Shown here piece after piece: positions 1 through 64,000 of a DNA stretch of 64,000 bases. The stretch lies in NCBI GenBank assembly GCA_963749915.1, contig CAVVOP010000022.1, positions 480,001-544,000 on the forward strand, in the 5' to 3' direction. The notes below the pieces were generated by a model. It was not told where the DNA came from. It made no database searches and worked only from the letters and a program-made list of their open reading frames with translations. The position numbers and the translations under genes were made by a program. This stretch comes from an uncultured cyanobacterium (GTDB lineage: Bacteria > Cyanobacteriota > Cyanobacteriia > Cyanobacteriales > Cyanobacteriaceae). Every line of letters begins with the position of its first letter. Positions within the stretch are counted from its first letter, which is position 1.

Positions 1-316
1 GACATCTAGTTTTATAGCTAACTTGATCCTAATGTTTGTTCTCGTCAAAATCTTAAATATTTGGATAGTTTATGCTAGTTTATTGGTAGCAATTATATTT
101 TATATTTACAACTATTTAATGCACAAAAATTGGAGTTTTAAATAACCAAAGAGATCTTGATGAAAATAAGATGATAATTAATGCTTCTTGAAAAAAGATA
201 GATTAAGTTTCAAGGAAAGAGATATAATGGAGTTTGATTTCTTTGTCCCCAAATGACAAGGGGATTTTGATGATCTGAGTTGTCAAATTTAAGCTCAATA
301 CATTAAATAAGTACCC

Positions 317-1951
317 GTGACTACCATAGCAGATACTATTATCCCGAAAGAACAAGATCTACCAATCACTGATATTGATTCTACTATTGATATTCAACGT
401 CAAATGATCGCCATTCTCGATTTCGGTTCCCAATATTCAGAATTAATCGCCCGTCGTATCCGAGAAACTGAGGTTTATTCCGAGGTTATTTCCTATCGTA
501 CTACTGCGGAAAAACTTAGGGAGATTAGCCCTAAAGGTATTATTCTTTCTGGGGGTCCGAGTTCAGTGTATGATGACTATGCTCCTCTTTGTGATCCTGA
601 AATTTGGCAACTTGGTATTCCCGTATTAGGGGTTTGTTACGGGATGCAATTAATGGTCAAACAGTTAGGCGGTAAGGTTGAAAGGGCAAAAAGAGGAGAA
701 TATGGTAAGGCTTCTTTATCTATTGATGATCCTACAGATTTACTTACCAATGTAGAGCGGGAATCCACTATGTGGATGAGTCACGGCGACTCTTGCACCG
801 AACTTCCTGAGGGTTTTAAAATTCTTGCCCATACCGATAATACCCCCTGTGCAGCGATCGCTAAACATAAACAAAAATTATATGGCGTTCAATTTCATCC
901 TGAAGTAATCCATTCTGAATATGGTACAGCGTTAATACGCAATTTTGTCTATCATATCTGTGGTTGTGAACCAACATGGACGACTAAAACCTTTGTCGAA
1001 CAGTCTATTAAAGAAATTCGTGTGCAAGTTAGTGATAAACGAGTATTATTAGCATTATCCGGCGGTGTCGACTCTTCTACCCTTGCTTTTTTACTTCATG
1101 AAGCTATCGGTGATCAGCTTACTTGTATGTTTATTGACCAAGGTTTCATGCGAAAGGGCGAGCCAGAAAGACTTGTAGAGATTTTTGATAAGCAGTTTCA
1201 TATCAATGTCGAATATGTCAACGCACGGGATCGATTTCTTGCTAAACTAAACGGGATAACAGATCCAGAAGAAAAACGTCGGTTGATCGGTCATGAATTT
1301 ATCCAAGTGTTTGAGGAAGAGTCCAACCGTTTAGGACCTTTCGACTATTTAGCCCAGGGTACATTATATCCCGATGTGATTGAATCCGCCGATACGAATG
1401 TAGATCCGAAAACTGGGGAAAGAGTCGCAGTAAAAATTAAGAGTCATCATAATGTCGGTGGCCTGCCAAAAAATCTGCGGTTTAAATTAGTCGAACCTCT
1501 GCGCAAATTATTTAAAGATGAAGTCAGAAAGGTCGGTAGATCCATCGGATTACCTGAAGAAATCGTGTCTCGCCATCCCTTTCCCGGTCCTGGTTTAGCC
1601 ATTCGTATTTTAGGTGAAGTAACCGCCGATAAACTTAATATTCTCCGAGACGCTGATTTTGTCGTCAGAGATGAGATCAAAAAATGGGGTGTGTACCATG
1701 ATTTTTGGCAAGCCTTCGCTGTGTTACTGCCTGTCAAAAGCGTCGGAGTAATGGGTGATCAACGAACCTATGCTTTCCCTGTGGTATTGCGTTTAATCAC
1801 CAGTGAAGATGGCATGACTGCTGATTGGGCAAGGCCACCTTATGATTTATTAGAAACCATGTCTAATCGTATTGTCAATGAGGTTCAAGGGGTTAATCGT
1901 GTGGTTTATGACATCACATCTAAACCTCCCGGTACGATCGAATGGGAATAA
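317..1951 (+). CDS. guaA: GMP synthase (glutamine-hydrolysing)
   Basis: GATase motifs [24 protein letters not shown]-PPase SGGVDSS; C-terminal [14 protein letters not shown]. Confidence 0.98.
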
Positions 1952-2090
1952 AAAAGTCGGAAATAGCATCACAATATCCTTATACATAGAGTATTCTGAG
2001 GGGCTCATGTTCTCATTCCAGATTTATTGGTGAAAAGATTAAGATAGAATAATAAGTTTGCAATTTAACAACATTCAACAGAAATAAATT

Positions 2091-3659
2091 ATGTTTTGGG
2101 CGGATAAAATAGCGGAGACATCACGACAACCCGAATTAGTCAACGATTCCAAAACCCCTTCAGGTAGAGTTCATGTCGGTTCAGTGAGAGGGGTGATTAT
2201 TCATGATGTGATTTACCGAGCCTTGAAAAGGGCAGGAAAACCTGTTAAATTTACCTACGGCGTTGACGATTACGATGCATTAGATACTGTCCCTCACTAT
2301 TTGGATAAGGACAAATTTGCCCCCTATTTAGGTTATCCTCTTTGCAATGTGCCTTCTCCTGATGAAAGTACTTCCGATTATGCCAAATATTTTATGGGAG
2401 AATTTCTGGCGGTTTTTGAGTATTTAGGTGTGAAAGCCGAGATTTATTATTTAAGAGACTTATATCGCTCTGGAAAATTAAACTCTTACATTGATCAATT
2501 TTTACGTCACGCCCAGGATGTCAGAGAAGTTTATAAAGATGTTAGTAAAGCAGAACGTCCTGACAATTGGTATCCTTTTCAAGTAGTTTGCGAAAATTGC
2601 GGTAAAATTGCTACTACAAATGTAACTAACTATCGTGAAAAAGAAGTTTTTTATACTTGTAAAGAAGACGCTACAGATTGGGTTAAAGGCTGTGGACATC
2701 ATGGTTGGGTATCGCCTTTTAATGGTAACGGGAAACTGCCTTGGAAGGTGGAATGGGTGGCTAAATGGGATTTAATCGGTGTTACCATGGAAATGGCGGG
2801 AAAAGATCACTCTCAAAAAGGTGGATCTCGTGATGTTGCTAACGCTATTTGTCGTAAGGTTTTACACAAAAAACCTCCCTTTCATTCCCCTTATGAGTTT
2901 ATCTTAGTCAATGGCACAAAAATGAGTTCCTCTAAGGGTGTTGGCTCAAGTGCGGGGGAGATGGCGGCCTTGTTGCCTCCAGAATTGCTACGTTTTTTAA
3001 TGTTAAGAACTCAGCCAAAAACTGTGATTAATTTTGCTCCTAATTATGAAACTATTACCCGTTTATTTAGAGATTATGATAGTCTGTTAAATGATTATAG
3101 TAAATTGCAAGAAAATAATTCAGAAGTAGAATTAGATAAAAATTTTTCACCCTTATTTTATGCACAATTAGGAGAAGAAATTAAACCTTATTACACTTTT
3201 GATATTAGTACCTTAATTTCTTTATTACAAGTACCCCATTTAGACTTGAAAGAGGAAATTACTAGAAGGGCAGAAAGGGAATTAAATGAATATGATTGGC
3301 AGAAAATAAACCAAAGAATTGTTGTGGCTAAAAAATGGTTAGAAGATTATGCAGATGAAGAAGAAAAACTGGTTATTTACTTTGATAAAGTTCCCGAAAT
3401 CGCTTCTCAATTAACTGATGAACAAAAACAATATTTGACTAAATTAAGAGAAGTTTTAACCACCGTTGAAAAATGGGAGGGAGAAGAACTGCAAACAGCT
3501 TTATTTACTGCCACAAAACAGTTAGGAATTCGCCCTAATATCGCTTTTCCTGCGGTTTATTATTCATTTTTAGGTAAGGAAAAAGGGCCAAAGGCGGGTT
3601 ATTTATTCTCTTATTTAGACAAGAATTTTGTATTAGGAAGACTACAGGAAGTTGTATAA
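2091..3659 (+). CDS. lysS: Lysyl-tRNA synthetase, class I
   Basis: MFWADKIA N-terminus, HIGH-like PSGRVHVGS, KMSSSKG, CENCG Zn motif, GKLPWKVEW, GKDH, C-terminal GKEKGPKAG, all typical of LysRS1. Confidence 0.93.
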   Translation: MFWADKIAETSRQPELVNDSKTPSGRVHVGSVRGVIIHDVIYRALKRAGKPVKFTYGVDDYDALDTVPHYLDKDKFAPYLGYPLCNVPSPDESTSDYAKYFMGEFLAVFEYLGVKAEIYYLRDLYRSGKLNSYIDQFLRHAQDVREVYKDVSKAERPDNWYPFQVVCENCGKIATTNVTNYREKEVFYTCKEDATDWVKGCGHHGWVSPFNGNGKLPWKVEWVAKWDLIGVTMEMAGKDHSQKGGSRDVANAICRKVLHKKPPFHSPYEFILVNGTKMSSSKGVGSSAGEMAALLPPELLRFLMLRTQPKTVINFAPNYETITRLFRDYDSLLNDYSKLQENNSEVELDKNFSPLFYAQLGEEIKPYYTFDISTLISLLQVPHLDLKEEITRRAERELNEYDWQKINQRIVVAKKWLEDYADEEEKLVIYFDKVPEIASQLTDEQKQYLTKLREVLTTVEKWEGEELQTALFTATKQLGIRPNIAFPAVYYSFLGKEKGPKAGYLFSYLDKNFVLGRLQEVV

Positions 3660-3796
3660 AATACCAATTAATAATTAATAAGGAAATTTAATATAAAAAT
3701 AATTTTAAAAAAATCAAGATCAACACTAATAAACTTGAGTTTACCCTTAACCTATGCTAATATGGCCATAAAATCTGGTCAAAAACATCATGAACC

Positions 3797-5392
3797 ATGA
3801 ATGAGCCATGGAATCCCGTTACAATCGATGAGTTACCGCCAAATACTGCCGATAATAGTCCTTTGCAAGTAATCTGTTATTTACAATCAAGATTTAGCGA
3901 TTTAGATATACAACAAAAAGAAATTGCTAATAAATATTATGATGGTCCTCAACGGATTCGGGGATTGGCTGGTTCTGGTAAAACCGTTACTTTTACCCAA
4001 AGGGCGGCACAAATACACTCTGATCATCCTGAGTGGAAAATTGCCTTTATCTTTTTTAATCGTTCATTATATCAACAAGTAATTCAAGAACGTATTAATG
4101 AATATTACCGTCAATTATCCCCAGAAAATGAGCCAAATTGGGATAATTTAAAGGTCTTTCACGCATGGGGGGCAAAAAATAAAGAGGGTTTTTATCGTCA
4201 TCTGTGCTTATTTTATAAGTCTCGGTGTCAAGTAAATTGTCAAAAATGCTACAATCCTTTAAAGGAGTGTCATTTTACCCCACAAAATGTTGGTAATGTC
4301 AAGGATAAATTAGGAAAAAATATCCCTCCCGCCAAGGCTTTTCAATTTGTTTGTGATGAATTAGAGAAAAAAATCACCGAATTTGTGGAATTGTATGATG
4401 TGATTTTAATTGATGAGGGCCAAGATTTGCCGCCGTCTTTTTATCGTTTGGCCAGAAATAGTCTCGATTCGCCAAAACGATTATATTGGGCTTATGATGA
4501 GGCACAGAGTATTGGTTCTTTGATTGTACCGCAACCGAGTGCTATTTTTGGAAAAAATGCCGATGGTTCTTTGGTGGTAGATTTAAGAGGTAGGGCTGAA
4601 AATTGGCATAAATCCTATCGTACCCCAAGTTTACTCCTAACCATTGCCCATGCTGTGAATATGGGGTTGTTGAGAAAAAAAGGAGTTTTACAAGGAGTTA
4701 GTAATCAAAAAGAGTGGGAAAATTTGGGTTATGAAGTATTAGAGGGAGATTTTACTCAAAATAGCGTTAAAGAAGGGAAATTAGTTAAGGTTATGAGAAA
4801 ACCCGAAAATAACCCCCATGGAGTTGATGATGACAATTTTCCCTATAAGGAAGCATTGGCAGAAATTATGACCATCAAAATATTAAAAAATGAAGTAGAA
4901 GAAAAAAGCTGGATTGCAGAACAAATTAAGGAGGATTTACAACAAGGCTTACAACCTCATCATATTTTAATCACAGCGTTATCTGGTAAAAAAGAAAAGC
5001 AATATTTAGAAAGTTTAAAACAAGAATTATTTAACCATAATATTCCTAGTTTTGTTGTCGGCGAAAATGGTAATACAGATCAATTTTATAAGCAAGGATT
5101 TGTGACTATTTCTAATATTTATCGAGCAAAGGGTAATGAAGCATGGAAAGTTTATGCTTCTCGTTTTCATTATGCAACGCAACCGTCAGAATATAAACAA
5201 GAAACGGAGTTACACAAAAGAAATGAAGCCTTAGTTGCCCTAACTCGCAGCCGAGTTTGGTGTGTAGTGACGGGTTTGAAAAGTCCAATTTTTACAGAAT
5301 TACAAGAGGCAAAAAATCAATTTCCTTATTTAATTTTTCCTGCTTTTAATCGTAAATCTTTACAGCGAGTGATGGATAATGATGAAGAATAA
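3797..5392 (+). CDS. Superfamily I DNA/RNA helicase-like protein (UvrD-like ATPase)
   Basis: Walker A GLAGSGKT, Walker B ILIDEGQD, YDEAQSI, YRTP, IYRAKGNE, VALTRSR motifs. Confidence 0.85.
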   Translation: MNEPWNPVTIDELPPNTADNSPLQVICYLQSRFSDLDIQQKEIANKYYDGPQRIRGLAGSGKTVTFTQRAAQIHSDHPEWKIAFIFFNRSLYQQVIQERINEYYRQLSPENEPNWDNLKVFHAWGAKNKEGFYRHLCLFYKSRCQVNCQKCYNPLKECHFTPQNVGNVKDKLGKNIPPAKAFQFVCDELEKKITEFVELYDVILIDEGQDLPPSFYRLARNSLDSPKRLYWAYDEAQSIGSLIVPQPSAIFGKNADGSLVVDLRGRAENWHKSYRTPSLLLTIAHAVNMGLLRKKGVLQGVSNQKEWENLGYEVLEGDFTQNSVKEGKLVKVMRKPENNPHGVDDDNFPYKEALAEIMTIKILKNEVEEKSWIAEQIKEDLQQGLQPHHILITALSGKKEKQYLESLKQELFNHNIPSFVVGENGNTDQFYKQGFVTISNIYRAKGNEAWKVYASRFHYATQPSEYKQETELHKRNEALVALTRSRVWCVVTGLKSPIFTELQEAKNQFPYLIFPAFNRKSLQRVMDNDEE

Positions 5393-5486
5393 ACAATGTA
5401 TTACACCTAAAATGCTTTAGGTATTTTAGGTTATGACTGGTTTGGTTAATCCTCTTAATTCATCCTTCAAACTATATGGTTAACTT

Positions 5487-6101
5487 GTGAAAATATATCA
5501 AATAAGCGATAGTAAGAAATTTTTTAATTTACCTAATAGCAAGATTATTTATTATCCTAATTTTTGGTCATTAAATAAGGCTAATTTTTTGTTTCAAGAG
5601 TTAAAAAAGTACATTAAATGGCGGCAGTATCACATAAACTTATTCGGTAAAACTCACCTTCAACCTCGTTTAACAGCATGGTACGGTGATCAAGGTAAGA
5701 CATATACTTACTCTGGAATTACTCTATATGCCCATGACTGGATTAAGCCATTATTAATGATAAAGGAAAAAATTGAGCCCATAACAAACGTAAATTTTAA
5801 TAGTGTGTTATTGAATCTTTATCGTGACGGAAAAGATGGAATGGGATGGCATAGTGATAACGAGAAAGAATTAGGCAAACAACCCATTATCGCCTCGGTG
5901 AGTTTTGGCGGTGAAAGACGATTTTTACTTAAACCTAGAGACAAAAAAGATGCTACCAGAGAAGAAATTATCTTAACTCATGGCAGTTTATTAATTATGG
6001 CGGGGGAGACTCAAGAATATTGGTTGCATCAAATTCCGAAAACCAGTAAATCAGTTGCACCAAGAATAAATCTTACCTTTAGGGTTATAGTTGATGGTTA
6101 A
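5487..6101 (+). CDS. AlkB-family 2OG-Fe(II) dioxygenase (alkylated DNA repair)
   Basis: PRLTAWYG, LNLYRDGKDGMGWHSD, H..PK, RINLTFR. Confidence 0.92.
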   Translation: MKIYQISDSKKFFNLPNSKIIYYPNFWSLNKANFLFQELKKYIKWRQYHINLFGKTHLQPRLTAWYGDQGKTYTYSGITLYAHDWIKPLLMIKEKIEPITNVNFNSVLLNLYRDGKDGMGWHSDNEKELGKQPIIASVSFGGERRFLLKPRDKKDATREEIILTHGSLLIMAGETQEYWLHQIPKTSKSVAPRINLTFRVIVDG

Positions 6102-6157
6102 TATTGTGAGACAAGCATCTTGCCTGCAATTGCCATGCAATTGCCAATGGTTAATGA

Positions 6158-6460
6158 CTAATTATTATCGACTGTTTCTGTGTTTTTTAGTAAAGTTACT
6201 CTCACATCATCAATGGCATGATTTAATTGATTAATTTTTTCTTCTAAACTTAGTCTTCTATTTTCGACTTCTTCCTCATCATCCATCATGGAATATCTAC
6301 GAGGTTTTATCGGCGATTCATTATCAAAATTACTTTGATTTTCATTATTTTTATTGGCGATTACTGTGGCTATTATACCTCCCACAATACCGCCAACAAT
6401 TGTGCCCAAGAGAAATCCACTGCCAAATTTATCTTTATCACTCATAGTTTCTTTATGCAA
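6158..6460 (-). CDS. Small conserved membrane-anchored coiled-coil protein (YtxH-like N-terminus)
   Basis: GSGFLLGTIVGGIVGG hydrophobic segment followed by RRLSLEEKINQLNHAIDDVR coiled coil; true start may be the second Met. Confidence 0.7.
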   Translation of the reverse strand: MHKETMSDKDKFGSGFLLGTIVGGIVGGIIATVIANKNNENQSNFDNESPIKPRRYSMMDDEEEVENRRLSLEEKINQLNHAIDDVRVTLLKNTETVDNN

Positions 6461-6531
6461 TTTTTTATTAATTTTTGAGTTATTTTCCTGTTAATTATTA
6501 ATTTATGGTAATTTAGCCAATCATGAAATTG

Positions 6532-7191
6532 CTAATTATTATCAGTGCCAAAAGCTCGATCGCCAGCGTCACCTAATCCGGGTACAATATAACCAGACTC
6601 ATTTACTTGCTCATCAATCATAGCAGTATAAATATTCAAACTGGAATAGTTAATGCTTAATTTTTGTAAAGCCGGAGGGGCAACTACTACGGATATAATG
6701 CGAATACAGTCAGGGTTTGCACCTCTTTTAACAATTTCCTCCATGGCTAACATAATAGATTCCCCAGTGGCTAACATCGGATCTAATATCAAAATGCGGG
6801 TGTCAGACTCAAAGTTTGTCGGTAATTTATTCAGATAACAACTAACCTTTAAGGTTTCTTCGTTTCTTACTAATCCTAAGTGATAGGTAGCCGCAAGGGG
6901 TAACAAGGCTTGGCATCCTTCCCATAAAGTTAAACCGGCCCTTAAAATGGGAATTGTGGCGATCGCTGTGTTAGGGTCAATAAAAGTCGCTGGGGAATTA
7001 GTTAAAGGAGTTTCTATCTCTACATCCATGGTCGGCAACCATTCCCGAATCGCCTCATAAGTCAACCAACGCCCTAATTCTACCATCGCCGTTTTAAAAA
7101 GAGTAGAAGGAGTGTTTTTATCCCTTGCCACCCCTAACCAATGTTTAATTAAAGGATGAGGAGGGACATAAATTTTTAGTTGTGGAGGCAT
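6532..7191 (-). CDS. upp: Uracil phosphoribosyltransferase
   Basis: PILRAG, LDPMLATG PRPP-binding motif, YIVPGLGDAGDR. Confidence 0.97.
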   Translation of the reverse strand: MPPQLKIYVPPHPLIKHWLGVARDKNTPSTLFKTAMVELGRWLTYEAIREWLPTMDVEIETPLTNSPATFIDPNTAIATIPILRAGLTLWEGCQALLPLAATYHLGLVRNEETLKVSCYLNKLPTNFESDTRILILDPMLATGESIMLAMEEIVKRGANPDCIRIISVVVAPPALQKLSINYSSLNIYTAMIDEQVNESGYIVPGLGDAGDRAFGTDNN

Positions 7192-7255
7192 GAAATTTGA
7201 TCCTTATTTGCAATCATTGGCTAAATTATTATAAGTGTTTTTCGTGCTATCGCAA

Positions 7256-7440
7256 TCCTAACTAGCGGACGACCTCTATAGTCGCCAACCCATGGCTGAA
7301 TATTGTTTAGAACACAATTCCAACTTTATCTTCGTCTGTTTACCCACATCCCATCCGACCCTCTATGAATCGCCCTCCTTCCTAGATGCGAATGGGGAAG
7401 TCAAAACCACGAGCCAGTGGTTGAAAAATCCTTCTGGGAG
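7256..7440 (+). mobile_element. Short transposase fragment (ISNCY-like)
   Basis: Reads LADDLYSRQPMAEYCLEHNSNFIFVCLPTSHPTLYE, resembling the DDLY..QP...FI.VC.P.SH.TLYE segment of cyanobacterial ISNCY transposases; no ends visible. Confidence 0.6.
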
Positions 7441-7531
7441 ATTTGTGGTAGAGTACACAGAAAATATATCAAAATATTTTTATATTCAAGCAAATCTTAA
7501 AAGTTTATTAATAAAAGGAATAAATACTCTT

Positions 7532-9102
7532 ATGCTAATCAAAAAATATTTGAAAATTTTGATAATTGTATTAATGACAAATCTTTTTATTCTTGTTCTA
7601 AATTACCCTGTTTCTTCTCAAACTCCCAACTCTATCTGTTCAAATCCAGATCGCTGCGTTTTGTTGGATGAGCAAGAACTATTTGAAATCAAGGTAGAAG
7701 CTGGTGGCTATACCCCTGAAGAAAGAGCAGACATAATCTCTGAAAATCTAAGAATCAAAAGCTAATGATATATCGATAAATACAGATAGCTTTTCCGCAA
7801 TTGCGAGAGACGACGCTTCTGCTATCATACAGGATGGCACACAAAACCCCATATTGACTATTACTCCAGGGGATGCTGCTGTAGATAATGGGGAATCATC
7901 TTTAGAGTTAGCAAAAAAGTATAATAACATTGTCCAAAAAGCAATTAGTACTTATAGACAAAGAGCAATCAATTTTTACGGTAATAGTATTCGAGGTAAT
8001 CCTTGGTGGACTTTAATCTTACTAGGGATATGTTTGCTTATTTTGATTGCACCAGAAAATTGGTTTTCTGACCCTTTCAACCAGGTTGGGACGATGTGTT
8101 ATGGGTTTATCCAACTGCATTGGGAAGCAAATCGGCAAGTTGCTTCGAGACGACAGTTCTCAAAGCCTTCCAAATGAAACTCTCCAAAGCTCTACAAACA
8201 CTCCTCCAACTCTTAAAAAAAAGTCTTGGAGGGAAATTCAAGAAGAATTTAAAAAAGGCAAAAGACTAGCAATGGGAGATAGGATAGAACATATTTACTG
8301 CATAGATCCTGACTTTGTCATTTATCGTACTGAAAACTCAATTAGAACCTATATAAATGAAGATCATTTAGAAGGATTAAACAATAAACCCTTAACACAA
8401 AGGAGGAATAAAATTCAAGAAGACCTAGCAGAAGTTACTTCGATTCAGCCTGATAGAAAGGAAGATACTAAGACAATAAATCCGTTGATCGCAAAGGGGA
8501 TAATATTAGCCCTAGATGACAAGACTGATGAAGCAAAAAAAATCCTTGAAATAGCCAAAAAACGCCTAAAGAAATTCAACGAGGACTATAGAATTTTCCG
8601 GTATTTAAAGGGAAGCTTCTTTATGTCAATTCGTTTTATGTTAGTCATTATACTTTTAAAAATTATGCCGACACTTCTCCCAGATTTATTTAATAATACT
8701 TTTGACTTGTTCAAGATTCCTGAAGAGTTTTTTGTGGTGATATTTTTTGGAGCTTTAGGGGGGTTCTTATCCGTTGCTTATGGGATTAGGAGAGGTGCTC
8801 ATGATATCGATCTAGATTTTGGTTCTAATATCGAAAGATTAGCAGCTTCGCGTATTTACATTGCAGTAATATCTAGTCTGATTATCTATTCAGCTTTAAG
8901 AGGGGAGATTGTTAGCGGCTTATCTATTTCTTTATCAGAAAATAGTAATATTTGCACAATACCTACATTAAGAATAGCATTTATCTCTGCCATTGCTGGC
9001 TTTGTAGAAAGACTTGTTCCTGACCTATTAACTAATAAGGCTAATAAAGACGGTACTCCTCCAGAAGACGATACTGGAGACCAATCTAGGGAGGGGGAAT
9101 AA
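7532..9102 (+). pseudogene. Frameshifted membrane protein: signal peptide + MscS-type N-terminal periplasmic domain + C-terminal multi-TM domain
   Basis: ATG 7532 starts a signal peptide; removing one base near 7752 gives ...SENL-ESKANDISINTDS...PILTITPGDAA joining ORF 7854-8177; a second shift near 8080 would join ORF 8047-9102 (GALGGFLS...AGFVERLVP). Confidence 0.55.
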
Positions 9103-9175
9103 ATCGTCGAAACCTTTGTTATCTTGGAGTTTTAAAATTATTTTTTTCTAAATTAATCTGCTGAATGTCGGTTAA

Positions 9176-11602
9176 TTAATTTATTTTTACATTTTTTTTA
9201 GTTAGAACATGATATATAGCCCACACCGCCATCGCTCGTAAATAATGACTAGCCCGAAATGTACCTACAGCCGTTATTGCTTCAGGGGTACGGAATTGTA
9301 AGCCGTTGTCGTAAACTTGGTTAACTACAGTTTCCGCTACTTTTAACCCTTCCTCCTTCATGCCGTTAAGTATCATAAAGGCAACGATACCGAAATTAAT
9401 ACCAGTCCACACTTCCAAAGGATGAGTATCATTTTCTTGAACGGGTTTTCCATCAGGTTTTACGCCGTTAGCAATGCCAAATTTACCCTCATGAAATTTT
9501 AAGAAACAAGCGTCATAAACCTTATTCAAAGTAGATTTGACATATTTAGATTCCACAACATCAGGCAATCCTAGTATTTGTGCATAAAATTGTCCTGAAA
9601 GTTGATCTGCCATAACCACATTTGAACCGCTTTCACTGTCTAAACGATAATATTCCCCATTCCAAAGAGTTTGATGATAAATTGCCCTTGATTTTTGCAA
9701 CCAATCTTCAAAAATGGCGATCGCATTTTTAATACCTTCGGGGAAATCATCAGGCTGTAAATCAGGATTCATGGGAGGATTTGCCATTAATATCTTACCC
9801 ATGGCGATGGCCGCTTCTAAGGATACAATCCATAAACCCCCACAATAGGCACTAATACCTTGTAACCGCCAATCGTCAAAGGTTTGATCCGGTGCCCCCG
9901 AATTTTCCGGGATACCATCACCATCTAAGTCAAAACCCTTTAGATAATGGAGAGTTTCTACAATACTATCCCAACATTCCCACAAAAAATCTTGATCTTG
10001 GCGACCTGTAAACAGGTAATCACGATAGACTTGCAAGACGAAATCGCAACCGAGATCCTTCCATAAATTACAATCTTGATAGCTAGTATAATTAGTTTTT
10101 TCCCAAGGATGTTCATTTGGTGCACCTAAATCGTGGGGTGTGGCACCTTTTGCCTTCCTGATAGCCTCGGCCTGATTATAACCAATAATCCTCGGAGTTT
10201 CATCACTGGAGGAAATCCCCTTGCTAAATGCCTCTAAAATAGACTTATCGAGACGAGGCCATAACATGATCATGGAAAAAGAACCATACAAACGCACGTC
10301 CAAACTTTCATACCAACGATAATCAATACATTCTAGTACCCCAAATTGCCCTACAGGATCGTTTTCTGTGGCAGCAGTCCACAAACTGCCTCCATCGGCA
10401 AGTAAATATAACTCGTTAAACAACGCCATTTTTAGCCAATCTGGTAAATTCGATCGCTGTAAAATAGGTTTTTGCCACTCAGCAATGCGATTTTGCCACA
10501 TATCGCTATGTTTTAAAGCCGTGCGCACTATGGACCAAGCATTTTTACCATTTCTACCAAAAAAATCTGTATAACGACGATAATAGTTGATTCCTTGAGC
10601 AAATTCGGTGACGGGAAAGTCCCAAGCCAAAATAAACGGAATTTTCTTAGTTTTTCCCGGTTTGATCGTAAATCTAATCGCCATCGCCCCAGCAATTTGT
10701 TCTCCGGGTTCAGCGGGTGTCTCGTCTTGGTGGTCAGGTAGCGAGCCATTCATGGCAAAATAATCCCATAATTCGCTACCGTCGCCCCGAGGGTTCCAGC
10801 GACTATGATAAAAGACCTCTAAACTAGGGTTAGTAATACTAGCGATGGCAAATTGCCCTTCACCCTCTTGAGGTTCGTCATCCATACGAATTCGATCGAA
10901 CAAACAACCTACCCGAAAATTATCTTGAATCCACTGGTTAAGATTTCCTGTACTATCTCCCCAACGAGGCTTATATTCATACTCAGGGCTACCATCATCT
11001 CTTACTTTGACGACAGGGCTTTTAATAGCATTGGTAAACCAACCGACACTATTTTGCCACGAAAACATGATACTAATCGTGATTTCCTTGTCCGTGGGAT
11101 TATGAATACTCCAATCAAACACCGCCACAGGATAACTAGCCTCCTGATAACTGCTAGCCCAAATCGGCGAAAATTGCTCACAGATCAGATGAGATTTAAA
11201 AACCTCTTGGTAATCAAACCAACTACGAGGATAAAGTGCCGAATAAGTACCTTTTCCTTGAGGATACCATGCCCAACTCGATAAACTACCATCGTCGGGA
11301 GCATTAGTACTCATGGCGTAAACTTGAGGATTTTCCCCTTCTACCTGTTCAAATACACTAAACTGGCAAGCAGATAATGCCTTAAAAATGTGATTACCAC
11401 CGTCAATATGCCAGAGATTAAAGTCACCGTTAACTCCTCTGCCAATGCAACCACTACCAAATCCCCCTAAAGGCATCCCATGATTAGCACCATCGTCCAA
11501 ATTACTGGCATAACGGACAGTATAAGGATGGTCCCATTTTTTGCCAATTTCACATTGCCAAGCAGAAGGGGGAATCTTTGGTAGTTCAATTTTTGTTAGC
11601 AT
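9176..11602 (-). CDS. Glycoside hydrolase family 116 (non-lysosomal glucosylceramidase-like)
   Basis: GMPLGGFGSGCIGR, LECIDYRWYESLDVRLYGS, PHDLG, DQTFDDW, EVWTG, FRTPEA, YLRAMAVW. Confidence 0.92.
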   Translation of the reverse strand: MLTKIELPKIPPSAWQCEIGKKWDHPYTVRYASNLDDGANHGMPLGGFGSGCIGRGVNGDFNLWHIDGGNHIFKALSACQFSVFEQVEGENPQVYAMSTNAPDDGSLSSWAWYPQGKGTYSALYPRSWFDYQEVFKSHLICEQFSPIWASSYQEASYPVAVFDWSIHNPTDKEITISIMFSWQNSVGWFTNAIKSPVVKVRDDGSPEYEYKPRWGDSTGNLNQWIQDNFRVGCLFDRIRMDDEPQEGEGQFAIASITNPSLEVFYHSRWNPRGDGSELWDYFAMNGSLPDHQDETPAEPGEQIAGAMAIRFTIKPGKTKKIPFILAWDFPVTEFAQGINYYRRYTDFFGRNGKNAWSIVRTALKHSDMWQNRIAEWQKPILQRSNLPDWLKMALFNELYLLADGGSLWTAATENDPVGQFGVLECIDYRWYESLDVRLYGSFSMIMLWPRLDKSILEAFSKGISSSDETPRIIGYNQAEAIRKAKGATPHDLGAPNEHPWEKTNYTSYQDCNLWKDLGCDFVLQVYRDYLFTGRQDQDFLWECWDSIVETLHYLKGFDLDGDGIPENSGAPDQTFDDWRLQGISAYCGGLWIVSLEAAIAMGKILMANPPMNPDLQPDDFPEGIKNAIAIFEDWLQKSRAIYHQTLWNGEYYRLDSESGSNVVMADQLSGQFYAQILGLPDVVESKYVKSTLNKVYDACFLKFHEGKFGIANGVKPDGKPVQENDTHPLEVWTGINFGIVAFMILNGMKEEGLKVAETVVNQVYDNGLQFRTPEAITAVGTFRASHYLRAMAVWAIYHVLTKKNVKIN

Positions 11603-11721
11603 ATTGACTTATTCAAAAGTGGTTTGTTACTAATATTATCAGTCAGATCGATCACTTTTTTATTCATCAGCTAAGGCCCAACAATTTTATTACCTTCCGC
11701 CTCCTGCCTTCGTAGTATTAA

Positions 11722-12531
11722 TTATGTTTCGTAGGGAGTTTGCTGATTAAATGAAGGAGAGAAATAAGCTACCAATGCACCCAAAGCAAAACCAATGATA
11801 TTCCGGAATATGGGTAACCACTCAGAAGTCCGAGTAACAACAGGTCCCATACCGAAAGCAAAGAACAGAATCCCCCATAAAGGAGAAATAATTAACACCC
11901 ATTGCCATGCAAAAACCTGTCCTGGTTTACGAGGATGTCCTGCTATTCCGAATATAATACCGCCCACCACAGAAGTCACCAAAGTCAAAATCCATTGTTC
12001 CTGAGGTAATCCCGGAACGACAGAACAACCACCCTGTGCTAAACAACTTTTAACAGTACCTAAAGCCGCGGCAATAGAATTATTCTCCCCATTGTCACGA
12101 ACATAATACATATTCCCAAATCTAGTTTGTAATTCAATCCAAAAAGTACGAGGAAGCAATTTATAAACATTATCACCAACGCTAAAAGCTAGTAAATTTC
12201 CGCCCCTACCATCAGCCACTAAGAGAATACTTTGATCATCCAAATCCCAAAATTTAATCACTGCCCTTCCCGGAGATTGATCATATTGGGTTAAAATTCT
12301 TAACTTCCATCCTGTTTGTTGTTCAAAATCTTCTATCTGTTCAATTAAAGATTCTTCTTGCAACGTTGGTAAATAATTAGCTAAATCAACTACAGGAGTA
12401 ACCTCCGTCGGTAACAACTCAGGATTATTCACCGCAGAAGCCGAAGAATAGGGAATAAATAGCCATGTAGAAATACTAATCAAACCAATAACAAAGGCAA
12501 TAACAGTTTTATGGATTAGATGGTTTTGCAT
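11722..12531 (-). CDS. TPM-domain thylakoid membrane protein
   Basis: Signal peptide, VVDLANYL...GWKLRILTQ TPM-like domain, GGCSVVPGLP, three C-terminal TM helices. Confidence 0.8.
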   Translation of the reverse strand: MQNHLIHKTVIAFVIGLISISTWLFIPYSSASAVNNPELLPTEVTPVVDLANYLPTLQEESLIEQIEDFEQQTGWKLRILTQYDQSPGRAVIKFWDLDDQSILLVADGRGGNLLAFSVGDNVYKLLPRTFWIELQTRFGNMYYVRDNGENNSIAAALGTVKSCLAQGGCSVVPGLPQEQWILTLVTSVVGGIIFGIAGHPRKPGQVFAWQWVLIISPLWGILFFAFGMGPVVTRTSEWLPIFRNIIGFALGALVAYFSPSFNQQTPYET

Positions 12532-12752
12532 AAGATTAACTTATAAAGGATATTTTAATTAAGAGTTCTTTAATTTTCGTTACAAATGTTAACTTTTATT
12601 TTAACCTAAGAACCATAACCAACGAGAAAATTTTTCTTGAACTGCTTTTGATTTCCATGAATACCCATAAATATGAGGAATTAATGATTGTCATAACTAA
12701 TAGACCATCAAGACAGAAACGAGGAACAAAAGTTATTAATTCTTAATTCTTC

Positions 12753-13694
12753 TTAATTTTTATCCACTTGATAGCCAAATTCAGCTAATCTCAACCGTGA
12801 TTGTCGCCATTTTGGTTCAACTTTGACAAATAATTCCAAATAAACTTTACCGCTTAATAATTTTTGCATTTGTTGACGAGAAGCCGTCCCAATTTCCTTT
12901 AACATACTCCCTTTATGACCAATCATAATTGATTTTTGAGAAGTTCGTTCCACACTGATGGCGGCATAAATCTTCGTTAGTTTCCTACCTTCTTCCATTT
13001 TTTCCACCGTCACCGCCACGGAATGGGGTATTTCTTCCTTCGTTAATAATAATATTTGTTCTCGGATTAGTTCGCCGATGATAAATCTTTCCGGTTGATC
13101 TGTTACTAAATCGGGGGGATAATAATAAGGACCAGGATCTAATTTTGTGATTAACTGTTGTTGTAAATTGTCTAATCCTTCTCCTGTTATCGCTGAAAAC
13201 TCCACCATCTGCCAGTTTTCCCGACAAATTTCTCGATAACTTTCCCTCAGTTTTTCTCTTTTTTCTCCCTGTAAATCAGTCTTATTTAACCCCAAAATTA
13301 TTGGTGTTTTACTATTTTGCAACAATTCTCCAATATAGCGATCGCCTCCCCCCGCCGGAGAAGAACCATCCACGACAAATAACACCAAATCCACGTTGTT
13401 AATAGCGGAGATGGCATTTTGAACTAAAACCTTGCCCAACTCATGGTGTGGCTTATGAATACCCGGAGTATCTACAAAAATAATTTGTGCCTCCGGGGTG
13501 GTTAAGATACCCCTTAAACGATTACGAGTGGTTTGTGGTACTGGAGAAGTGATAGCAATTTTTTCTCCCACTAATTGATTCATAAGGGTTGATTTCCCAA
13601 CATTTGGGCGCCCGATAATAGCGATAAAACCCGACTTAAATTCGGGAGAAGCAACAGGAATTACAGGCAAAAAAGATTCAATGGGGCTAGACAT
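12753..13694 (-). CDS. era: GTPase Era
   Basis: GRPNVGKSTL, QTTR, DTPG, NKTD, KH domain VYLELFVKV. Confidence 0.97.
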   Translation of the reverse strand: MSSPIESFLPVIPVASPEFKSGFIAIIGRPNVGKSTLMNQLVGEKIAITSPVPQTTRNRLRGILTTPEAQIIFVDTPGIHKPHHELGKVLVQNAISAINNVDLVLFVVDGSSPAGGGDRYIGELLQNSKTPIILGLNKTDLQGEKREKLRESYREICRENWQMVEFSAITGEGLDNLQQQLITKLDPGPYYYPPDLVTDQPERFIIGELIREQILLLTKEEIPHSVAVTVEKMEEGRKLTKIYAAISVERTSQKSIMIGHKGSMLKEIGTASRQQMQKLLSGKVYLELFVKVEPKWRQSRLRLAEFGYQVDKN

Positions 13695-14811
13695 GGGGAA
13701 AAATACCTAAAATATACTCACCTTGATTAACAGTATCGTTAGTAGAGACATCATAGATTATGCCTTCATCTACAGATTTAGTCTCTATTATAGTGGGCAT
13801 CTTCCCTTGTTTATTAAAGGATAGAAGTTGATAGAGAGTATCACCATGAGTAATTTTTGCTCCTTCAGATAATCTTTTGCGAATAATTCCCCCTTGGGGT
13901 GCATAATAACTTTTGATAGTATTTTTCGGGATAAATTTGGTGGTTTTTGAGGGTAACATAACATCTAAATTAAGGATATTTTTGCCGGCTAAATAGTTAA
14001 TAATGCCCCTAACTCCCTTATTAACAGATTCTTCATTAACCTTCATCCCTGAGCCTAATTCTAACGTCCATGATTCCACATCAAAAGTAATGTTTCTTCC
14101 TGCTTGAATAAACTTTTTTTCTAAAACTAACCAAGGATTTAAAAAAGCTTCATCAAAGGCATTGCCGTCATATTTATTCATTAAAATAGCGTAATCTAAG
14201 AGAAAATAATCAGCACTTTTTTGACGATAGTCGAAACAATATAAATAGTCGATCGACGATACACTAGAGCTGTGAATATCAATTATATAATTAGCATTTA
14301 AAGACAAAGATTGTAAAATGTTGCGGTAATGTTCAGAAAAAGAAACCCCTCTATTTTTGTTAACGGATTTAAGTTTCTTAGCAAATTTAGCTAGTATCTG
14401 CCCTAAAAATCTTGTCTGTATTTCTTCCTTATCTAAATTAAGATTATCCCTAACAAATGTATTAATATCCACACTTTCGTGACTATAATCCCAAAAAATT
14501 CGATTCCAATTATGACCATCATAAGGGCTATATCTTCCTGTAGAAAAGAACAAATTTCGCTGATTAACTCCTGTTGGATTACATGTCGGAACTAACAAAA
14601 TTTCCCCGTTAACATCATCACCATTTAATTGATTGAAAAACTGCAACAGTTCGTAAATAACTGCATTACCAACAATTTCTGCTCCATGTAAATTAGCTTG
14701 AATATAGGCTTTTTTATTTCCAGTTTTACCCTTAATTTGATAAGTTTTTATTTGTAAAATATCACCACTAGCAAGAGTTTGAAGATTAATTAATTGGCAA
14801 ACAGGTTTCAT
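13687..14811 (-). CDS. Succinylglutamate desuccinylase/aspartoacylase family (M14-like) protein
   Basis: QANLHGAE, NWNR, IDIH, TLELG motifs; C-terminal biotinyl-like APQGG domain. Confidence 0.85.
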   Translation of the reverse strand: MKPVCQLINLQTLASGDILQIKTYQIKGKTGNKKAYIQANLHGAEIVGNAVIYELLQFFNQLNGDDVNGEILLVPTCNPTGVNQRNLFFSTGRYSPYDGHNWNRIFWDYSHESVDINTFVRDNLNLDKEEIQTRFLGQILAKFAKKLKSVNKNRGVSFSEHYRNILQSLSLNANYIIDIHSSSVSSIDYLYCFDYRQKSADYFLLDYAILMNKYDGNAFDEAFLNPWLVLEKKFIQAGRNITFDVESWTLELGSGMKVNEESVNKGVRGIINYLAGKNILNLDVMLPSKTTKFIPKNTIKSYYAPQGGIIRKRLSEGAKITHGDTLYQLLSFNKQGKMPTIIETKSVDEGIIYDVSTNDTVNQGEYILGIFPHV

Positions 14812-15390
14812 AAAAAATCACCAAAGTTGTATTAGTATATCTTAATTGTTAGTCAATTGCTCAACTGAAAGTACAAACTGACGATGCTCTTTGCCAGACT
14901 ATTAAATCGGGAAAACTTTGAGCTGGTTCTCTTTTTATTCTGAATCCTTAATTCTGACTTCTGACTCCTTGATTAATACATATATTTGTCTCAATCTTAA
15001 TTGAAATAACGATAAAAACTAACTTGGCTAGGGCTTGATCAATAGATTTATTTTCTTTAGCTAATACTTGAGGTTGGTAAATATTAAAAAAATATAAAGA
15101 ATAATTTAGAGACTATAAAATATATCAAATTTAACAAAATGATAAAAAATGTTAGGTTAATCTTGATAGCTAATATAGCTGAATTTAATTTGCTCTAACA
15201 AGATTAGCTATGAGCTAATAGGTAAACTTAAGTGCAAAAATGTAACAAATTATTCAAAATCTTTGATGTCATTGTTTATTTACATTAATTGAAGTTTATT
15301 CGGTTCAAATTTTTAGTTATTTAAGCAAAAAAAAAGGCATTTTATCTGAAATTACGGTTAAGAGAAAATAGTTCAAGGAGGAAAAAGGTT

Positions 15391-17001
15391 ATGGCTTACA
15401 CAATTCCCCAAAATTGCGACAGATGTGGTATTTGTTTACCTGAATGTCCTACAGATGCTATTCAAATGGATCAAGAAAATAATCAATATTGGATAGAACC
15501 AGGTTTATGTAATAACTGTGAAGATGAAGATGGGGAACCTTTATGTGTTAGCAGTTGTCCCGATAGTTTCCCTCTTCCCTTACCTGTTAAAAAAGGCAGA
15601 TATAAAGCTGAACCAAGAGTTTGGAGTACCCATCATCTTTTTCCTAACGGTCAGAATAATCCCATCGCATCCTCGATGGTGATTTGGGAAGCCTGTAATG
15701 TACTGGCGAAAGGATCAGTTTTTCCTTGGCAAACTGATAACAATGGCAAAATTTATTGTGAGCGTCAGGTTAAACAGGGAAAAGGAAAGATTGAATTTCG
15801 TCTGACTGAGGATTTCAGTTCTGATACTCCCGAGATTCTTAGCTTTACAGATGCTAGCTCTAGTCTTGAGCAGATGGATATTCGTGCTACTTGCATGCAT
15901 TTAATCTTCGCAGCCTCTGCTACCACCTTAGAAAGACCTTGGGAACAAGAGTTCGTAATCGATAACAAGCAAATTGAAACTTATTTAGGCTTAGATAAAC
16001 GCAAAGATCTAAGTAAAGCGGCTAAACTGACTTTAATTAAGACCTTAGTACAACAACCTTGTAAACTAATTGCTACTATTGACTGGTTTCAACAGGGAAA
16101 GATTCAATCCTTTTCTGTACCAGAAGACCGTGTTTGGCATTTAGTTGCCATCGAAAACCAGTTTCAAAAAGATGCCCAAGGCTACCAACATCTTGTCGGC
16201 ATGACTTTTAGACTAAAGGCCGGAATCTGGGCACAGTATTTTCTTAACAAACAAGGGTATAAAAAATACGTGGCTTATTATCAATACGGCACCTTGCCCA
16301 AATTTTTGTTAAGTACCGTTATGAGTATTTGGCATCAACACGAAGGGACAGTAAGGATAATGCTGTGGCTGCTGTTTAAAAGCAAAATGGGGAAACAACA
16401 ACGTCTTACTGTTTCCAAGTTAATGTATGTTGCTTATGGAGAAGCAACAGTCAAAGAAGCTTCCTTATATCGAGAAAAACGAAAGCGAATGCTACGCAGA
16501 TTTGAGAGCGACTTAGAAATTCTCAATGATTATCAAATCAAGCCTATTTTCGATCCTGTTACCTATCCGACCAGAATTCAGCCTTTGTGGGCGAGATTAG
16601 CTGATATTCCTGATGATGCAGACGAAGCAATGGAGTTTTGGATTAACGATGCTTCCAGTGAAAATAGTCTTACCGATCCTGCACCACGGGGAAAATGGGA
16701 CTTACTAATGAATGCTCGGATTCTCCAGTTTGAATTCCCTCCAGAATGGGAGAAAGAATTGTCTCGTTGGGAAAACAAAAAAGAACGAAAAACTCGCGGG
16801 AAAAAACAAGTTAAAGATTTATCCTCCCTGAGTGCTGAACTAATTGCTAATTCCAGAAAAAGTCTGGGAATCAGCCAGAGGAAATTAGCACAGCTATTAG
16901 GCAAAAGCCAAAGCTGGATTCGAGATGTCGAGAAAGGTCGTTTTTCGGTTAAACTAGGCGATAGCTTAAAGCTAATGGAAGTGTTACAAATTGATTGTTA
17001 G
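15391..17001 (+). CDS. cnfR: CnfR/PatB nitrogen-fixation transcriptional activator (N-terminal 4Fe-4S ferredoxin, C-terminal XRE HTH)
   Basis: MAYTIP..CDRCGICLPECPTDAI...CNNC...C...CP ferredoxin motifs; C-terminal RKSLGISQRKLAQLLGKSQSWIRDVEKGR HTH; 536 aa length fits PatB/CnfR. Confidence 0.88.
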   Translation: MAYTIPQNCDRCGICLPECPTDAIQMDQENNQYWIEPGLCNNCEDEDGEPLCVSSCPDSFPLPLPVKKGRYKAEPRVWSTHHLFPNGQNNPIASSMVIWEACNVLAKGSVFPWQTDNNGKIYCERQVKQGKGKIEFRLTEDFSSDTPEILSFTDASSSLEQMDIRATCMHLIFAASATTLERPWEQEFVIDNKQIETYLGLDKRKDLSKAAKLTLIKTLVQQPCKLIATIDWFQQGKIQSFSVPEDRVWHLVAIENQFQKDAQGYQHLVGMTFRLKAGIWAQYFLNKQGYKKYVAYYQYGTLPKFLLSTVMSIWHQHEGTVRIMLWLLFKSKMGKQQRLTVSKLMYVAYGEATVKEASLYREKRKRMLRRFESDLEILNDYQIKPIFDPVTYPTRIQPLWARLADIPDDADEAMEFWINDASSENSLTDPAPRGKWDLLMNARILQFEFPPEWEKELSRWENKKERKTRGKKQVKDLSSLSAELIANSRKSLGISQRKLAQLLGKSQSWIRDVEKGRFSVKLGDSLKLMEVLQIDC

Positions 17002-17178
17002 AGTTCATTTCCTCAATCTTCATACTACTTGTATGGAAAAAAAAACAATGGGGAATAACTCAGCTACATAATGCCTTTTTTTTTTAATGAGTCAAGTAGT
17101 TTGGTGAAAAAGAAGATTTATTAACTCAAATATTAGCATTAAATTTGGCGATTACCGAAACAGGAAATAATAGTAAAT

Positions 17179-17211
17179 AATTCTAAATTCTAAATTCTAA
17201 ATTCCAAATTC
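17179..17211 (+). repeat. Heptamer tandem repeat (AATTCTA)n, STRR-like
   Basis: aattctaaattctaaattctaaattccaaattc. Confidence 0.7.
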
Positions 17212-17213
17212 TG

Positions 17214-17243
17214 TTGACAGTTGATCCACAATTCAGATAGGAT
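17214..17243 (+). promoter_or_regulatory. Putative sigma70-type promoter of sodB
   Basis: TTGACA (17214-19), 18-bp spacer, TAGGAT (17238-43), 32 bp before the ATG. Confidence 0.5.
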
Positions 17244-17275
17244 GAGGCAAGTAACCGATAATTACGATTAATAAT

Positions 17276-17881
17276 ATGGCTTATCAATTACCAACTCTTC
17301 CTTTCGATTACACTGCGTTAGAGCCTTGTATCTCTAAAAGTACCTTAGAATTCCATCATGACAAGCATCACGCTGCCTATGTAAACAATTTTAACAATGC
17401 AGTGGCCGGTACAGATTTAGACTCTAAATCCCTTGAAGAAGTCATTACAGTCACGGCTACTAACCCCAGTCAAGCAGGTATTTTCAATAATGCTGCCCAA
17501 GCATGGAATCATAGTTTCTACTGGCAGTGTATGAAACCCAATGGCGGTGGTACTCCCAGTGGTTCATTAGCTGATAAAATTAAAGCCGATTTTGGTAGTT
17601 TTGATAAGTTTGTAGAAGCCTTTAAAACTGCTGGTGCCACTCAGTTTGGCAGTGGTTGGGCATGGTTAGTATTAGACCATGGTACTTTAAAAGTTACCAA
17701 AACCAGTAACGCTGATAATCCTCTCACCGCAGGACAAACTCCCTTACTAACGATGGATGTGTGGGAACACGCTTACTATTTAGATTATCAAAACAAACGT
17801 CCCGATTACATCAACGATTTTCTCGGTAAGTTAGTTAACTGGGATTTCGTAGCGGAAAATTTAGCTAAAGCAACTGCTTAA
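17276..17881 (+). CDS. sodB: Fe superoxide dismutase
   Basis: HHDKHH, FNNAAQAWNH, FGSGWAW, DVWEHAYY; the AAQ motif indicates Fe type. Confidence 0.96.
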   Translation: MAYQLPTLPFDYTALEPCISKSTLEFHHDKHHAAYVNNFNNAVAGTDLDSKSLEEVITVTATNPSQAGIFNNAAQAWNHSFYWQCMKPNGGGTPSGSLADKIKADFGSFDKFVEAFKTAGATQFGSGWAWLVLDHGTLKVTKTSNADNPLTAGQTPLLTMDVWEHAYYLDYQNKRPDYINDFLGKLVNWDFVAENLAKATA

Positions 17882-17890
17882 ATTTGTCTG

Positions 17891-17914
17891 TTTACCCCCT
17901 AAATGGGGGATAAA
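17891..17914 (+). terminator. Hairpin after sodB
   Basis: tttaccccc-taaat-ggggga-taaa inverted repeat directly after the stop codon. Confidence 0.5.
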
Positions 17915-18131
17915 TGAGTTTATGTGATTTTGAAAAAAGTCCTCAGTATTAGAAATTTAGGTTTTTCTACAGTAGTTATCATAAATTAATAGAAAATAAT
18001 TAATACAACCATTTATCATACTCAAAGCAGAAGAGCCGAAATTTAGGAGCGAAATCTATCAAAAATAATGATTATTAATATCCCCAAATATAGGGATTCT
18101 AGGGCTATCTTTTATCAATTGTTGAAAATCT

Positions 18132-19241
18132 TTGTTTTCTGAAAAAAGCGATCGCAAATTAATTATTAACCTATCTATGTTGGTTAAAAAACCGACAGGT
18201 ATTACTAATTATATTAATAATATTCTACCTTATTTCTCTACACTAGAATATCATAGTCTGTTAGCGAAAAATTACTATAATGAGGGCTACAAAAATCCTT
18301 ATTTCATCAGTGAAAAATTAAGCCCAGATAATGGCAGTAAAGGGCATTTTTTAAGGTTAAAGTGGACTCAATTTCAGTTACCTAATATTTACTATAATTT
18401 AAACGCTAATTTGTTGTTTTCTCCTGTGCCAGAAATGCCATTATTTTCTCAAACTAAAGCAGTAGTGATGGTGCATGATTTAATACCTATTCGTTTCCCG
18501 AAAAAAAAGTCTCCTCTTACCCCCTATTTTCGTTATTATATCCCCCAAGTTTGCCGACAAGCTCAACATATTATCTGCAATTCTCAGGCAACGGCGGACG
18601 ATATTATTAATTATTTTCAGATTTCTGCTAATAAAATTACTCCTATTTATTTAGGTTATAATCGGCAATTTTTTAGAGTGATTGAAGGTTTAAAACATAA
18701 TAATAAAACACCTTATTTTGTTTATTTAGGTAGACATGATCCCCATAAAAATGTCTCTAAAATCATCTCCGCTTTTGCCCAATTTAAACAGCATAAAAAC
18801 TATCAATTATGGTTAGCAGGACCTCCTGACGATCGCTATACTCCATTATTACAACAACAAGCCCAGGAATTAGGTATCGCTACCCAAGTAAAATTTTTAG
18901 ATTATGTTTCTTCTCCGGATTTAGCGATCATACTTAATCAAGCTCAAGCCCTTATTTTTCCAACTCTTTGGGAAGGTTTTGGTTTTCCTGTTTTAGAGGC
19001 GATCGCCTGTGGCACTCCTGTCGTGACTTCTAATGTGTCTTCTTTACCAGAGGTGGCTGGAGAGGCAGCATTATTGGTCAACCCCCATGATACAAAAAGT
19101 ATTAGCAACGCCATGAATTTGATAGCTGAGGATGATAGTTTACGATGGCAATTAAGAGAATTAGGCTTAAAAAGGGCAACAAATTTTAGTTGGGAAAAAA
19201 CAGGAGAAGAGACGGTAAAAGTAATTAAAAAATATTCATAA
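18132..19241 (+). CDS. Glycosyltransferase family 4 (GT-B)
   Basis: VHDLIP, GRHDPHKN, EGFGFPVLEAIACGTPV, SSLPEV. Confidence 0.92.
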   Translation: MFSEKSDRKLIINLSMLVKKPTGITNYINNILPYFSTLEYHSLLAKNYYNEGYKNPYFISEKLSPDNGSKGHFLRLKWTQFQLPNIYYNLNANLLFSPVPEMPLFSQTKAVVMVHDLIPIRFPKKKSPLTPYFRYYIPQVCRQAQHIICNSQATADDIINYFQISANKITPIYLGYNRQFFRVIEGLKHNNKTPYFVYLGRHDPHKNVSKIISAFAQFKQHKNYQLWLAGPPDDRYTPLLQQQAQELGIATQVKFLDYVSSPDLAIILNQAQALIFPTLWEGFGFPVLEAIACGTPVVTSNVSSLPEVAGEAALLVNPHDTKSISNAMNLIAEDDSLRWQLRELGLKRATNFSWEKTGEETVKVIKKYS

Positions 19242-19245
19242 TTTT

Positions 19246-20150
19246 GGCTCTTCTACAGTGAGTATGACAAATTAAGTACAAAAACAAAGTCACAAAATGG
19301 TAAAATTTTACACAAGTGAAGCGATCAGTTCTGATAAATAGATGCTACCTCGCTTTTAAACTATTAGGAAAATTAATCAAATTTTTAAATAAAACAATAA
19401 TTTTTATCTTATGCCTTCTAATTCCTCTCTTCATCTTATCACTAAACTTATTAATTTTGAGGGAGTCAAAGCTACTGATTACCATTTTATTACTGACAAC
19501 GAAATTTTAATTACATTATCGAATCAAACATCAGAGTCAACTTGCCCTTATTGTCATACTATTACTAATAAAATACACCAAGATCATTATTATCGAATTA
19601 GAGATATACCTTTGAGTGGTTATGATGTGTTTTTAAATATTAACCGCCGTCAATTTCGATGTATTCATTGCCAGAAAATTTTTAGTGAAGAGTTAAATTT
19701 TGTCAAAAAAAGAAGGACTTATACAACTAGATTGGCAGAGAAAGTAGTTAAGGAAGTGCTAGAAAGTGATATTTTAAACACTGCCAAAAGAAATGGAATG
19801 ACTCCCAGAGAAATAGAAACCTTATCAAAAGAAAAATCAGAAGATTTATTAGAAGAAAAACCAAAGGATTTAAAAAGATTAGGAATTGATGAAATAACTC
19901 AGTTAAAAGGAGGAAAGAATTACGCCGCAGTGTTAGTGGATTTAGACAAAAAAAAACCGATAGCAATTTTAGAGAACAGAAGTAAAGAGACAATCGGAAA
20001 ATACTTGATAAGTCTGGGTTGTGAGGTGTTAAATCAAATTGAAGAAGTCAGCATAGATTTGTGGATAGGATATAAAACTTTGGCATTGGAGTTAATGCCA
20101 AATGCCAATATAGTGGCAGATAGATTCCATGTAATGAAACAAATAAATGA
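19246..20150 (+). mobile_element. ISL3-family element, 3'-truncated copy 1
   Basis: Left end GGCTCTTCTACAGTGAGTATGA; near-identical to 22423-23325; no right end. Confidence 0.9.
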
Positions 20151-20154
20151 GTAG
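19411..20154 (+). pseudogene. ISL3 transposase, truncated
   Basis: CPYC...RDIP...RRQFRCIHC Zn finger, LGIDE, VSIDLW, VADRFHV; stops prematurely. Confidence 0.9.
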
Positions 20155-20589
20155 TCAAAGTATAGACGATTTTAGATATCGCTAATACAATCCTAGATGA
20201 AATGGTTGAATGTGTTAAAATTTTTCTGAATTTATCTATCTTAAATCAATTCTGATAATAACTGGAAGCTAGGTATAATAAGTGTTCTCCCCTTTTTTCT
20301 AATTATTCAAACCAATGAACACACAAAATGAACTAAAAATTGACTGTTTCTTTCCTCAATTTTCTCTTGCTTTTAGATTAATTATTGCAAGCTTCATCGG
20401 CATTTGGCACTAGCTTTACTTTTATTCAAAATGGTTTTCCTAACTGGAACAATATTGGTTTTTTTTCAGGTAATGTAATAATATTGATGGTTTTTCAACT
20501 TTTGACACCAAAGATAACAATTCTGAAGATGAATTAACGGCTTGTGATCTTTTGAATTATATATTCAGCGAGACAATTCATGACCTTAA

Positions 20590-21505
20590 TTTCTTAATCA
20601 GTTAGTTTTTCCCATAATTCTAATAATTTATTATTCATCTTTTTTTGAATGGTGTTATTAATTTAATATTTTTCAGCCATAATTGTTGAAATAAATCTTG
20701 AGAAATGTAGCCCTTATCTCCAAATAATCGACCCCATAAATCCTTCGTTAAATAAGGTACTGTTTTTCTATCGTCCACATTACCTTTTGTTATTTGAAAT
20801 GCCAATATTTCTCCCAATTCATTAATAATTAAATGTAATTTAAAGCCGAAGTACCAGTCTATAGAGCTTTTTCCCCAATGAGCCAAGTTATCAAAAACTT
20901 TATTTCTTTTGGCTCTTTTATTGTGGCAAATAGGAATACCCATTGTATCGATAAAAGAAATTCCTGTACATGATCCTTTACGAGTATTGAGATAAAAAAT
21001 TAAAGGAATTAAAGCGGAAGATTTAAGTTGAACAAAACGATTATAACTGACCAAATTAGGAAAATCTTGAAAATGATAAACCTGAATATGATTTTGATAA
21101 TAGTGTTTAAAGTTTCGATAACTAGAATGATGAAAATAAATAATAATAGTCATAATTTCACTCAAGGATAATCGACTATTTTTGATTCTTTTTTTCTGTT
21201 TAGATGATAAAATTTGACGATTAAAAGATGGTTCAAAAATTAAACAGAAATCATCTACATCATAGAAAAGTGTTTCTAATTCCATAAAAATTAATTTTTA
21301 AAAAATAACATATTGATTATGAAATTAATTTAAAAAAAAAAGGAGATATTAGCAATGAAATTTAATAAATATTCAGAAAAATTAACTTATTAATCTGGGT
21401 AGAACTTTTAATACATTAAGAATTGTAAAATAGCGAAAAATAGTATAAACCCAAAACTCATATAAGTTAAGAGTTTGAGACTATTTTCTTATATCGAACT
21501 CAGGT
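20590..21505 (-). mobile_element. IS982-family element, truncated/frameshifted
   Basis: Terminal ACCTGAGTTCGATA on the minus strand at 21505; transposase ORF 20635-21285 with FIDT, WYFGFKLHL, GDKGYIS; shift at an A-run into MNNKLLELWEK then stop. Confidence 0.85.
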
Positions 21506-21749
21506 ATATTAGGAACAGCAACGGCATTATGCTTCGGGACTATGTTGAAACGTAAAAATACTTTGAATAAAGAAGCTAAATAATATCGATACAAGTACAA
21601 AAATGATAAATAAACTTGAATGACGGCTACTACAGTCGTCTTTTTTTATGTCTCAAAACCGATCGCATTTGAGACTAATATGAATGCAATTAGGTATTGC
21701 TTATGGGGTTAATTGCTTTTAAAGTGAATTATTATTCATTAATATTGGA

Positions 21750-22175
21750 TTAATATTTATCTAGAAACATAAGTTTAAAGTCAGTTGCATTAACAATATC
21801 AATACCCTCAAAAGAATTTAAAACTAGCAAGTCTAAATCACCAGTAATAATAAAATTAACTGGAATAGATAAAGCAGCTTCTAAAACTATTTTATCCTTT
21901 AAATCTCTTAATTCAGAAATCTCTAATATTGATTTTGGTTGGCATAATTTAGTAATTAACTTGACACCATTAACTAACTCTTGAGTTGAATAATTTAGTT
22001 GTTTTAATCTCTTTTGTAACTTTTCTTTAGCTAAGGTTTCTTCTAGCTCTTTTAATAAAGAATTAGAAATATAAATAGTTGCTGAATTATTCTCTGCTAA
22101 CTGAATTATCTGACGAGGAATACCACCCCATAATAGACCTGAAATCCAGATATTCGTATCAAGTAATAGTTTCAC
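21750..22175 (-). CDS. PIN-domain toxin (VapC-like, putative TA toxin)
   Basis: LLDTNIWISGLL, LRDLKD...LEAA, ITGDLDLL. Confidence 0.9.
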   Translation of the reverse strand: MKLLLDTNIWISGLLWGGIPRQIIQLAENNSATIYISNSLLKELEETLAKEKLQKRLKQLNYSTQELVNGVKLITKLCQPKSILEISELRDLKDKIVLEAALSIPVNFIITGDLDLLVLNSFEGIDIVNATDFKLMFLDKY

Positions 22176-22390
22176 TACCCAGCTCTATCTTCCCGAACTT
22201 CTTTCACCAAAGAGACAATTTCTTCTGTGGACAATTGCTCCTTATCTTCTCCTAAATCATCTATTTTTTGCCATAACTGAGTCAAAGTATTTTCTCTTTT
22301 GGTAAACTGCTTAATTAACTGATATACTTCTTCTAATTTTTCTTCGGGAATATTATCAATTTCAGCTTTAATTAAATCTGCTATTGTCAT
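22175..22390 (-). CDS. Putative antitoxin
   Basis: 71 aa, translationally coupled upstream of the PIN gene; C-terminal LSTEEIVSLVKEVR. Confidence 0.7.
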   Translation of the reverse strand: MTIADLIKAEIDNIPEEKLEEVYQLIKQFTKRENTLTQLWQKIDDLGEDKEQLSTEEIVSLVKEVREDRAG

Positions 22391-22422
22391 TATATATTTC
22401 CTTTTGCTGATCTAATAATAAT

Positions 22423-23761
22423 GGCTCTTCTACAGTGAGTATGACAAATTAAGTACAAAAACAAAGTCACAAAATGGTAAAATTTTACACAAGTGAAGCG
22501 ATCAGTTCTGATAAATAGATGCTACCTCGCTTTTAAACTATTAGGAAAATTAATCAAATTTTTAAATAAAACAATAATTTTTATCTTATGCCTTCTAATT
22601 CCTCTCTTCATCTTATCACTAAACTTATTAATTTTGAGGGAGTCAAAGCTACTGATTACCATTTTATTACTGACAACGAAATTTTAATTATATTATCGAA
22701 TCAAACATCAGAGTCAACTTGCCCTTATTGTCATACTATTACTAAAAAAATACACCAAGATCATTATTATCGAATTAGAGATATACCTTTGAGTGGTTAT
22801 GATGTGTTTTTAAATATTAACCGCCGTCAATTTCGATGTATTCATTGCCAGAAAATTTTTAGTGAAGAGTTAAATTTTGTCAAAAAAAGAAGGACTTATA
22901 CAACTAGATTGGCAGAGAAAGTAGTTAAGGAAGTGCTAGAAGGTGATATTTTAAACACTGCCAAAAGAAATGGAATAACTCCCAGAGAAATAGAAACCTT
23001 ATTAAAAGAAAAATCAGAGGATTTATTAGAAGAAAAACCAAAGGATTTAAAAAGATTAGGAATTGATGAAATAACTCAGTTAAAAGGAGGAAAGAATTAC
23101 GCCGCAGTGTTAGTGGATTTAGACAAAAAAAACCGATAGCAATTTTAGAAAACAGAAGTAAAGAGACAATCAGAAAATACCTGATAAGTTTAGGTTCTGA
23201 GGTATTAAATCAAATTGAAGAAGTCAGTATAGATTTGTGGATAGGATATAAAACTTTGGCATTGGAGTTAATGCCAAATGCAAACGTAGTAGCAGATAGA
23301 TTTCATGTAATGAAACAAATAAATGAAGAATTAGATCTGATGCGAAAAAAGCAAAAAAGGGCAGCTTCAGAAATCAAAAATGAAGTAGAAAAAGAGAAAT
23401 TAGAAGAAGTCAAAAAAGTAGCACCAGAGTTAATAATAATGTACGCAGAAAAAGAGGCATGGAGGGATATATTTGAAAGTGAAATAACAGCGGAAGAAGC
23501 ATTAGATAAAATAGCGGAATGGATGAAATCAGCACAGAAATATTTTCCCAAAAGTTGTCAAACAATAAGAAGATGGCTAGATGAAATATTAGGCTATTTT
23601 GACAACAGAACAAGTCAAGGTATAGTAGAAGGAATTAATCAAAAAATTAAGCTGATTAAGAGAAGAGCTTATGGCATGACAAATTTTGATAATTTTAGGC
23701 GAAGAATCTTATTAAATTGGTCTGTATCTTAAAAATGTATCATAGCTACTGTAGAAGAACC
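22423..23761 (+). mobile_element. ISL3-family element copy 2, both TIRs present, transposase frameshifted
   Basis: Left TIR GGCTCTTCTACAGTGAGTATGA; right TIR (reverse complement) GGTTCTTCTACAGTAGCTATGA; A8 instead of copy 1's A9 at about 23125-23132 splits the ORF into 22588-23139 and 23235-23732 (EGINQKIKLIKRRAYG). Confidence 0.93.
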
Positions 23762-23799
23762 ATAATTTTTAACTTTATTCAGCATCCAGTAGAATCATT

Positions 23800-23846
23800 C
23801 TGACACCTGACACCTGACACCTGACACCTGACACCTGACACCTGAC
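23800..23846 (+). repeat. Heptamer tandem repeat (CTGACAC)x6-7, STRR-like
   Basis: Perfect tandem ctgacac units. Confidence 0.9.
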
Positions 23847-23891
23847 TTCTAGTCTCACCAAAATCTCACAAATCAAAACTGATTGCTATAC

Positions 23892-25703
23892 TTACTTATA
23901 ATATTCAGCTTGGGTAGCAAATAGGTGGGCATAAGTACCCTGAAGTTTCATAAGTTCCTCATGAGTTCCACTCTCACTAATTGTGCCATTTTCCAGAACA
24001 AAAATACGATCTGTTAGCTTTACCGTAGAAAGACGGTGACTGATAATCAAAGTAGTTCGATTTTTGGCTAAATGACGAAATTTAGTTAGTACTTCCGCTT
24101 CTGCTTGGGGATCTAATGCACTGGTGGGTTCATCAAGAATAAGGATAGGACTTTTACGCAGATAAGCCCTAGCGATGGCAATTTTTTGCCATTCTCCGAT
24201 ACTTAATTCTTCTCCTCTTTCAAATTCGTGACCAAGAATAGTATCGTAACCATGAGGAAAACTGGCGATCATTTCTTCAACACCTGCGAAAGAGGCCGCT
24301 TGGCAAATATCCTGGGATTTATGTAGTAATCTCACATCCCCGAAGCCAATATTCTCTGTCACCGTAAGATTATAATGAGCATAATCTTGAAAAACAGCAC
24401 TAATTTGTTCCCGTAAAATTGAAGTATCGAATTGTCGTAGATCGATGCCGTCTATGGTAATATTACCATCGGTCGGGTCATAAAGACGGCATAACAGCTT
24501 AACGAGGGAACTTTTCCCCGCTCCATTTTTTCCCACAAGGGCAACGGTTTCCCCTGGCTTAATGGTAAAGTTAAGATCTTCCAACACGGGGCGAGAACTT
24601 TGAGCATAACAAAATTGAACGTTATGGAATTGAATTCCCACTTTCAACGGCTCAACAAAAGCACAAGGATGGCTAGGTTCTTCTACTGTCGGTTTTAAGT
24701 CGAGGAACTCATAGAAACTCGAAAGGAATAGACTGTTTTCATAAAGACTGGCTAAACTAGACAATGCTTCCCTCAATAAACTTTGACCCCTTTGAAATGC
24801 CTGATAATACATAACTAGGCTACCAATACTAATCTTCCCTTGAACCGTTTGGTGAGCAATAAAGCCAATAGAACCGAATACAGCCAGATTTCCACTCCAC
24901 TGGGTGATCACTTCTGCGAAAGAACGTTGAGTTGCCAGAGTTATTTTTTCTTTGCGAATAGAAGTGCGTAGTTGATTATATTGTTTGCGAAAACGAGAGC
25001 CTAAATTAAACAGGCGAATTTCTTTGGCATGAGTTTCGTGGGTAAGTAGCCAGTTAAAGTAATCTGCTAATCTTTGGTTTGGTGTCCATTCTCGCCAACG
25101 ACGGTAAAGTTTATCAGCATATTTAATTCGTATGATTAAACTAGGTACAACTGCAAGAAATAAGATAGTAACGATTCCCCAATGCAAAGATAAAAGTAAC
25201 AAGGAGATCGCCACTAGAGAAATTCCGCTTTGTCCTAGTTGGATCAACTGATTTAAAATTATTCTTGGACGATAAGGAGCTTCAGATTGGGCTCGATGTA
25301 AAGCGTCATAGAAAGAGTTATTTTCATAATACCCTAAGTCAACTTCGGTGGATTTAGCGTGGAGTAAATTTTGTACATCATCCGTTACAATTTCCGAGTG
25401 AGCCTCATTGACCACTGCCGACAAGGAACGAGACAAGTCAATAATCAGGGCAATAACAGCCGCAAAAACAATTAGCCCAATTATTTGCTTCATGTCACTG
25501 GTTTTAGTCTCTAAGCTCATAGTGACAGTGTCTATGATTTGTTTTGTTAGATACAGCGAGATAAGGGGAAGGAAACCTTGAACAAAGAGCAAACCAAAAG
25601 AAGCAATAGTTAGAGCGGAAGAGCTGTGCCAGGCAATTTCTACTGCTCGCCATAAAAAGAGTAAACGTTTGATTCTTTGCTTATTACGATAGTTGAAGGA
25701 CAA
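23892..25703 (-). CDS. ABC transporter, fused permease/ATPase (lasso cluster D/exporter)
   Basis: TM N-half; Walker A GKNGAGKS, LSIGEWQKIAIAR, LDEPTSALD, ISHRLST; divergent from the lasso operon. Confidence 0.9.
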   Translation of the reverse strand: MSFNYRNKQRIKRLLFLWRAVEIAWHSSSALTIASFGLLFVQGFLPLISLYLTKQIIDTVTMSLETKTSDMKQIIGLIVFAAVIALIIDLSRSLSAVVNEAHSEIVTDDVQNLLHAKSTEVDLGYYENNSFYDALHRAQSEAPYRPRIILNQLIQLGQSGISLVAISLLLLSLHWGIVTILFLAVVPSLIIRIKYADKLYRRWREWTPNQRLADYFNWLLTHETHAKEIRLFNLGSRFRKQYNQLRTSIRKEKITLATQRSFAEVITQWSGNLAVFGSIGFIAHQTVQGKISIGSLVMYYQAFQRGQSLLREALSSLASLYENSLFLSSFYEFLDLKPTVEEPSHPCAFVEPLKVGIQFHNVQFCYAQSSRPVLEDLNFTIKPGETVALVGKNGAGKSSLVKLLCRLYDPTDGNITIDGIDLRQFDTSILREQISAVFQDYAHYNLTVTENIGFGDVRLLHKSQDICQAASFAGVEEMIASFPHGYDTILGHEFERGEELSIGEWQKIAIARAYLRKSPILILDEPTSALDPQAEAEVLTKFRHLAKNRTTLIISHRLSTVKLTDRIFVLENGTISESGTHEELMKLQGTYAHLFATQAEYYK

Positions 25704-25770
25704 AATTTAACCGAACCTCACTATTTGCAATTAATATAGGATTTTACTTATTCTAGTAAAATTAATATTT

Positions 25771-26970
25771 ATGATGATGATGACTATAACTTCTAATCAC
25801 CCGCAAAAGTCAGAAATAGAGTTTTTATTGTGTTGTACCCAACCGGAGCTGACCACAACTCAAAAAGATCATTTGCTCCATCTTGGAAAACAAGAACTTG
25901 ACTGGTCATACTTAATTTCCTTTGCCTCTGAACATGGGCTTATGCCCTTACTTTATCGTCAACTTAAAGTCACATGCCCTGATATTGTCCCCGAAAAGAT
26001 ACTGATTCAGTTACGCCAATATTCTCTGGCTAAAACAGCAAGAAACATGGCTATGACAGCAGAATTGATCAGGATACTCAATCTTTGTAAAGATCAACAA
26101 ATCCCCATGCTCTCTTTTAAAGGACCTCTTCTTGCTCAACTTGCCTATGGAGATCTTAGTTTTCGGGAATTTGGGGATTTGGACTTACTAATTACTGAAT
26201 CTGAGTTACCTAAAGTTCATAAATTACTTTTAGCTCAGGGCTATCAACCCCTGTACAATATCAAAGATTCACAGATCGAAGTTTATGGAAAATTGCAACA
26301 CGAATTAGCCTACTCCCATGAAGCTAAAGGTATAATTATCGACTTACACTGGTCTATTGTGCACAAATATTTTTCTTTTTCTCCCTCATCTAAGTTTATT
26401 TGGTCAAAACTTGATCAGATCAACTTAAATAATCACAAAGTCGAAACTTTATCACTGGAAATCTTAATTGTTTTTTTATGTGCTCACTCAGCTAAACATG
26501 GTTGGTCAGATCTTTCCTTAATTTGTGAACTAGCCCATTTATTAAAACGCCATCCGCAAATTGATTGGGAAATAATCGAATCTTATATGGGAAATCTAGG
26601 AGGTCGAACTATGGTATTGCTGAGTCTGAGTTTAACTCAAACAATTTATGGAACAAATTTGCCCAAAAATATTTGTCAACAAATAATAAAATCTGAACCC
26701 ATTTTGACTAAACTTTCTGCCCAAGTTGAAGAACAAATCTTTTCCCCCAGAAATAAGCTATTAGATATTTTTTCCCCGAATTTTTTGTATTCTCAAAGTA
26801 TGGAATCTTGGCAAGACCGTTTTCTGTATTGGCTCAATGTTTCTACAACTCCTACTTCTATTGAGATGGAGGCAATTTCCTTACCAACAATTTTATTTCC
26901 CCTTTATTATCCGATCAGGATATTTAGACTAAGCTACAAGCACTTAAAAAAGTTTTTCATCAAAAATTAA
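25771..26970 (+). CDS. Nucleotidyltransferase family protein (NTP_transf_5-like), lasso-cluster tailoring enzyme
   Basis: FKGPLLA...YGD...REFGDLDLL, IDLHW, H.AKHGW motifs. Confidence 0.85.
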   Translation: MMMMTITSNHPQKSEIEFLLCCTQPELTTTQKDHLLHLGKQELDWSYLISFASEHGLMPLLYRQLKVTCPDIVPEKILIQLRQYSLAKTARNMAMTAELIRILNLCKDQQIPMLSFKGPLLAQLAYGDLSFREFGDLDLLITESELPKVHKLLLAQGYQPLYNIKDSQIEVYGKLQHELAYSHEAKGIIIDLHWSIVHKYFSFSPSSKFIWSKLDQINLNNHKVETLSLEILIVFLCAHSAKHGWSDLSLICELAHLLKRHPQIDWEIIESYMGNLGGRTMVLLSLSLTQTIYGTNLPKNICQQIIKSEPILTKLSAQVEEQIFSPRNKLLDIFSPNFLYSQSMESWQDRFLYWLNVSTTPTSIEMEAISLPTILFPLYYPIRIFRLSYKHLKKFFIKN

Positions 26971-27032
26971 CTTACCCAAACTTTGTTATATTAAAGGCGA
27001 AATAATTATAAATTAGTTTGAAGAATTAGATT

Positions 27033-27305
27033 ATGAAGGTAATGGTACCTGAGTCCGTTTTGGTGCAAAATTTAGATAATGAGTCAGTATTGCTGAATAT
27101 TGATACAGAGCAGTATTTTGGCTTGGATGATGTAGGCTCTCAGATGTGGGATCTTCTCAAAACCAGTGAATCAGTAGAAAATGCTACAGAAAAACTGCTA
27201 GAAATATACGATGCAGAAAAAGAACAATTGTACAAAGATTTACTGGAATTCATCGAAAAATTATCAGAACATGGTTTATTACAAATTATTAAAACGCGAG
27301 ATTAA
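27033..27305 (+). CDS. Lasso peptide B1 protein (PqqD-like RiPP recognition element)
   Basis: ESVLLNIDTEQYFGLDDVGSQMWDLL...LLEIYD...DLLEFIEKLSEHGLL. Confidence 0.93.
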   Translation: MKVMVPESVLVQNLDNESVLLNIDTEQYFGLDDVGSQMWDLLKTSESVENATEKLLEIYDAEKEQLYKDLLEFIEKLSEHGLLQIIKTRD

Positions 27306-27729
27306 TTCATTATTACAGTTATCTTCTCATGGGCGAAAATTACTGTTACAAGCTCTGATTTTATTCCCGTTAGTTCATCTTTCTCTAACATTAAAGGGAT
27401 TAAAACAAACTCAATCCTTGCTTGCTAATTTTGTTTCTAAAGCCCAAATTACTCCCCAAAAAAACACTGAGGTGGTTTGCTTTACGGAAAAAATAGTGGC
27501 CATCGCATCTCGCTACAGTCGTCCTTGGGGAAGCTGTTTGAGACGATCTCTTGTCTTATGGTTTTTGTTGCGCCGTGAAGGAGTTGAGAGTCAGTTACGC
27601 ATTGGGGTAAAACGAGAAAAAGACCAATTTTCCGCTCATGCTTGGGTAGAGTGGGACGGAGTTGTTTTAAATGACCAGTCCAACGTGGGAGATGAATTTG
27701 CTATGTTTGAAAATTTACGAGTTCTTTAA
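27271..27729 (+). CDS. Lasso peptide B2 leader protease (transglutaminase-like)
   Basis: SCLRRSLVL (Cys), LRIGV, FSAHAWVE (His); likely ATG at 27271 within track ORF 27211-27729. Confidence 0.93.
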   Translation: MVYYKLLKREINSLLQLSSHGRKLLLQALILFPLVHLSLTLKGLKQTQSLLANFVSKAQITPQKNTEVVCFTEKIVAIASRYSRPWGSCLRRSLVLWFLLRREGVESQLRIGVKREKDQFSAHAWVEWDGVVLNDQSNVGDEFAMFENLRVL

Positions 27730-27741
27730 TGACGATATCCT

Positions 27742-28719
27742 ATGGCTATATATAAATATAAATATGTTGATGTAATTTTTATAAGCAATATTTTTTTACC
27801 GAGCCTTTCTGTCATTAACGGGGATACTTTTGACTATATTTTCCAACTGGGATGCTCATCTTCTCGTAATAGAATATTTGGTGGTGACTGGATACACCAT
27901 TGGACTTTTGCCAATGAGGAAGTATGGCTTTCCTTAGGGAAAGAAGAAAATGAATACTATCTTAAATTTCCTGATATAGCTGACTTCTACTTCTCCCCCG
28001 AAAACAAGACCATTGATTGCTATGAGCAACCCGATATTTCCATCGAAACCATTAGGCACTTATTACTCAATGTAGTTATGCCTCTTGTTCTCACTTACAG
28101 AGGGAAATATTTTCTTCATGTAGGTGCCATAGATCTAAAAGAGATTGGAGTCGCTTTTCTGGGGAAATCAGGTTTTGGCAAATCAACTTTAACCACTAGC
28201 TTTGGGCAAAAAGGGTTTCCCATAATTACAGACGATTGTGTAGTTGTGGAGCAAGATCAAGATAAATTTACCCTTATGCCTGCACCCCCACAGTTGCGAT
28301 TATGGGATGAGTCCATCGATTTCTTATTTGCACAAAAAAAACCCCATTTATCTCGAGGAGTTAACTATACAAACAAAGCACACTTATATGAAGCGGATGC
28401 TATGGGGATTGTGTTTTCCAGTGAAATTGTTCCACTCGGGTGTATATACGTTCTCTGTTCCCCTGAATCGGTGGAAGAATTGGATACCACCATTGACATT
28501 AAGCGATTATCCTCAAGAGAAGCGATGTTTCACTTACTTGAGTCCGTATTTCGCTTCGACATTAGTGACAAATCAAGAGTGGCACAAGAGTTTGATTTCC
28601 TTAGTAAAATTGCACGCTCTGTACCTTGTTTCCATCTTCGTTATCCCAGAAATTTTAATCTTTTGTCCGAGGTACAATCAGCAGTCGTCGAGAACACTCT
28701 AAGGGAGATAAAAGTATGA
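27742..28719 (+). CDS. HPr-kinase-like P-loop kinase (lasso peptide kinase family)
   Basis: LHVGAI...FLGKSGFGKSTL...ITDD...PQLRLW. Confidence 0.85.
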   Translation: MAIYKYKYVDVIFISNIFLPSLSVINGDTFDYIFQLGCSSSRNRIFGGDWIHHWTFANEEVWLSLGKEENEYYLKFPDIADFYFSPENKTIDCYEQPDISIETIRHLLLNVVMPLVLTYRGKYFLHVGAIDLKEIGVAFLGKSGFGKSTLTTSFGQKGFPIITDDCVVVEQDQDKFTLMPAPPQLRLWDESIDFLFAQKKPHLSRGVNYTNKAHLYEADAMGIVFSSEIVPLGCIYVLCSPESVEELDTTIDIKRLSSREAMFHLLESVFRFDISDKSRVAQEFDFLSKIARSVPCFHLRYPRNFNLLSEVQSAVVENTLREIKV

Positions 28720-30635
28720 GTGGAATTGCAGGAGTTGTCCATTGGCATAGAGAACCAGTTAAATCCCATGAACTAGAACAAATGATAGTAAAACTACATC
28801 ATCGTGGACCCCATGGAAGAGGTATTTGGCTTGAGGGTTTTTGCGGTTTAGGTAATACACTGCTGTGGAATACTCCCGAATCCTTACAGGAAAAACTACC
28901 ATCGACCTCTGCTGAGGGAAATTTAGTCATTACCGCCGATGTTCGCCTAGATAACCGAGAGGAACTAATTGAGGCTCTAGGAATCACTAACAGCCATTCC
29001 TGGGAGGTTACTGACAGCGATCTAATTCTCGGTGCTTATCAAAAGTGGGGGCAAACTTGTCCGCAAAAATTACTCGGTGACTTTGCTTTTGCCATTTGGG
29101 ACTCCCGACAAGAGCAACTATTTTGTGCTAGGGATCATTTTGGCTGTAAACCTTTAATCTATTATCACTCAAATGGTATTTTCGCCTTTGCCTCAGAAGT
29201 TAAGGCTTTATTTTGTCTGGGAGACGTTCCTCGGCGTATTAATGAAGGGAGAATAGCCGATTTTTTGGTAATGACCCTAGAACGTATCGATAAAACTTCT
29301 ACTTTTTATGAAAATATTTTTAAATTGCCTCCTGCCCATACTTTGACCATCAATAGAGAGAAATGTTCTTTGGAGTGTTATTGGAATCTTGATAGCAGTA
29401 AGGAAATTCACTACTCATCAGATCAAGATTATGAAGACGCTTTTCTCGAAATCTTTACCGAGGCTGTAAGCTGTCGCCTCCGTAGTCATTCCTTAGTGGG
29501 TTCTATGCTCAGTGGGGGCATGGACTCCTCTTCGATTGTCTGTATTGCCCGTGAGCTTCTTTTGCAAAAAGGAGAATTACTCCATACCTTTTCTGGGGTT
29601 TCTGATGATAGACAAACCTGTTGTGAAAGTCCATTTATTGAGGCAATTCTTGGTTTGGGGGGGTTGAATGCGGAAGTAATTGGAGCAGATGAAGTGAAGT
29701 CTTTTTTACCAGATGTTCATAATTTATTCACACACACCGATGACTTATTTGACTTTCTCCTACATGGCATCACCTTAGTAACTTACAGTGCCGCCCACCG
29801 AAAAGGACTTCATGTGATGATGACTGGTTTAGACGGTGATTTAGTGGTTTCACAAAGGGAAATAATTTTGAGGAAGTTTTTACGCACAGGAAAGTTCAGT
29901 CGTGCTTATGAAGAAGCCCAAGCAATGACGAAGTTAAAAGGTTTATGGGGAGATAACTCCCCGACAAAATTACTCTGGAATGGTGGTTTAAAACCCCTCC
30001 TACCCCAGATTATCAAACAAAGTTGGCGGCTACTAAGCTCTAAAAAGAAAAACCAAGCAGATATTCAAAGCAGTCTTATTTCCGAGGAGTTTGCCCGACG
30101 GGTAAATTTAGAAGAACGCTTAGAAACTCTTTCCATAAATCTGGGAAAATATAAAGTGTTAAAAACAGCTAGAGAAGTTCATCAAAACTCCTTGGATGTT
30201 CCTAATCTCACCGTCGCCCTTGATAGATACGAAAGAGTTGCCGCATTCTATTCCATTGAACCGCGTCATCCCCTTCTCGATAAAAGATTGGTCGAGTTCT
30301 GTCTATCCCTTCCTGGTGAGCAAAAAGTTCGCCAAGGATGGACAAAATCCATTCTCAGAAGGGCAATGGTCGGGAAAGTGCCGGATTCCGTACGCTGGCG
30401 ACACGATTGTGATAATGTACAGCCTGCTTTTACAAAAAGTATGTTACGTCATCAACAAGAATATCTCCCAGATTGTATTGCTGAATGTGCTACTGAGTTA
30501 AAGGATTATGTTAATGTAAAAGAGCTTGAAAAACAGTACTTTCAGTGTTACGCCACAGAAACTGTTAACGAAGACGCAGGATGGAAAGTTTGGCCTACCG
30601 TCATCTTGGCTACGTGGCTTCGTGACCACAGGTAA
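28716..30635 (+). CDS. Lasso peptide cyclase (C protein, asparagine-synthetase-like)
   Basis: MSGIAG start (Ser in place of the catalytic Cys), RLDNREEL, ARDHFG.KPL, LSGGMDSS, EPRHPLLDKRLVEFC, KSILRRAM. Confidence 0.93.
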   Translation: MSGIAGVVHWHREPVKSHELEQMIVKLHHRGPHGRGIWLEGFCGLGNTLLWNTPESLQEKLPSTSAEGNLVITADVRLDNREELIEALGITNSHSWEVTDSDLILGAYQKWGQTCPQKLLGDFAFAIWDSRQEQLFCARDHFGCKPLIYYHSNGIFAFASEVKALFCLGDVPRRINEGRIADFLVMTLERIDKTSTFYENIFKLPPAHTLTINREKCSLECYWNLDSSKEIHYSSDQDYEDAFLEIFTEAVSCRLRSHSLVGSMLSGGMDSSSIVCIARELLLQKGELLHTFSGVSDDRQTCCESPFIEAILGLGGLNAEVIGADEVKSFLPDVHNLFTHTDDLFDFLLHGITLVTYSAAHRKGLHVMMTGLDGDLVVSQREIILRKFLRTGKFSRAYEEAQAMTKLKGLWGDNSPTKLLWNGGLKPLLPQIIKQSWRLLSSKKKNQADIQSSLISEEFARRVNLEERLETLSINLGKYKVLKTAREVHQNSLDVPNLTVALDRYERVAAFYSIEPRHPLLDKRLVEFCLSLPGEQKVRQGWTKSILRRAMVGKVPDSVRWRHDCDNVQPAFTKSMLRHQQEYLPDCIAECATELKDYVNVKELEKQYFQCYATETVNEDAGWKVWPTVILATWLRDHR

Positions 30636-30652
30636 AATTACTTAGTGAGTTA

Positions 30653-30681
30653 TTGACATATACATAATTAAATAATATGAT
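30653..30681 (+). promoter_or_regulatory. Near-consensus sigma70 promoter for the lasso precursor gene
   Basis: TTGACA (30653-58), 17 bp, TATGAT (30676-81), 36 bp upstream of the precursor ATG. Confidence 0.7.
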
Positions 30682-30717
30682 TACGGTCGTCAACGTATTC
30701 AAAAAAATTTTCTTCCA

Positions 30718-30849
30718 ATGAAAAACCAAAATCTCAAAAAATATCACCCTCCTAAACTGGAAATTTATGGTAATGTTTCTAAACTGACTCAGGGTGGTAG
30801 TTCAGGTACCCCGGAAACAGCCATGAATCCCATAGGGGCACGACCATAA
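30718..30849 (+). CDS. Lasso peptide precursor (A), 43 aa, not in ORF track
   Basis: Translated by hand: MKNQNLKKYHPPKLEIYGNVSKLTQ-GGSSGTPETAMNPIGARP*; YxxPxL leader motif, G..V..LT, Thr at -2, Gly1, Glu8. Confidence 0.93.
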   Translation: MKNQNLKKYHPPKLEIYGNVSKLTQGGSSGTPETAMNPIGARP

Positions 30850-31067
30850 ATTTAGCTCAAATGCAATCATAGTCTTTAATCTGGTCAAAACTGTTAGGGC
30901 GTTTTTATCTTCGAAAGGAAATACTACTGTTGATGAACATAGACTTTCTCGGCCTGTTTCTGAACTGGTAAGTTTTTGTTGATAAATCACATTACCCTAA
31001 CGACCAGATCTTAATAATAAATATTATTTTGTCTAAGTTTGTTCATAATTCTCAATCTATCAAAATT

Positions 31068-32222
31068 ATGTATAGTATTTTTGAATATGGAGGAATGATC
31101 AAAGATTCCGTACGGATGTCTGCTTACATTGAGACATTGCGTAGGACAGTAACACCAGAATCTATCGTTTTAGAGATTGGTACAGGCACAGGCATTTTTG
31201 CTCTTATTGCTTGTCAGTTAGGAGCGAGGAAGGTTTATGCCATTGAACCTAATAATGCGGCCATTCGGGTTGCTCAAGATATTGCCCGCGTCAATGGTTA
31301 TGGGGATAAAATTGAGTTCATTCAGAATCTATCAACTGAAATAAACCTGCCTGAAAAAGTTAGCATAATACTCTCTGATCTAAGAGGTACTCTGCCACTA
31401 TTTCAAAATCATATTCCCGTTATTGTTGATGCCAGAAAAAGATTTTTAAGTCCGAATGGTGTACTTATTCCCCAACAAGATACTCTGTGGGCATGTGTGG
31501 TAGAGGCACCAGAATTTTATCGAGATAAATATAGTTCTCCTTGGGATGATAAACCCTATGGTTTCGAGATGAAATCAGCACGGCGATTCACTACCAATAC
31601 TTGGCATAGGTATAAAGTAAAACCGGAAGAACTTTTTGTCGAATCTCAGTGCTGGTCAACTCTGGACTATAACACCAGAGAAGATCCCGATGTCAAAGGG
31701 GAACTAAATTGGACCGTAGCACGCACTGGAGTAGCCCATGGTTTAAGCGTTTGGTTTGATGCCACCTTAGCTGAAGGGATTGGTTTTTCCAATGCCCCCG
31801 ATCAAATCGGAAGCGTTCATGGTGAAGCTTTTTTCCCTTTTTCCTTTCCCGTAAATCTTTCCGAGGGGGATACTGTTTCTGTGACTTTACGAGCTGACTT
31901 AGTGGGGAATGATTATATCTGGCGTTGGCATACCCAGATATTTGCTCAAGACAATCCTGCTCAAGTTAAAACCAACTTTAAACAATCTACCTTTTTTGGT
32001 CAACCTCTATCCCTAAAACAATTACGCAAACTGGCGGAGGGTTACGAACCGAAACTCAATTCAGAGGGGAAAATAGTACAATTGACTTTGCAACTAATGA
32101 GTGAAAATAAAACTTTAGGAGATATTGCCAAGCAACTTACCCATGAATTACCACAACGCTTTTCTTCTCCACAAGAAGCTCTTACTTATGTGGGAAAAAT
32201 TTCTCAGAAATATAGTAAATAA
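31068..32222 (+). CDS. PRMT-fold class I SAM-dependent methyltransferase with RRE-like C-terminal extension
   Basis: MIKDSVRMSAY, VLEIGTGTG, GARKVYAIE, LPEKVSIILSD, RFLSPNGVLIP, HGLSVWFDA; probable ATG 31068 (track start 31029). Confidence 0.82.
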   Translation: MYSIFEYGGMIKDSVRMSAYIETLRRTVTPESIVLEIGTGTGIFALIACQLGARKVYAIEPNNAAIRVAQDIARVNGYGDKIEFIQNLSTEINLPEKVSIILSDLRGTLPLFQNHIPVIVDARKRFLSPNGVLIPQQDTLWACVVEAPEFYRDKYSSPWDDKPYGFEMKSARRFTTNTWHRYKVKPEELFVESQCWSTLDYNTREDPDVKGELNWTVARTGVAHGLSVWFDATLAEGIGFSNAPDQIGSVHGEAFFPFSFPVNLSEGDTVSVTLRADLVGNDYIWRWHTQIFAQDNPAQVKTNFKQSTFFGQPLSLKQLRKLAEGYEPKLNSEGKIVQLTLQLMSENKTLGDIAKQLTHELPQRFSSPQEALTYVGKISQKYSK

Positions 32223-32306
32223 GATAAATAAGTTCAAATCAATTCAAAAAAAATCCAGGTGTGAATTTTCCGTTGATGAGAAAATACAGATTGCCGTTTT
32301 AGGGAT

Positions 32307-32353
32307 TGGTGATTAGGAATTGGGACTGAGGAATCTCCCATTGCCCAATCACC
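32307..32353. terminator. Imperfect hairpin downstream of the lasso operon
   Basis: ggtgattaggaattggga ... tcccattgcccaatcacc, followed by a T-run. Confidence 0.45.
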
Positions 32354-32426
32354 ATTTTTTTCAAGCACGGGAGGATTGATCTGCTCAATGTTAGACTAAA
32401 AGACAGTTATTAGATAATTTTAATCA

Positions 32427-33257
32427 ATGTTGGAGACAAAAGAACAAAACTCTCAATCTTATTTCACAAAATTGGGCCTAACCAATAGATTTGGGCCAGT
32501 TCCCGAAACAACAATCGAGAAAAACCATCCTAGCCCATCAGCTTTAAATGAAAATTCTCTCAAAGTTTTAAGTTGGAATATCGCTAAAAATAATCGTCGT
32601 CAAAGCTGGACTAGGGATTTTCTCGCCATTGTCGAGCAATACCAGCCAGATAAAATCTTTTTGCAGGAAGTTCGTTTATGTTCCAGAGTTAGAGACATTC
32701 CTGAATTGAGAAATATGGGTTGGAGTTTTGCACCTAACTTTATCGATAGTTTTGACTATACCTATTCGGGAATTTTAATCGCTACTAAGGCAGAACTCCT
32801 GAATAGCAGATCTTTGATTACTAAACATTATGAACCAGTTACTAACACTCCTAAAGTTTCTCTATTTGCGGAATATTTTTTATCAGATAGCCTCGGAAGT
32901 TTACTAGCTGTAAATACTCATTTGATTAATTTTGTTGAACTAAGCAAGTTTAAAGCCCAATTACAAGAAATAGAGTTAATACTCTCCGGGCATCAGGGAG
33001 CAATCATTTTTTCAGGAGACTTTAATACTTGGAATCGTTCCCGGTGGTTGCTTTTGTCCCAGATGGCCACTAGACTAAATTTAACGTCGGTATCTTTTAG
33101 CCCTTGGGATACAAGAAAAATTAAAAACTTTTTGTTATCCCCGCCACTAGATTACATTTTTTATCGGGGATTTAATCAAAAACCATTCAGTGCTAAGGTA
33201 ATAGACAATATTTCTTCCTCTGATCATAATCCCCTTTTGGTAGAGTTTGGTCGTTAA
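32427..33257 (+). CDS. Endonuclease/exonuclease/phosphatase family protein (YafD/YbhP-like)
   Basis: LSWNIAK, FLQE, NTHLINF, SGDFNTW, LDYIFYRG, SSDHNPL. Confidence 0.9.
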   Translation: MLETKEQNSQSYFTKLGLTNRFGPVPETTIEKNHPSPSALNENSLKVLSWNIAKNNRRQSWTRDFLAIVEQYQPDKIFLQEVRLCSRVRDIPELRNMGWSFAPNFIDSFDYTYSGILIATKAELLNSRSLITKHYEPVTNTPKVSLFAEYFLSDSLGSLLAVNTHLINFVELSKFKAQLQEIELILSGHQGAIIFSGDFNTWNRSRWLLLSQMATRLNLTSVSFSPWDTRKIKNFLLSPPLDYIFYRGFNQKPFSAKVIDNISSSDHNPLLVEFGR

Positions 33258-33284
33258 TAAATAACTAGATAATCTTAATGATGG

Positions 33285-34727
33285 ATGATGACAGCGATTA
33301 ATTTTCTCTCAATTTTCAGCGTAGTATCAATATTTGTTCATTGTTTGGGCATTGCTAATGCTGGTCATGCTGTCATGAAGGTGCGTTCCTCTAGGGGTGC
33401 GATCGCTTGGGGAATTGCTTTGATTACCCTACCTTGGTTAGCCATTCCTTTGTATTGGATTTTGGGAAAGAATAAATTTCAAGGATATGCCGAAGCTCTA
33501 AATAGTGCTTATCTCGAACATCAAAAATTAGTCCATTATGCATATAATGAAATACTAGAATTTGGAGCTGTACTACCAAGTGAGTTTGCTACTTTAGAAA
33601 AACTCGCAGCAGAATTTACACCTCTTCCTTTTACCTCCAGCAATGGCATTGAATTATTAATTAATGGTCAGCAAACTTACCCACAAATGCTCAATGCCAT
33701 CGCCAAGGCGAAGGATTATATTCTGCTGCAATCTTATATTATCAACAGTGATGAAGTTGGGAATAAATTTAGGGAAGCTTTGATTGTAAAAGCTAAAGAA
33801 GGAGTAAAGGTTAATGTACTTTATGATGAAATTGGTTCCCACAAACTATCCCGCGCTTATCTTAAATCTCTGGGTCAAAATGCCATTAAAGTTAGTGCTT
33901 TTCGTACCACTCAAGGTAAAGGAAATCGCTGGCAACTTAACTTTCGCAACCATCGTAAAATACTCATTATTGATGGACAAATCGCTTTTATGGGGGGCTT
34001 GAATATTGGCGATGAATATCTAGGAAAAAATCCCCGTTTTGGTTATTGGCGAGATACCCATGTGAAGCTCCAAGGACCTGCGGTTAAATGTTTACAAACA
34101 ACCTTTCTCCGAGACTGGTATTGGGCGACCAAAGAACTCCCCACCGTGTCTTGGGAGGTACAAAAAAACGATGGGCATCGGCAAACTGCATTTATCTTAG
34201 GTACGGGTCCTGCCGATAAACTGCAAGCTTGCACTTTGTTTTTCCTCAATCTGATTAACCAAGCAGAAAAAAGGCTGTGGATTGCCAGTCCTTACTTTGT
34301 TCCTGATGATTCCATCCTCAATGCTTTAAAACTAGCGGCAATGCGTGGTGTTGATGTGCGAATTATCTTACCAAATCATCCCGATCACTTATTGGTCTAT
34401 CTCTGCTCTTTTTCTTACTATGCCGAGTTACGGGAGGTCGGAATTAAGTTATATCGTTACCGCCCTGGATTTATGCATCAAAAAGTTATCTTGTGCGATG
34501 GCAATCTCGCGGGAGTAGGTACGGCTAATCTTGATAATCGCTCATTCTTTTTAAATTTTGAAGTTATGACTTTTGTGATCACTCCTGACTTTATTGAAAG
34601 TGTCGAGGCTATGCTGTTAGATGACTTGAATGCTTCCAATCCGGTTGACTTTTCCCAATACGAGAAAAAAAGTTTTTGGTTTAAGTTAGGGGCTAGGATA
34701 TCTCGTTTGTTAGAACCCATACTCTAG
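33285..34727 (+). CDS. cls: Cardiolipin synthase (PLD superfamily)
   Basis: N-terminal TM pair; two HKD motifs (NHRKILIIDG, MHQKVILCD); GGLNIGDEY, WRDTH, SPYFVPD, NLDNRSF.LNFE. Confidence 0.92.
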   Translation: MMTAINFLSIFSVVSIFVHCLGIANAGHAVMKVRSSRGAIAWGIALITLPWLAIPLYWILGKNKFQGYAEALNSAYLEHQKLVHYAYNEILEFGAVLPSEFATLEKLAAEFTPLPFTSSNGIELLINGQQTYPQMLNAIAKAKDYILLQSYIINSDEVGNKFREALIVKAKEGVKVNVLYDEIGSHKLSRAYLKSLGQNAIKVSAFRTTQGKGNRWQLNFRNHRKILIIDGQIAFMGGLNIGDEYLGKNPRFGYWRDTHVKLQGPAVKCLQTTFLRDWYWATKELPTVSWEVQKNDGHRQTAFILGTGPADKLQACTLFFLNLINQAEKRLWIASPYFVPDDSILNALKLAAMRGVDVRIILPNHPDHLLVYLCSFSYYAELREVGIKLYRYRPGFMHQKVILCDGNLAGVGTANLDNRSFFLNFEVMTFVITPDFIESVEAMLLDDLNASNPVDFSQYEKKSFWFKLGARISRLLEPIL

Positions 34728-34899
34728 TGGTCTGACAACTTTGTTTTGAGGGACCGGGAACGGATAATTTTGGATCTCTTGGTCGGCATTCCCTCTCTTG
34801 GTGGACGTTCCCTTGCGACTTCCGTCGTCGCGGGGTCCGACCGCTTTTGGATTTTGGAGAATTGTTTTATCCCTGATTTCAAAATTGGCAGACTACTAG
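34724..34899. mobile_element. MITE-like element with about 30-bp imperfect TIRs bounded by CTAG
   Basis: Left CTAGTGGTCTGACAACTTTGTTTTGAGGGA vs right (reverse complement) CTAGTAGTCTGCCAATTTTGAAATCAGGGA; GC-richer noncoding interior. Confidence 0.75.
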
Positions 34900-34917
34900 T
34901 GAGAAAGTGCCTCAATC

Positions 34918-37488
34918 TTATTCTTCCGTCATCGCTGATTCTTCAGCTTCTGCCGATGGTGGGACTAAGGCAATGGCAGCGATTGCGTCATCGGAATCAA
35001 GTTTTTGAACCCTTACTCCACTAGCATTACGGGACTGGAGAGAGACCGCATTAACATCACAACGGATAATAATACCACGAGTAGTGATAATCATAAATTC
35101 ATCATCACTATTAACAATTTGTAAAGCCGCTAATTCTTCCTTCGGCTTGCGGAAACGAATAGCTTTTACCCCAATGCCAGCCCGTCTTTGTAAACGGAAT
35201 TGAGAGACAGGAACTCTCTTCCCGTAACCACTGGTGGTCACAGCCAAAGCCCAAGGGGCATTTTTGCTGGTATCATTGTTTAGTTCTTCTTCATTCTCAA
35301 TATTATCATCATCGTCGTTTTCTCCAGCCTCAGCAATATTCGCCACAATTTGAGACGGTAGAATGTCCATACTAATAATTTGATCACCTGATCGCAATTT
35401 CATGGATTTAACCCCTTTTGCCGTGCGACTGAGGGGACGTAATTGTTGATTATCGGCATGAAAGTGAATAGCCATACCACGACGAGAACCAATTAAAATA
35501 CTATCCTCTTGAGTCGCTAACCGTACCCACCGCAATTCGTCATTATCCTCTAAAGAAATGGCAATTAAACCGTTGCTGCGAATATTGCCAAAGGCTGATA
35601 GGGCAGTTTTTTTGACAAACCCTTTTTTGGTAAGCATGACTAAATATTCATGATCTGTAAATTCGCTTACTGGTATGATGGAAGTAATTTTCTCGTCACT
35701 GGCAACGGGCAATAATTGTACTATTGGTACACCCCTTGCAGCACGGGAACTAGAGGGTATTTGATAGGCACTTAGTCCATATACTACCCCTTTATCACTA
35801 AAGAATAATACCCGATCGTGATCACATCCCGTGAAGAAATGTTCGACGACATCATCCTCTTTAATTTTTGCTCCTGATTTACCTCTTGTGGCACGGTTTT
35901 GAGCCTCAAAGGTATTGACGAGCATTTTTTTTAAGTAACCTTGTTGGGTTAATAAAATTACCACCTGTTCATTCGCAATTAAGTCAATATCACCTAAATC
36001 TCCATCGGCTTGGACAATTTCTGTACGGCGAGGGGTAGCGTGAATAGTCTTAATTTCCGCTAATTCTTCCTCAATAATGGTGTAAATTCGCTCTCTACGT
36101 GCTAAAATGTCGTTTAAATCTATGATTTGAGCCATTAAGTCCTGATGTTCAGCTTCGATTTTTTCAGCTTCAAGGGCGGTTAATCGTCGCAATTGCATCT
36201 GTAAAATAGCATCGGCTTGAGTTTCAGAAAGTTCAAAATCCGTTACTAACTCTTGTTTTGCTGTACCAGTATCCGCCGCACCTCTAATTAATCGAATCAC
36301 CGCATCAAGATTACTCAAGGCGATCAATAAACCTTGTAATAAATGATCTCTTTCTTCGGCTTTTTTGAGCAAATAAAGGGTGCGTCGGGTAATAGCTTCT
36401 ACTCGAAAATCGAGGAATACTTCTAAAAACTTGCGCAAAGTCAATAATTGTGGCTCATTATTCACCAAAGCCAACATATTTGCCCCGAAATTACTTTGAA
36501 TCGCTGTTTGTTTATAAAGGTTATTTAAGACAACTCTAGGGTAAGCATCCCGTTTTAATTCTATAACAATGCGCATCCCGTTACGATCGCTTTCGTCTCG
36601 GATGTCAGAAATACCATCAATTTTCTTATCATTGACTAATTCAGCAATTTTCTCAATTAAACTCGCCTTATTAGTTTGATAGGGTAATTCGGTAACAATA
36701 ATTGCTTCTTTATCCTGTCTGCCTTTATTAGAAACCGTTTCAATATTGGCCACGCCGCGCATGGTAATCGAACCTCGGCCAGTAGTATAAGCCTCCTTAA
36801 TGCCCTGTCTGCCAAGAATTTGTGCTCCTGTGGGAAAATCAGGACCAGGGATATACTGCATTAACTCTAAATCCGTAATCTCAGGATTGTGAATCATTGC
36901 CACGGCACCATCAATCAATTCCGCTAAATTATGGGGAGGAATATTGGTCGCCATACCCACAGCAATACCCGTCGCACCATTTAACAATAATTGAGGTATT
37001 CTGGCAGGTAACACTACAGGTTCTTGTTGTGAACCATCAAAATTATCGATAAAATCAACTGTTTCCGCTTCAATATCTCGTAATAGGCCATTAGTGGCTA
37101 AAGCCTGTAAACGACACTCCGTATAACGCATCGCCGCCGGAGGATCATTATCGATACTACCAAAATTTCCATGACCATTGATGAGGGGGTTACGCATGGA
37201 AAAATCTTGTGCCATCCTTACCAAAGCATCATATACTGCCGTATCACCGTGAGGATGATATTTACCCAAAACTTCCCCTACAACTCTCGCACATTTACGA
37301 AAAGGGCGATCGGGCATTAATCCTAGTTCATACATGGCGTAAAGAATGCGACGATGAACAGGCTTTAATCCATCCCTTGCATCAGGCAACGCCCTACCGA
37401 CAATAACGCTCATGGCGTATTCTAGGTAAGAGCGAGACATTTCGTTGGTTAAATTAGTGGGTACTATGCGTTCTTGGATAGATGTCAT
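34918..37488 (-). CDS. gyrA: DNA gyrase subunit A
   Basis: [26 protein letters not shown], GyrA box-like QNRATRG, C-terminal pinwheel repeats. Confidence 0.97.
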
Positions 37489-38068
37489 AAGTATTTTTAA
37501 GCAATGATTAGTTATCTACTGCAATAACTAATTAGTTTGAGGATGACAGTAGTTAGTTTTGACGATGTAAGGTCAATCTACTCCCAAAATAATTAAATTA
37601 GGGCGTTTGAATCTTTACATCCTGAAATTATTTTATTAATGGTTGTATTTTAGCATATTCGGGCAGTTAAAATTCCACAATACCCATAAACTAATCAGGA
37701 CAAACCCACGGGTTTATTTAGGTTTCCAAAATAGCTCGAAAAACCCCATCAGTTTGTACTTTCAGTCGAGCAATTGACTAACAATTTTCCCAAAAGCGAA
37801 TCAGATGGTTTAACTTCTCAGTTCAGACGTGCCGCCATTTCCATCCCCGCAAATATTCCAATAGTATTGAGTGCAAAAAAACTCCTGACTCCTACTTTTA
37901 AAGTAATGAGTAGAAAAAAAGCATTTACAACCGAAACGTTACTATAATTTATGTGATTAAATAATGAACTACGCTAAAGTAAAATCTAAACCCCTGATTA
38001 TTTTTTCTGCAAAATTGAGAACAAAGGCTAGAATTAGCAATTATTCATTATCCGTTATCAATTATAAT

Positions 38069-38659
38069 ATGAACATTCAAGTAGGACAAAAAGCACCAGA
38101 TTTCACAGCTACGGCAGTTATTGGGCAAGAGTTTAAAGTCGTTAAATTATCTGACTATTTGGGGCAATATGTGGTGTTATTCTTCTATCCCCTTGATTTT
38201 ACCTTTGTTTGCCCAACGGAAATTATCGCCTTTAGCGATCGCCACAGTGAATTTGAGAGTTTGAACAGCGAAATATTGGGGGTTTCCGTAGATAGCGAAT
38301 TTTCCCATTTAGCCTGGATTCAAACCGAGAGGAAACAAGGAGGTATCGGTGACATTGAATATCCCTTAATTTCCGATTTGAAAAAAGAAATTAGTACCGC
38401 TTACAACGTATTAGAACCTAATGCTGGTGTGGCATTAAGAGGTTTATTTATCATTGATCCCCAAGGGTTCATACAATATCTGACAGTGAATAACCTTTCT
38501 TTTGGGCGTAGTGTTGATGAAACATTAAGAATCTTAAAAGCTATTCAATATGTGCAATCCCACGATAACGAAGTGTGTCCTGTGGGTTGGCAAGAAGGAG
38601 ACAAAACCATGAATCCTGATCCCATCAAGTCTAAAGTTTACTTTTCCTCTCTCGGTTAA
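38069..38659 (+). CDS. 2-Cys peroxiredoxin (AhpC/TSA)
   Basis: [24 protein letters not shown]; probable ATG 38069 (track start 37964). Confidence 0.95.
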
Positions 38660-38710
38660 CAAATATTAAGTGTAGAATGGTTAAAAAACCACAATTAATA
38701 ATTGAAGTTT

Positions 38711-39067
38711 ATGACACAAGCAACAGCAGTTTCTAAGGGTATACAGTTAACAGAAAATGCCCTTCACCACGTTTTAATGTTAAAACAACAACAGGGTAAT
38801 GAGGATCTGTGTTTACGGGTCGGCGTCAGACAGGGCGGTTGTTCTGGCATGTCTTATCTGATGGACTTTGAAAATATAAGTAACATCACTGAACATGATG
38901 ACGTTTTTGATTATGATGGTTTTAAAATAGTCTGCGATCGCAAAAGCTTATTATTTTTGTACGGCTTAGTCCTAGATTATAGTAACGCTATGATTGGTGG
39001 CGGTTTTCAATTCACCAATCCCAATGCCAATCAAACCTGCGGTTGTGGAAAATCTTTTGCTGCTTAA
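38711..39067 (+). CDS. Fe-S cluster assembly accessory protein (IscA/SufA/HesB)
   Basis: [20 protein letters not shown]. Confidence 0.95.
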
Positions 39068-39189
39068 TTTTGGATTATTTGACAATTAACAATTAATGAC
39101 TAACTAATGAAACCTTGCACTCCCATTAAAAATTGCCTGGTTAGGGAAGGGAATAGAGAACAGTAGTAATAATTGAATTTTATATAAAG

Positions 39190-39459
39190 ATGGCTAAATA
39201 TATTTTATTCGGAAGTTATTGTGGGAATGCTCTAGAAAAAAGGAGTCCCTATCGTCAAGCACATTTAGACGGATTGGGAAAGCAAAAAGAATCAGGTATT
39301 TTAATAACCCTAGGTCCAACAAAAGATAATACTAAAGTATTTGGTATTTACGAGGCTGATAATGAAGAAACTGTCAAAAATATAATCGAATCTGATCCTT
39401 ATTGGCAAAACGGTATTTGGACTGATTATGAAATAAAAGAGTGGATTCAGGCTTTTTAA
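39190..39459 (+). CDS. YciI family protein
   Basis: R.PYRQAHL, LGP, DPYWQNGIW. Confidence 0.85.
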   Translation: MAKYILFGSYCGNALEKRSPYRQAHLDGLGKQKESGILITLGPTKDNTKVFGIYEADNEETVKNIIESDPYWQNGIWTDYEIKEWIQAF

Positions 39460-39618
39460 TTATCATAGGAGAATCCGTCATTATTAGTAAGTAATTATCA
39501 ATTAGTAAGTGATTATCAGGGAAAAATAAAGGTAAAAGAAAATACAATAATCAGCCTTTTTTTTCGTTAAATGATTAAAGAAGATTAATCAGATTCAGAT
39601 CTGCAAATTAGAAAAATT

Positions 39619-40815
39619 ATGGGCCATAGCAAAAGAATCGGTATTTTAACCAGTGGTGGAGATTGTCCGGGATTAAATGCCATTATCAGGGCAGTTGTCA
39701 AATATTCCACTTTGAAACAATGGGAAGTTTTTGGAATCCCTCGTGGCACGGATGGTTTTATTGACGTTGCTAAAGGGAAATTAGAAGTCGATGACCTCAA
39801 ATTACAACCTCATGGTTATGACGTACCTGGAGTATTACAGGGGCTTGATATACTTCAGTTTATGAGTGGTAGTGTTTTGGGTTCTCTTAGTAGAGGAAAT
39901 CCAAAAGAAGAACAGGTCACTGATGATATTCTTGAAGGGTATAAACTTTTGGGATTAGACGCCTTAATTGCTATTGGTGGAGATGGTAGTTTAGACATCG
40001 TCTATGACTTGGCCAAAAAAGGAAATTGGAATTTAGTAGTTATCCCGAAAACTATTGATAACGATGTAGCATTTACCGAACGTTCGGTGGGCTTTGACAC
40101 CGCAAGGAATACAGTGACTCAAGCCTTATATGATCTTACCTTTACTGCCGCTAGTCATGAGCGTATTATGGTGGTACAAATTATGGGTAGAGATGCCGGA
40201 CATTTAGCCTTACATTCAGGTATTGCCGGAGGTGCGGATTGTATTTTAATTCCTGAACTTACCCCCAAATTAACAGAAAAAACCATTGAAGGAATTTGTA
40301 AATATATTGCCAAATTAAGAAAAGATAGACGAAGATTTGCCTTAATTGTGATAGCGGAGGGCGTTCATGGATTAAACAATCAAAAAGATCCTTATATTTC
40401 AGAAACTTTAGCTAATTTAATTACTGAATATAGTCATCGTCTGTGTAGCAGTAATCATGCCGACTATGAAGGTTTAAATCAAGTTGATACTCGTGCTACT
40501 ATCTTAGGACATTTACAACGTTGTGGTGCACCTAGTTCTTTCGATCGCATTTTAGCCACCGTTTTCGGCATCAAAGCCCTACACCTCATTGAAGAAGAAC
40601 GTTATAATCGTCTCGTTATCTGGCAAAATGGCAGTGTTGAGAGTAAATCTTTAGAACAAATAATGCCGATGATTAAATGGTGTCATCAAGAGAAAACTTG
40701 TCCTTCCCCTGTAGATCCTGAAGGCTTCATGGTGAGAACAGCTTTATCTTTAGGAATTTACGTCGGTGAATCCCATGTTCACCCTGAGAACTTCAACGAC
40801 AAAACTGATAATTAA
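39619..40815 (+). CDS. pfkA: 6-phosphofructokinase
   Basis: [35 protein letters not shown]. Confidence 0.95.
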
Positions 40816-40872
40816 CAATTAACAATTAACAATTAACAATTAACAATATTCTGAATTTTGAATTCTGAATTT
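40811..40872 (+). repeat. Heptamer tandem repeats (ATTAACA)x5 then (TTCTGAA)-like x3
   Basis: Seen directly after the pfkA stop. Confidence 0.8.
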
Positions 40873-40969
40873 CCCCAATAATGGTGTTATTGCCTCACCT
40901 ATTGTCATTAATTAATAGATGCGAATTTGTCTACCTTTATCTAAGGACTTTTTTTAGCAACGCCTATTT

Positions 40970-40988
40970 ATTAATCTAATCTTAACTT
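40970..40988 (+). promoter_or_regulatory. Possible SphR/Pho-box half sites upstream of pstB
   Basis: ATTAATCT-N3-CTTAACTT, two PyTTAAPyPy(T/A)-like units 11 bp apart; only two units and an AT-rich context. Confidence 0.3.
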
Positions 40989-41132
40989 AGATTTGTCGAA
41001 GAAGAATTATAATTGTTTGAGTACTCGTATATTAATAATTTACATAATTGGCGGCTGATTTTCCCTGCCGATTTATGATCACAAAAAAACTTAAATTAAC
41101 TGTTCATTGAATTTAAATAATAAACTAAAATT

Positions 41133-41942
41133 ATGAGTAATTTATCTTCCTCAGCAATCATCGACGAAGCGGTATTAAGGACGGAAAATGTTGATGTTTA
41201 CTATGGTTCACACAAAGCCGTAGCGGGAGTTAATTTAGAAATTCCTAAAAATAATGCGGTTGCTTTTATTGGTCCTTCTGGTTGTGGTAAAAGCACAATT
41301 TTGCGCTGTTTTAACCGTATGAATGATTTAGTGGCTAGTGCTAGAATTCACGGTAAAATCACTTTCAGAGGAAAAAATATTTATGGTAATAATGTAGATC
41401 CTGTCAAATTAAGAACTAATATTGGCATGGTATTCCAAAAACCGAATCCTTTCCCTAAATCAATTTATGAGAATATTGCATGGGGTGCAAGAATTAACGG
41501 TTACAAAGGTAATATGAATGACCTAGTGGAAGATTCATTGCAAAAAGCCGCTTTGTGGGATGAGGTCAAAGATAAATTGCGTGAGAGTGGTTTAGCATTA
41601 TCTGGTGGACAACAACAGCGTTTATGTATTGCTAGAACTATAGCCATTCAACCTGATGTTATTTTAATGGATGAACCTTGTTCTGCACTAGATCCTATCT
41701 CTACCCTGAAAGTGGAGGAATCCATTCATGAACTAAAACGCAATTACACTATAATTATTGTTACCCACAATATGCAACAAGCCTCAAGGGTATCTGATTA
41801 TACTGCCTTTTTCAATGCCAAAAGTGTGGAAGGAGGAAGCGGTAAACTGGGTTATTTAGTAGAATACGATCGCACAGAAAATATCTTTCAATATCCCGCG
41901 GAACAAGCTACCCAAGAGTATGTTAGTGGACGTTTTGGGTAA
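41133..41942 (+). CDS. pstB: Phosphate ABC transporter ATP-binding protein
   Basis: [44 protein letters not shown]. Confidence 0.96.
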
Positions 41943-42138
41943 ACCTCCCTCGAAATAAAGGCGCGATGGTAATCGCTTTATTTAATATTAATAAGAATAA
42001 CCGAAATAATTAGCATTAACCGCTGTATATTTTGCTTGTTTTTTCCACATATTTTCTCTTAGGGAATCTTAGGAAAGAATATTTGTGTATTCACTATCCT
42101 TTTTATAAAGAACATTGGGGAATCGAAAAATAAGATAA

Positions 42139-42210
42139 CTGGGATGCTAGGATTCGAACCTAGGAATGGCGAGACCAAAACCCGCTGCCTTACCGCTTGG
42201 CGACATCCCA
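42139..42210 (-). tRNA. trnQ: tRNA-Gln(UUG)
   Basis: Reverse complement TGGGATGTCGCCAAGCGGTAAGGCAGCGGGTTTTGGTCTCGCCATTCCTAGGTTCGAATCCTAGCATCCCAG folds as a cloverleaf with anticodon TTG; no encoded CCA. Confidence 0.96.
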
Positions 42211-42362
42211 TCGATTTCGCACATTTATTAATATAACAAAGCCTTAACAAATTTGTCAAGGCGAAAATTAATTTTTTATTAAGATTAATGCTATAAAATC
42301 TAAGTAATAATTAAGGAAATAGAGAATCAAGAATAGGCAATAGAAAAAGTAAAAGTAGTTAA

Positions 42363-43460
42363 TTAACGGTTAACTATCAACTCACATTGACTATGATGTC
42401 TTAAAAGATGATCACATAAAATAAGGGCAACCATCGCTTCCACCATAGGTACTGCTCTGGGTAATACACAGGGATCATGTCTGCCTTTAGCGGCTAAAGT
42501 AGTTTCTTCTCCTTCTTTACTGACGGTGTTTTGTTCCTTACCAATAGTCGCAGTGGGTTTAAAGGCAGCCCTTAAGACTATATTTTCTCCATTACTAATG
42601 CCCCCTTGAATACCGCCAGATCTATTGGTTTTAGTGCGGGTGTTTCCTTTTTCGTCCAGATAAAATTCATCGTTATGTTGACTACCTTTAAGAGTTGTAC
42701 CTGCAAAACCTGAGCCAATTTCAAAGCCTTTAGTCGCTGGTAAAGACATAATTCCCTTGGCTAAATCTGCCTCTAATTTATCGAAAACGGGTTCGCCTAA
42801 TCCCCTGGGTACATTTCGGATCACACATTCCACCACCCCTCCCAAAGAGTCTTTTTCTCGGCGAATTTGATCTATTAAATCGATCATTTTTTCCGCACAT
42901 TCACTATCGGGGCATCTAACAATGTTACTCTCCACTTGCTCAATAGTTACGGTTTCTTGATTAACCACTGCTTCTAAGTCTTTAATACGCTTCACATAGG
43001 CAATGATTTCTACTTCGGCTACTTGGTGAAGAATCTTTTTGGCGATCGCCCCAGCCGCCACTCTACCAATGGTTTCCCTCGCAGAAGAACGTCCGCCACC
43101 TTGCCAGTTACGAATGCCATACTTAGCATCATAGGTAGCATCAGCATGGGAAGGACGATATTTAACCGCCATCTCATCATAATCTTGGGAACGGGCATCC
43201 TTATTGCGTACTAAGATGGCAATGGGAGTACCTAACGTTTTGCCTTCAAAAACCCCAGAGATAATTTCGCATAAATCGGACTCATTGCGAGGGGTAGTAA
43301 TCTTACTTTGTCCGGGTTTACGGCGATTCAACTCCACTTGTATTTCCTCGGCGGTAATCTCAATTTGAGGAGGACAACCATCGATGACGACACCAACCCC
43401 TCCCCCATGAGACTCGCCGAAGGTTGAAATTCTAAACAATGTACCGAAATTACTACTCAT
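42363..43460 (-). CDS. aroC: Chorismate synthase
   Basis: [39 protein letters not shown]. Confidence 0.98.
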
Positions 43461-43647
43461 TTAATAATTAAAAATTAGGAATAAAATAGTTATTGATTTA
43501 TATAGTTATTTGTTTTAAGTTACCACAAAACTCTGCACTAAAAGAGGCGATCGTCTGTTGTGAAGGCTTTAGCCTATATTTTTAAAACTCGTGTATAGTT
43601 TACTACGAACAATAGTTTCCATCAATAAGATGCAAGGATAGAAAAAT

Positions 43648-43746
43648 ATGACTGTTATTGTAGAAACTAAATTGAAATGGACCGGTGCTGATTTGGAATT
43701 GCTACCTGAGAATGACGAGCGAGTTGAAATTATTGAAAAGTTTTGA
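43648..43746 (+). pseudogene. 5' fragment of a Uma2-family endonuclease gene
   Basis: MTVIVETKLKWTGADLELLPENDERVEIIEKF* resembles the WT.ADLELLP...RYEIIDG N-terminus of cyanobacterial Uma2 proteins, then stops. Confidence 0.6.
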
Positions 43747-43870
43747 TAACTTACGTTAAATTAAATTAATAATTAAGTAAAAAATTATTTTATTCAATCA
43801 TGATCGCTTTTACGGAAAAAATAGAACTTGAATGAAAATGTAGTGCAATTATATGTCATATTTCCTACAC

Positions 43871-46280
43871 TTACACTGCCTTATTTTCAAAGCTTCCTTC
43901 ATAGTCTTTTCGGCTTAATACTGTATCAAACAATCCAATGTCTTCGCCTTCGTGTTTGTTTATTCCAATGTACTCTAAACTTGCGTCTTCGTAACGTTTG
44001 AATTTGTAAACGGCATCATTCATTAATGCAGAATTGAAAACGCCAAGACTAACAAGTAACTCAAAGTCTTTTACGGTTAAGCCTGTTACTTTTTTGAATA
44101 GACCTGGCTCTAATTGCGTGATTACGTCTTTCAGACTTCTTTCTCGATAGTCAGTCAGATACATAAACACAGGAACACGAGTTGCAAATTTGATTAGCTT
44201 GTCTTGTATTTTTTTTCTCAGGCTTTTGTATTCTTTCTCAGTATCGGTAAGCTCTTTCTTTTCTTGTTTTGTGAGCTTTTCATCATTTGCTTCTTTCTTT
44301 AGCTTTTTTAACAGCTTCCGATTTATTGATGATGGTTTCAATGTCCTGATTCAAGTTTCTGAAGCCTTCAATGCTCATTAAAGCTTTCATTGCTTCTTCA
44401 TTTGCCATCAATCGGGCAAGGGTGTTGTTGTCCACATTTACGAGCAATGCACTTTCCCAACGTCTTGCCAAAAGCGTGGCAGTTGTGCCACTCATTGCCA
44501 TATCTAAAATTCCCGCTGCATCCACTTGCTTCATTGAACTGCCGTCATAAGCCAACACAGGCAGGAAGTTGATAAACTCGGCAACTTTTGCTTCGGGGTT
44601 CGATTCGTTTACATTTAGTCGGCAACTGTAATCGGCAATTTGTCTTAATGCACGGTCGGGAGCAAAGTCAAAAACGTAACATTCTTCTTTTAAAATTTCT
44701 TCTTTGTTGGGCGATTTGCTGTCAGGGTTTTTAATGACCCAAGGCGTTTGCACTCGGAATGCTGCTTGAAAATAAGTTTCAGGACTGGAAGAATTACGCA
44801 ACATAAAAATACCTGTCCACGGTTTTACCGATACGCCTGTGGTGAGTTTACCACACGAGAGCGTAATGGTTTTTGATTCCAATGGATTGTCGGTCATGGC
44901 ATCTAAAACTGGTGGCAATGCTTCTATTCCAATTCCTGCTTGTGTTCCTGCTGCAACCACCACTTTGTAATCGTGGTAAAAAATATTTTGTCTTCTTTCA
45001 AGCAACAATGCTATTGCATTACACGCTGCAACGGTTGGCAAAAACCAAAAAGTGTGATTCAACACTTTGAGCAATGGAGCGTGTGAAAACGGCAAAGGCG
45101 GCTTTTTTGCTCCCATCTTTAAATGGTCAACGGTGGTTTCGCTAAACGAACCCCGAATTAAATCCAACCATTTTTGTACTTCGTCTTCGTATTTGAAATG
45201 TGCTTTTCGTCCTTCTCCTTCGGCTGAAAAGAATATGTTTAAATCAAAACCATCAAACTCGCCTTGCATTGCAATTTGGCGAATGGAATCGGGCAATTGA
45301 TAGGTGAGCATTACCATTCGTGGCAAGGCTGCATACGGATTTGAACCTTTTGATTTGTCCCAATTTTCTTTTTCTCTTTGCTCGTCTGAATATGTCCAAT
45401 TGAAAATTTGCTCTTCGATAAATTCACCCGAACTAATAGCACGAAATGGAGTGCCTGACAAATACAAATAGTGATTGGTGCTGATAGGGATTATCTTCTC
45501 TAAGTGTTCCGCTTTGTCTTCTTCGGCAATCCCTTCTTTTTCAATCTTTGTGTATTCTTCAATTTCCTTCTCGGCTTCTAAATCTTTACCGAATAAATCT
45601 TTGGCGTTTTCTCGCCAAGCACCAAAATGGTATTCGTCAAAAATGATACAATCCCACACGGTGGCGTGTACCCATTCGTTTTTGGTTTTGATACCGCCTG
45701 TGTTGGTGTTCTTGCCTAAAAAATCCTGAAACGAACCAAAGCAAACCAAAGGTTTTTTGGTGTCAATATCTTGGCTCGATAATTCATCCGCGTGTTTGGA
45801 AATGAATTGCCAACCTTTAAAGTCAACGTGAGAAACTAAATCTTCTTTCCAGGCATCTTCAACGGCTGGTTTGAAGGTTAGCACCAACACTTTTTTCCAA
45901 CCCATTTTTTTAGCCAATTGATAACTGGCAAAGGTTTTTCCGAAACGCATTTTGGCATTCCAAAGGAAATGGGGCGTTCTGTCTTTATTCTCTTTCTTGA
46001 AACTTTTGAAATAGGCAATGGTTTTTTCAACGGCTGCTTCCTGCTCGGGTCGCATGCCGAAGTTTAGCACTCGGTTTTCATCTGTTTTTTCGCCTGTTTT
46101 GATTTGGTGAATGGCTCTCCGCAAATCATTCAAGGTGCATTTATACCATTCGCCACTGGCGTTTACTACTTTCCATTCTCTTAAAAGACGGTGTACATCG
46201 TGGTCTGTAAATGAACTACCGTCACGCTTCATTGCCGATTCTTCAAATACAATTTTGTATGGAATGGCTGCCGTTCCTAA
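43871..46280 (-). pseudogene. Restriction endonuclease/DEAD-like helicase subunit, frameshifted and 5'-disrupted
   Basis: NAKMRFGKT, FDEYHFG, YLSGTPF, YFQAAFRVQTP; frameshift near 44295 (AVKKA-KKEANDEK) joins ORFs 44283-46232 and 43871-44341; the frame extends upstream as LGTAAIPYKIVFEESA. Confidence 0.8.
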
Positions 46281-46296
46281 TCAATTATGTTTATTC

Positions 46297-46325
46297 AATC
46301 GACATGAGCGCTTTTCATGTCGATT
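46297..46325. repeat. Perfect 11-bp inverted repeat downstream of fic
   Basis: AATCGACATGA-gcgcttt-TCATGTCGATT; further related CGACATGAC and TACATGAC copies near 46340 and 46372. Confidence 0.7.
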
Positions 46326-46387
46326 AGTTTGATTATTTTCGACATGACAGCCACTTCGTCTTTATCAAGTGTACATGACTACGCTTC

Positions 46388-47485
46388 CTATTCAGATAGT
46401 ATTCTAAGCAGTTTATGGTTGATATAATAGGTCTCCTTCCAAACCTGCACGCTCGCAAGCCATCCCGCTTTTTCTATTTCTTTCAAATAGCGCGATGCTG
46501 TTTGTCGTTTGGCAATTCCATTTTCCTCCAGAATCCCAATTTTTATGTAAGGATAGCTGAACAGCAAATCGTTCAACTCTCTGGAGAAAGAAGCCCCCAA
46601 CACAACTTTAAGATCATTTTCGGCATTTGCCTTCAGTTCTAAAATGCGCTTGACCTTATGCAGTGTAGTTTGAGAGGTTTTAGCAACACCATTTACTACA
46701 TACAGCACCCATTCATTCCAGTTGTTTTGCTCTGTTACTTCGCGCAATAGGCGATAGTAGTCTGACTTGTTTTCGATGATGTATTTACTCAAATACAACA
46801 CCGGTAAACCAATCATGTCTTGCTGTATCAAATACAGAATGTTAAGAATACGCCCCGTTCGCCCATTTCCATCACTAAACGGGTGAATGGCCTCAAATTG
46901 ATAATGAATCAGAGCCATTTTAATCAATGGATCTAATTGGCTACTATCAGGTTCATTAATGAACTTCTCTAATTCGAAAAGCTTTTGCCTGATCAACTCT
47001 TCGCCCTCTGGCGGAGTATAAACCACTTGTGCTGTTACAGGATTAGACAATTTAGTGCCCGTATTTCGCCTGACCCCCTCATTGCTGTTACGCAGTTTTT
47101 GCATAATGCCTACCAAAAGATTGGTAGTGATGATGCCTTTCCTCTTTAATTCTTCCAAACCAAAATACATGGCCTCGCGGTATTGCAACACCTCTCTGGC
47201 AGCCTGATTTTTCACCTTATCGCCCATCAAGGTGGCCTTGTATAGCTCATCTTGGGTCGTAACTATGTTTTCAATAGCGCTCGATTCCTTACTTTCCTGC
47301 AACACAATGGTATTGAGCAAAAGCTCAGGATTAGGCAAGGTTTGACAAAATCCCTTCAACTCTGCCAATAGCCTGTTTGCGCGAATGCAAGCCTTGAAAA
47401 TTTCAGGGGTTTCCAGATTAGCAGCAGGGGGTAAATCCGGCAGGGCATTGAAGGGCATGTCGCGGTTGAATACTGTTCTACTCAT
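46388..47485 (-). CDS. Fic-domain protein (class II, C-terminal HTH)
   Basis: Canonical HPFSDGNGRTGR; N-terminal inhibitory motif SSAIEN; RQTASRYLKE HTH. Confidence 0.93.
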   Translation of the reverse strand: MSRTVFNRDMPFNALPDLPPAANLETPEIFKACIRANRLLAELKGFCQTLPNPELLLNTIVLQESKESSAIENIVTTQDELYKATLMGDKVKNQAAREVLQYREAMYFGLEELKRKGIITTNLLVGIMQKLRNSNEGVRRNTGTKLSNPVTAQVVYTPPEGEELIRQKLFELEKFINEPDSSQLDPLIKMALIHYQFEAIHPFSDGNGRTGRILNILYLIQQDMIGLPVLYLSKYIIENKSDYYRLLREVTEQNNWNEWVLYVVNGVAKTSQTTLHKVKRILELKANAENDLKVVLGASFSRELNDLLFSYPYIKIGILEENGIAKRQTASRYLKEIEKAGWLASVQVWKETYYINHKLLRILSE

Positions 47486-47552
47486 CGTGCTATTTTTTTA
47501 TTCCTGAAAATCCTGCTTCAGACCCATGGTCGGGGTGGGAAAAATTCTTTTT

Positions 47553-48171
47553 TATTCATCGACTCCGCCATTTTGTGATAAATCCATTGGACGAATCATA
47601 CTTTCAATAAATGAAATTTCTTCTTCTGTTAAGCCGTATTTTTTGTGGAGTTTTTCATCCGTCCAAGATTCTGAGAAGTCTTGCATTGGTACAAAGTGAT
47701 ATACTTTTTTGGTGGCGTGTTGTGCAGGTTTATTACGGGATTAGTAAAGTCTAAAGCATCACCCCAAAGTATGTTTCTGCTCAATAAAAACCGAACAGAA
47801 CGGATGCACTCATTTTTCACTTGATTGAATACTTTAGAATACCAATCGGTATAAATTCCAAGCAAACGGTCACGACATTCTTGGGCGTTGTCTTCCAAAA
47901 TGTCCACTCCGTAAATACTCGATACGGCAATTACAGAATAGCGTTCCCATTCCACTTGACTTTTGCTATACCTGCTGTCAACCGCAGCTAATTTTCGTCT
48001 CAATACTTCGGCTAAAAAGTTTCCGTTACCGCAAGCAGGTTCAAGGAAACGAGAATCAATTCTTTCTGTTTCGTGTTTTACTAAATCGAGCATAGCATTT
48101 ACTTCACGTTGGTTTGTAAAAACCTCACCGTGGTCAGTAACCCGCTTTTTGGATTTGACTTGTTTTTGCAT
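47553..48171 (-). pseudogene. Deletion-fused remnants of two RM methyltransferase genes (Eco57I-like system)
   Basis: N-part RVTDHGEVFT...FLEPACGNGNFL...IYGVDI; after about 47735 another frame reads KPAQHATKKVYHFVPMQDFSESWTDEKLHKKYGLTEEEISFIESMIRPM, the C-terminus typical of Eco57I-type MTase proteins. Confidence 0.75.
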
Positions 48172-48322
48172 CGCTTATTTATCTGTTTTTCCTGGAGCTA
48201 GCTATTGATTATAATATTCCTCAGTTGTGCCAATAGACTATTTACCCACCCTCTTTGCAAAAAGAACCCCCTTTTGTAGAAACTTAGCATGGCTACATTG
48301 TGGGGATTTAAGAGGATTACAT

Positions 48323-49606
48323 TTATGCCAAAGACGGTACTGGAATTTTTAAATGGGGATAAAGTGGAAAGCGATCGCACAATGCTTCTACACGATTAAT
48401 ACAATCTAGTCTCACGGCTTCATCTTCAGGGTTTAAAAGGCGATCAGCGATAATATTAGCAATCTCGGTAAATTCCGCTTCTTTTAAGCCTCTGGTAGTT
48501 TCCGCAGGTGATCCTAACCGTAGGCCACTGGTAACAAAAGGAGATTCAGGATCGAAAGGAACAGTATTTTTATTGGCAGTGATGCTAGTTTTACCTAGTA
48601 ATTGATCTGCTACTTTACCAGTCATGCCGATCGATCGCAAATCTACCAAGTTAAGGTGATTATCAGTACCGCCAGAAACTAACTTAAAGCCTCTATTAAC
48701 TAACTGATTACCCAAAGTTTGAGAGTTGGTGATGACTTGGGCGCAATAGGTTTTAAATTCAGGTTTTAAGGCTTCTCCAAAGGCGACGGCCTTACCGGCG
48801 ATAACATGTTCTAAAGGTCCTCCCTGAGTACCAGGGAATACAGCTTTATTTAACTGTTTGCCTAATTCAGCGTCACGGCTGAGGATTAAACCACCACGAG
48901 GTCCTCTTAAGGTTTTGTGGGTTGTGGTTGTTACTACATCACAATGGGGAACGGGGTTGGGATGATAACCAGTGGCGACTAAACCAGCAATATGGGCAAT
49001 ATCTGCCAATAAATATGCACCTACTTCATCGGCGATGGCTCTAAACTTATCAAACTCAATGATGCGAGGATAGGCAGAATAACCGCAAATAATTAATTTA
49101 GGACGTTCTTGTAATGCTAATTCCCGAATTTGATCATAGTTGAGGCGTTCAGTTTCTTTGCTAACTCCATATTGACATACCTCGAACCATTTACCTGAAA
49201 AGTTTACGGGTGATCCATGAGTTAAATGTCCACCGTGAGACAAATCCATGCCCATAATTTTATCACCAGGTTTGAGAAGGGCTAAAAACACAGCAAAATT
49301 AGCTTGTGCACCTGAGTGGGGTTGAACATTCGCCATTTCCGCTCCAAATAACCGTTTTGCCCTTTCAATGGCTAAATCTTCCGCTTGATCTACAAACTTA
49401 CAACCACCGTAATAACGCTTTCCGGGTAAACCCTCCGCATATTTATTGGTTAAAACTGAACCTTGTGCTGCCATGACCGCAGGGGAGGTAAAGTTTTCAC
49501 TAGCAATTAATTCTAAATGTTTTCTTTGACGTTGTAATTCGTTGGCAATAATTTCAGCGATCGCTGGATCTGTATCGGCTAAAAATTCTAGGTTGGTCTG
49601 ATTCAC
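48323..49606 (-). CDS. glyA: Serine hydroxymethyltransferase
   Basis: [40 protein letters not shown]. Confidence 0.98.
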
Positions 49607-49879
49607 TTTAATTTAATTTTTCATATAGGTATATTTTATTTATCATAATAGATTGTTGCTTCATCGTTGAATCGAAAACAGGGTAAACCCTAGCTGGGGA
49701 TACAAGAAAAATAGGTGTTTTGTCCCTCTTTGAAGGGGATATGGCGGTGTAGTCAAAAAATCTAGATTATGGACAAAAAGAGTCTTTCTGAAAGGGATAT
49801 TTGTACCAAATTTGTTACACCTGCATTGTAAAAAGCTAACTGGGATAATAATCATTCAGTAGGTGATGGGATGCAGCAG

Positions 49880-50287
49880 GCTCTAAGCTATCAAAAATAA
49901 CTCCCGTACAGGCACGGGTGATATGAGGAAATAAGCGGTGTTCAATGGGGTTATATTTAGAAGTATAAGGAGGATAATGGGCAATTCTGATTTCAATTCC
50001 TAATTCTTGCACCCTCTTTTGATTGTATCCGGACGACATCCGAATAGCCTGACGATATAACTTATGCCCCCATACCCCAATTTTTCAGCTTCTATGGCTG
50101 CATAACGCCTTCGCTCTTTTTCTGATAGACTGTGATAGTATCTAATCATTTTTTCTTCTATTTCTTGGGGATAGGGTTGTATTTGTTTCATTACTCTCTT
50201 TCTACTACATCAGCTATTTTGCCATATTGCTTAAGCAAATCTCTTTTCTAAAACTTTACCATTTTATTTAATCCTCATTCCTTAGCT
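49880..50287 (-). mobile_element. ISAzo13-family remnant with a large internal deletion
   Basis: N-terminal LSEKERRRYAAIEAEKLGYGG (50000-50191) abutting C-terminal IAHYPPYTSKYNPIEHRLFPHITRAC (49880-50000). Confidence 0.8.
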
Positions 50288-50291
50288 TTCA

Positions 50292-51416
50292 ATGCATATC
50301 CTAATTCCGGCATTACACCGACCCCTACAACCCACTGGCGTTTGCAGACATGCAGTAAATCTGGCACAATCTCTGGTTGATACTGATGAAGTAACTAAAG
50401 TAACCTTAGTGGTTGGGGAATGGCAAAAAGACTACTTCCAAAAATCTTTTGATTTTTTGTCCCCCAAAATTAATTTAGTTTCTGTAGCAATTAAAAATAG
50501 TTCTTTTTCCAGAAATAAGTGGTTTCTTTTGGGTTTGCCAAAACTAGCTAATGATCTCCAGTCCGATATTATTCATATGTCCTTTCCATTCCCATTCATT
50601 CGTCAATGGTTTAAAGCACCTGTGATATCGACTATTCACGATTTATATCCTTACGAATGTCCGGAGAATTTCGGCTACCCTCAAGTTTGGTTCAATCGTT
50701 GGTTTCTCAAACAATGTGTAGATAACAGCGATGGACTTACTTGTGTTTCCAAATGCACCTTAGAATCGCTCAAACATTATTTTCCTGGTATTGATTTACG
50801 TAAAGAAACCACCGTAATCTATAATTATGTAGATTTTGATAATATTATTCCCAAAATTCCCGAAGATCTCGGTGTTGGCGAGAATTTTCCCTTCTTACTT
50901 TGTGTTGCCCAACATCGCAAAAATAAGAATTTGGATTTATTAATTCAATCCTACGCACTTTTGCTAAACAATGACAGACTAACACCCTCAACTAAATTAG
51001 TCCTTGTTGGTAGTCCAGGTCCGGAAACAGAAAATATTCAAACTTTAATTCAAACTCTTGGTTTGCAAAGGCAAATAATTTTGCTGTCTTCACTTGATGA
51101 TGAAGAATTATGTTGGTTGTATAAAAACTGTAAACTTTTCGTAATTCCTTCATCTACAGAAGGATTTTGCATTCCCCTGGTGGAAGCAATTTTTTTCTCA
51201 TGTAAGGCTATCTCTTCGGATATTCCTATTTTTAGGGAAGTGGGTTCTTCAAATTGCACATACTTCGATGTGAAGAATAACCCCGTGGAAAATCTAGCAG
51301 ATGCCATAGCTGATGTTCTCTCACAGACCCATAGTGACCGCTCCCTAGCCGATCCACGCTTTTCAAAAAGTAATGTAGCCCATCAGCTTTTAAATTTTTA
51401 CGCCTCAGTCAAGTAA
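50292..51416 (+). CDS. Glycosyltransferase family 4
   Basis: TIHDLYP, KNKNLDLL, EGFCIPLVEA, SDIPIFREV. Confidence 0.9.
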   Translation: MHILIPALHRPLQPTGVCRHAVNLAQSLVDTDEVTKVTLVVGEWQKDYFQKSFDFLSPKINLVSVAIKNSSFSRNKWFLLGLPKLANDLQSDIIHMSFPFPFIRQWFKAPVISTIHDLYPYECPENFGYPQVWFNRWFLKQCVDNSDGLTCVSKCTLESLKHYFPGIDLRKETTVIYNYVDFDNIIPKIPEDLGVGENFPFLLCVAQHRKNKNLDLLIQSYALLLNNDRLTPSTKLVLVGSPGPETENIQTLIQTLGLQRQIILLSSLDDEELCWLYKNCKLFVIPSSTEGFCIPLVEAIFFSCKAISSDIPIFREVGSSNCTYFDVKNNPVENLADAIADVLSQTHSDRSLADPRFSKSNVAHQLLNFYASVK

Positions 51417-51530
51417 TTGGTTCTTTTGCAAAAAGTTATAAAGAAAAAAATAATACCATCTAAAGATGATGGAAAAATTTATAACTCTTGTTCCTCGTTT
51501 CTGTGTTCATGGACTACTACCCCCTATTTT

Positions 51531-53240
51531 TTAAAACAGAAAATAACGCTGAGTCATGGGTAAAACTGTTGCCGGTTCGCAGGTTAATAACTCCCCGTTT
51601 GCCCTCACCTCGTAGGTTTCTGGATCCACTTCTATTTGGGGGACAAAATCGTTTAATTTCAAGTCCTTTTTACTTAAAGTGCGAGTATTTGTCACCGGTA
51701 CTGCTCGCTTTTGTAAGCCGATTTTTTCGGGAACGTTTGCCTCCAGAGAGGCAACGGAAACAAAAGTAATGGACGTAGCGGCGATGGCACCACCAAAACT
51801 AGCAAACATTGGGCGCATATATACGGGCTGAGGGGTGGGGATACTGGCGTTAGGATCCCCCATTTGGGCATAAGCGATGGTGCCACTTTTCAGCACCAGT
51901 TCCGGTTTTACCCCAAAAAATGCCGGTTTCCACAGGCACAAGTCCGCCAGTTTTCCCTCCTCCACGGAACCCACATAATCGGCAATGCCGTGGGTAATTG
52001 CAGGATTAATCGTATATTTAGCAATGTAACGTTTGGCACGGAAGTTGTCATTTTCTCCCGACTCTTCGGCTAGTCGTCCCCGTTGCACTTTCATTTTGTG
52101 TCCCGTTTGCCAAGTGCGAATAATGGTTTCCCCCACCCTTCCCATCGCTTGGGAGTCGGAGGAGATCATGCTAAATGCGCCCAAATCATGGAGAATATCC
52201 TCCGCCGCGATGGTTTCTCGGCGAATGCGGGACTCAGCAAAAGCCACATCTTCAGGAATGCTTTTATCGAGGTGATGACATACCATCAGCATATCTAAGT
52301 GTTCGTCCAAAGTATTAACCGTGTAAGGACGGGTGGGGTTAGTAGAGGAGGGCAAAACATTGGATTGACCGCAAACCTTAATAATATCCGGGGCGTGACC
52401 ACCCCCTGCACCCTCAGTATGGTAGGTATGAATTACCCGATTTTTAAAAGCGGCAATGGTATTCTCGACAAATCCTGCTTCATTGAGGGTATCGGTGTGA
52501 ATAGCTACTTGAATATCATACAGGTCAGCCACCGTTAGACAGGTGTCGATGGCCGCCGGAGTAGTTCCCCAGTCCTCATGCAGTTTCAGACCCATGGCAC
52601 CAGCGATCACTTGTTCTACTAGCCCTGCCGGTTTACTACTGTTACCCTTTCCCAAAAAACCCAGGTTCACAGGAAAAGCATCCGCCCCTTGCAACATCCG
52701 ATAAATATTCCATTCCCCTGGAGTACAGGTAGTGGCGTTTGTTCCCGTGGCGGGTCCAGTTCCGCCACCAATCATTGTAGTAATTCCAGATGCGATGGCA
52801 GTTTCAATCTGTTGAGGACAAATAAAGTGAATGTGGCTATCAATTCCCCCCGGGGTGAGGATCATTCCTTCCCCGGCGATGACTTCCGTCCCAGGTCCAA
52901 TGATAATATCGACATTATCCTGAATGTGGGGATTCCCCGCTTTGCCAATCTTATCAATCTTCCCGTCCTTAATGCCCACATCAGCTTTGACAATACCCCA
53001 CCAGTCCAAAATCAAAGCATTGGTAATAACTAAATCCACCGCCCCTTCTTGACGAGAAAGTGGCGACTGTCCCATCCCGTCTCTGATCACTTTACCACCG
53101 CCAAACTTTACCTCATCGCCGTAGGTGGTGTAATCTTGTTCTACCTCAATCCAGAGTTCCGTATCAGCAAGACGAAGACGATCTCCTACTGTCGGCCCGT
53201 AGGTTTCAGCATAGGCTTGACGATCCATTCTATAACTCAT
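51531..53240 (-). CDS. ureC: Urease alpha subunit
   Basis: [40 protein letters not shown]. Confidence 0.98.
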
Positions 53241-53316
53241 AAATACTTTAGATAACAGTCCTAAATATAATTCAATCTGATATATTTGAACACAAACTCA
53301 CCAGATAGATGATCTC

Positions 53317-53757
53317 ATGGCATTAATTCTCGATCGTTTAATTCCAAAAACTCCTGAGTCTCAGATTAGTTTAACTCTAGCATTAACTGCTGAAGAAAGA
53401 AGACGATCCCATCAACGACTAGAACTTTCTAATGGGACAATCATTCATTTACAACTTCCCAGAGGAACAGTTCTCCATTCTGGAGATTTACTCCAAGGAA
53501 ACACTCCAGACATTATAGTAAAAATTATTCCCAAAGCAGAAGAAGTTGTAACGGTTAAGAGTAATAATTATTTAGACTTAATCAAAGCCGCCTATCATTT
53601 AGGTAATCGTCATATTCCCCTAGAAATTACGAGAGATTACCTAAGATTTTCTGCCGATACTGTACTAGCAGATATGGTGAAAAGAATGGGATTACAAGTA
53701 ATTATAGAAATACAAAACTTTGAACCAGAATCTGGTGCCTATAAACACGAGCATTGA
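53317..53757 (+). CDS. ureE: Urease accessory protein UreE
   Basis: LPRGTVL..GD, AAYHLGNRH, FEPESGAY. Confidence 0.95.
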   Translation: MALILDRLIPKTPESQISLTLALTAEERRRSHQRLELSNGTIIHLQLPRGTVLHSGDLLQGNTPDIIVKIIPKAEEVVTVKSNNYLDLIKAAYHLGNRHIPLEITRDYLRFSADTVLADMVKRMGLQVIIEIQNFEPESGAYKHEH

Positions 53758-53784
53758 CAAAAATGAGATGATAAATAGTTATAC

Positions 53785-54468
53785 ATGAATAGCAAAATAT
53801 TACATCTTTTACAACTTGCCAGTCCAGCCCTACCTTTAGGGGCATACAGTTATTCTGACGGCTTAGAAACCCTAGTAGAACAACTCAAAATCAGAACCCA
53901 TACAGACCTATTTTCTTGGCTTGAACAAGAATTGATCTACGGAGCAATTCGCATTGAATCCGCATTAATGCTAAAAGTATATCAAGGATTGATAAACGAT
54001 CAATTAGATACTATAATTTCTTGTAACCACTGGATAACGGCCAGCAAGGAAACTAAAGAACTCCGCCTACAAAGCTGGCAAATGGGCAATAGTTTAGTTA
54101 AGTTAATGTTAAGTTTGATTGAAGGGAATCAACGGCTATTGCCGGAAGTTCAGAGAATTTTGGGACAAGAATGTAACTATGCCATCGCCTTTGGGATTGC
54201 CGCTGCTTTATGGGACATCGATGGGGAATCTGCCCTACTGGCATATCTTCAAAGTTGGGCTACTAATTTAATTAGCGCAGGGATTAAATTAATCCCCTTA
54301 GGACAAACGGCAGGACAACAAATCCTCAACAAATTAAACAATATCATTCTTAGAGAATCCCAGTCAATATTAACTTTAACGGACGATCATTTATACTGCT
54401 GTAGTTTCGGCTTAGGTTTAGCTAGTATGAACCATGAAAATCTATATACTCGTTTATTCCGCAGTTAG
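53785..54468 (+). CDS. ureF: Urease accessory protein UreF
   Basis: LASPALPLGAYSYSDGLE, PLGQTAGQ, HENLYTRLFRS. Confidence 0.95.
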   Translation: MNSKILHLLQLASPALPLGAYSYSDGLETLVEQLKIRTHTDLFSWLEQELIYGAIRIESALMLKVYQGLINDQLDTIISCNHWITASKETKELRLQSWQMGNSLVKLMLSLIEGNQRLLPEVQRILGQECNYAIAFGIAAALWDIDGESALLAYLQSWATNLISAGIKLIPLGQTAGQQILNKLNNIILRESQSILTLTDDHLYCCSFGLGLASMNHENLYTRLFRS

Positions 54469-54516
54469 GTTATCCTATAACAATCATCCCACTAGTTTAC
54501 GTTTAAAAATTGTACA

Positions 54517-55119
54517 ATGAATGCGTTTCGAGTCGGAATTGCTGGTCCTGTGGGCTCGGGAAAAACTGCCCTGTTAGATGGTCTTTGTAAAAGAATGCGA
54601 GAATATTGGCAAATTGGGGTAGTAACTAATGATATCTATACCCAGGAAGATGCTCAATTTTTAGTACGTTCCCAAGCATTACCCCAAGAGAGAATTATCG
54701 GGGTAGAAACGGGGGGATGTCCTCATACGGCTATTCGAGAAGATGCCTCAATTAACCTAGTTGCCATGGAAGAATTGGAGTTAAAATTTCCTCAATTAGA
54801 CTTGATTTTTCTCGAAAGCGGTGGCGATAATTTAGCAGCAACTTTTAGCCCCGAATTAGTAGACCTAACTATTTATGTTATCGATGTAGCCGCAGGGGAT
54901 AAAATTCCCCGTAAGGGCGGTCCAGGAATCACTAAATCCGACTTACTGGTGATTAATAAAATAGACATTGCCCCTCAAGTCGGAGCGGATTTAAGGGTGA
55001 TGGCAAGGGATAGTAAAAAAATGCGCATAGATAAACCTTTTGTCTTTACCAACTTAAAAACAAAGGAAGGGCTTGGGCAAGTTATAGTATTTATTGAATC
55101 CTATTTGCAAACTAAATAA
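54517..55119 (+). CDS. ureG: Urease accessory GTPase UreG
   Basis: [32 protein letters not shown]. Confidence 0.97.
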
Positions 55120-55138
55120 ACTGTAGTTACAACTTTAA

Positions 55139-56005
55139 TTGTCTATTATAAAAACCGACGATGATGCTAGTATCAAAATGTCAGAATGGGAAGGTGTTTT
55201 AAATCTCACTTATCAAAAAATCGGGAGTAAGACTAAAATTATTTCAGCTTATAGTAAAGCTCCGTTAAAAATTCAATCACCTTTTTATCCCGAAGGAGAA
55301 GAAATTTGTCACAGTGTTTCGTTACACACGGCAGGGGGAATAGTAGGCGGCGATCGACTATTACAAAATATCCATCTTTTCCCTGATTCCCAATCCCTAA
55401 TTACCACTGCTGCAGCAGGAAAAATCTATCGCAGCAACGGGAAAAGTGCTCAACAAGAGATTAATATTAAACTTGAAAACAATGCCTGTATAGAATTTTT
55501 ACCCCAAGAAAATATTGTTTTTAATGGGGCAATTTTTCAACAAAATCTACAAGTAGAACTAGAAGAAAATACCACCTTTTTGGGCTGGGAAATTACCCGA
55601 TTTGGACGCACAGCAAGAAAAGAAATTTTTGGTCAAGGCGACTGGAAATCAAAGACAGAAATCTGGCAAGATGGTCAACCTCTGTGGATCGATCGTCAAT
55701 GGTTACCGGGTAATAAACAAGTATTTTATAGTAACAATGGATTGGCCGGTCAACCCGTTGTCGGAACGTTAACTTATATTGGTCTAAAAGTTACACCTGA
55801 ATTGTTAACTGCAATCCGTCAATTATGGCAAAACGGCGACAACCGAGGAGAAGCTGGAGTAACACAACTAATTCAAGGTTTAATCTGTCGTTATCGGGGA
55901 GACTCCACAGCAGAAGTCAAAAACTGGTTTCTCGATGTTTGGGGACTTCTGCGCTCACAATACTTAGAAAGGGGTGCAATTAAATCAAGAATCTGGCAAA
56001 TTTAG
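55139..56005 (+). CDS. ureD: Urease accessory protein UreD
   Basis: PLKIQSPFYPEG, HTAGGIVGGD, KIYRS, LPQE, GWEITRFGR; start may be the ATG at 55178. Confidence 0.93.
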   Translation: MSIIKTDDDASIKMSEWEGVLNLTYQKIGSKTKIISAYSKAPLKIQSPFYPEGEEICHSVSLHTAGGIVGGDRLLQNIHLFPDSQSLITTAAAGKIYRSNGKSAQQEINIKLENNACIEFLPQENIVFNGAIFQQNLQVELEENTTFLGWEITRFGRTARKEIFGQGDWKSKTEIWQDGQPLWIDRQWLPGNKQVFYSNNGLAGQPVVGTLTYIGLKVTPELLTAIRQLWQNGDNRGEAGVTQLIQGLICRYRGDSTAEVKNWFLDVWGLLRSQYLERGAIKSRIWQI

Positions 56006-56190
56006 ATTAGACTTTTAATCCAAATAAATTTAACTGATAATTAAGTTAATTTTATATTTACGCTTTCTTTATATAAAAATATTTTATAATTTAGTTAAGA
56101 AATTGACATTTTACAAGACTAGGGAATTGAGCCAATAATAGGAATATAGAAATAAGTAAAAAATAAATCCCAGAAAAAGGAGGCTTTGTT

Positions 56191-57918
56191 ATGGTTGCAG
56201 TCACTACGAAAGAACATAAAAAAATGGTCGGTCGTTTAACAATGCAAAAAGTAAATATAGGAGATGAAACTATAGCACTTCGCAGCTTAGACTGGGATAG
56301 AGATCGTTTTGATATTGAGTTTGGTTTAAGGAATGGAACTACCTACAATTCTTTTATTATCAAAGGGGAAAAAACGGCTTTAATTGACACTAGCCATAGA
56401 AAATTTGAGTCTTTATATCTGGAAACGTTAAAGGAATCAACTGATTTATCCTATTTAGATTATCTAATTATTAGCCACACAGAACCTGATCATAGTGGCT
56501 TAGTTAAAGATGTTTTAGCATTAGCACCGAATGTAACAGTAATTGGGGCAAAGGTAGCGATTCAATTTTTAGAAAATATGGTGCACCAAACCTTTAAACA
56601 CAGAATCGTCAAAAGTGGGGATAAACTAGATTTAGGAAATGGCCATGAATTAGAATTTATTTCAGCACCTAATTTACACTGGCCTGACACAATCTTCACT
56701 TATGACATCAAAACGCAAATTTTGTTTACTTGTGATGCTTTTGGGATGCACTATTGCGACGATCATACTTATGACTCCGAACCCTCATTTTTAGAGGCTG
56801 ATTTTCAATATTACTATGACTGTTTAATGGGGCCAAATGCTCGTTCGGTGTTAGGAGCGATTAAACGGATAGATAAGCTAGATGTCGGCCTAATTGCGAC
56901 GGGTCATGGTCCGTTATTGAAATATCATCTTACCGACTGGGTTAGTTCTTATAAACAATGGAGTGAAGCACAGACCAAAACAGAAACTTATGTGGCGGTA
57001 TTTTATAGTTCAGACTACGGTTATAGTGAACAAATTGCCAGAGCCATCGCCCTTGGGATTGAGAAAACGGGAGTTGATGTAGAGTTAGTAGAATATGGGG
57101 ATACTGACACCGGGGAAACCCGAGAAGTTGTCAGTCAAGCGGCGGGTTTAGTTATCGGAATGCCCTCACAAACCGATGTTGCGGGTCATGCGATCCTAAG
57201 TACCATCCTAGCTTCTGCGAACCGGAAACAGGCATTCGGACTTTTTGAAACGGGAGGTTGGCAAGATGAACCAATTTATCCCTTACGCAACAAATTTCAA
57301 GAAATCGCTTTAACGGAGGCATTTCCCCCAATTTTAATCAAAGAAACACCGACCACTTTGACTGAAAAATGTGGCGAAGAAGCGGGGGTTGATTTAGGTC
57401 AATGGTTAAACAGGGATCGGACTGTCAAAGAGATCAAATCCCTTGATCAGAACCTCGATAAAGCTTTAGGCCGTATTAGCGGTGGGTTGTATATTATTAC
57501 AGCGAAAAAAGAGGAAGTCCACAGTGCCATGTTAGCTTCTTGGGTCATGCAGGCGAGTAATTCACCATTAGGGGTGGCCATCGCCGTTGCTAAAGACCGT
57601 GCCATTGAATCATTATTACAAGTGGGCGATCGATTTGTGCTAAATGTACTAGAAGAGGGTAACTATCAAGAGTTAATGAGGCATTTTCTGAAACGTTTTG
57701 CTCCCGGGGGCGATCGTTTTGAGGGAATCAAGACCTATCAAGGGAATAACGGTTCACCGATTTTAGCAGAAGCTTTAGCCTATATGGAATGCGAAGTAAC
57801 AACCCGTTTAGAGTGTAGTGATCATTGGATTGTTTATAGCATAGTAGAAACGGGACGAGTAGCGAACCCTGACGCTTTAACGGCTGTACACCACCGCAAA
57901 GTAGGCAACCATTATTAA
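56191..57918 (+). CDS. flv4: Flavodiiron protein Flv4
   Basis: Canonical SHTEPDHSG diiron motif, HWPD, flavodoxin and flavin-reductase domains; first gene of a flv-psiE-flv triad like Synechocystis sll0217-0219. Confidence 0.85.
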   Translation: MVAVTTKEHKKMVGRLTMQKVNIGDETIALRSLDWDRDRFDIEFGLRNGTTYNSFIIKGEKTALIDTSHRKFESLYLETLKESTDLSYLDYLIISHTEPDHSGLVKDVLALAPNVTVIGAKVAIQFLENMVHQTFKHRIVKSGDKLDLGNGHELEFISAPNLHWPDTIFTYDIKTQILFTCDAFGMHYCDDHTYDSEPSFLEADFQYYYDCLMGPNARSVLGAIKRIDKLDVGLIATGHGPLLKYHLTDWVSSYKQWSEAQTKTETYVAVFYSSDYGYSEQIARAIALGIEKTGVDVELVEYGDTDTGETREVVSQAAGLVIGMPSQTDVAGHAILSTILASANRKQAFGLFETGGWQDEPIYPLRNKFQEIALTEAFPPILIKETPTTLTEKCGEEAGVDLGQWLNRDRTVKEIKSLDQNLDKALGRISGGLYIITAKKEEVHSAMLASWVMQASNSPLGVAIAVAKDRAIESLLQVGDRFVLNVLEEGNYQELMRHFLKRFAPGGDRFEGIKTYQGNNGSPILAEALAYMECEVTTRLECSDHWIVYSIVETGRVANPDALTAVHHRKVGNHY

Positions 57919-57943
57919 CAGTTGATAGTTGATAGTTAAATAC

Positions 57944-57974
57944 TCCCCCCTTATTAAGGGGGTTGGGGGGGATC
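57944..57974. repeat. Cyanobacterial GC-rich short dispersed palindromic repeat
   Basis: CTCCCCCCTTATTAAGGGGGTTGGGGGGGATC. Confidence 0.7.
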
Positions 57975-58021
57975 AAAAGTAACTTTGTTCAAAATAGCTA
58001 ATTCTATATCAGAAAAAAATC

Positions 58022-58519
58022 ATGTACAAATCATTTCCCAATTCTTCTGTTGAAAGAGAAAGCTGGTTAAATTTAGGTCGTATTGTGCAAACCTTGGAAC
58101 TAATTCAAGATTTAATAGTTATTTGTCTCTGTTTTGGTTTATTTGGCTTCATGGTACTGCAAATAAAAACCATGTTTATGACTTTATTGTTACCGTTGCA
58201 ATTTCATACAGTTACAGCAGATATTCTCTCCTTGCTAATTTTGGTGGAATTATTCCGTTTGCTGATTATTTATTTACAAGAACAACGTATTTCGATAGGC
58301 GTTGCAGTTGAAGTATCAATTGTTTCCGTATTAAGAGAAGTCCTTGTTAACGGTGTGTTAGAAACCAACTCAACTCAAATGCTGGCCACTTGTGGATTTT
58401 TACTGGTTCTTGGTGCATTGATGGTATTAAGAGTTTGGCTACCTCCCACTTTTGAAGGTGTTGATCCAGAGCAGAAAGTGTCTGAAAAACATCAAAAACA
58501 CCGCCTTAACCAAGAATAA
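58022..58519 (+). CDS. PsiE-family membrane protein (Sll0218 homologue)
   Basis: Four TM segments, LILVELFRLLIIYL, EVSIVSVLRE; lies between the two flv genes. Confidence 0.85.
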   Translation: MYKSFPNSSVERESWLNLGRIVQTLELIQDLIVICLCFGLFGFMVLQIKTMFMTLLLPLQFHTVTADILSLLILVELFRLLIIYLQEQRISIGVAVEVSIVSVLREVLVNGVLETNSTQMLATCGFLLVLGALMVLRVWLPPTFEGVDPEQKVSEKHQKHRLNQE

Positions 58520-58528
58520 TAAGCTAGT

Positions 58529-58710
58529 TTGTAGGGTGTGTCACACAGACAAACTATCGGTTTAATCTTTATTTCTTCATGTGACGCACCCATTTTGTGA
58601 GATACAGCCTTTATTTCGTGTAAACCTGTTACAAACCCCATTAATAAGGTGCGTCACCAGCAAAGATGACCTCTTTAAGCAATAATTTGTTACGGTGACG
58701 CACCCTACAA
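58529..58710. repeat. GTAG-type REP/REPIN-like composite palindrome
   Basis: Outer TTGTAGGGTGTGTCAC ... GTGACGCACCCTACAA with inner GTGACGCACCC and GGTGCGTCACC units. Confidence 0.75.
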
Positions 58711-58751
58711 TATTTAAAAATCAAATTAATCACTAATGAGAGGATATAATT

Positions 58752-60476
58752 ATGGAGACTTCAACCTTATCAACTCAAACTACCAATATTCGGGATGTCC
58801 AAGTAGCGGAAATTGCTAGTAATACAACAATTTTCAGATCCCGTACTTGGGATCGTCTCAAATTTGAAGTTGAATATGCCCGACAAAAGGGTACAACTGC
58901 AAATTCTTACTTGATTCAAGCTGACAAGACTGCTTTAATTGACCCCCCTGGCGAGTCATTTACGGAAATTTTCTTGAATAAATTAGAGCAGCATTTTAGT
59001 TTAGAACAGTTAGATTATCTAATTCTCGGTCATGTTAATGCTAACCGAATCACGACTTTAAAACGTATCCTTCAAACTTCCCCTCATGTTGTGGTTATTT
59101 GTTCTAAACCTGCAGCAAAAAGTTTAAAAACAGTATTTCCCCAGTATTCAGCACAAATTCAAACTGCTGGTTCTGATTTAGATTTAGGACAAGGCCATCA
59201 ATTAAAATTTATCTCTGTACCAACTCCTCGTTGGCCCGATGGTTTATGTACTTACGATCCCGCAACTGCTATTCTTTATACCGATAAGTTTTTCGGAGTT
59301 CATGTTTGTAGTAATAATCTTTGGGATGAAGATTGGAAAAAATTGGATAGTGATCGCCGTTATTATTTTGATTGTCTTCACAGCAACCAAGTCAAACAAG
59401 TGGAAACTGCTTTAGACAAATTCGACACCCTAACTGCTAAATATTATGCTCCGAATCATGGTCCTTTGATCCGTTATAGTTTGAGTCGTTTAACCTACGA
59501 TTATCGTCAATGGTGTCAACAACAACAAACCCAAACTTTGAGTGTGGCTTTGCTTTATGCTTCTGCTTACGGTAGCACGACGAAATTAGGGGAGGCCATC
59601 GCCCAAGGATTAGAAGAACAACAACTTAAGGTTAAATTAATTGACTGCGAATTGGCCACGCCTGAGGAAATTGCAGAAGCAGTGCAAACTGCAGACGGTT
59701 TTATCATCGGTTCCCCCACTTTGGGTGGTCATGCGCCCGTACAAATGCAAACTGCTTTGGGACTTGTCCTTAACGCAGCACCGAAGACCAAACTAGCTGG
59801 AGTGTTCGGGTCATTTGGTTGGAGTGGGGAAGCCGTCGATTTAATTGAAGGAAAATTACGAGATGCTAATTATCGTTTTGGTTTTGAGACTATCCGCGTG
59901 CGTTTCACACCTAGCCAAGATGATTTAGAAACCGCCAAAAAAGCGGGGGCAGAATTTGCCCAAACCTTGCAAAAATTGAAAAAAAATCGTCCCCAAGGTA
60001 CTGAAACATCCAGCACTTTAAGTTCCGCACGTACAGAACAAGCAGTCAGCCGCCTTGTGGGTTCTCTGTGCGTAATAACTTTTAAACAAGGGGATATTGA
60101 CAGGGGTGTTCTTAGTAGTTCCATCTCTCAAGCTAGTTTTACTCCTCCCGGAATTATGATTTCAGTTAGTGAGGAGCAAAAAGCCGATTTAATTAGGGAA
60201 ACAGGGACTTCTTTTGTAGTTAATCTTCTTAAAGAGGGACGTAATTTACGCCGTTATTTTGACCCTCGTTCCCCTCAATCTAGCGATCCTTTCGCCGAAT
60301 TAAGCACCAAAATAGCTAATAATAGTTGCCTGATTTTAACTGAAGCTTTAGCCTATTTAGAATGTACCGTCAAACAAAGTGTTAAATTTGGCGATAAATG
60401 GCTTATTTATGCTCTTGTCAATCAAGGTGAACTCCTGGAAAAAGTGGGTCTGACAGCGATCGCCCACCGTAAATAA
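58752..60476 (+). CDS. flv2: Flavodiiron protein Flv2 (non-canonical diiron site)
   Basis: GHVNANR replaces HxExDH; RWPDG, YTDKFFG; flavodoxin (YASAYG, GSPTLGG) and reductase domains. Confidence 0.85.
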   Translation: METSTLSTQTTNIRDVQVAEIASNTTIFRSRTWDRLKFEVEYARQKGTTANSYLIQADKTALIDPPGESFTEIFLNKLEQHFSLEQLDYLILGHVNANRITTLKRILQTSPHVVVICSKPAAKSLKTVFPQYSAQIQTAGSDLDLGQGHQLKFISVPTPRWPDGLCTYDPATAILYTDKFFGVHVCSNNLWDEDWKKLDSDRRYYFDCLHSNQVKQVETALDKFDTLTAKYYAPNHGPLIRYSLSRLTYDYRQWCQQQQTQTLSVALLYASAYGSTTKLGEAIAQGLEEQQLKVKLIDCELATPEEIAEAVQTADGFIIGSPTLGGHAPVQMQTALGLVLNAAPKTKLAGVFGSFGWSGEAVDLIEGKLRDANYRFGFETIRVRFTPSQDDLETAKKAGAEFAQTLQKLKKNRPQGTETSSTLSSARTEQAVSRLVGSLCVITFKQGDIDRGVLSSSISQASFTPPGIMISVSEEQKADLIRETGTSFVVNLLKEGRNLRRYFDPRSPQSSDPFAELSTKIANNSCLILTEALAYLECTVKQSVKFGDKWLIYALVNQGELLEKVGLTAIAHRK

Positions 60477-60519
60477 AGTCAGTAGTGGTAGAATGCAGAA
60501 TTAAGAATGTAGAATGTAG

Positions 60520-60576
60520 AACTGAGATCTTGCACCAGTACATAAATACTCAATAAAAGGTGCAAGATCTTCAGTT
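60520..60576. repeat. Inverted repeat / minimal MITE-like element after flv2
   Basis: AACTGAGATCTTGCACC-N22-GGTGCAAGATCTTCAGTT, preceded by AGAATGT heptamers. Confidence 0.65.
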
Positions 60577-60714
60577 AAATAAAAATCCCTGTAGTCCTTG
60601 AGTTGGACACATCTGAAAAAACGACCTTCATTTTTTGCAACAGGACCTTCTAATTACCTGTTAAGATAATTTACAATACTTAACAAAAAAATAATTCTCG
60701 AAAAGGCAAAGATA

Positions 60715-63700
60715 GTGAAACGCATAGTTTTAATTACGGGATTTGAAACTTTCAATAGTAGTTTATATCGCCAAGCCGCACATATTGCCACATCTCGTTG
60801 TGAAAATTTGGAAGTAATCGTCTTCAGTGATAATAGTTTGACTACCGAAAAAGAGAAAGTTGAATCAGCACTACAATCAGCGGATGTTTTCTTTGCCAGT
60901 CTTCTTTTCGATTATGATCAAGTGGTGTGGTTAAGGGAGAGAGTTAGTCATATTCCCATTCGTCTAGTGTTTGAGTCAGCGTTGGAACTGATGAGTCTTA
61001 CTCAAATCGGCAAATTCGCTATCGGGGATAAACCCAAAGGAATGCCTAAGCCGGTGCAATTTATCCTCAGTAAGTTTACCAATAGTAAAGAAGAAGATAA
61101 GTTGGCAGGTTATATTAGTTTCTTAAAAACTGGACCTAAACTATTAAAATACATTCCCGTCAAAAAAGTCCAAGATTTGCGCAATTGGTTAATTATCTAC
61201 GGTTATTGGAATGCTGGAGGAATGGATAACGTTGCCTCGATGTGTTGGGTGATTGCGGAAAAATATCTTGGTTTAACCGTCTCGGAAATTCCTCCTGTTA
61301 TCGAAACTCCAAATATGGGTTTATTGCATCCTGACTCTAATGGTTATTTTCTTTCTCCCCATGAGTATTTGAGTTGGTATCAGGAAAGGCAAAAGGAAGA
61401 AAATGTTAACTTTCAAGTTCCCATTGTCGGAATATTACTCTATCGTAAGCACGTTATCTCGAAACAACCTTATATTCCTCAACTAATTCGCCATTTTGAA
61501 AATGCAGGTTTAATTCCTTTGCCTATATTTATTAATGGCGTCGAAGGTCATGTTGCTGTAAGGGATTGGATGACAACGGATTATGAGCAGGAAAAACGTC
61601 AACGGGGCATTAACCAGATTCCTTCTCTATCTGAAGAGGCAGTGAAAGTGGATGCTATTGTTTCTACTATTGGGTTTCCTTTAGTGGGTGGTCCTGCTGG
61701 CAGTATGGAGGCCGGTAGGCAGGTGGAAGTGGCAAAACGTATCTTAACGGCGAAAAACATTCCTTATATTGTTGCTGCACCTCTTTTAATCCAAGATATT
61801 CATTCATGGGTAAGAAAAGGTATAGGTGGTTTGCAAAGTGTTGTATTATATGCCCTACCGGAGTTAGATGGTGCTATCGACACTATTCCCTTAGGTGGTT
61901 TAGTGGGTGAAGACATTTATTTAATTCCTGAAAGGGTAAAACGTCTTACAGGCAGGATTAATAATTGGATTGCCTTGAGAAGGAAAGAAAAAGGCGATCG
62001 CAAAATTGCTATTATATTGTATGGTTTTCCTCCTGGATATGGTGCAACCGGCACAGCTGCTTTATTAAATGTGCCGAAATCTCTCCATAAACTTTTAACG
62101 GTATTGAAGGAAGAAGGATATAACGCAGGGGAAATTCCCGAAGACGGTGAAGATATTATTAAACAAGTCAAAACTGCCGATGATTTTATCTCTTATTCTC
62201 ATAATGCCCCTAAATCCTCGAAGTTGGGGACTTTTTCTTCTCCGGAATTGGCGGTTGATGAGCAAAATTCCCAGAATAATCTCCCCCAGAATTGGGGGCA
62301 AGGAGGCGAAAATCCGTTAGAATTAGGGGTGAATAGTCAAAATGCTGTGGATGTCAAAACCCTTGATAGATGGTTAGGCTACCTTTTAACTAATCGTATT
62401 CAAAAACAATGGGGTAACTTAACTCAAACAGGCATTAAAACTCAAGGGGATCGCTTTCAAGTTGGTGGATTGCAATTAGGTAATGTCTGGATTGGAGTAC
62501 AACCACCTCTTGGTATAGCAGGCGATCCCATGAGACTAATGTTTGAAAAGGATTTAACCCCTCATCCCCAATACGCCGCCTTTTATAAATGGTTGCAAAA
62601 CGAATTTAAAGCTGATGCCATAATACACTTCGGAATGCACGGCACCGTGGAATGGTTGCCAGGTAACCCTCTCGGCAATACAGGTTACTCATGGCCAGAT
62701 GTATTATTAGGCGACTTACCCAATCTCTATATTTATGCCGCTAACAATCCCTCCGAATCTATGTTGGCAAAAAGACGGGGTTATGGAGTATTAATTTCTC
62801 ACAATGTGCCTCCCTACGGTAGGGCTGGATTATATAAAGAGTTAATGGCGTTAAAAGAGTTAATTAACGAGTATCGGGAAGATAGTGAAAAAAATGCCCT
62901 TTTAAAAGTAGATATCATCCAAAAAATTGTCGATAGTGGCTTAAATAAAGATTGTAAATTTGCCGAAGGAGAAAAACTAGGCATAGAATTTACTGCCGAC
63001 AATGCAAGACTATTTAGTAAAAAAGCCCTTAAGGATTATTTTGTCCAGGTTTATGACTATCTGCAAATTGTCGAACAAAGATTATTCTCATCAGGTTTAC
63101 ATATCTTAGGAGAAAAACCTACCCCGGAGCAATTACAATCTTACCTTGAAGCCTATTTTAACGATACCGAAACCCAACAGGATTTCGCCCAAGAATTGAG
63201 TCAAGGAGATTTATTTACCAGAGTTGAGAAAAAAACCTTAAAAGAAGGGGAATTAAGCCAACGTTTTCAACAACAACAGCTAATTACCGACTTGTTAATG
63301 CAGACAGAAGACGAATTAACTAACCTTGTGCGAGGCTTAAACGGTGAATATATTCCCCCTGCGCCCGGGGGTGATTTACTCAGAGATGGTGCTGGGGTAC
63401 TACCGACAGGACGGAACATTCACGCATTAGATCCCTATCGGATGCCCTCCCCAGGTGCATATCTGAGGGGGAGAGACATTGGCAAGAAAATTATTCAGCA
63501 GAATTTAGCGGAAAATGGTTGTTATCCTGAAACTGTGGCCGTGATGTTATGGGGTTTAGATGCTATCAAAACTAAGGGCGAGTCCATTGGTATTTTACTC
63601 GAATTGGTAGGTGCAGAGCCTGTCAAAGAAGGCACAGGGCGCATTGTGCGTTATGAATTAATGCCATTAGAAAAGGTTGGGCATCCCCGCATCGATATTC

Positions 63701-64000
63701 TAGGTAATTTATCGGGTATTTTTCGAGATACTTTTATCAACATTATCGAATTGTTGGATGATTTATTTCAACGGGCGGCAACCATTGAAGAATCTACGGA
63801 AAATAACTTTATTCGGAAACATTACCTTGAATTACAACAAAAAGGAGTGGAAAATGCTTCTGCACGTCTATTTTCTAACCCTAGCGGCGATTTTGGTTCA
63901 TTAGTAAATGATCAAGTTGTAGATGGTAACTGGGAATCCGGAGATGAATTAGGGGATACATGGAAGAACCGCAACGTTTTCAGCTATGGAAAGCAAGATA
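60715..64000 (+). CDS. bchH: Magnesium chelatase subunit H family protein (BchH/ChlH paralogue), runs off the window end; absent from ORF track
   Basis: GTG start MKRIVLITGFETFN...; IGFPLVGGPAGS, LPELDG, YGFPPGYG, HFGMHGTVEWLPG, AANNPSE..LAKRRG, PGGDLLRDG..VLPTGRNIHALDP. Confidence 0.9.
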   Translation, partial: MKRIVLITGFETFNSSLYRQAAHIATSRCENLEVIVFSDNSLTTEKEKVESALQSADVFFASLLFDYDQVVWLRERVSHIPIRLVFESALELMSLTQIGKFAIGDKPKGMPKPVQFILSKFTNSKEEDKLAGYISFLKTGPKLLKYIPVKKVQDLRNWLIIYGYWNAGGMDNVASMCWVIAEKYLGLTVSEIPPVIETPNMGLLHPDSNGYFLSPHEYLSWYQERQKEENVNFQVPIVGILLYRKHVISKQPYIPQLIRHFENAGLIPLPIFINGVEGHVAVRDWMTTDYEQEKRQRGINQIPSLSEEAVKVDAIVSTIGFPLVGGPAGSMEAGRQVEVAKRILTAKNIPYIVAAPLLIQDIHSWVRKGIGGLQSVVLYALPELDGAIDTIPLGGLVGEDIYLIPERVKRLTGRINNWIALRRKEKGDRKIAIILYGFPPGYGATGTAALLNVPKSLHKLLTVLKEEGYNAGEIPEDGEDIIKQVKTADDFISYSHNAPKSSKLGTFSSPELAVDEQNSQNNLPQNWGQGGENPLELGVNSQNAVDVKTLDRWLGYLLTNRIQKQWGNLTQTGIKTQGDRFQVGGLQLGNVWIGVQPPLGIAGDPMRLMFEKDLTPHPQYAAFYKWLQNEFKADAIIHFGMHGTVEWLPGNPLGNTGYSWPDVLLGDLPNLYIYAANNPSESMLAKRRGYGVLISHNVPPYGRAGLYKELMALKELINEYREDSEKNALLKVDIIQKIVDSGLNKDCKFAEGEKLGIEFTADNARLFSKKALKDYFVQVYDYLQIVEQRLFSSGLHILGEKPTPEQLQSYLEAYFNDTETQQDFAQELSQGDLFTRVEKKTLKEGELSQRFQQQQLITDLLMQTEDELTNLVRGLNGEYIPPAPGGDLLRDGAGVLPTGRNIHALDPYRMPSPGAYLRGRDIGKKIIQQNLAENGCYPETVAVMLWGLDAIKTKGESIGILLELVGAEPVKEGTGRIVRYELMPLEKVGHPRIDILGNLSGIFRDTFINIIELLDDLFQRAATIEESTENNFIRKHYLELQQKGVENASARLFSNPSGDFGSLVNDQVVDGNWESGDELGDTWKNRNVFSYGKQD

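Follow-up and report, generated by a model that had tools for sequence, protein, structure and literature searches.

The locus described here raises the question of what a methyltransferase of the PRMT fold does in a lasso-peptide cluster. It lies in a 64,000-nucleotide stretch of DNA from an uncultured cyanobacterium, hereafter called the window. Lasso biosynthesis, lasso kinases and PsmN-type nucleotidyltransferases are already known; a PRMT-fold tailoring enzyme is absent from the lasso and RiPP-methyltransferase reviews examined. In the accessible literature, neither a PRMT-fold methyltransferase in a lasso cluster nor the core peptide of the window is reported, and no product of such a cluster is characterised; the preliminary description of this DNA, in which no described product had been recognised, thus agrees with the literature as far as it is accessible.

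Gene content and precursor peptide

The window had been described as holding a complete lasso cluster with two pairs of overlapping genes. This is borne out, as all eight reading frames are open and their coordinates and order hold:

23892..25703, minus strand: ABC exporter (D), 603 aa; PF00005 and PF00664 above cut-off
25771..26970, plus strand: PsmN/BsfN-type nucleotidyltransferase (NTase, N), 399 aa; PF14907 207.8 bits (cut-off 31.2)
27033..27305, plus strand: B1, RiPP recognition element (RRE), 90 aa; PF05402 66 bits (cut-off 23.4)
27211..27729, plus strand: B2 leader peptidase; NF033537 84.9 bits (cut-off 33)
27742..28719, plus strand: HPr-kinase-like precursor kinase (K), 325 aa; full catalytic motif, clade II in the kinase tree
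28716..30635, plus strand: lasso cyclase (C), 639 aa; NF033535 688.6 bits (cut-off 525)
30718..30849, plus strand: precursor (A), 43 aa; NF033521 25 bits (cut-off 19)
31068..32222, plus strand: PRMT-fold SAM methyltransferase (MT), 384 aa; phmmer to PRMTs E 1.6e-25

Hereby, B1 and B2 overlap in different frames and kinase and cyclase share 4 nt; the in-frame ATG at 27271 may be an alternative start of B2. Profile searches place five proteins (NTase, B1, B2, cyclase and precursor leader) above curated cut-offs, while B1 reaches 62 bits against NF033536, under the cut-off of 80. The catalytic motifs are intact, including Cys109/His143/Asp155 of B2 and the SGGMDS loop at 266 of the cyclase. With an Asn-synthetase-like cyclase, an RRE and a Cys protease, which mark lasso class II, the locus is, judged by its sequence, almost certainly an intact class II lasso-peptide cluster. 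Each gene is present as a single copy in the genome according to tblastn (the ABC gene stands outside that listing), and no second precursor was found in the genome. Parts of the cluster recur, little changed, in contigs from three public DNA runs, and no contig contains all of it; in one public run the contigs reach the MT end and leave the rest uncovered. The search of public runs found no RNA run containing the cluster.

The 25-residue leader of the precursor carries YxxPxL and Thr(-2) and is followed, at 30793-30846, by the core GGSSGTPETAMNPIGARP. The first residue is the small Gly1, the acid in the 7-9 window is Glu8 and Cys is absent; the macrolactam ring is predicted to be Gly1-Glu8. 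The computed mass of the cyclised core, 1680.789 Da, reproduces the earlier hand-calculated value of about 1680.8 Da. The core ends in Pro, not in Ser, and contains a single Arg (Arg17) and four Ser/Thr in or beside the ring, while Lys and Asp are missing. It is a member of a small subfamily of cores marked by Glu8, Ser/Thr3 and tail Arg, in which Glu8 occurs in 13/13 cores, Ser/Thr at position 3 in 11/13 and Arg within the last three residues in all 13. The first core residue was assigned by rule, which leaves it uncertain where leaders repeat Thr. Among 602 genomes, no Glu8 cluster without any MT was found, and the MT-less clusters recovered from these genomes have more distant kinases.

Kinase and nucleotidyltransferase

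The kinase scores 30.3 bits against PF07475, slightly below the cut-off of 33.3, and displays the motif H126-G141-G144-G146-K147-S148-D164-D165, which has the spacing of the BsfK motif and in which H126, K147, D164 and D165 form the His-Lys-Asp-Asp set. An analogy to paeninodin and pseudomycoidin had been drawn before, and for the motifs of kinase and PsmN-like NTase it stands. Paeninodin, ThcoK and SyanK share with the window the HPr-kinase-like kinase with His-Lys-Asp-Asp and the split B1/B2 (PMC9266682), and the pseudomycoidin cluster psm joins to its kinase an uncharacterised NTP-transferase with a DxD motif, here D136-x-D138, without which the phosphate is not decorated (PMC6993621). For the acceptor the analogy does not stand. 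Paeninodin, ThcoK and SyanK modify a C-terminal Ser, with no PRMT-fold MT reported, and pseudomycoidin bears a hexose on its C-terminal phosphoserine and its cluster has no MT, whereas the window core lacks a C-terminal Ser, so that the paeninodin logic fails. Among 121 family cores, 12 end in Ser.

The bsf cluster of Bradymonas sediminis, whose kinase BsfK phosphorylates Ser3 or Thr3 of the core (PMC10368454), fits better as an analogue. A, B1, B2, C, D, K and N are common to both clusters, both cores are without C-terminal Ser and have Ser at position 3, and the kinase motifs show identical spacing. Differences concern the MT, which is missing from the seven ORFs of bsf, and the leader, which has Ile(-2) in bsf and Thr(-2) here, so that Ile/Val(-2) is not found in the window. 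No Bradymonas-named protein is among 44 matches. The combination of Ser/Thr3 and tail Arg in the Glu8 subfamily suggests phosphorylation of Ser3, as by BsfK; both the prevalence of Ser/Thr3 and the BsfK precedent speak for this site. That the kinase targets a Ser in the ring of the precursor, with Ser3 the likeliest site, we consider fairly probable.

The presumed target of the NTase is the kinase-installed phosphate (PMC6993621), which, going by homology, it would decorate as PsmN does. The proposition that Glu8 clusters lack an NTase was rejected: the window NTase matched nothing in 3/3 genomes with such clusters, yet PF14907 occurs elsewhere in 5/5 genomes of this kind, which makes the argument weak.

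Fold and active site of the methyltransferase

The MT frame is open from a TTG at 31029, but the start is probably the ATG at 31068, given that the database protein P0003 has 384 aa and that homologues align from residue 14. The structural model (pLDDT 90.3) retrieves PRMT2 in Foldseek with E 3.5e-28. Compared to Type I PRMTs (PRMT1, PRMT2, PRMT6, CARM1, Hmt1), the MT shares the Rossmann + beta-barrel fold, SAM motif I and the arm region, with TM-scores of 0.69 (query) and up to 0.87 (target) at 21-25% identity. The earlier label "PRMT-like" is nevertheless true for the fold alone, because the double-E and THW loops are replaced.

Pocket roles were assigned by alignment to PRMTs and comprise D104/R106/Q113/H115 and V250-H251. 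D104 and Q113 take the places of the two Glu of the double-E loop, a pair reportedly critical for gripping the guanidine in PRMTs (PMC9469100), so that the loop reads D..Q plus Arg and His; in place of the THW loop stands S249-V250-H251. In 170 homologues, the first PRMT Glu has become Asp in 162, whereas the second position is variable (Gln 68, Gly 35, Glu 26); the loop Met is exchanged for Arg in 145 and the next residue is His in 145. The THW His/Trp positions hold Ile or Val (157) and Tyr (162), the V-H of the window thus standing against a family I/V-Y, with His251 where 162/170 homologues have Tyr. This pocket is constant across tail types, namely in 58 MTs with Lys only, 11 with Arg only, 19 with both and 11 with neither. 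With its PRMT shape and rebuilt active site, the MT probably makes an undescribed peptide modification.

Other SAM-dependent lasso tailoring enzymes, LasF and StspM (C-terminal ester) and PIMT homologues (aspartimide), belong to different enzyme classes. The MT is not of the PIMT type, as it scores 18.1 bits against NF001453 (cut-off 188) and the core offers no Asp. It further differs from the PRMTs in being bacterial and cluster-linked and in an extra C-terminal domain:

32061..32219, plus strand: MT C-terminal three-helix domain; weak likeness to the helical half of an RRE

Foldseek ranks a lasso B1 first and PqqD second for this domain, both weakly (E 1.5 and 1.8); the VIA-align Z of 5.4 is level with unrelated HTH domains, and at an hhalign probability of 7.6, 1/20 shuffles scored better. 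The model has three helices and no strands, compared to three strands plus three helices in an RRE.

Distribution of the methyltransferase family

The proposed membership of the MT in the cluster is accepted. MT relatives co-occur with lasso genes in 57/65 well-flanked loci from many phyla, and the MT is very probably a tailoring enzyme of the lasso pathway. A kinase is found in 89/92 loci with MT and cyclase, the three misses being contigs below 4.4 kb, and lies no more than 300 nt from the MT in 92/118 loci; an NTase is found in 66 of the 92, and several Glu8 clusters have no adjoining one. The MT had been regarded as an unusual addition to the set. This view does not survive: the kinase/NTase/MT triple is the usual equipment of a large, uncharacterised cluster family that spans phyla. 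The MT family, large and uncharacterised whatever its methyl acceptor, comprises at least 572 genome loci, and 2911 protein clusters were matched, distant PRMT-like matches included. Twelve viral loci match the MT solely at its SAM-binding start, plasmid matches for MT or kinase were not found, and 12 loci fetched in duplicate were excluded from the trees. Database labels for the family read PrmA or PRMT1, and the ESM Atlas names of MT relatives are automatic PrmA-type labels only.

Candidate methyl acceptors

For the pathway as a whole we propose that B1 would bind the leader, the kinase would act on the precursor, B2 would cleave after Thr-Gln, C would join Gly1 to Glu8 round the tail and the ABC pump would export the product. 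As for the MT, our best single guess, and a tentative one, is O-methylation of the kinase-installed phosphate in a pocket rebuilt for an anion, which would leave methyl-phosphoserine as a cap (+93.98 Da, neutral mass 1774.77). Kinase and MT would do on a peptide what the kinase/methyltransferase pair does in WbdD from E. coli O9a, which owes its phosphate methylation to Arg and His residues (PMC3482155). This likeness is one of logic, phosphorylation followed by phosphate methylation via Arg/His, with no claim of homology; WbdD has a glycan substrate, fused domains and a different kinase fold. Seen more broadly, and equally tentatively, bacteria may have turned the eukaryotic-type PRMT fold to a new use, the O-methylation of phosphopeptides, by which kinase-installed lasso phospho-Ser/Thr would be capped as a methyl phosphodiester.

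To compare acceptors, 121 distinct cores were used, with identical ones counted once and eight doubtful or read-through precursor calls dropped. Ser/Thr occurs in all 121, whereas 74 have no Arg and seven have neither Lys nor Arg. This, the constant pocket whatever the tail and the tight kinase-MT linkage speak for a phosphate cap, although kinases also occur in MT-less clusters, so that the linkage may be inherited baggage. Moreover, the NTase and the MT would compete, as the former presumably targets the same phosphate in the 66 loci that have it.

The main competing explanation, possible but doubtful, is that the MT N-methylates a basic residue near the C-terminus, which would be Arg17 here and, in the main family, Lys for the most part; Asp104 would bind the amine or guanidine, and Arg106/His115 would hold a neighbouring phosphate or the terminal carboxylate. 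Lys/Arg is present in the last six residues of 106/121 cores, compared to 56 expected by shuffling and 8/22 in MT-less clusters, which fits a basic methyl acceptor. This enrichment and the tail Arg of every Glu8 subfamily core count against the phosphate cap, and a Glu8 core without tail Arg (locus L355) accompanies a different, broken MT subtype. The PRMT fold and the acid at the first Glu position are also retained. On the other hand, the second Glu and the THW loop are gone, the pocket is identical for Lys, Arg and non-basic tails, and in 6/106 loci no detected core has Lys or Arg. Tail Arg could also simply act as a steric plug, a principle familiar from lasso peptides.

The tail motif [KR][ST] tracks the kinase clade (77/86 loci in clade I, 3/14 in clade II), and clade II kinases require 6 changes on the MT tree. 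That the motif follows the kinase argues for the phosphate and against tail methylation; on independent pairs, however, the link is not significant (4 pairs, p 0.25), which, like His251 of the window MT, weighs against the phosphate cap. In three loci the family MT has a further PRMT-like gene beside it whose double-E loop is intact, and both readable cores there carry extra Arg (n=2), in favour of the phosphate as target of the family MT.

Formation of a C-terminal methyl ester, the outcome of LasF and StspM reached with a different fold, we regard as unlikely. A carboxylate on every core would explain the indifference of the MT to tail sequence, the Arg/His pocket suits a carboxylate, and lassomycin provides a precedent (PMC9266682, PMC8498205). 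The ester leaves the tight K-MT adjacency unexplained, though; the terminal residues are highly varied (16 types in 121 cores), and the known lasso carboxyl MTs are modelled on another enzyme class. Far less probable still is another acceptor, such as an Asn/Gln amide, Met sulfur or an NTase-added nucleotide or sugar. Asn/Gln is present in 112/121 cores but equally common in controls (19/22), and Met, found in 69% of MT-cluster cores and 5% of controls, is compared here with controls that are related cyanobacteria. Against an NTase-added group stand the Glu8 clusters without adjoining NTase, with the reservation on PF14907 made above.

If phosphopeptide capping is true, it would be an undescribed RiPP modification in hundreds of clusters across many phyla, and a methyl-phosphate cap that resists phosphatase would be chemistry new to RiPPs; PRMT-fold subtypes (D..Q, E..E, D..D) would form a radiation sharing out different acceptors. 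For the PRMT fold, it would be new if Arg or Lys were methylated in a pocket lacking the double-E loop. The window cluster is a good test case, since with one precursor, one Arg, no Lys or Asp, four Ser/Thr and positions next to Thr9 that lend themselves to mutation, a handful of point mutants would tell the three leading hypotheses apart.

Genomic setting and integrity

It is improbable, in our estimate, that the MT is inactive on the window peptide, in which case the cluster would be mosaic or decaying and its product only phosphorylated/glycosylated, or absent. In the MT tree the window enzyme falls among cyanobacterial MTs (95/96) and not within the clade of Glu8-subfamily MTs (99/94). This topology suggested a mosaic origin of the MT, for which the AU test gave no support (p 0.207), since it permits grouping with the Glu8 MTs. 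Inactivity would be consistent with the position in the tree, the unique His251, the inverted ABC gene and the IS-rich left flank, as well as with the internally deleted sister cluster in genome G715 and the failure to find the MT in 6/6 congeners. Against it, all frames and catalytic motifs are intact, and the MT lies immediately 3' of the precursor and of a strong promoter-like site:

30653..30681, plus strand: promoter-like site TTGACA-17-TATGAT, 37 nt upstream of the precursor, 11/12 matches

This site is the best of 30 in the region, a total near chance (24.1 +/- 4.5).

The divergent ABC gene, noted earlier, is indeed on the minus strand, but not as a design feature: ABC and NTase genes are co-directional in 38/40 loci in which both are adjacent, and the window orientation is opposite to that of the sister cluster. 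Comparison of these arrangements marks the divergent gene as a derived local inversion.

Downstream of the MT lies a hairpin, which the terminator scan did not call:

32307..32361, plus strand: hairpin with 19-nt arms, then T7; -22.4 kcal/mol, z -2.3

It is likely the 3' end of the cluster, and the two genes past it are present in genome G713, which is without the cluster.

The lasso cluster and its borders

All eight genes of the cluster lie where the preliminary description had placed them, in the order given there and with open reading frames. Family scans identified the ABC exporter, a PF14907 nucleotidyltransferase (NTase), a PqqD-type B1, the lasso B2, an HPr-kinase-like protein, a lasso cyclase of the cyanobacterial type (NF033535, 688.6 bits at a cut-off of 525), a 43-aa precursor matching NF033521, and a SAM methyltransferase carrying a PRMT_C domain (MT; 31068..32222, + strand). 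The catalytic motifs of kinase, B2, cyclase, NTase and MT are all intact. The predicted core, GGSSGTPETAMNPIGARP, begins with Gly and carries Glu at position 8; its computed cyclised mass of 1680.789 Da agrees with the earlier hand-calculated value of about 1680.8 Da. Judged from its genes, the cluster is intact and belongs to an uncharacterised variant of the kinase-containing lasso clusters. Its cyclase family and the closest MT relatives suggest a cyanobacterial host.

The region's best promoter-like site is located 37 nt upstream of the precursor, and a hairpin with a T run lies 3' of MT. Since the two genes beyond this hairpin exist without the cluster in a relative (G713), the right border is fixed; the left flank is IS debris, with two ISL3 transposase fragments, a DDE transposase and a PIN-domain gene with a small upstream partner (19411-23732). 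Directly after the ABC stop, a CTGACAC tandem heptamer (23800-23846) forms the genome's only array of at least three copies. The precursor-MT spacer (30850-31067) folds more strongly than shuffles (-44.8 kcal/mol, z -2.7), and this fold could tune the precursor:MT transcript ratio.

Distribution of the kinase, NTase and methyltransferase set

With MT as query, 2911 protein clusters were matched, the best 120 each with at least 51% identity over almost the full length. Locus scans yielded at least 572 MT relatives in 598 candidate genome stretches and at least 366 in 596 metagenome stretches, and the best 80 of each were examined. Record titles of MT relatives name Cyanobacteria, Acidobacteria, Gemmatimonadota, Chloroflexi, Gamma- and Deltaproteobacteria, Planctomycetes, Actinobacteria and others. 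Among 65 well-flanked loci (at least 5 kb upstream and at least 2.5 kb downstream), a kinase is found in 57, a cyclase and a precursor in 55 each and an NTase in 49, while 8/65 have no lasso core gene. The earlier view of MT as a special addition to the kinase and NTase is not borne out, as 89 of 92 loci with both MT and cyclase contain a kinase and 66 an NTase. The triple set is the family standard, most commonly in the order B1-B2-C-A-K-MT-(ABC)-NT (C, cyclase; A, precursor; K, kinase; NT, NTase).

In cyanobacteria MT is the rarer component: it was matched in 11/401 genomes at E 1e-20, with identity reaching at least 46% in four, and many cyanobacterial cyclase loci have K, often NT, without MT. 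In the host's taxonomic family MT occurs in 2/20 genomes, and it was found in none of six congeners of the host (0/6). Partial cassettes (MT-ABC-NT or MT-ABC) are seen in the cyanobacterial loci L039, L040, L073 and L323, with 10 kb upstream free of lasso core genes; this set includes an A-K-MT trio, B and C being absent nearby. MT-less lasso clusters of genome G153 contain tandem ORFs of ~320 aa (L225:4811-6734, L227:10646-15491), each matching the RRE profile.

Fold and pocket of the methyltransferase

Sequence and structure searches with MT gave PRMTs throughout the matches listed (structure model, pLDDT 90.3). The label "PRMT-like" fits the fold but not the double-E and THW loops, where residues are replaced. 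MT has D104...Q113 in place of the double-E pair and S-V-H in the THW loop. Across 170 homologues D104 is found in 162, R106 and H115 in 145 each, I/V250 in 157 and Y251, where the window's MT has His, in 162, with position 113 variable. The two double-E glutamates are described as critical to guanidine orientation in PRMTs (PMC9469100). With the arginine-holding residues altered, the aligned pocket would therefore have one acid less and an additional Arg and His, and on these residues MT is not a canonical PRMT. Its C-terminal three-helix domain bears a weak likeness to the helical half of the RRE.

A term search of a RiPP methyltransferase review did not return PRMT (PMC11285071), and two lasso reviews list methyltransferases of the C-terminal ester and PIMT types (PMC9266682, PMC8498205). 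Among the products of 96 clusters expressed in another study, two lasso peptides are reported, originating from Bacillus and Streptacidiphilus (PMC9576775). No description of the MT family was found in the main texts of the open-access literature covered, in which papers other than those cited here were screened from their listing and the start of their abstract.

Likely phosphorylation site and proposed methyl acceptor

We compared 121 distinct cores from clusters with an MT of this D..Q type. In kinase clade I, [KR][ST] followed by 0-4 residues ends 88/104 cores (shuffle mean 12). The window's kinase falls into clade II (14/100 loci, support 98), in which only 3/14 loci have this tail motif and 17/17 cores carry Ser/Thr within ring positions 2-7. 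Its subfamily within clade II, with Glu8 in 13 of 13 cores, has Gly2 in 12, Ser/Thr3 in 11 and Arg within the last three residues in 13. Met occurs in 69% of the 121 cores, often as runs, versus 5% of 22 MT-less control cores from related cyanobacteria.

Paeninodin-type kinases (PMC9266682, PMC8498205) and the pseudomycoidin kinase (PMC6993621) modify a C-terminal Ser, which the window's core, unlike their substrates, lacks. The proposed paeninodin/pseudomycoidin type thus stands as to kinase and NTase and fails as to the acceptor. With the aid of B1, the Bradymonas sediminis kinase BsfK phosphorylates position 3 (Ser or Thr) in a core without C-terminal Ser, and its motif spacing equals that of the window's kinase (PMC10368454). 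For these reasons Ser3 appears the likeliest target by analogy, the kinase tree itself not including BsfK.

For MT we tentatively favour an anionic acceptor, most likely the kinase-installed phosphate. The pocket is constant over Lys, Arg, both-type and no-basic tails, 74/121 cores having no Arg and 7/121 neither Lys nor Arg. The tail motif tracks the clade of the kinase; on the MT tree, clade II kinases are dispersed and require 6 changes. K adjoins MT in 92/118 loci, and an isolated A-K-MT trio occurs in genome G714. In WbdD, the E. coli O9a kinase-methyltransferase, Arg and His permit phosphate methylation following the kinase step, which provides a precedent (PMC3482155). However, a basic tail residue is strongly enriched (106/121 cores versus 56 in shuffles and 8/22 in controls) and Arg is invariant in the tail of the Glu8 subfamily, so that the tail Arg is only slightly less probable as acceptor. 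Moreover, the NTase would compete for the same phosphate, and the link of tail motif to kinase clade does not reach significance over independent pairs (p 0.25). Further PRMT-like genes retain the double-E residues and form a separate clade (support 100):

Double-E PRMT-like genes in lasso clusters
L048:4124-5416, double-E gene
L069:7686-8900, double-E gene
L117:1922-3238, double-E gene
L285-L288, double-E genes

These candidates for true bacterial arginine methyltransferases occur alone or next to a D..Q enzyme. Where they are the second PRMT-like gene (L048, L069, L117), both readable cores (2/2) have an extra Arg, and clusters L285 and L287, without a D..Q enzyme, likewise have Arg-bearing cores. 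This argues for the phosphate, but as a control it is weak because Arg is also present in 47/121 other cores. Methylation of the C-terminal carboxylate is improbable, as is an MT inactive toward the window's peptide; any other acceptor is hardly to be expected. By analogy, the cluster would work like that of B. sediminis plus an additional methylation.

Some precursors run past the core into Peptidase_S74 (endosialidase chaperone), above the Pfam cut-off in 3/3, and are accompanied by a clade II-like kinase and a PRMT-fold enzyme of another subtype, whose loop is D..D:

Precursor ORFs fused to Peptidase_S74
L356:819-1229, precursor ORF
L367:3635-4042, precursor ORF
L371:6578-7066, precursor ORF

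Self-cleavage of Peptidase_S74 would define the core C-terminus here.

History of the cluster and neighbouring genes

A sister cluster in a genome of the same family (G715, 67% complete) reads B1-B2-K-C'...'ABC-NT on a single strand; at one junction C is truncated on its 3' side and ABC on its 5' side, and the precursor and MT between them are missing. Relative to this arrangement the window has ABC in inverted orientation and ABC-NT at the opposite end; in 38/40 loci with adjacent ABC and NT, ABC lies upstream of NT on the same strand. The window's MT groups with cyanobacterial MTs (95/96), outside the Glu8 MT clade (99/94). Because an AU test does not reject joining it to the Glu8 MTs (p 0.207), a mosaic origin is rated as possible only.

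Elsewhere in the window, 15391-17001 encodes a 4Fe-4S and HTH protein, which we take to resemble the nitrogen-fixation regulator CnfR/PatB. A stretch of higher GC (43871-48171) holds a seemingly split ResIII helicase gene, a Fic/SoFic gene and a short DNA-methyltransferase fragment, and 51531-60476, labelled from translations, presumably carries urease structural and accessory genes and a flavodiiron pair.

Follow-up and report, generated by a model that had tools for sequence, protein, structure and literature searches.

A PRMT-fold methyltransferase with a reduced arginine clamp closes a cyanobacterial lasso peptide cluster: a candidate enzyme for basic residues near the precursor C-terminus

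The window, a stretch of 64,000 nucleotides from an uncultured cyanobacterium, holds an intact lasso peptide cluster whose final gene encodes a real, intact-looking and uncharacterised methyltransferase (Table 1). The lasso hallmarks are all present: a cyclase, a B2 peptidase, an RRE and a precursor with a YxxPxL leader, Thr(-2) and Asp/Glu at 7-9. The core contains Ser3, Met11 and a C-terminal Pro18 and no Lys, and Arg17 is, as the first-pass annotation had it, its sole Arg. The methyltransferase gene, present in single copy in the source genome, opens with an ATG; an in-frame TTG at 31029 would add 13 residues that are absent from relatives. Matches to the promoter pattern upstream of the precursor and methyltransferase number 5, against 2.3 expected in shuffles. 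Directly upstream of the cluster (window 19411-23732) lie two broken ISL3 transposases, a DDE transposase and a PIN-domain gene. Six same-genus genomes match the cluster over short stretches at most, while a same-family genome carries an orthologous cluster at 70-74% DNA identity (L311, G1116:C86:1551-6424) in which a truncated cyclase abuts a truncated ABC gene, the precursor and methyltransferase being absent in the 15 kb examined. At another Glu8-type cluster (L236:5360-7796) the family gene is split by an insertion-sequence-like element.

Table 1. Features of the lasso cluster and of its methyltransferase, in window coordinates
Feature	Position	Strand	Basis or remark
ABC exporter, divergent to the cluster	23892..25703	-	domain matches
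Nucleotidyltransferase-family protein	25771..26970	+	PF14907, 207.8 bits
Stand-alone complete RRE (B1)	27033..27305	+	PF05402, 66 bits
Lasso leader peptidase B2 (ORF extent; later true start probable)	27211..27729	+	NF033537, 84.9 bits (cut-off 33)
HPr-kinase-like peptide kinase	27742..28719	+	His, Walker A and Asp-Asp motif present; below curated cut-offs
Lasso cyclase (C protein)	28716..30635	+	NF033535, 688.6 bits (cut-off 525)
Sigma-70-like promoter consensus match, 11/12	30653..30681	+	pattern match only
Lasso precursor, 43 aa	30718..30849	+	NF033521, 25 bits (cut-off 19)
Precursor leader	30718-30792	+	
Precursor core, 18 residues	30793-30846	+	predicted Gly1-Glu8 ring
Core Ser3	30799-30801	+	
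Core Met11	30823-30825	+	
Core Arg17	30841-30843	+	
PRMT-fold SAM-dependent methyltransferase, 384 aa	31068..32222	+	sequence and structure matches
PRMT core, residues 1-309: Rossmann domain, dimerisation-arm region, beta-barrel	31068..31994	+	structural alignment; Pfam PRMT_C above cut-off
Asp104, replaces first Glu of the double-E loop	31377..31379	+	Asp in 359/365 relatives
Val250-His251, replaces His-Trp of the THW loop	31815..31820	+	family: Ile/Val-Tyr
PqqD-derived tail, residues 326-384: short extended segment and three helices, no beta-sheet	32043..32219	+	models, profile matches

The fold of the methyltransferase is firmly that of a PRMT, as had been proposed from the sequence motifs, all of which we find in the translation. 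A PDB sequence search lists 60 matches, every one a PRMT (best E 2.8e-25), and PRMTs alone appear among the Foldseek matches listed for the AlphaFold2 model (mean pLDDT 89.7, pTM 0.75; best E 6.3e-27). Structural alignment of residues 1-310 to 15 PRMT representatives gives Z 25.1-34.3, whereas non-PRMT chains, among 48,161 compared with the model, reach at most 13.1, the score of the top non-PRMT methyltransferase; the model shows both the Rossmann domain and the beta-barrel with its dimerisation arm. Eukaryotic PRMT1/2/3/6/8, CARM1, PRMT7 and PRMT5 share this two-domain fold (Z up to 34.3, r.m.s.d. 2.1-2.6 over ~300 residues) at 20-25% identity, with the Met, Asp and Arg of the N-terminal helix at the SAM site common to both. 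The enzyme differs from them in its added tail, its bacterial RiPP context and its chain start, which we place where the YFxxY motif of type I enzymes ends. Longer fused forms of the family yielded one match, and no kinase fusion was seen.

In canonical PRMTs the double-E glutamates and the THW-loop residues are guanidinium ligands, the residue preceding the Trp varying by type between His, Gln and Ser (PMC8226133, PMC8470942). Profile alignment to rat PRMT1 and others places E144 at D104, M146 at R106, position 153 at Q113 and M155 at H115 and, in the THW loop, H293 at V250 and W294 at H251, so that the earlier reading of the double-E loop as D...Q is borne out. Absent are both the pair of Glu nine residues apart and a polar residue ahead of the THW Trp. 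Among 365 non-redundant relatives (<80% identity; 438 aligned, 436 of sufficient length), in addition to the Asp at 104 (Table 1), position 113 is variable, with Glu in 46; both glutamates are kept in 2; position 250 is His in none; and position 251 is mostly Tyr (341), with His in 5. The enzyme is therefore not a canonical PRMT, and its altered motifs are a family-wide trait: Asp104 replaces the first Glu, the second Glu is lost, and Ile/Val stands where the THW loop has His. The replacement of THW by SVHG thus stands as annotated, but its His falls at the Trp position, a private change where relatives mostly have Tyr, and not at that of the catalytic His. Position 106 covaries with 138 more strongly than with any other column, Arg106 being accompanied by Asp138 in 308 of 310 cases and His106 by Glu138 in 18 of 31, with a Fisher p of 3e-19 that kinship inflates. 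This pattern suggests that Arg106-Asp138 forms an internal salt bridge rather than offering a free anion-binding Arg, and therefore weakens the idea of an anion pocket built on Arg106.

At E <= 0.001 the methyltransferase matched 2100 proteins, distant ones included, and the record titles of family members name Cyanobacteriota, Acidobacteriota, Chloroflexota, Gemmatimonadota, Pseudomonadota and others. A GTDB scan with the single protein query gave no matches; members in GTDB were found by an alignment-based scan. The best 80 GTDB loci, which as best matches of the scans include near-duplicates and are not a random sample, carry a lasso gene in 68 cases; of the 56 loci flanked by 5 kb or more upstream and 3 kb or more downstream, 51 have lasso genes and 49 a cyclase, the association with RiPP genes that the first-pass annotation had expected of homologues. 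By HMMs, a kinase is found at 90 of the 91 loci having both methyltransferase and cyclase, the exception being a 4.4-kb contig, and at 109 of 142 loci it lies within 300 bp of the methyltransferase. We conclude that the enzyme is very probably a lasso-associated, tailoring-type enzyme.

The family also ranges beyond lasso clusters. A non-lasso RiPP cluster (L297:5482-8372; also L298 and L299) combines a tail-less member with a PqqD, a radical SAM/SPASM gene and a precursor-like ORF of 63 residues. In Spirulina orphans (L052, L066, L075) a DUF3172 gene whose product has an Arg-rich N-terminus lies upstream of the enzyme and lasso genes are absent, and a more distant PRMT-like domain occurs in cyanobacterial ORFs of 840-2240 residues (L216-L223).

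We compared the precursor cores that accompany the enzyme. A first set numbered 97 precursor-bearing loci after removal of one spurious match; at 64 of them every core is free of Arg, and at 73 a Lys-Thr/Ser pair falls within the final seven residues. The full set comprises 115 loci with the methyltransferase, six of them holding only a divergent type, and 27 without it. With the enzyme, 112 of 131 distinct cores have Lys or Arg at positions -5 to -2, where shuffling of the tails gives 70.1 (0 of 2000 shuffles reached 112); in the control clusters without a methyltransferase the count is 11 of 35 cores against 8.9 by shuffling. The last six residues at the 104 main-family loci contain Lys only in 68, Lys and Arg in 14, Arg only in 13, the window included, and neither in 9; Arg17 corresponds to position -2. 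No pocket residue convincingly tracks Arg-type as opposed to Lys-type tails. The Lys/Arg-Thr motif also occurs in related-kinase clusters with no methyltransferase in the stretch examined (L232, L249 and, on a short contig, L231), and it tracks the kinase tree; it may therefore be the kinase's motif or a mere plug. On a cyclase tree of 114 rows, drawn without four short control contigs and one locus with two cyclases, no trait reached significance over five phylogenetically independent pairs, the basic residue going in the expected direction in 1.2 on average. As a separate observation, about 40 of the 131 cores (precursors of L001-L159) have Asp at position 10 as their sole plausible ring acceptor, outside the reported range of 7-9 (PMC8498205), which points to rings of 10 residues or to cleavage at a shifted site.

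The reading we prefer, at a probability of roughly 40%, is that the enzyme is a single-Asp side-chain N-methyltransferase for a basic residue near the precursor C-terminus, Lys in most relatives and Arg17 here. Arg17, the target named in the first-pass annotation, is still the strongest individual candidate here, though not on the ground of PRMT identity, since most partner loci of the first set are Arg-free and what is conserved is a basic residue, usually Lys. In the lasso-cluster family the two-glutamate arginine clamp is reduced to one aspartate. Substrate and site, timing and targeting we infer as follows. SAM would be held by the retained Gly-rich motif, Asp13, Arg16 and Glu60; and Asp104 would position the acceptor nitrogen among the conserved aromatics Tyr7, Trp179 and position 251. 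By analogy with the characterised lasso kinases and StspM, methylation would act on the linear precursor before threading, probably in concert with the kinase. The cluster's own B1 may deliver the precursor, as it does for BsfK (PMC10368454), the tail perhaps serving as an optional docking module rather than an autonomous leader receptor. The purpose, speculatively, would be a bulkier plug below the ring that keeps its cationic charge.

Somewhat unlikely in our estimate, if well provided with acceptors, is O-methylation of an anion: a phosphate that the kinase would add to ring Ser3 (or, in cores of the Lys-Thr type, to the Thr of the tail) or the carboxylate of the C-terminal Pro18. Both acceptors were among those named in the first-pass annotation; for the third, a backbone N, no finding points either way. 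Ser or Thr is present in the cores of all 115 loci and a C-terminus is universal; the kinase is the methyltransferase's near-constant neighbour; and two acidic or polar guanidinium ligands are gone from the pocket. There are precedents for both anions, BsfK phosphorylating core Ser3 (PMC10368454) and StspM and LasF forming C-terminal methyl esters (PMC9266682, PMC8498205). A point against the preferred reading is that 7 of the 115 loci have cores free of both Lys and Arg. Five of these, with pockets that look intact, belong to the window's own kinase clade, whose nine loci all have Ser at core 2-4 and a Met; this keeps phosphate or carboxyl O-methylation, and S-methylation of Met, alive. However, Arg106 appears to be paired with Asp138, and the same pocket is found kinase-free in a poly-Arg clade and at orphan loci. 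Kinases are common in any case, occurring in 17 of 17 cyanobacterial control stretches (L192-L208); the nucleotidyltransferase, whose role in the pseudomycoidin pathway is described as phosphate modification, co-occurs in 49 of the best 80 loci; and both the C-terminal residue and the distance from Lys to the end vary.

The poly-Arg clade, nine Chloroflexota loci (support 100), has no lasso or kinase genes in the DNA examined. Its enzyme lies directly behind a gene of 135-150 residues with 16-20 Arg in the first 30-45 and a SHOCT domain (L134 covers just the end of this gene); other neighbours vary. These enzymes retain the family pocket residues and are more acidic (net charge -13.1 versus -7.7 +/- 3.7). 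That a clade with the family pocket adjoins an Arg-rich protein gene suggests that the single-Asp pocket can accept a basic, Arg-rich substrate, and makes the two-gene module a candidate bacterial protein-arginine methylation pair. Among 301 Anaerolineae genomes, the Arg-rich gene occurs in 18, in 15 of them without a methyltransferase, and the enzyme in 12; the two are adjacent in only 2, and the pair is therefore a clade trait, not an obligatory one. Such modules, in which the protein has a poly-Arg/Met N-terminus and a SHOCT domain and RiPP genes are absent from the neighbourhood, lie at L048:9428-10954, L060:8928-10426, L063:998-2667, L064, L068, L124, L134, L140, L155 and L263.

Divergent sisters of the enzyme within lasso clusters have both Glu, nine residues apart. 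They stand alone in L240-L242, with Arg-rich cores, adjoin a family member in L011, L012 and L020, with cores containing Arg and Lys-Thr, and lie beside Arg-containing cores at all six loci with a known core, in two clades. Because these double-Glu sisters adjoin Arg-containing cores, Arg methylation seems to retain the canonical clamp, which suggests a division of labour in which Arg falls to the double-Glu type. Double-Glu PRMT-like enzymes with a Ser-Trp or His-Trp motif were recorded at L240:11678-12946, L241, L242, L011:11212-12423, L012, L020 and L094, those of the L011 type having an extra N-terminal domain with no Pfam match. A wider reading, that the single-Asp pocket methylates any unbranched side chain near a peptide end (Lys, Arg or the Met sulfur) in a bacterial PRMT branch spread over several phyla, with lasso peptides, radical-SAM peptides and the protamine-like poly-arginine protein of Chloroflexota as clients and a sister branch keeping the clamp for arginine, we regard as rather doubtful.

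The tail raises the question of targeting. Residues 310-384 folded alone (pLDDT 93.2) give a short helix and three long helices with zero strands, and the full-length model likewise has no strand in this region. The tail has the three-helix bundle of PqqD and of two lasso B1 proteins (3g2b, 6jx3, 5v1u; 54-67 aligned residues) at Z 5.0-5.6, scores tied with unrelated transposase and terminase HTH domains; to that extent the annotated resemblance to the helical part of an RRE is upheld. The leader-pairing three-stranded beta-sheet is absent. Matches to Pfam PqqD at E <= 1 are found for 53 of 124 family tails, and 12 of the 124 match the winged helix of PKMT lysine methyltransferases. A complete PqqD gene and a radical SAM gene come after a tail-less relative at three loci in Anaerolineae. 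Against these PqqDs the tail profile scores a probability of 84.6% (E 6.8e-6) over 37 columns, the last strand and two helices, although such a PqqD may instead serve the radical SAM enzyme. Foldseek with the tail gave nothing at E <= 0.001; in the ESM Atlas the top score was 0.90, to unnamed clusters. Judged by profiles and models, the tail is the helical half of a PqqD that has lost its first two strands, and the suggested comparison with PqqD therefore succeeds for the helices and fails for the sheet.

Could this half-PqqD be a working RRE that binds the leader itself? The profile matches to Pfam PqqD and to the stand-alone PqqDs behind tail-less relatives would favour it, as would a Tyr/His-x-Pro-x-Leu segment at the position of strand beta-3, with which an RRE leader pairs (PMC12710340). 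Yet beta-1 and beta-2 are missing, the match to the clusters' own B1 profile has a probability of only 4%, the tail is absent (a stop, then the next gene) from lasso loci L053, L100, L104 and L115, and it is retained in family members without a RiPP leader. Because the tail lacks a beta-sheet and is absent from several lasso-cluster relatives, and because the cluster's B1 is complete, autonomous leader binding is unlikely, and leader guidance through the tail, as first proposed, is unsupported. That the segment mimics the leader motif was also considered and rejected (hhalign probability 0.4%). In two members the tail is swapped for a PhyH-type dioxygenase domain, by Pfam in P0188 and by similarity in P0254, which is cut short.

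We think it improbable that the enzyme lacks a proper core substrate at this locus, whether as a Lys-specific passenger beside a Lys-free core or because leader lysines or a pathway protein are methylated. By identity and tree its closest relatives are cyanobacterial enzymes with Lys-Thr/Ser cores, whereas the window's cyclase and kinase group with the Glu8 clade. At 7 of 90 conserved columns, Y251H included, the enzyme has a different residue; the relative in L236 is a split gene, and the orthologous cluster of G1116 has a truncated cyclase. Against this, seven departures lie within the family's range (median 5), the ORF is intact, and the gene is present at six of six loci of the cyclase clade. 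A FastTree hint that a methyltransferase module had been swapped into a Glu8-type cluster found no support from IQ-TREE and the AU test (28 of 180 rows); the AU test does not reject a grouping of all five intact Glu8-type enzymes in a single clade (p 0.34), and so the swap is not established.

Least of all do we expect the pocket to take Met11 as an unbranched side chain and S-methylate it to a sulfonium, a cationic stand-in for Lys or Arg: Met accounts for 6.8% of residues in cores accompanied by the enzyme, compared with 0.5% in the rest, is found at 74 of 115 loci against 4 of 27, in all seven Lys/Arg-free cores and throughout the window's kinase clade (9/9), and numbers 3-7 in the basic region of linked poly-Arg proteins against 0-4 in unlinked ones, and SETD3 methylates Met weakly (PMC9004244), but 41 of the 115 loci have no core Met, Met is not enriched at -5 to -2 (33 versus 35.4), the independent-pair test gives 3.3 of 5 pairs without reaching significance (median p 0.25), and the hypothesis was formed post hoc from the same data, with no PRMT-fold precedent found.

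The lasso methyltransferases described in the reviews consulted are C-terminal carboxyl O-methyltransferases and PIMT homologues (PMC9266682, PMC8498205). StspM and the lassomycin-type LasF are likewise SAM methyltransferases of lasso clusters that act on the linear precursor, but are described as carboxyl O-methyltransferases modelled on mitomycin 7-O-methyltransferase, with a His/Glu centre and not a PRMT fold (PMC9266682, PMC8498205); a mitomycin O-methyltransferase-like fold is not among the structural matches listed for our model. The enzymes of cellulonodin-2 and lihuanodin, also from lasso clusters, are PIMT homologues that require a conserved Asp6, whereas the window core has no ring Asp6 and the methyltransferase matches PIMT weakly, at the Rossmann level (NF001453, 18 bits, cut-off 188). 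The pade, thco, psm and bsf clusters share with the window's an HPr-kinase-like gene, a nucleotidyltransferase and a split B1/B2, and BsfA has the same ring Ser3; the available descriptions of these clusters name no PRMT-fold gene, and their cores end in Ser where the window's ends in Pro. The idea that the Asn-amide N-methyltransferases AerE/PoyE are PRMT-fold was rejected, AerE being described as GenN/PrmC-like (PMC9060474); it is not among the 50 structural matches listed, and PRMTs match the model far better. A fosfazinomycin preprint (PMC13622209) proved, in its accessible part, of no relevance to the methyltransferase.

The accessible text of a review of RiPP methyltransferases does not contain the term PRMT, and its side-chain section covers Asn-amide enzymes and one fungal Lys enzyme (PMC11285071). 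Across the reviews and searches, which left subscription journals and supplements outside their scope, we found no characterised family member, no lasso-peptide Lys or Arg side-chain methylation, no PRMT-fold RiPP enzyme and nothing related that pairs a lasso peptide with an arginine methyltransferase. The value of the present locus lies in its discriminating substrate, which with one Arg, one Met and no Lys makes a clean test case. A characterised member would supply a small single-chain peptide methyltransferase for engineering and would reveal the function of a PRMT scaffold stripped of the residues that define it. Because bacterial relatives with and without the canonical clamp coexist, it would also bear on the origin of eukaryotic PRMTs.
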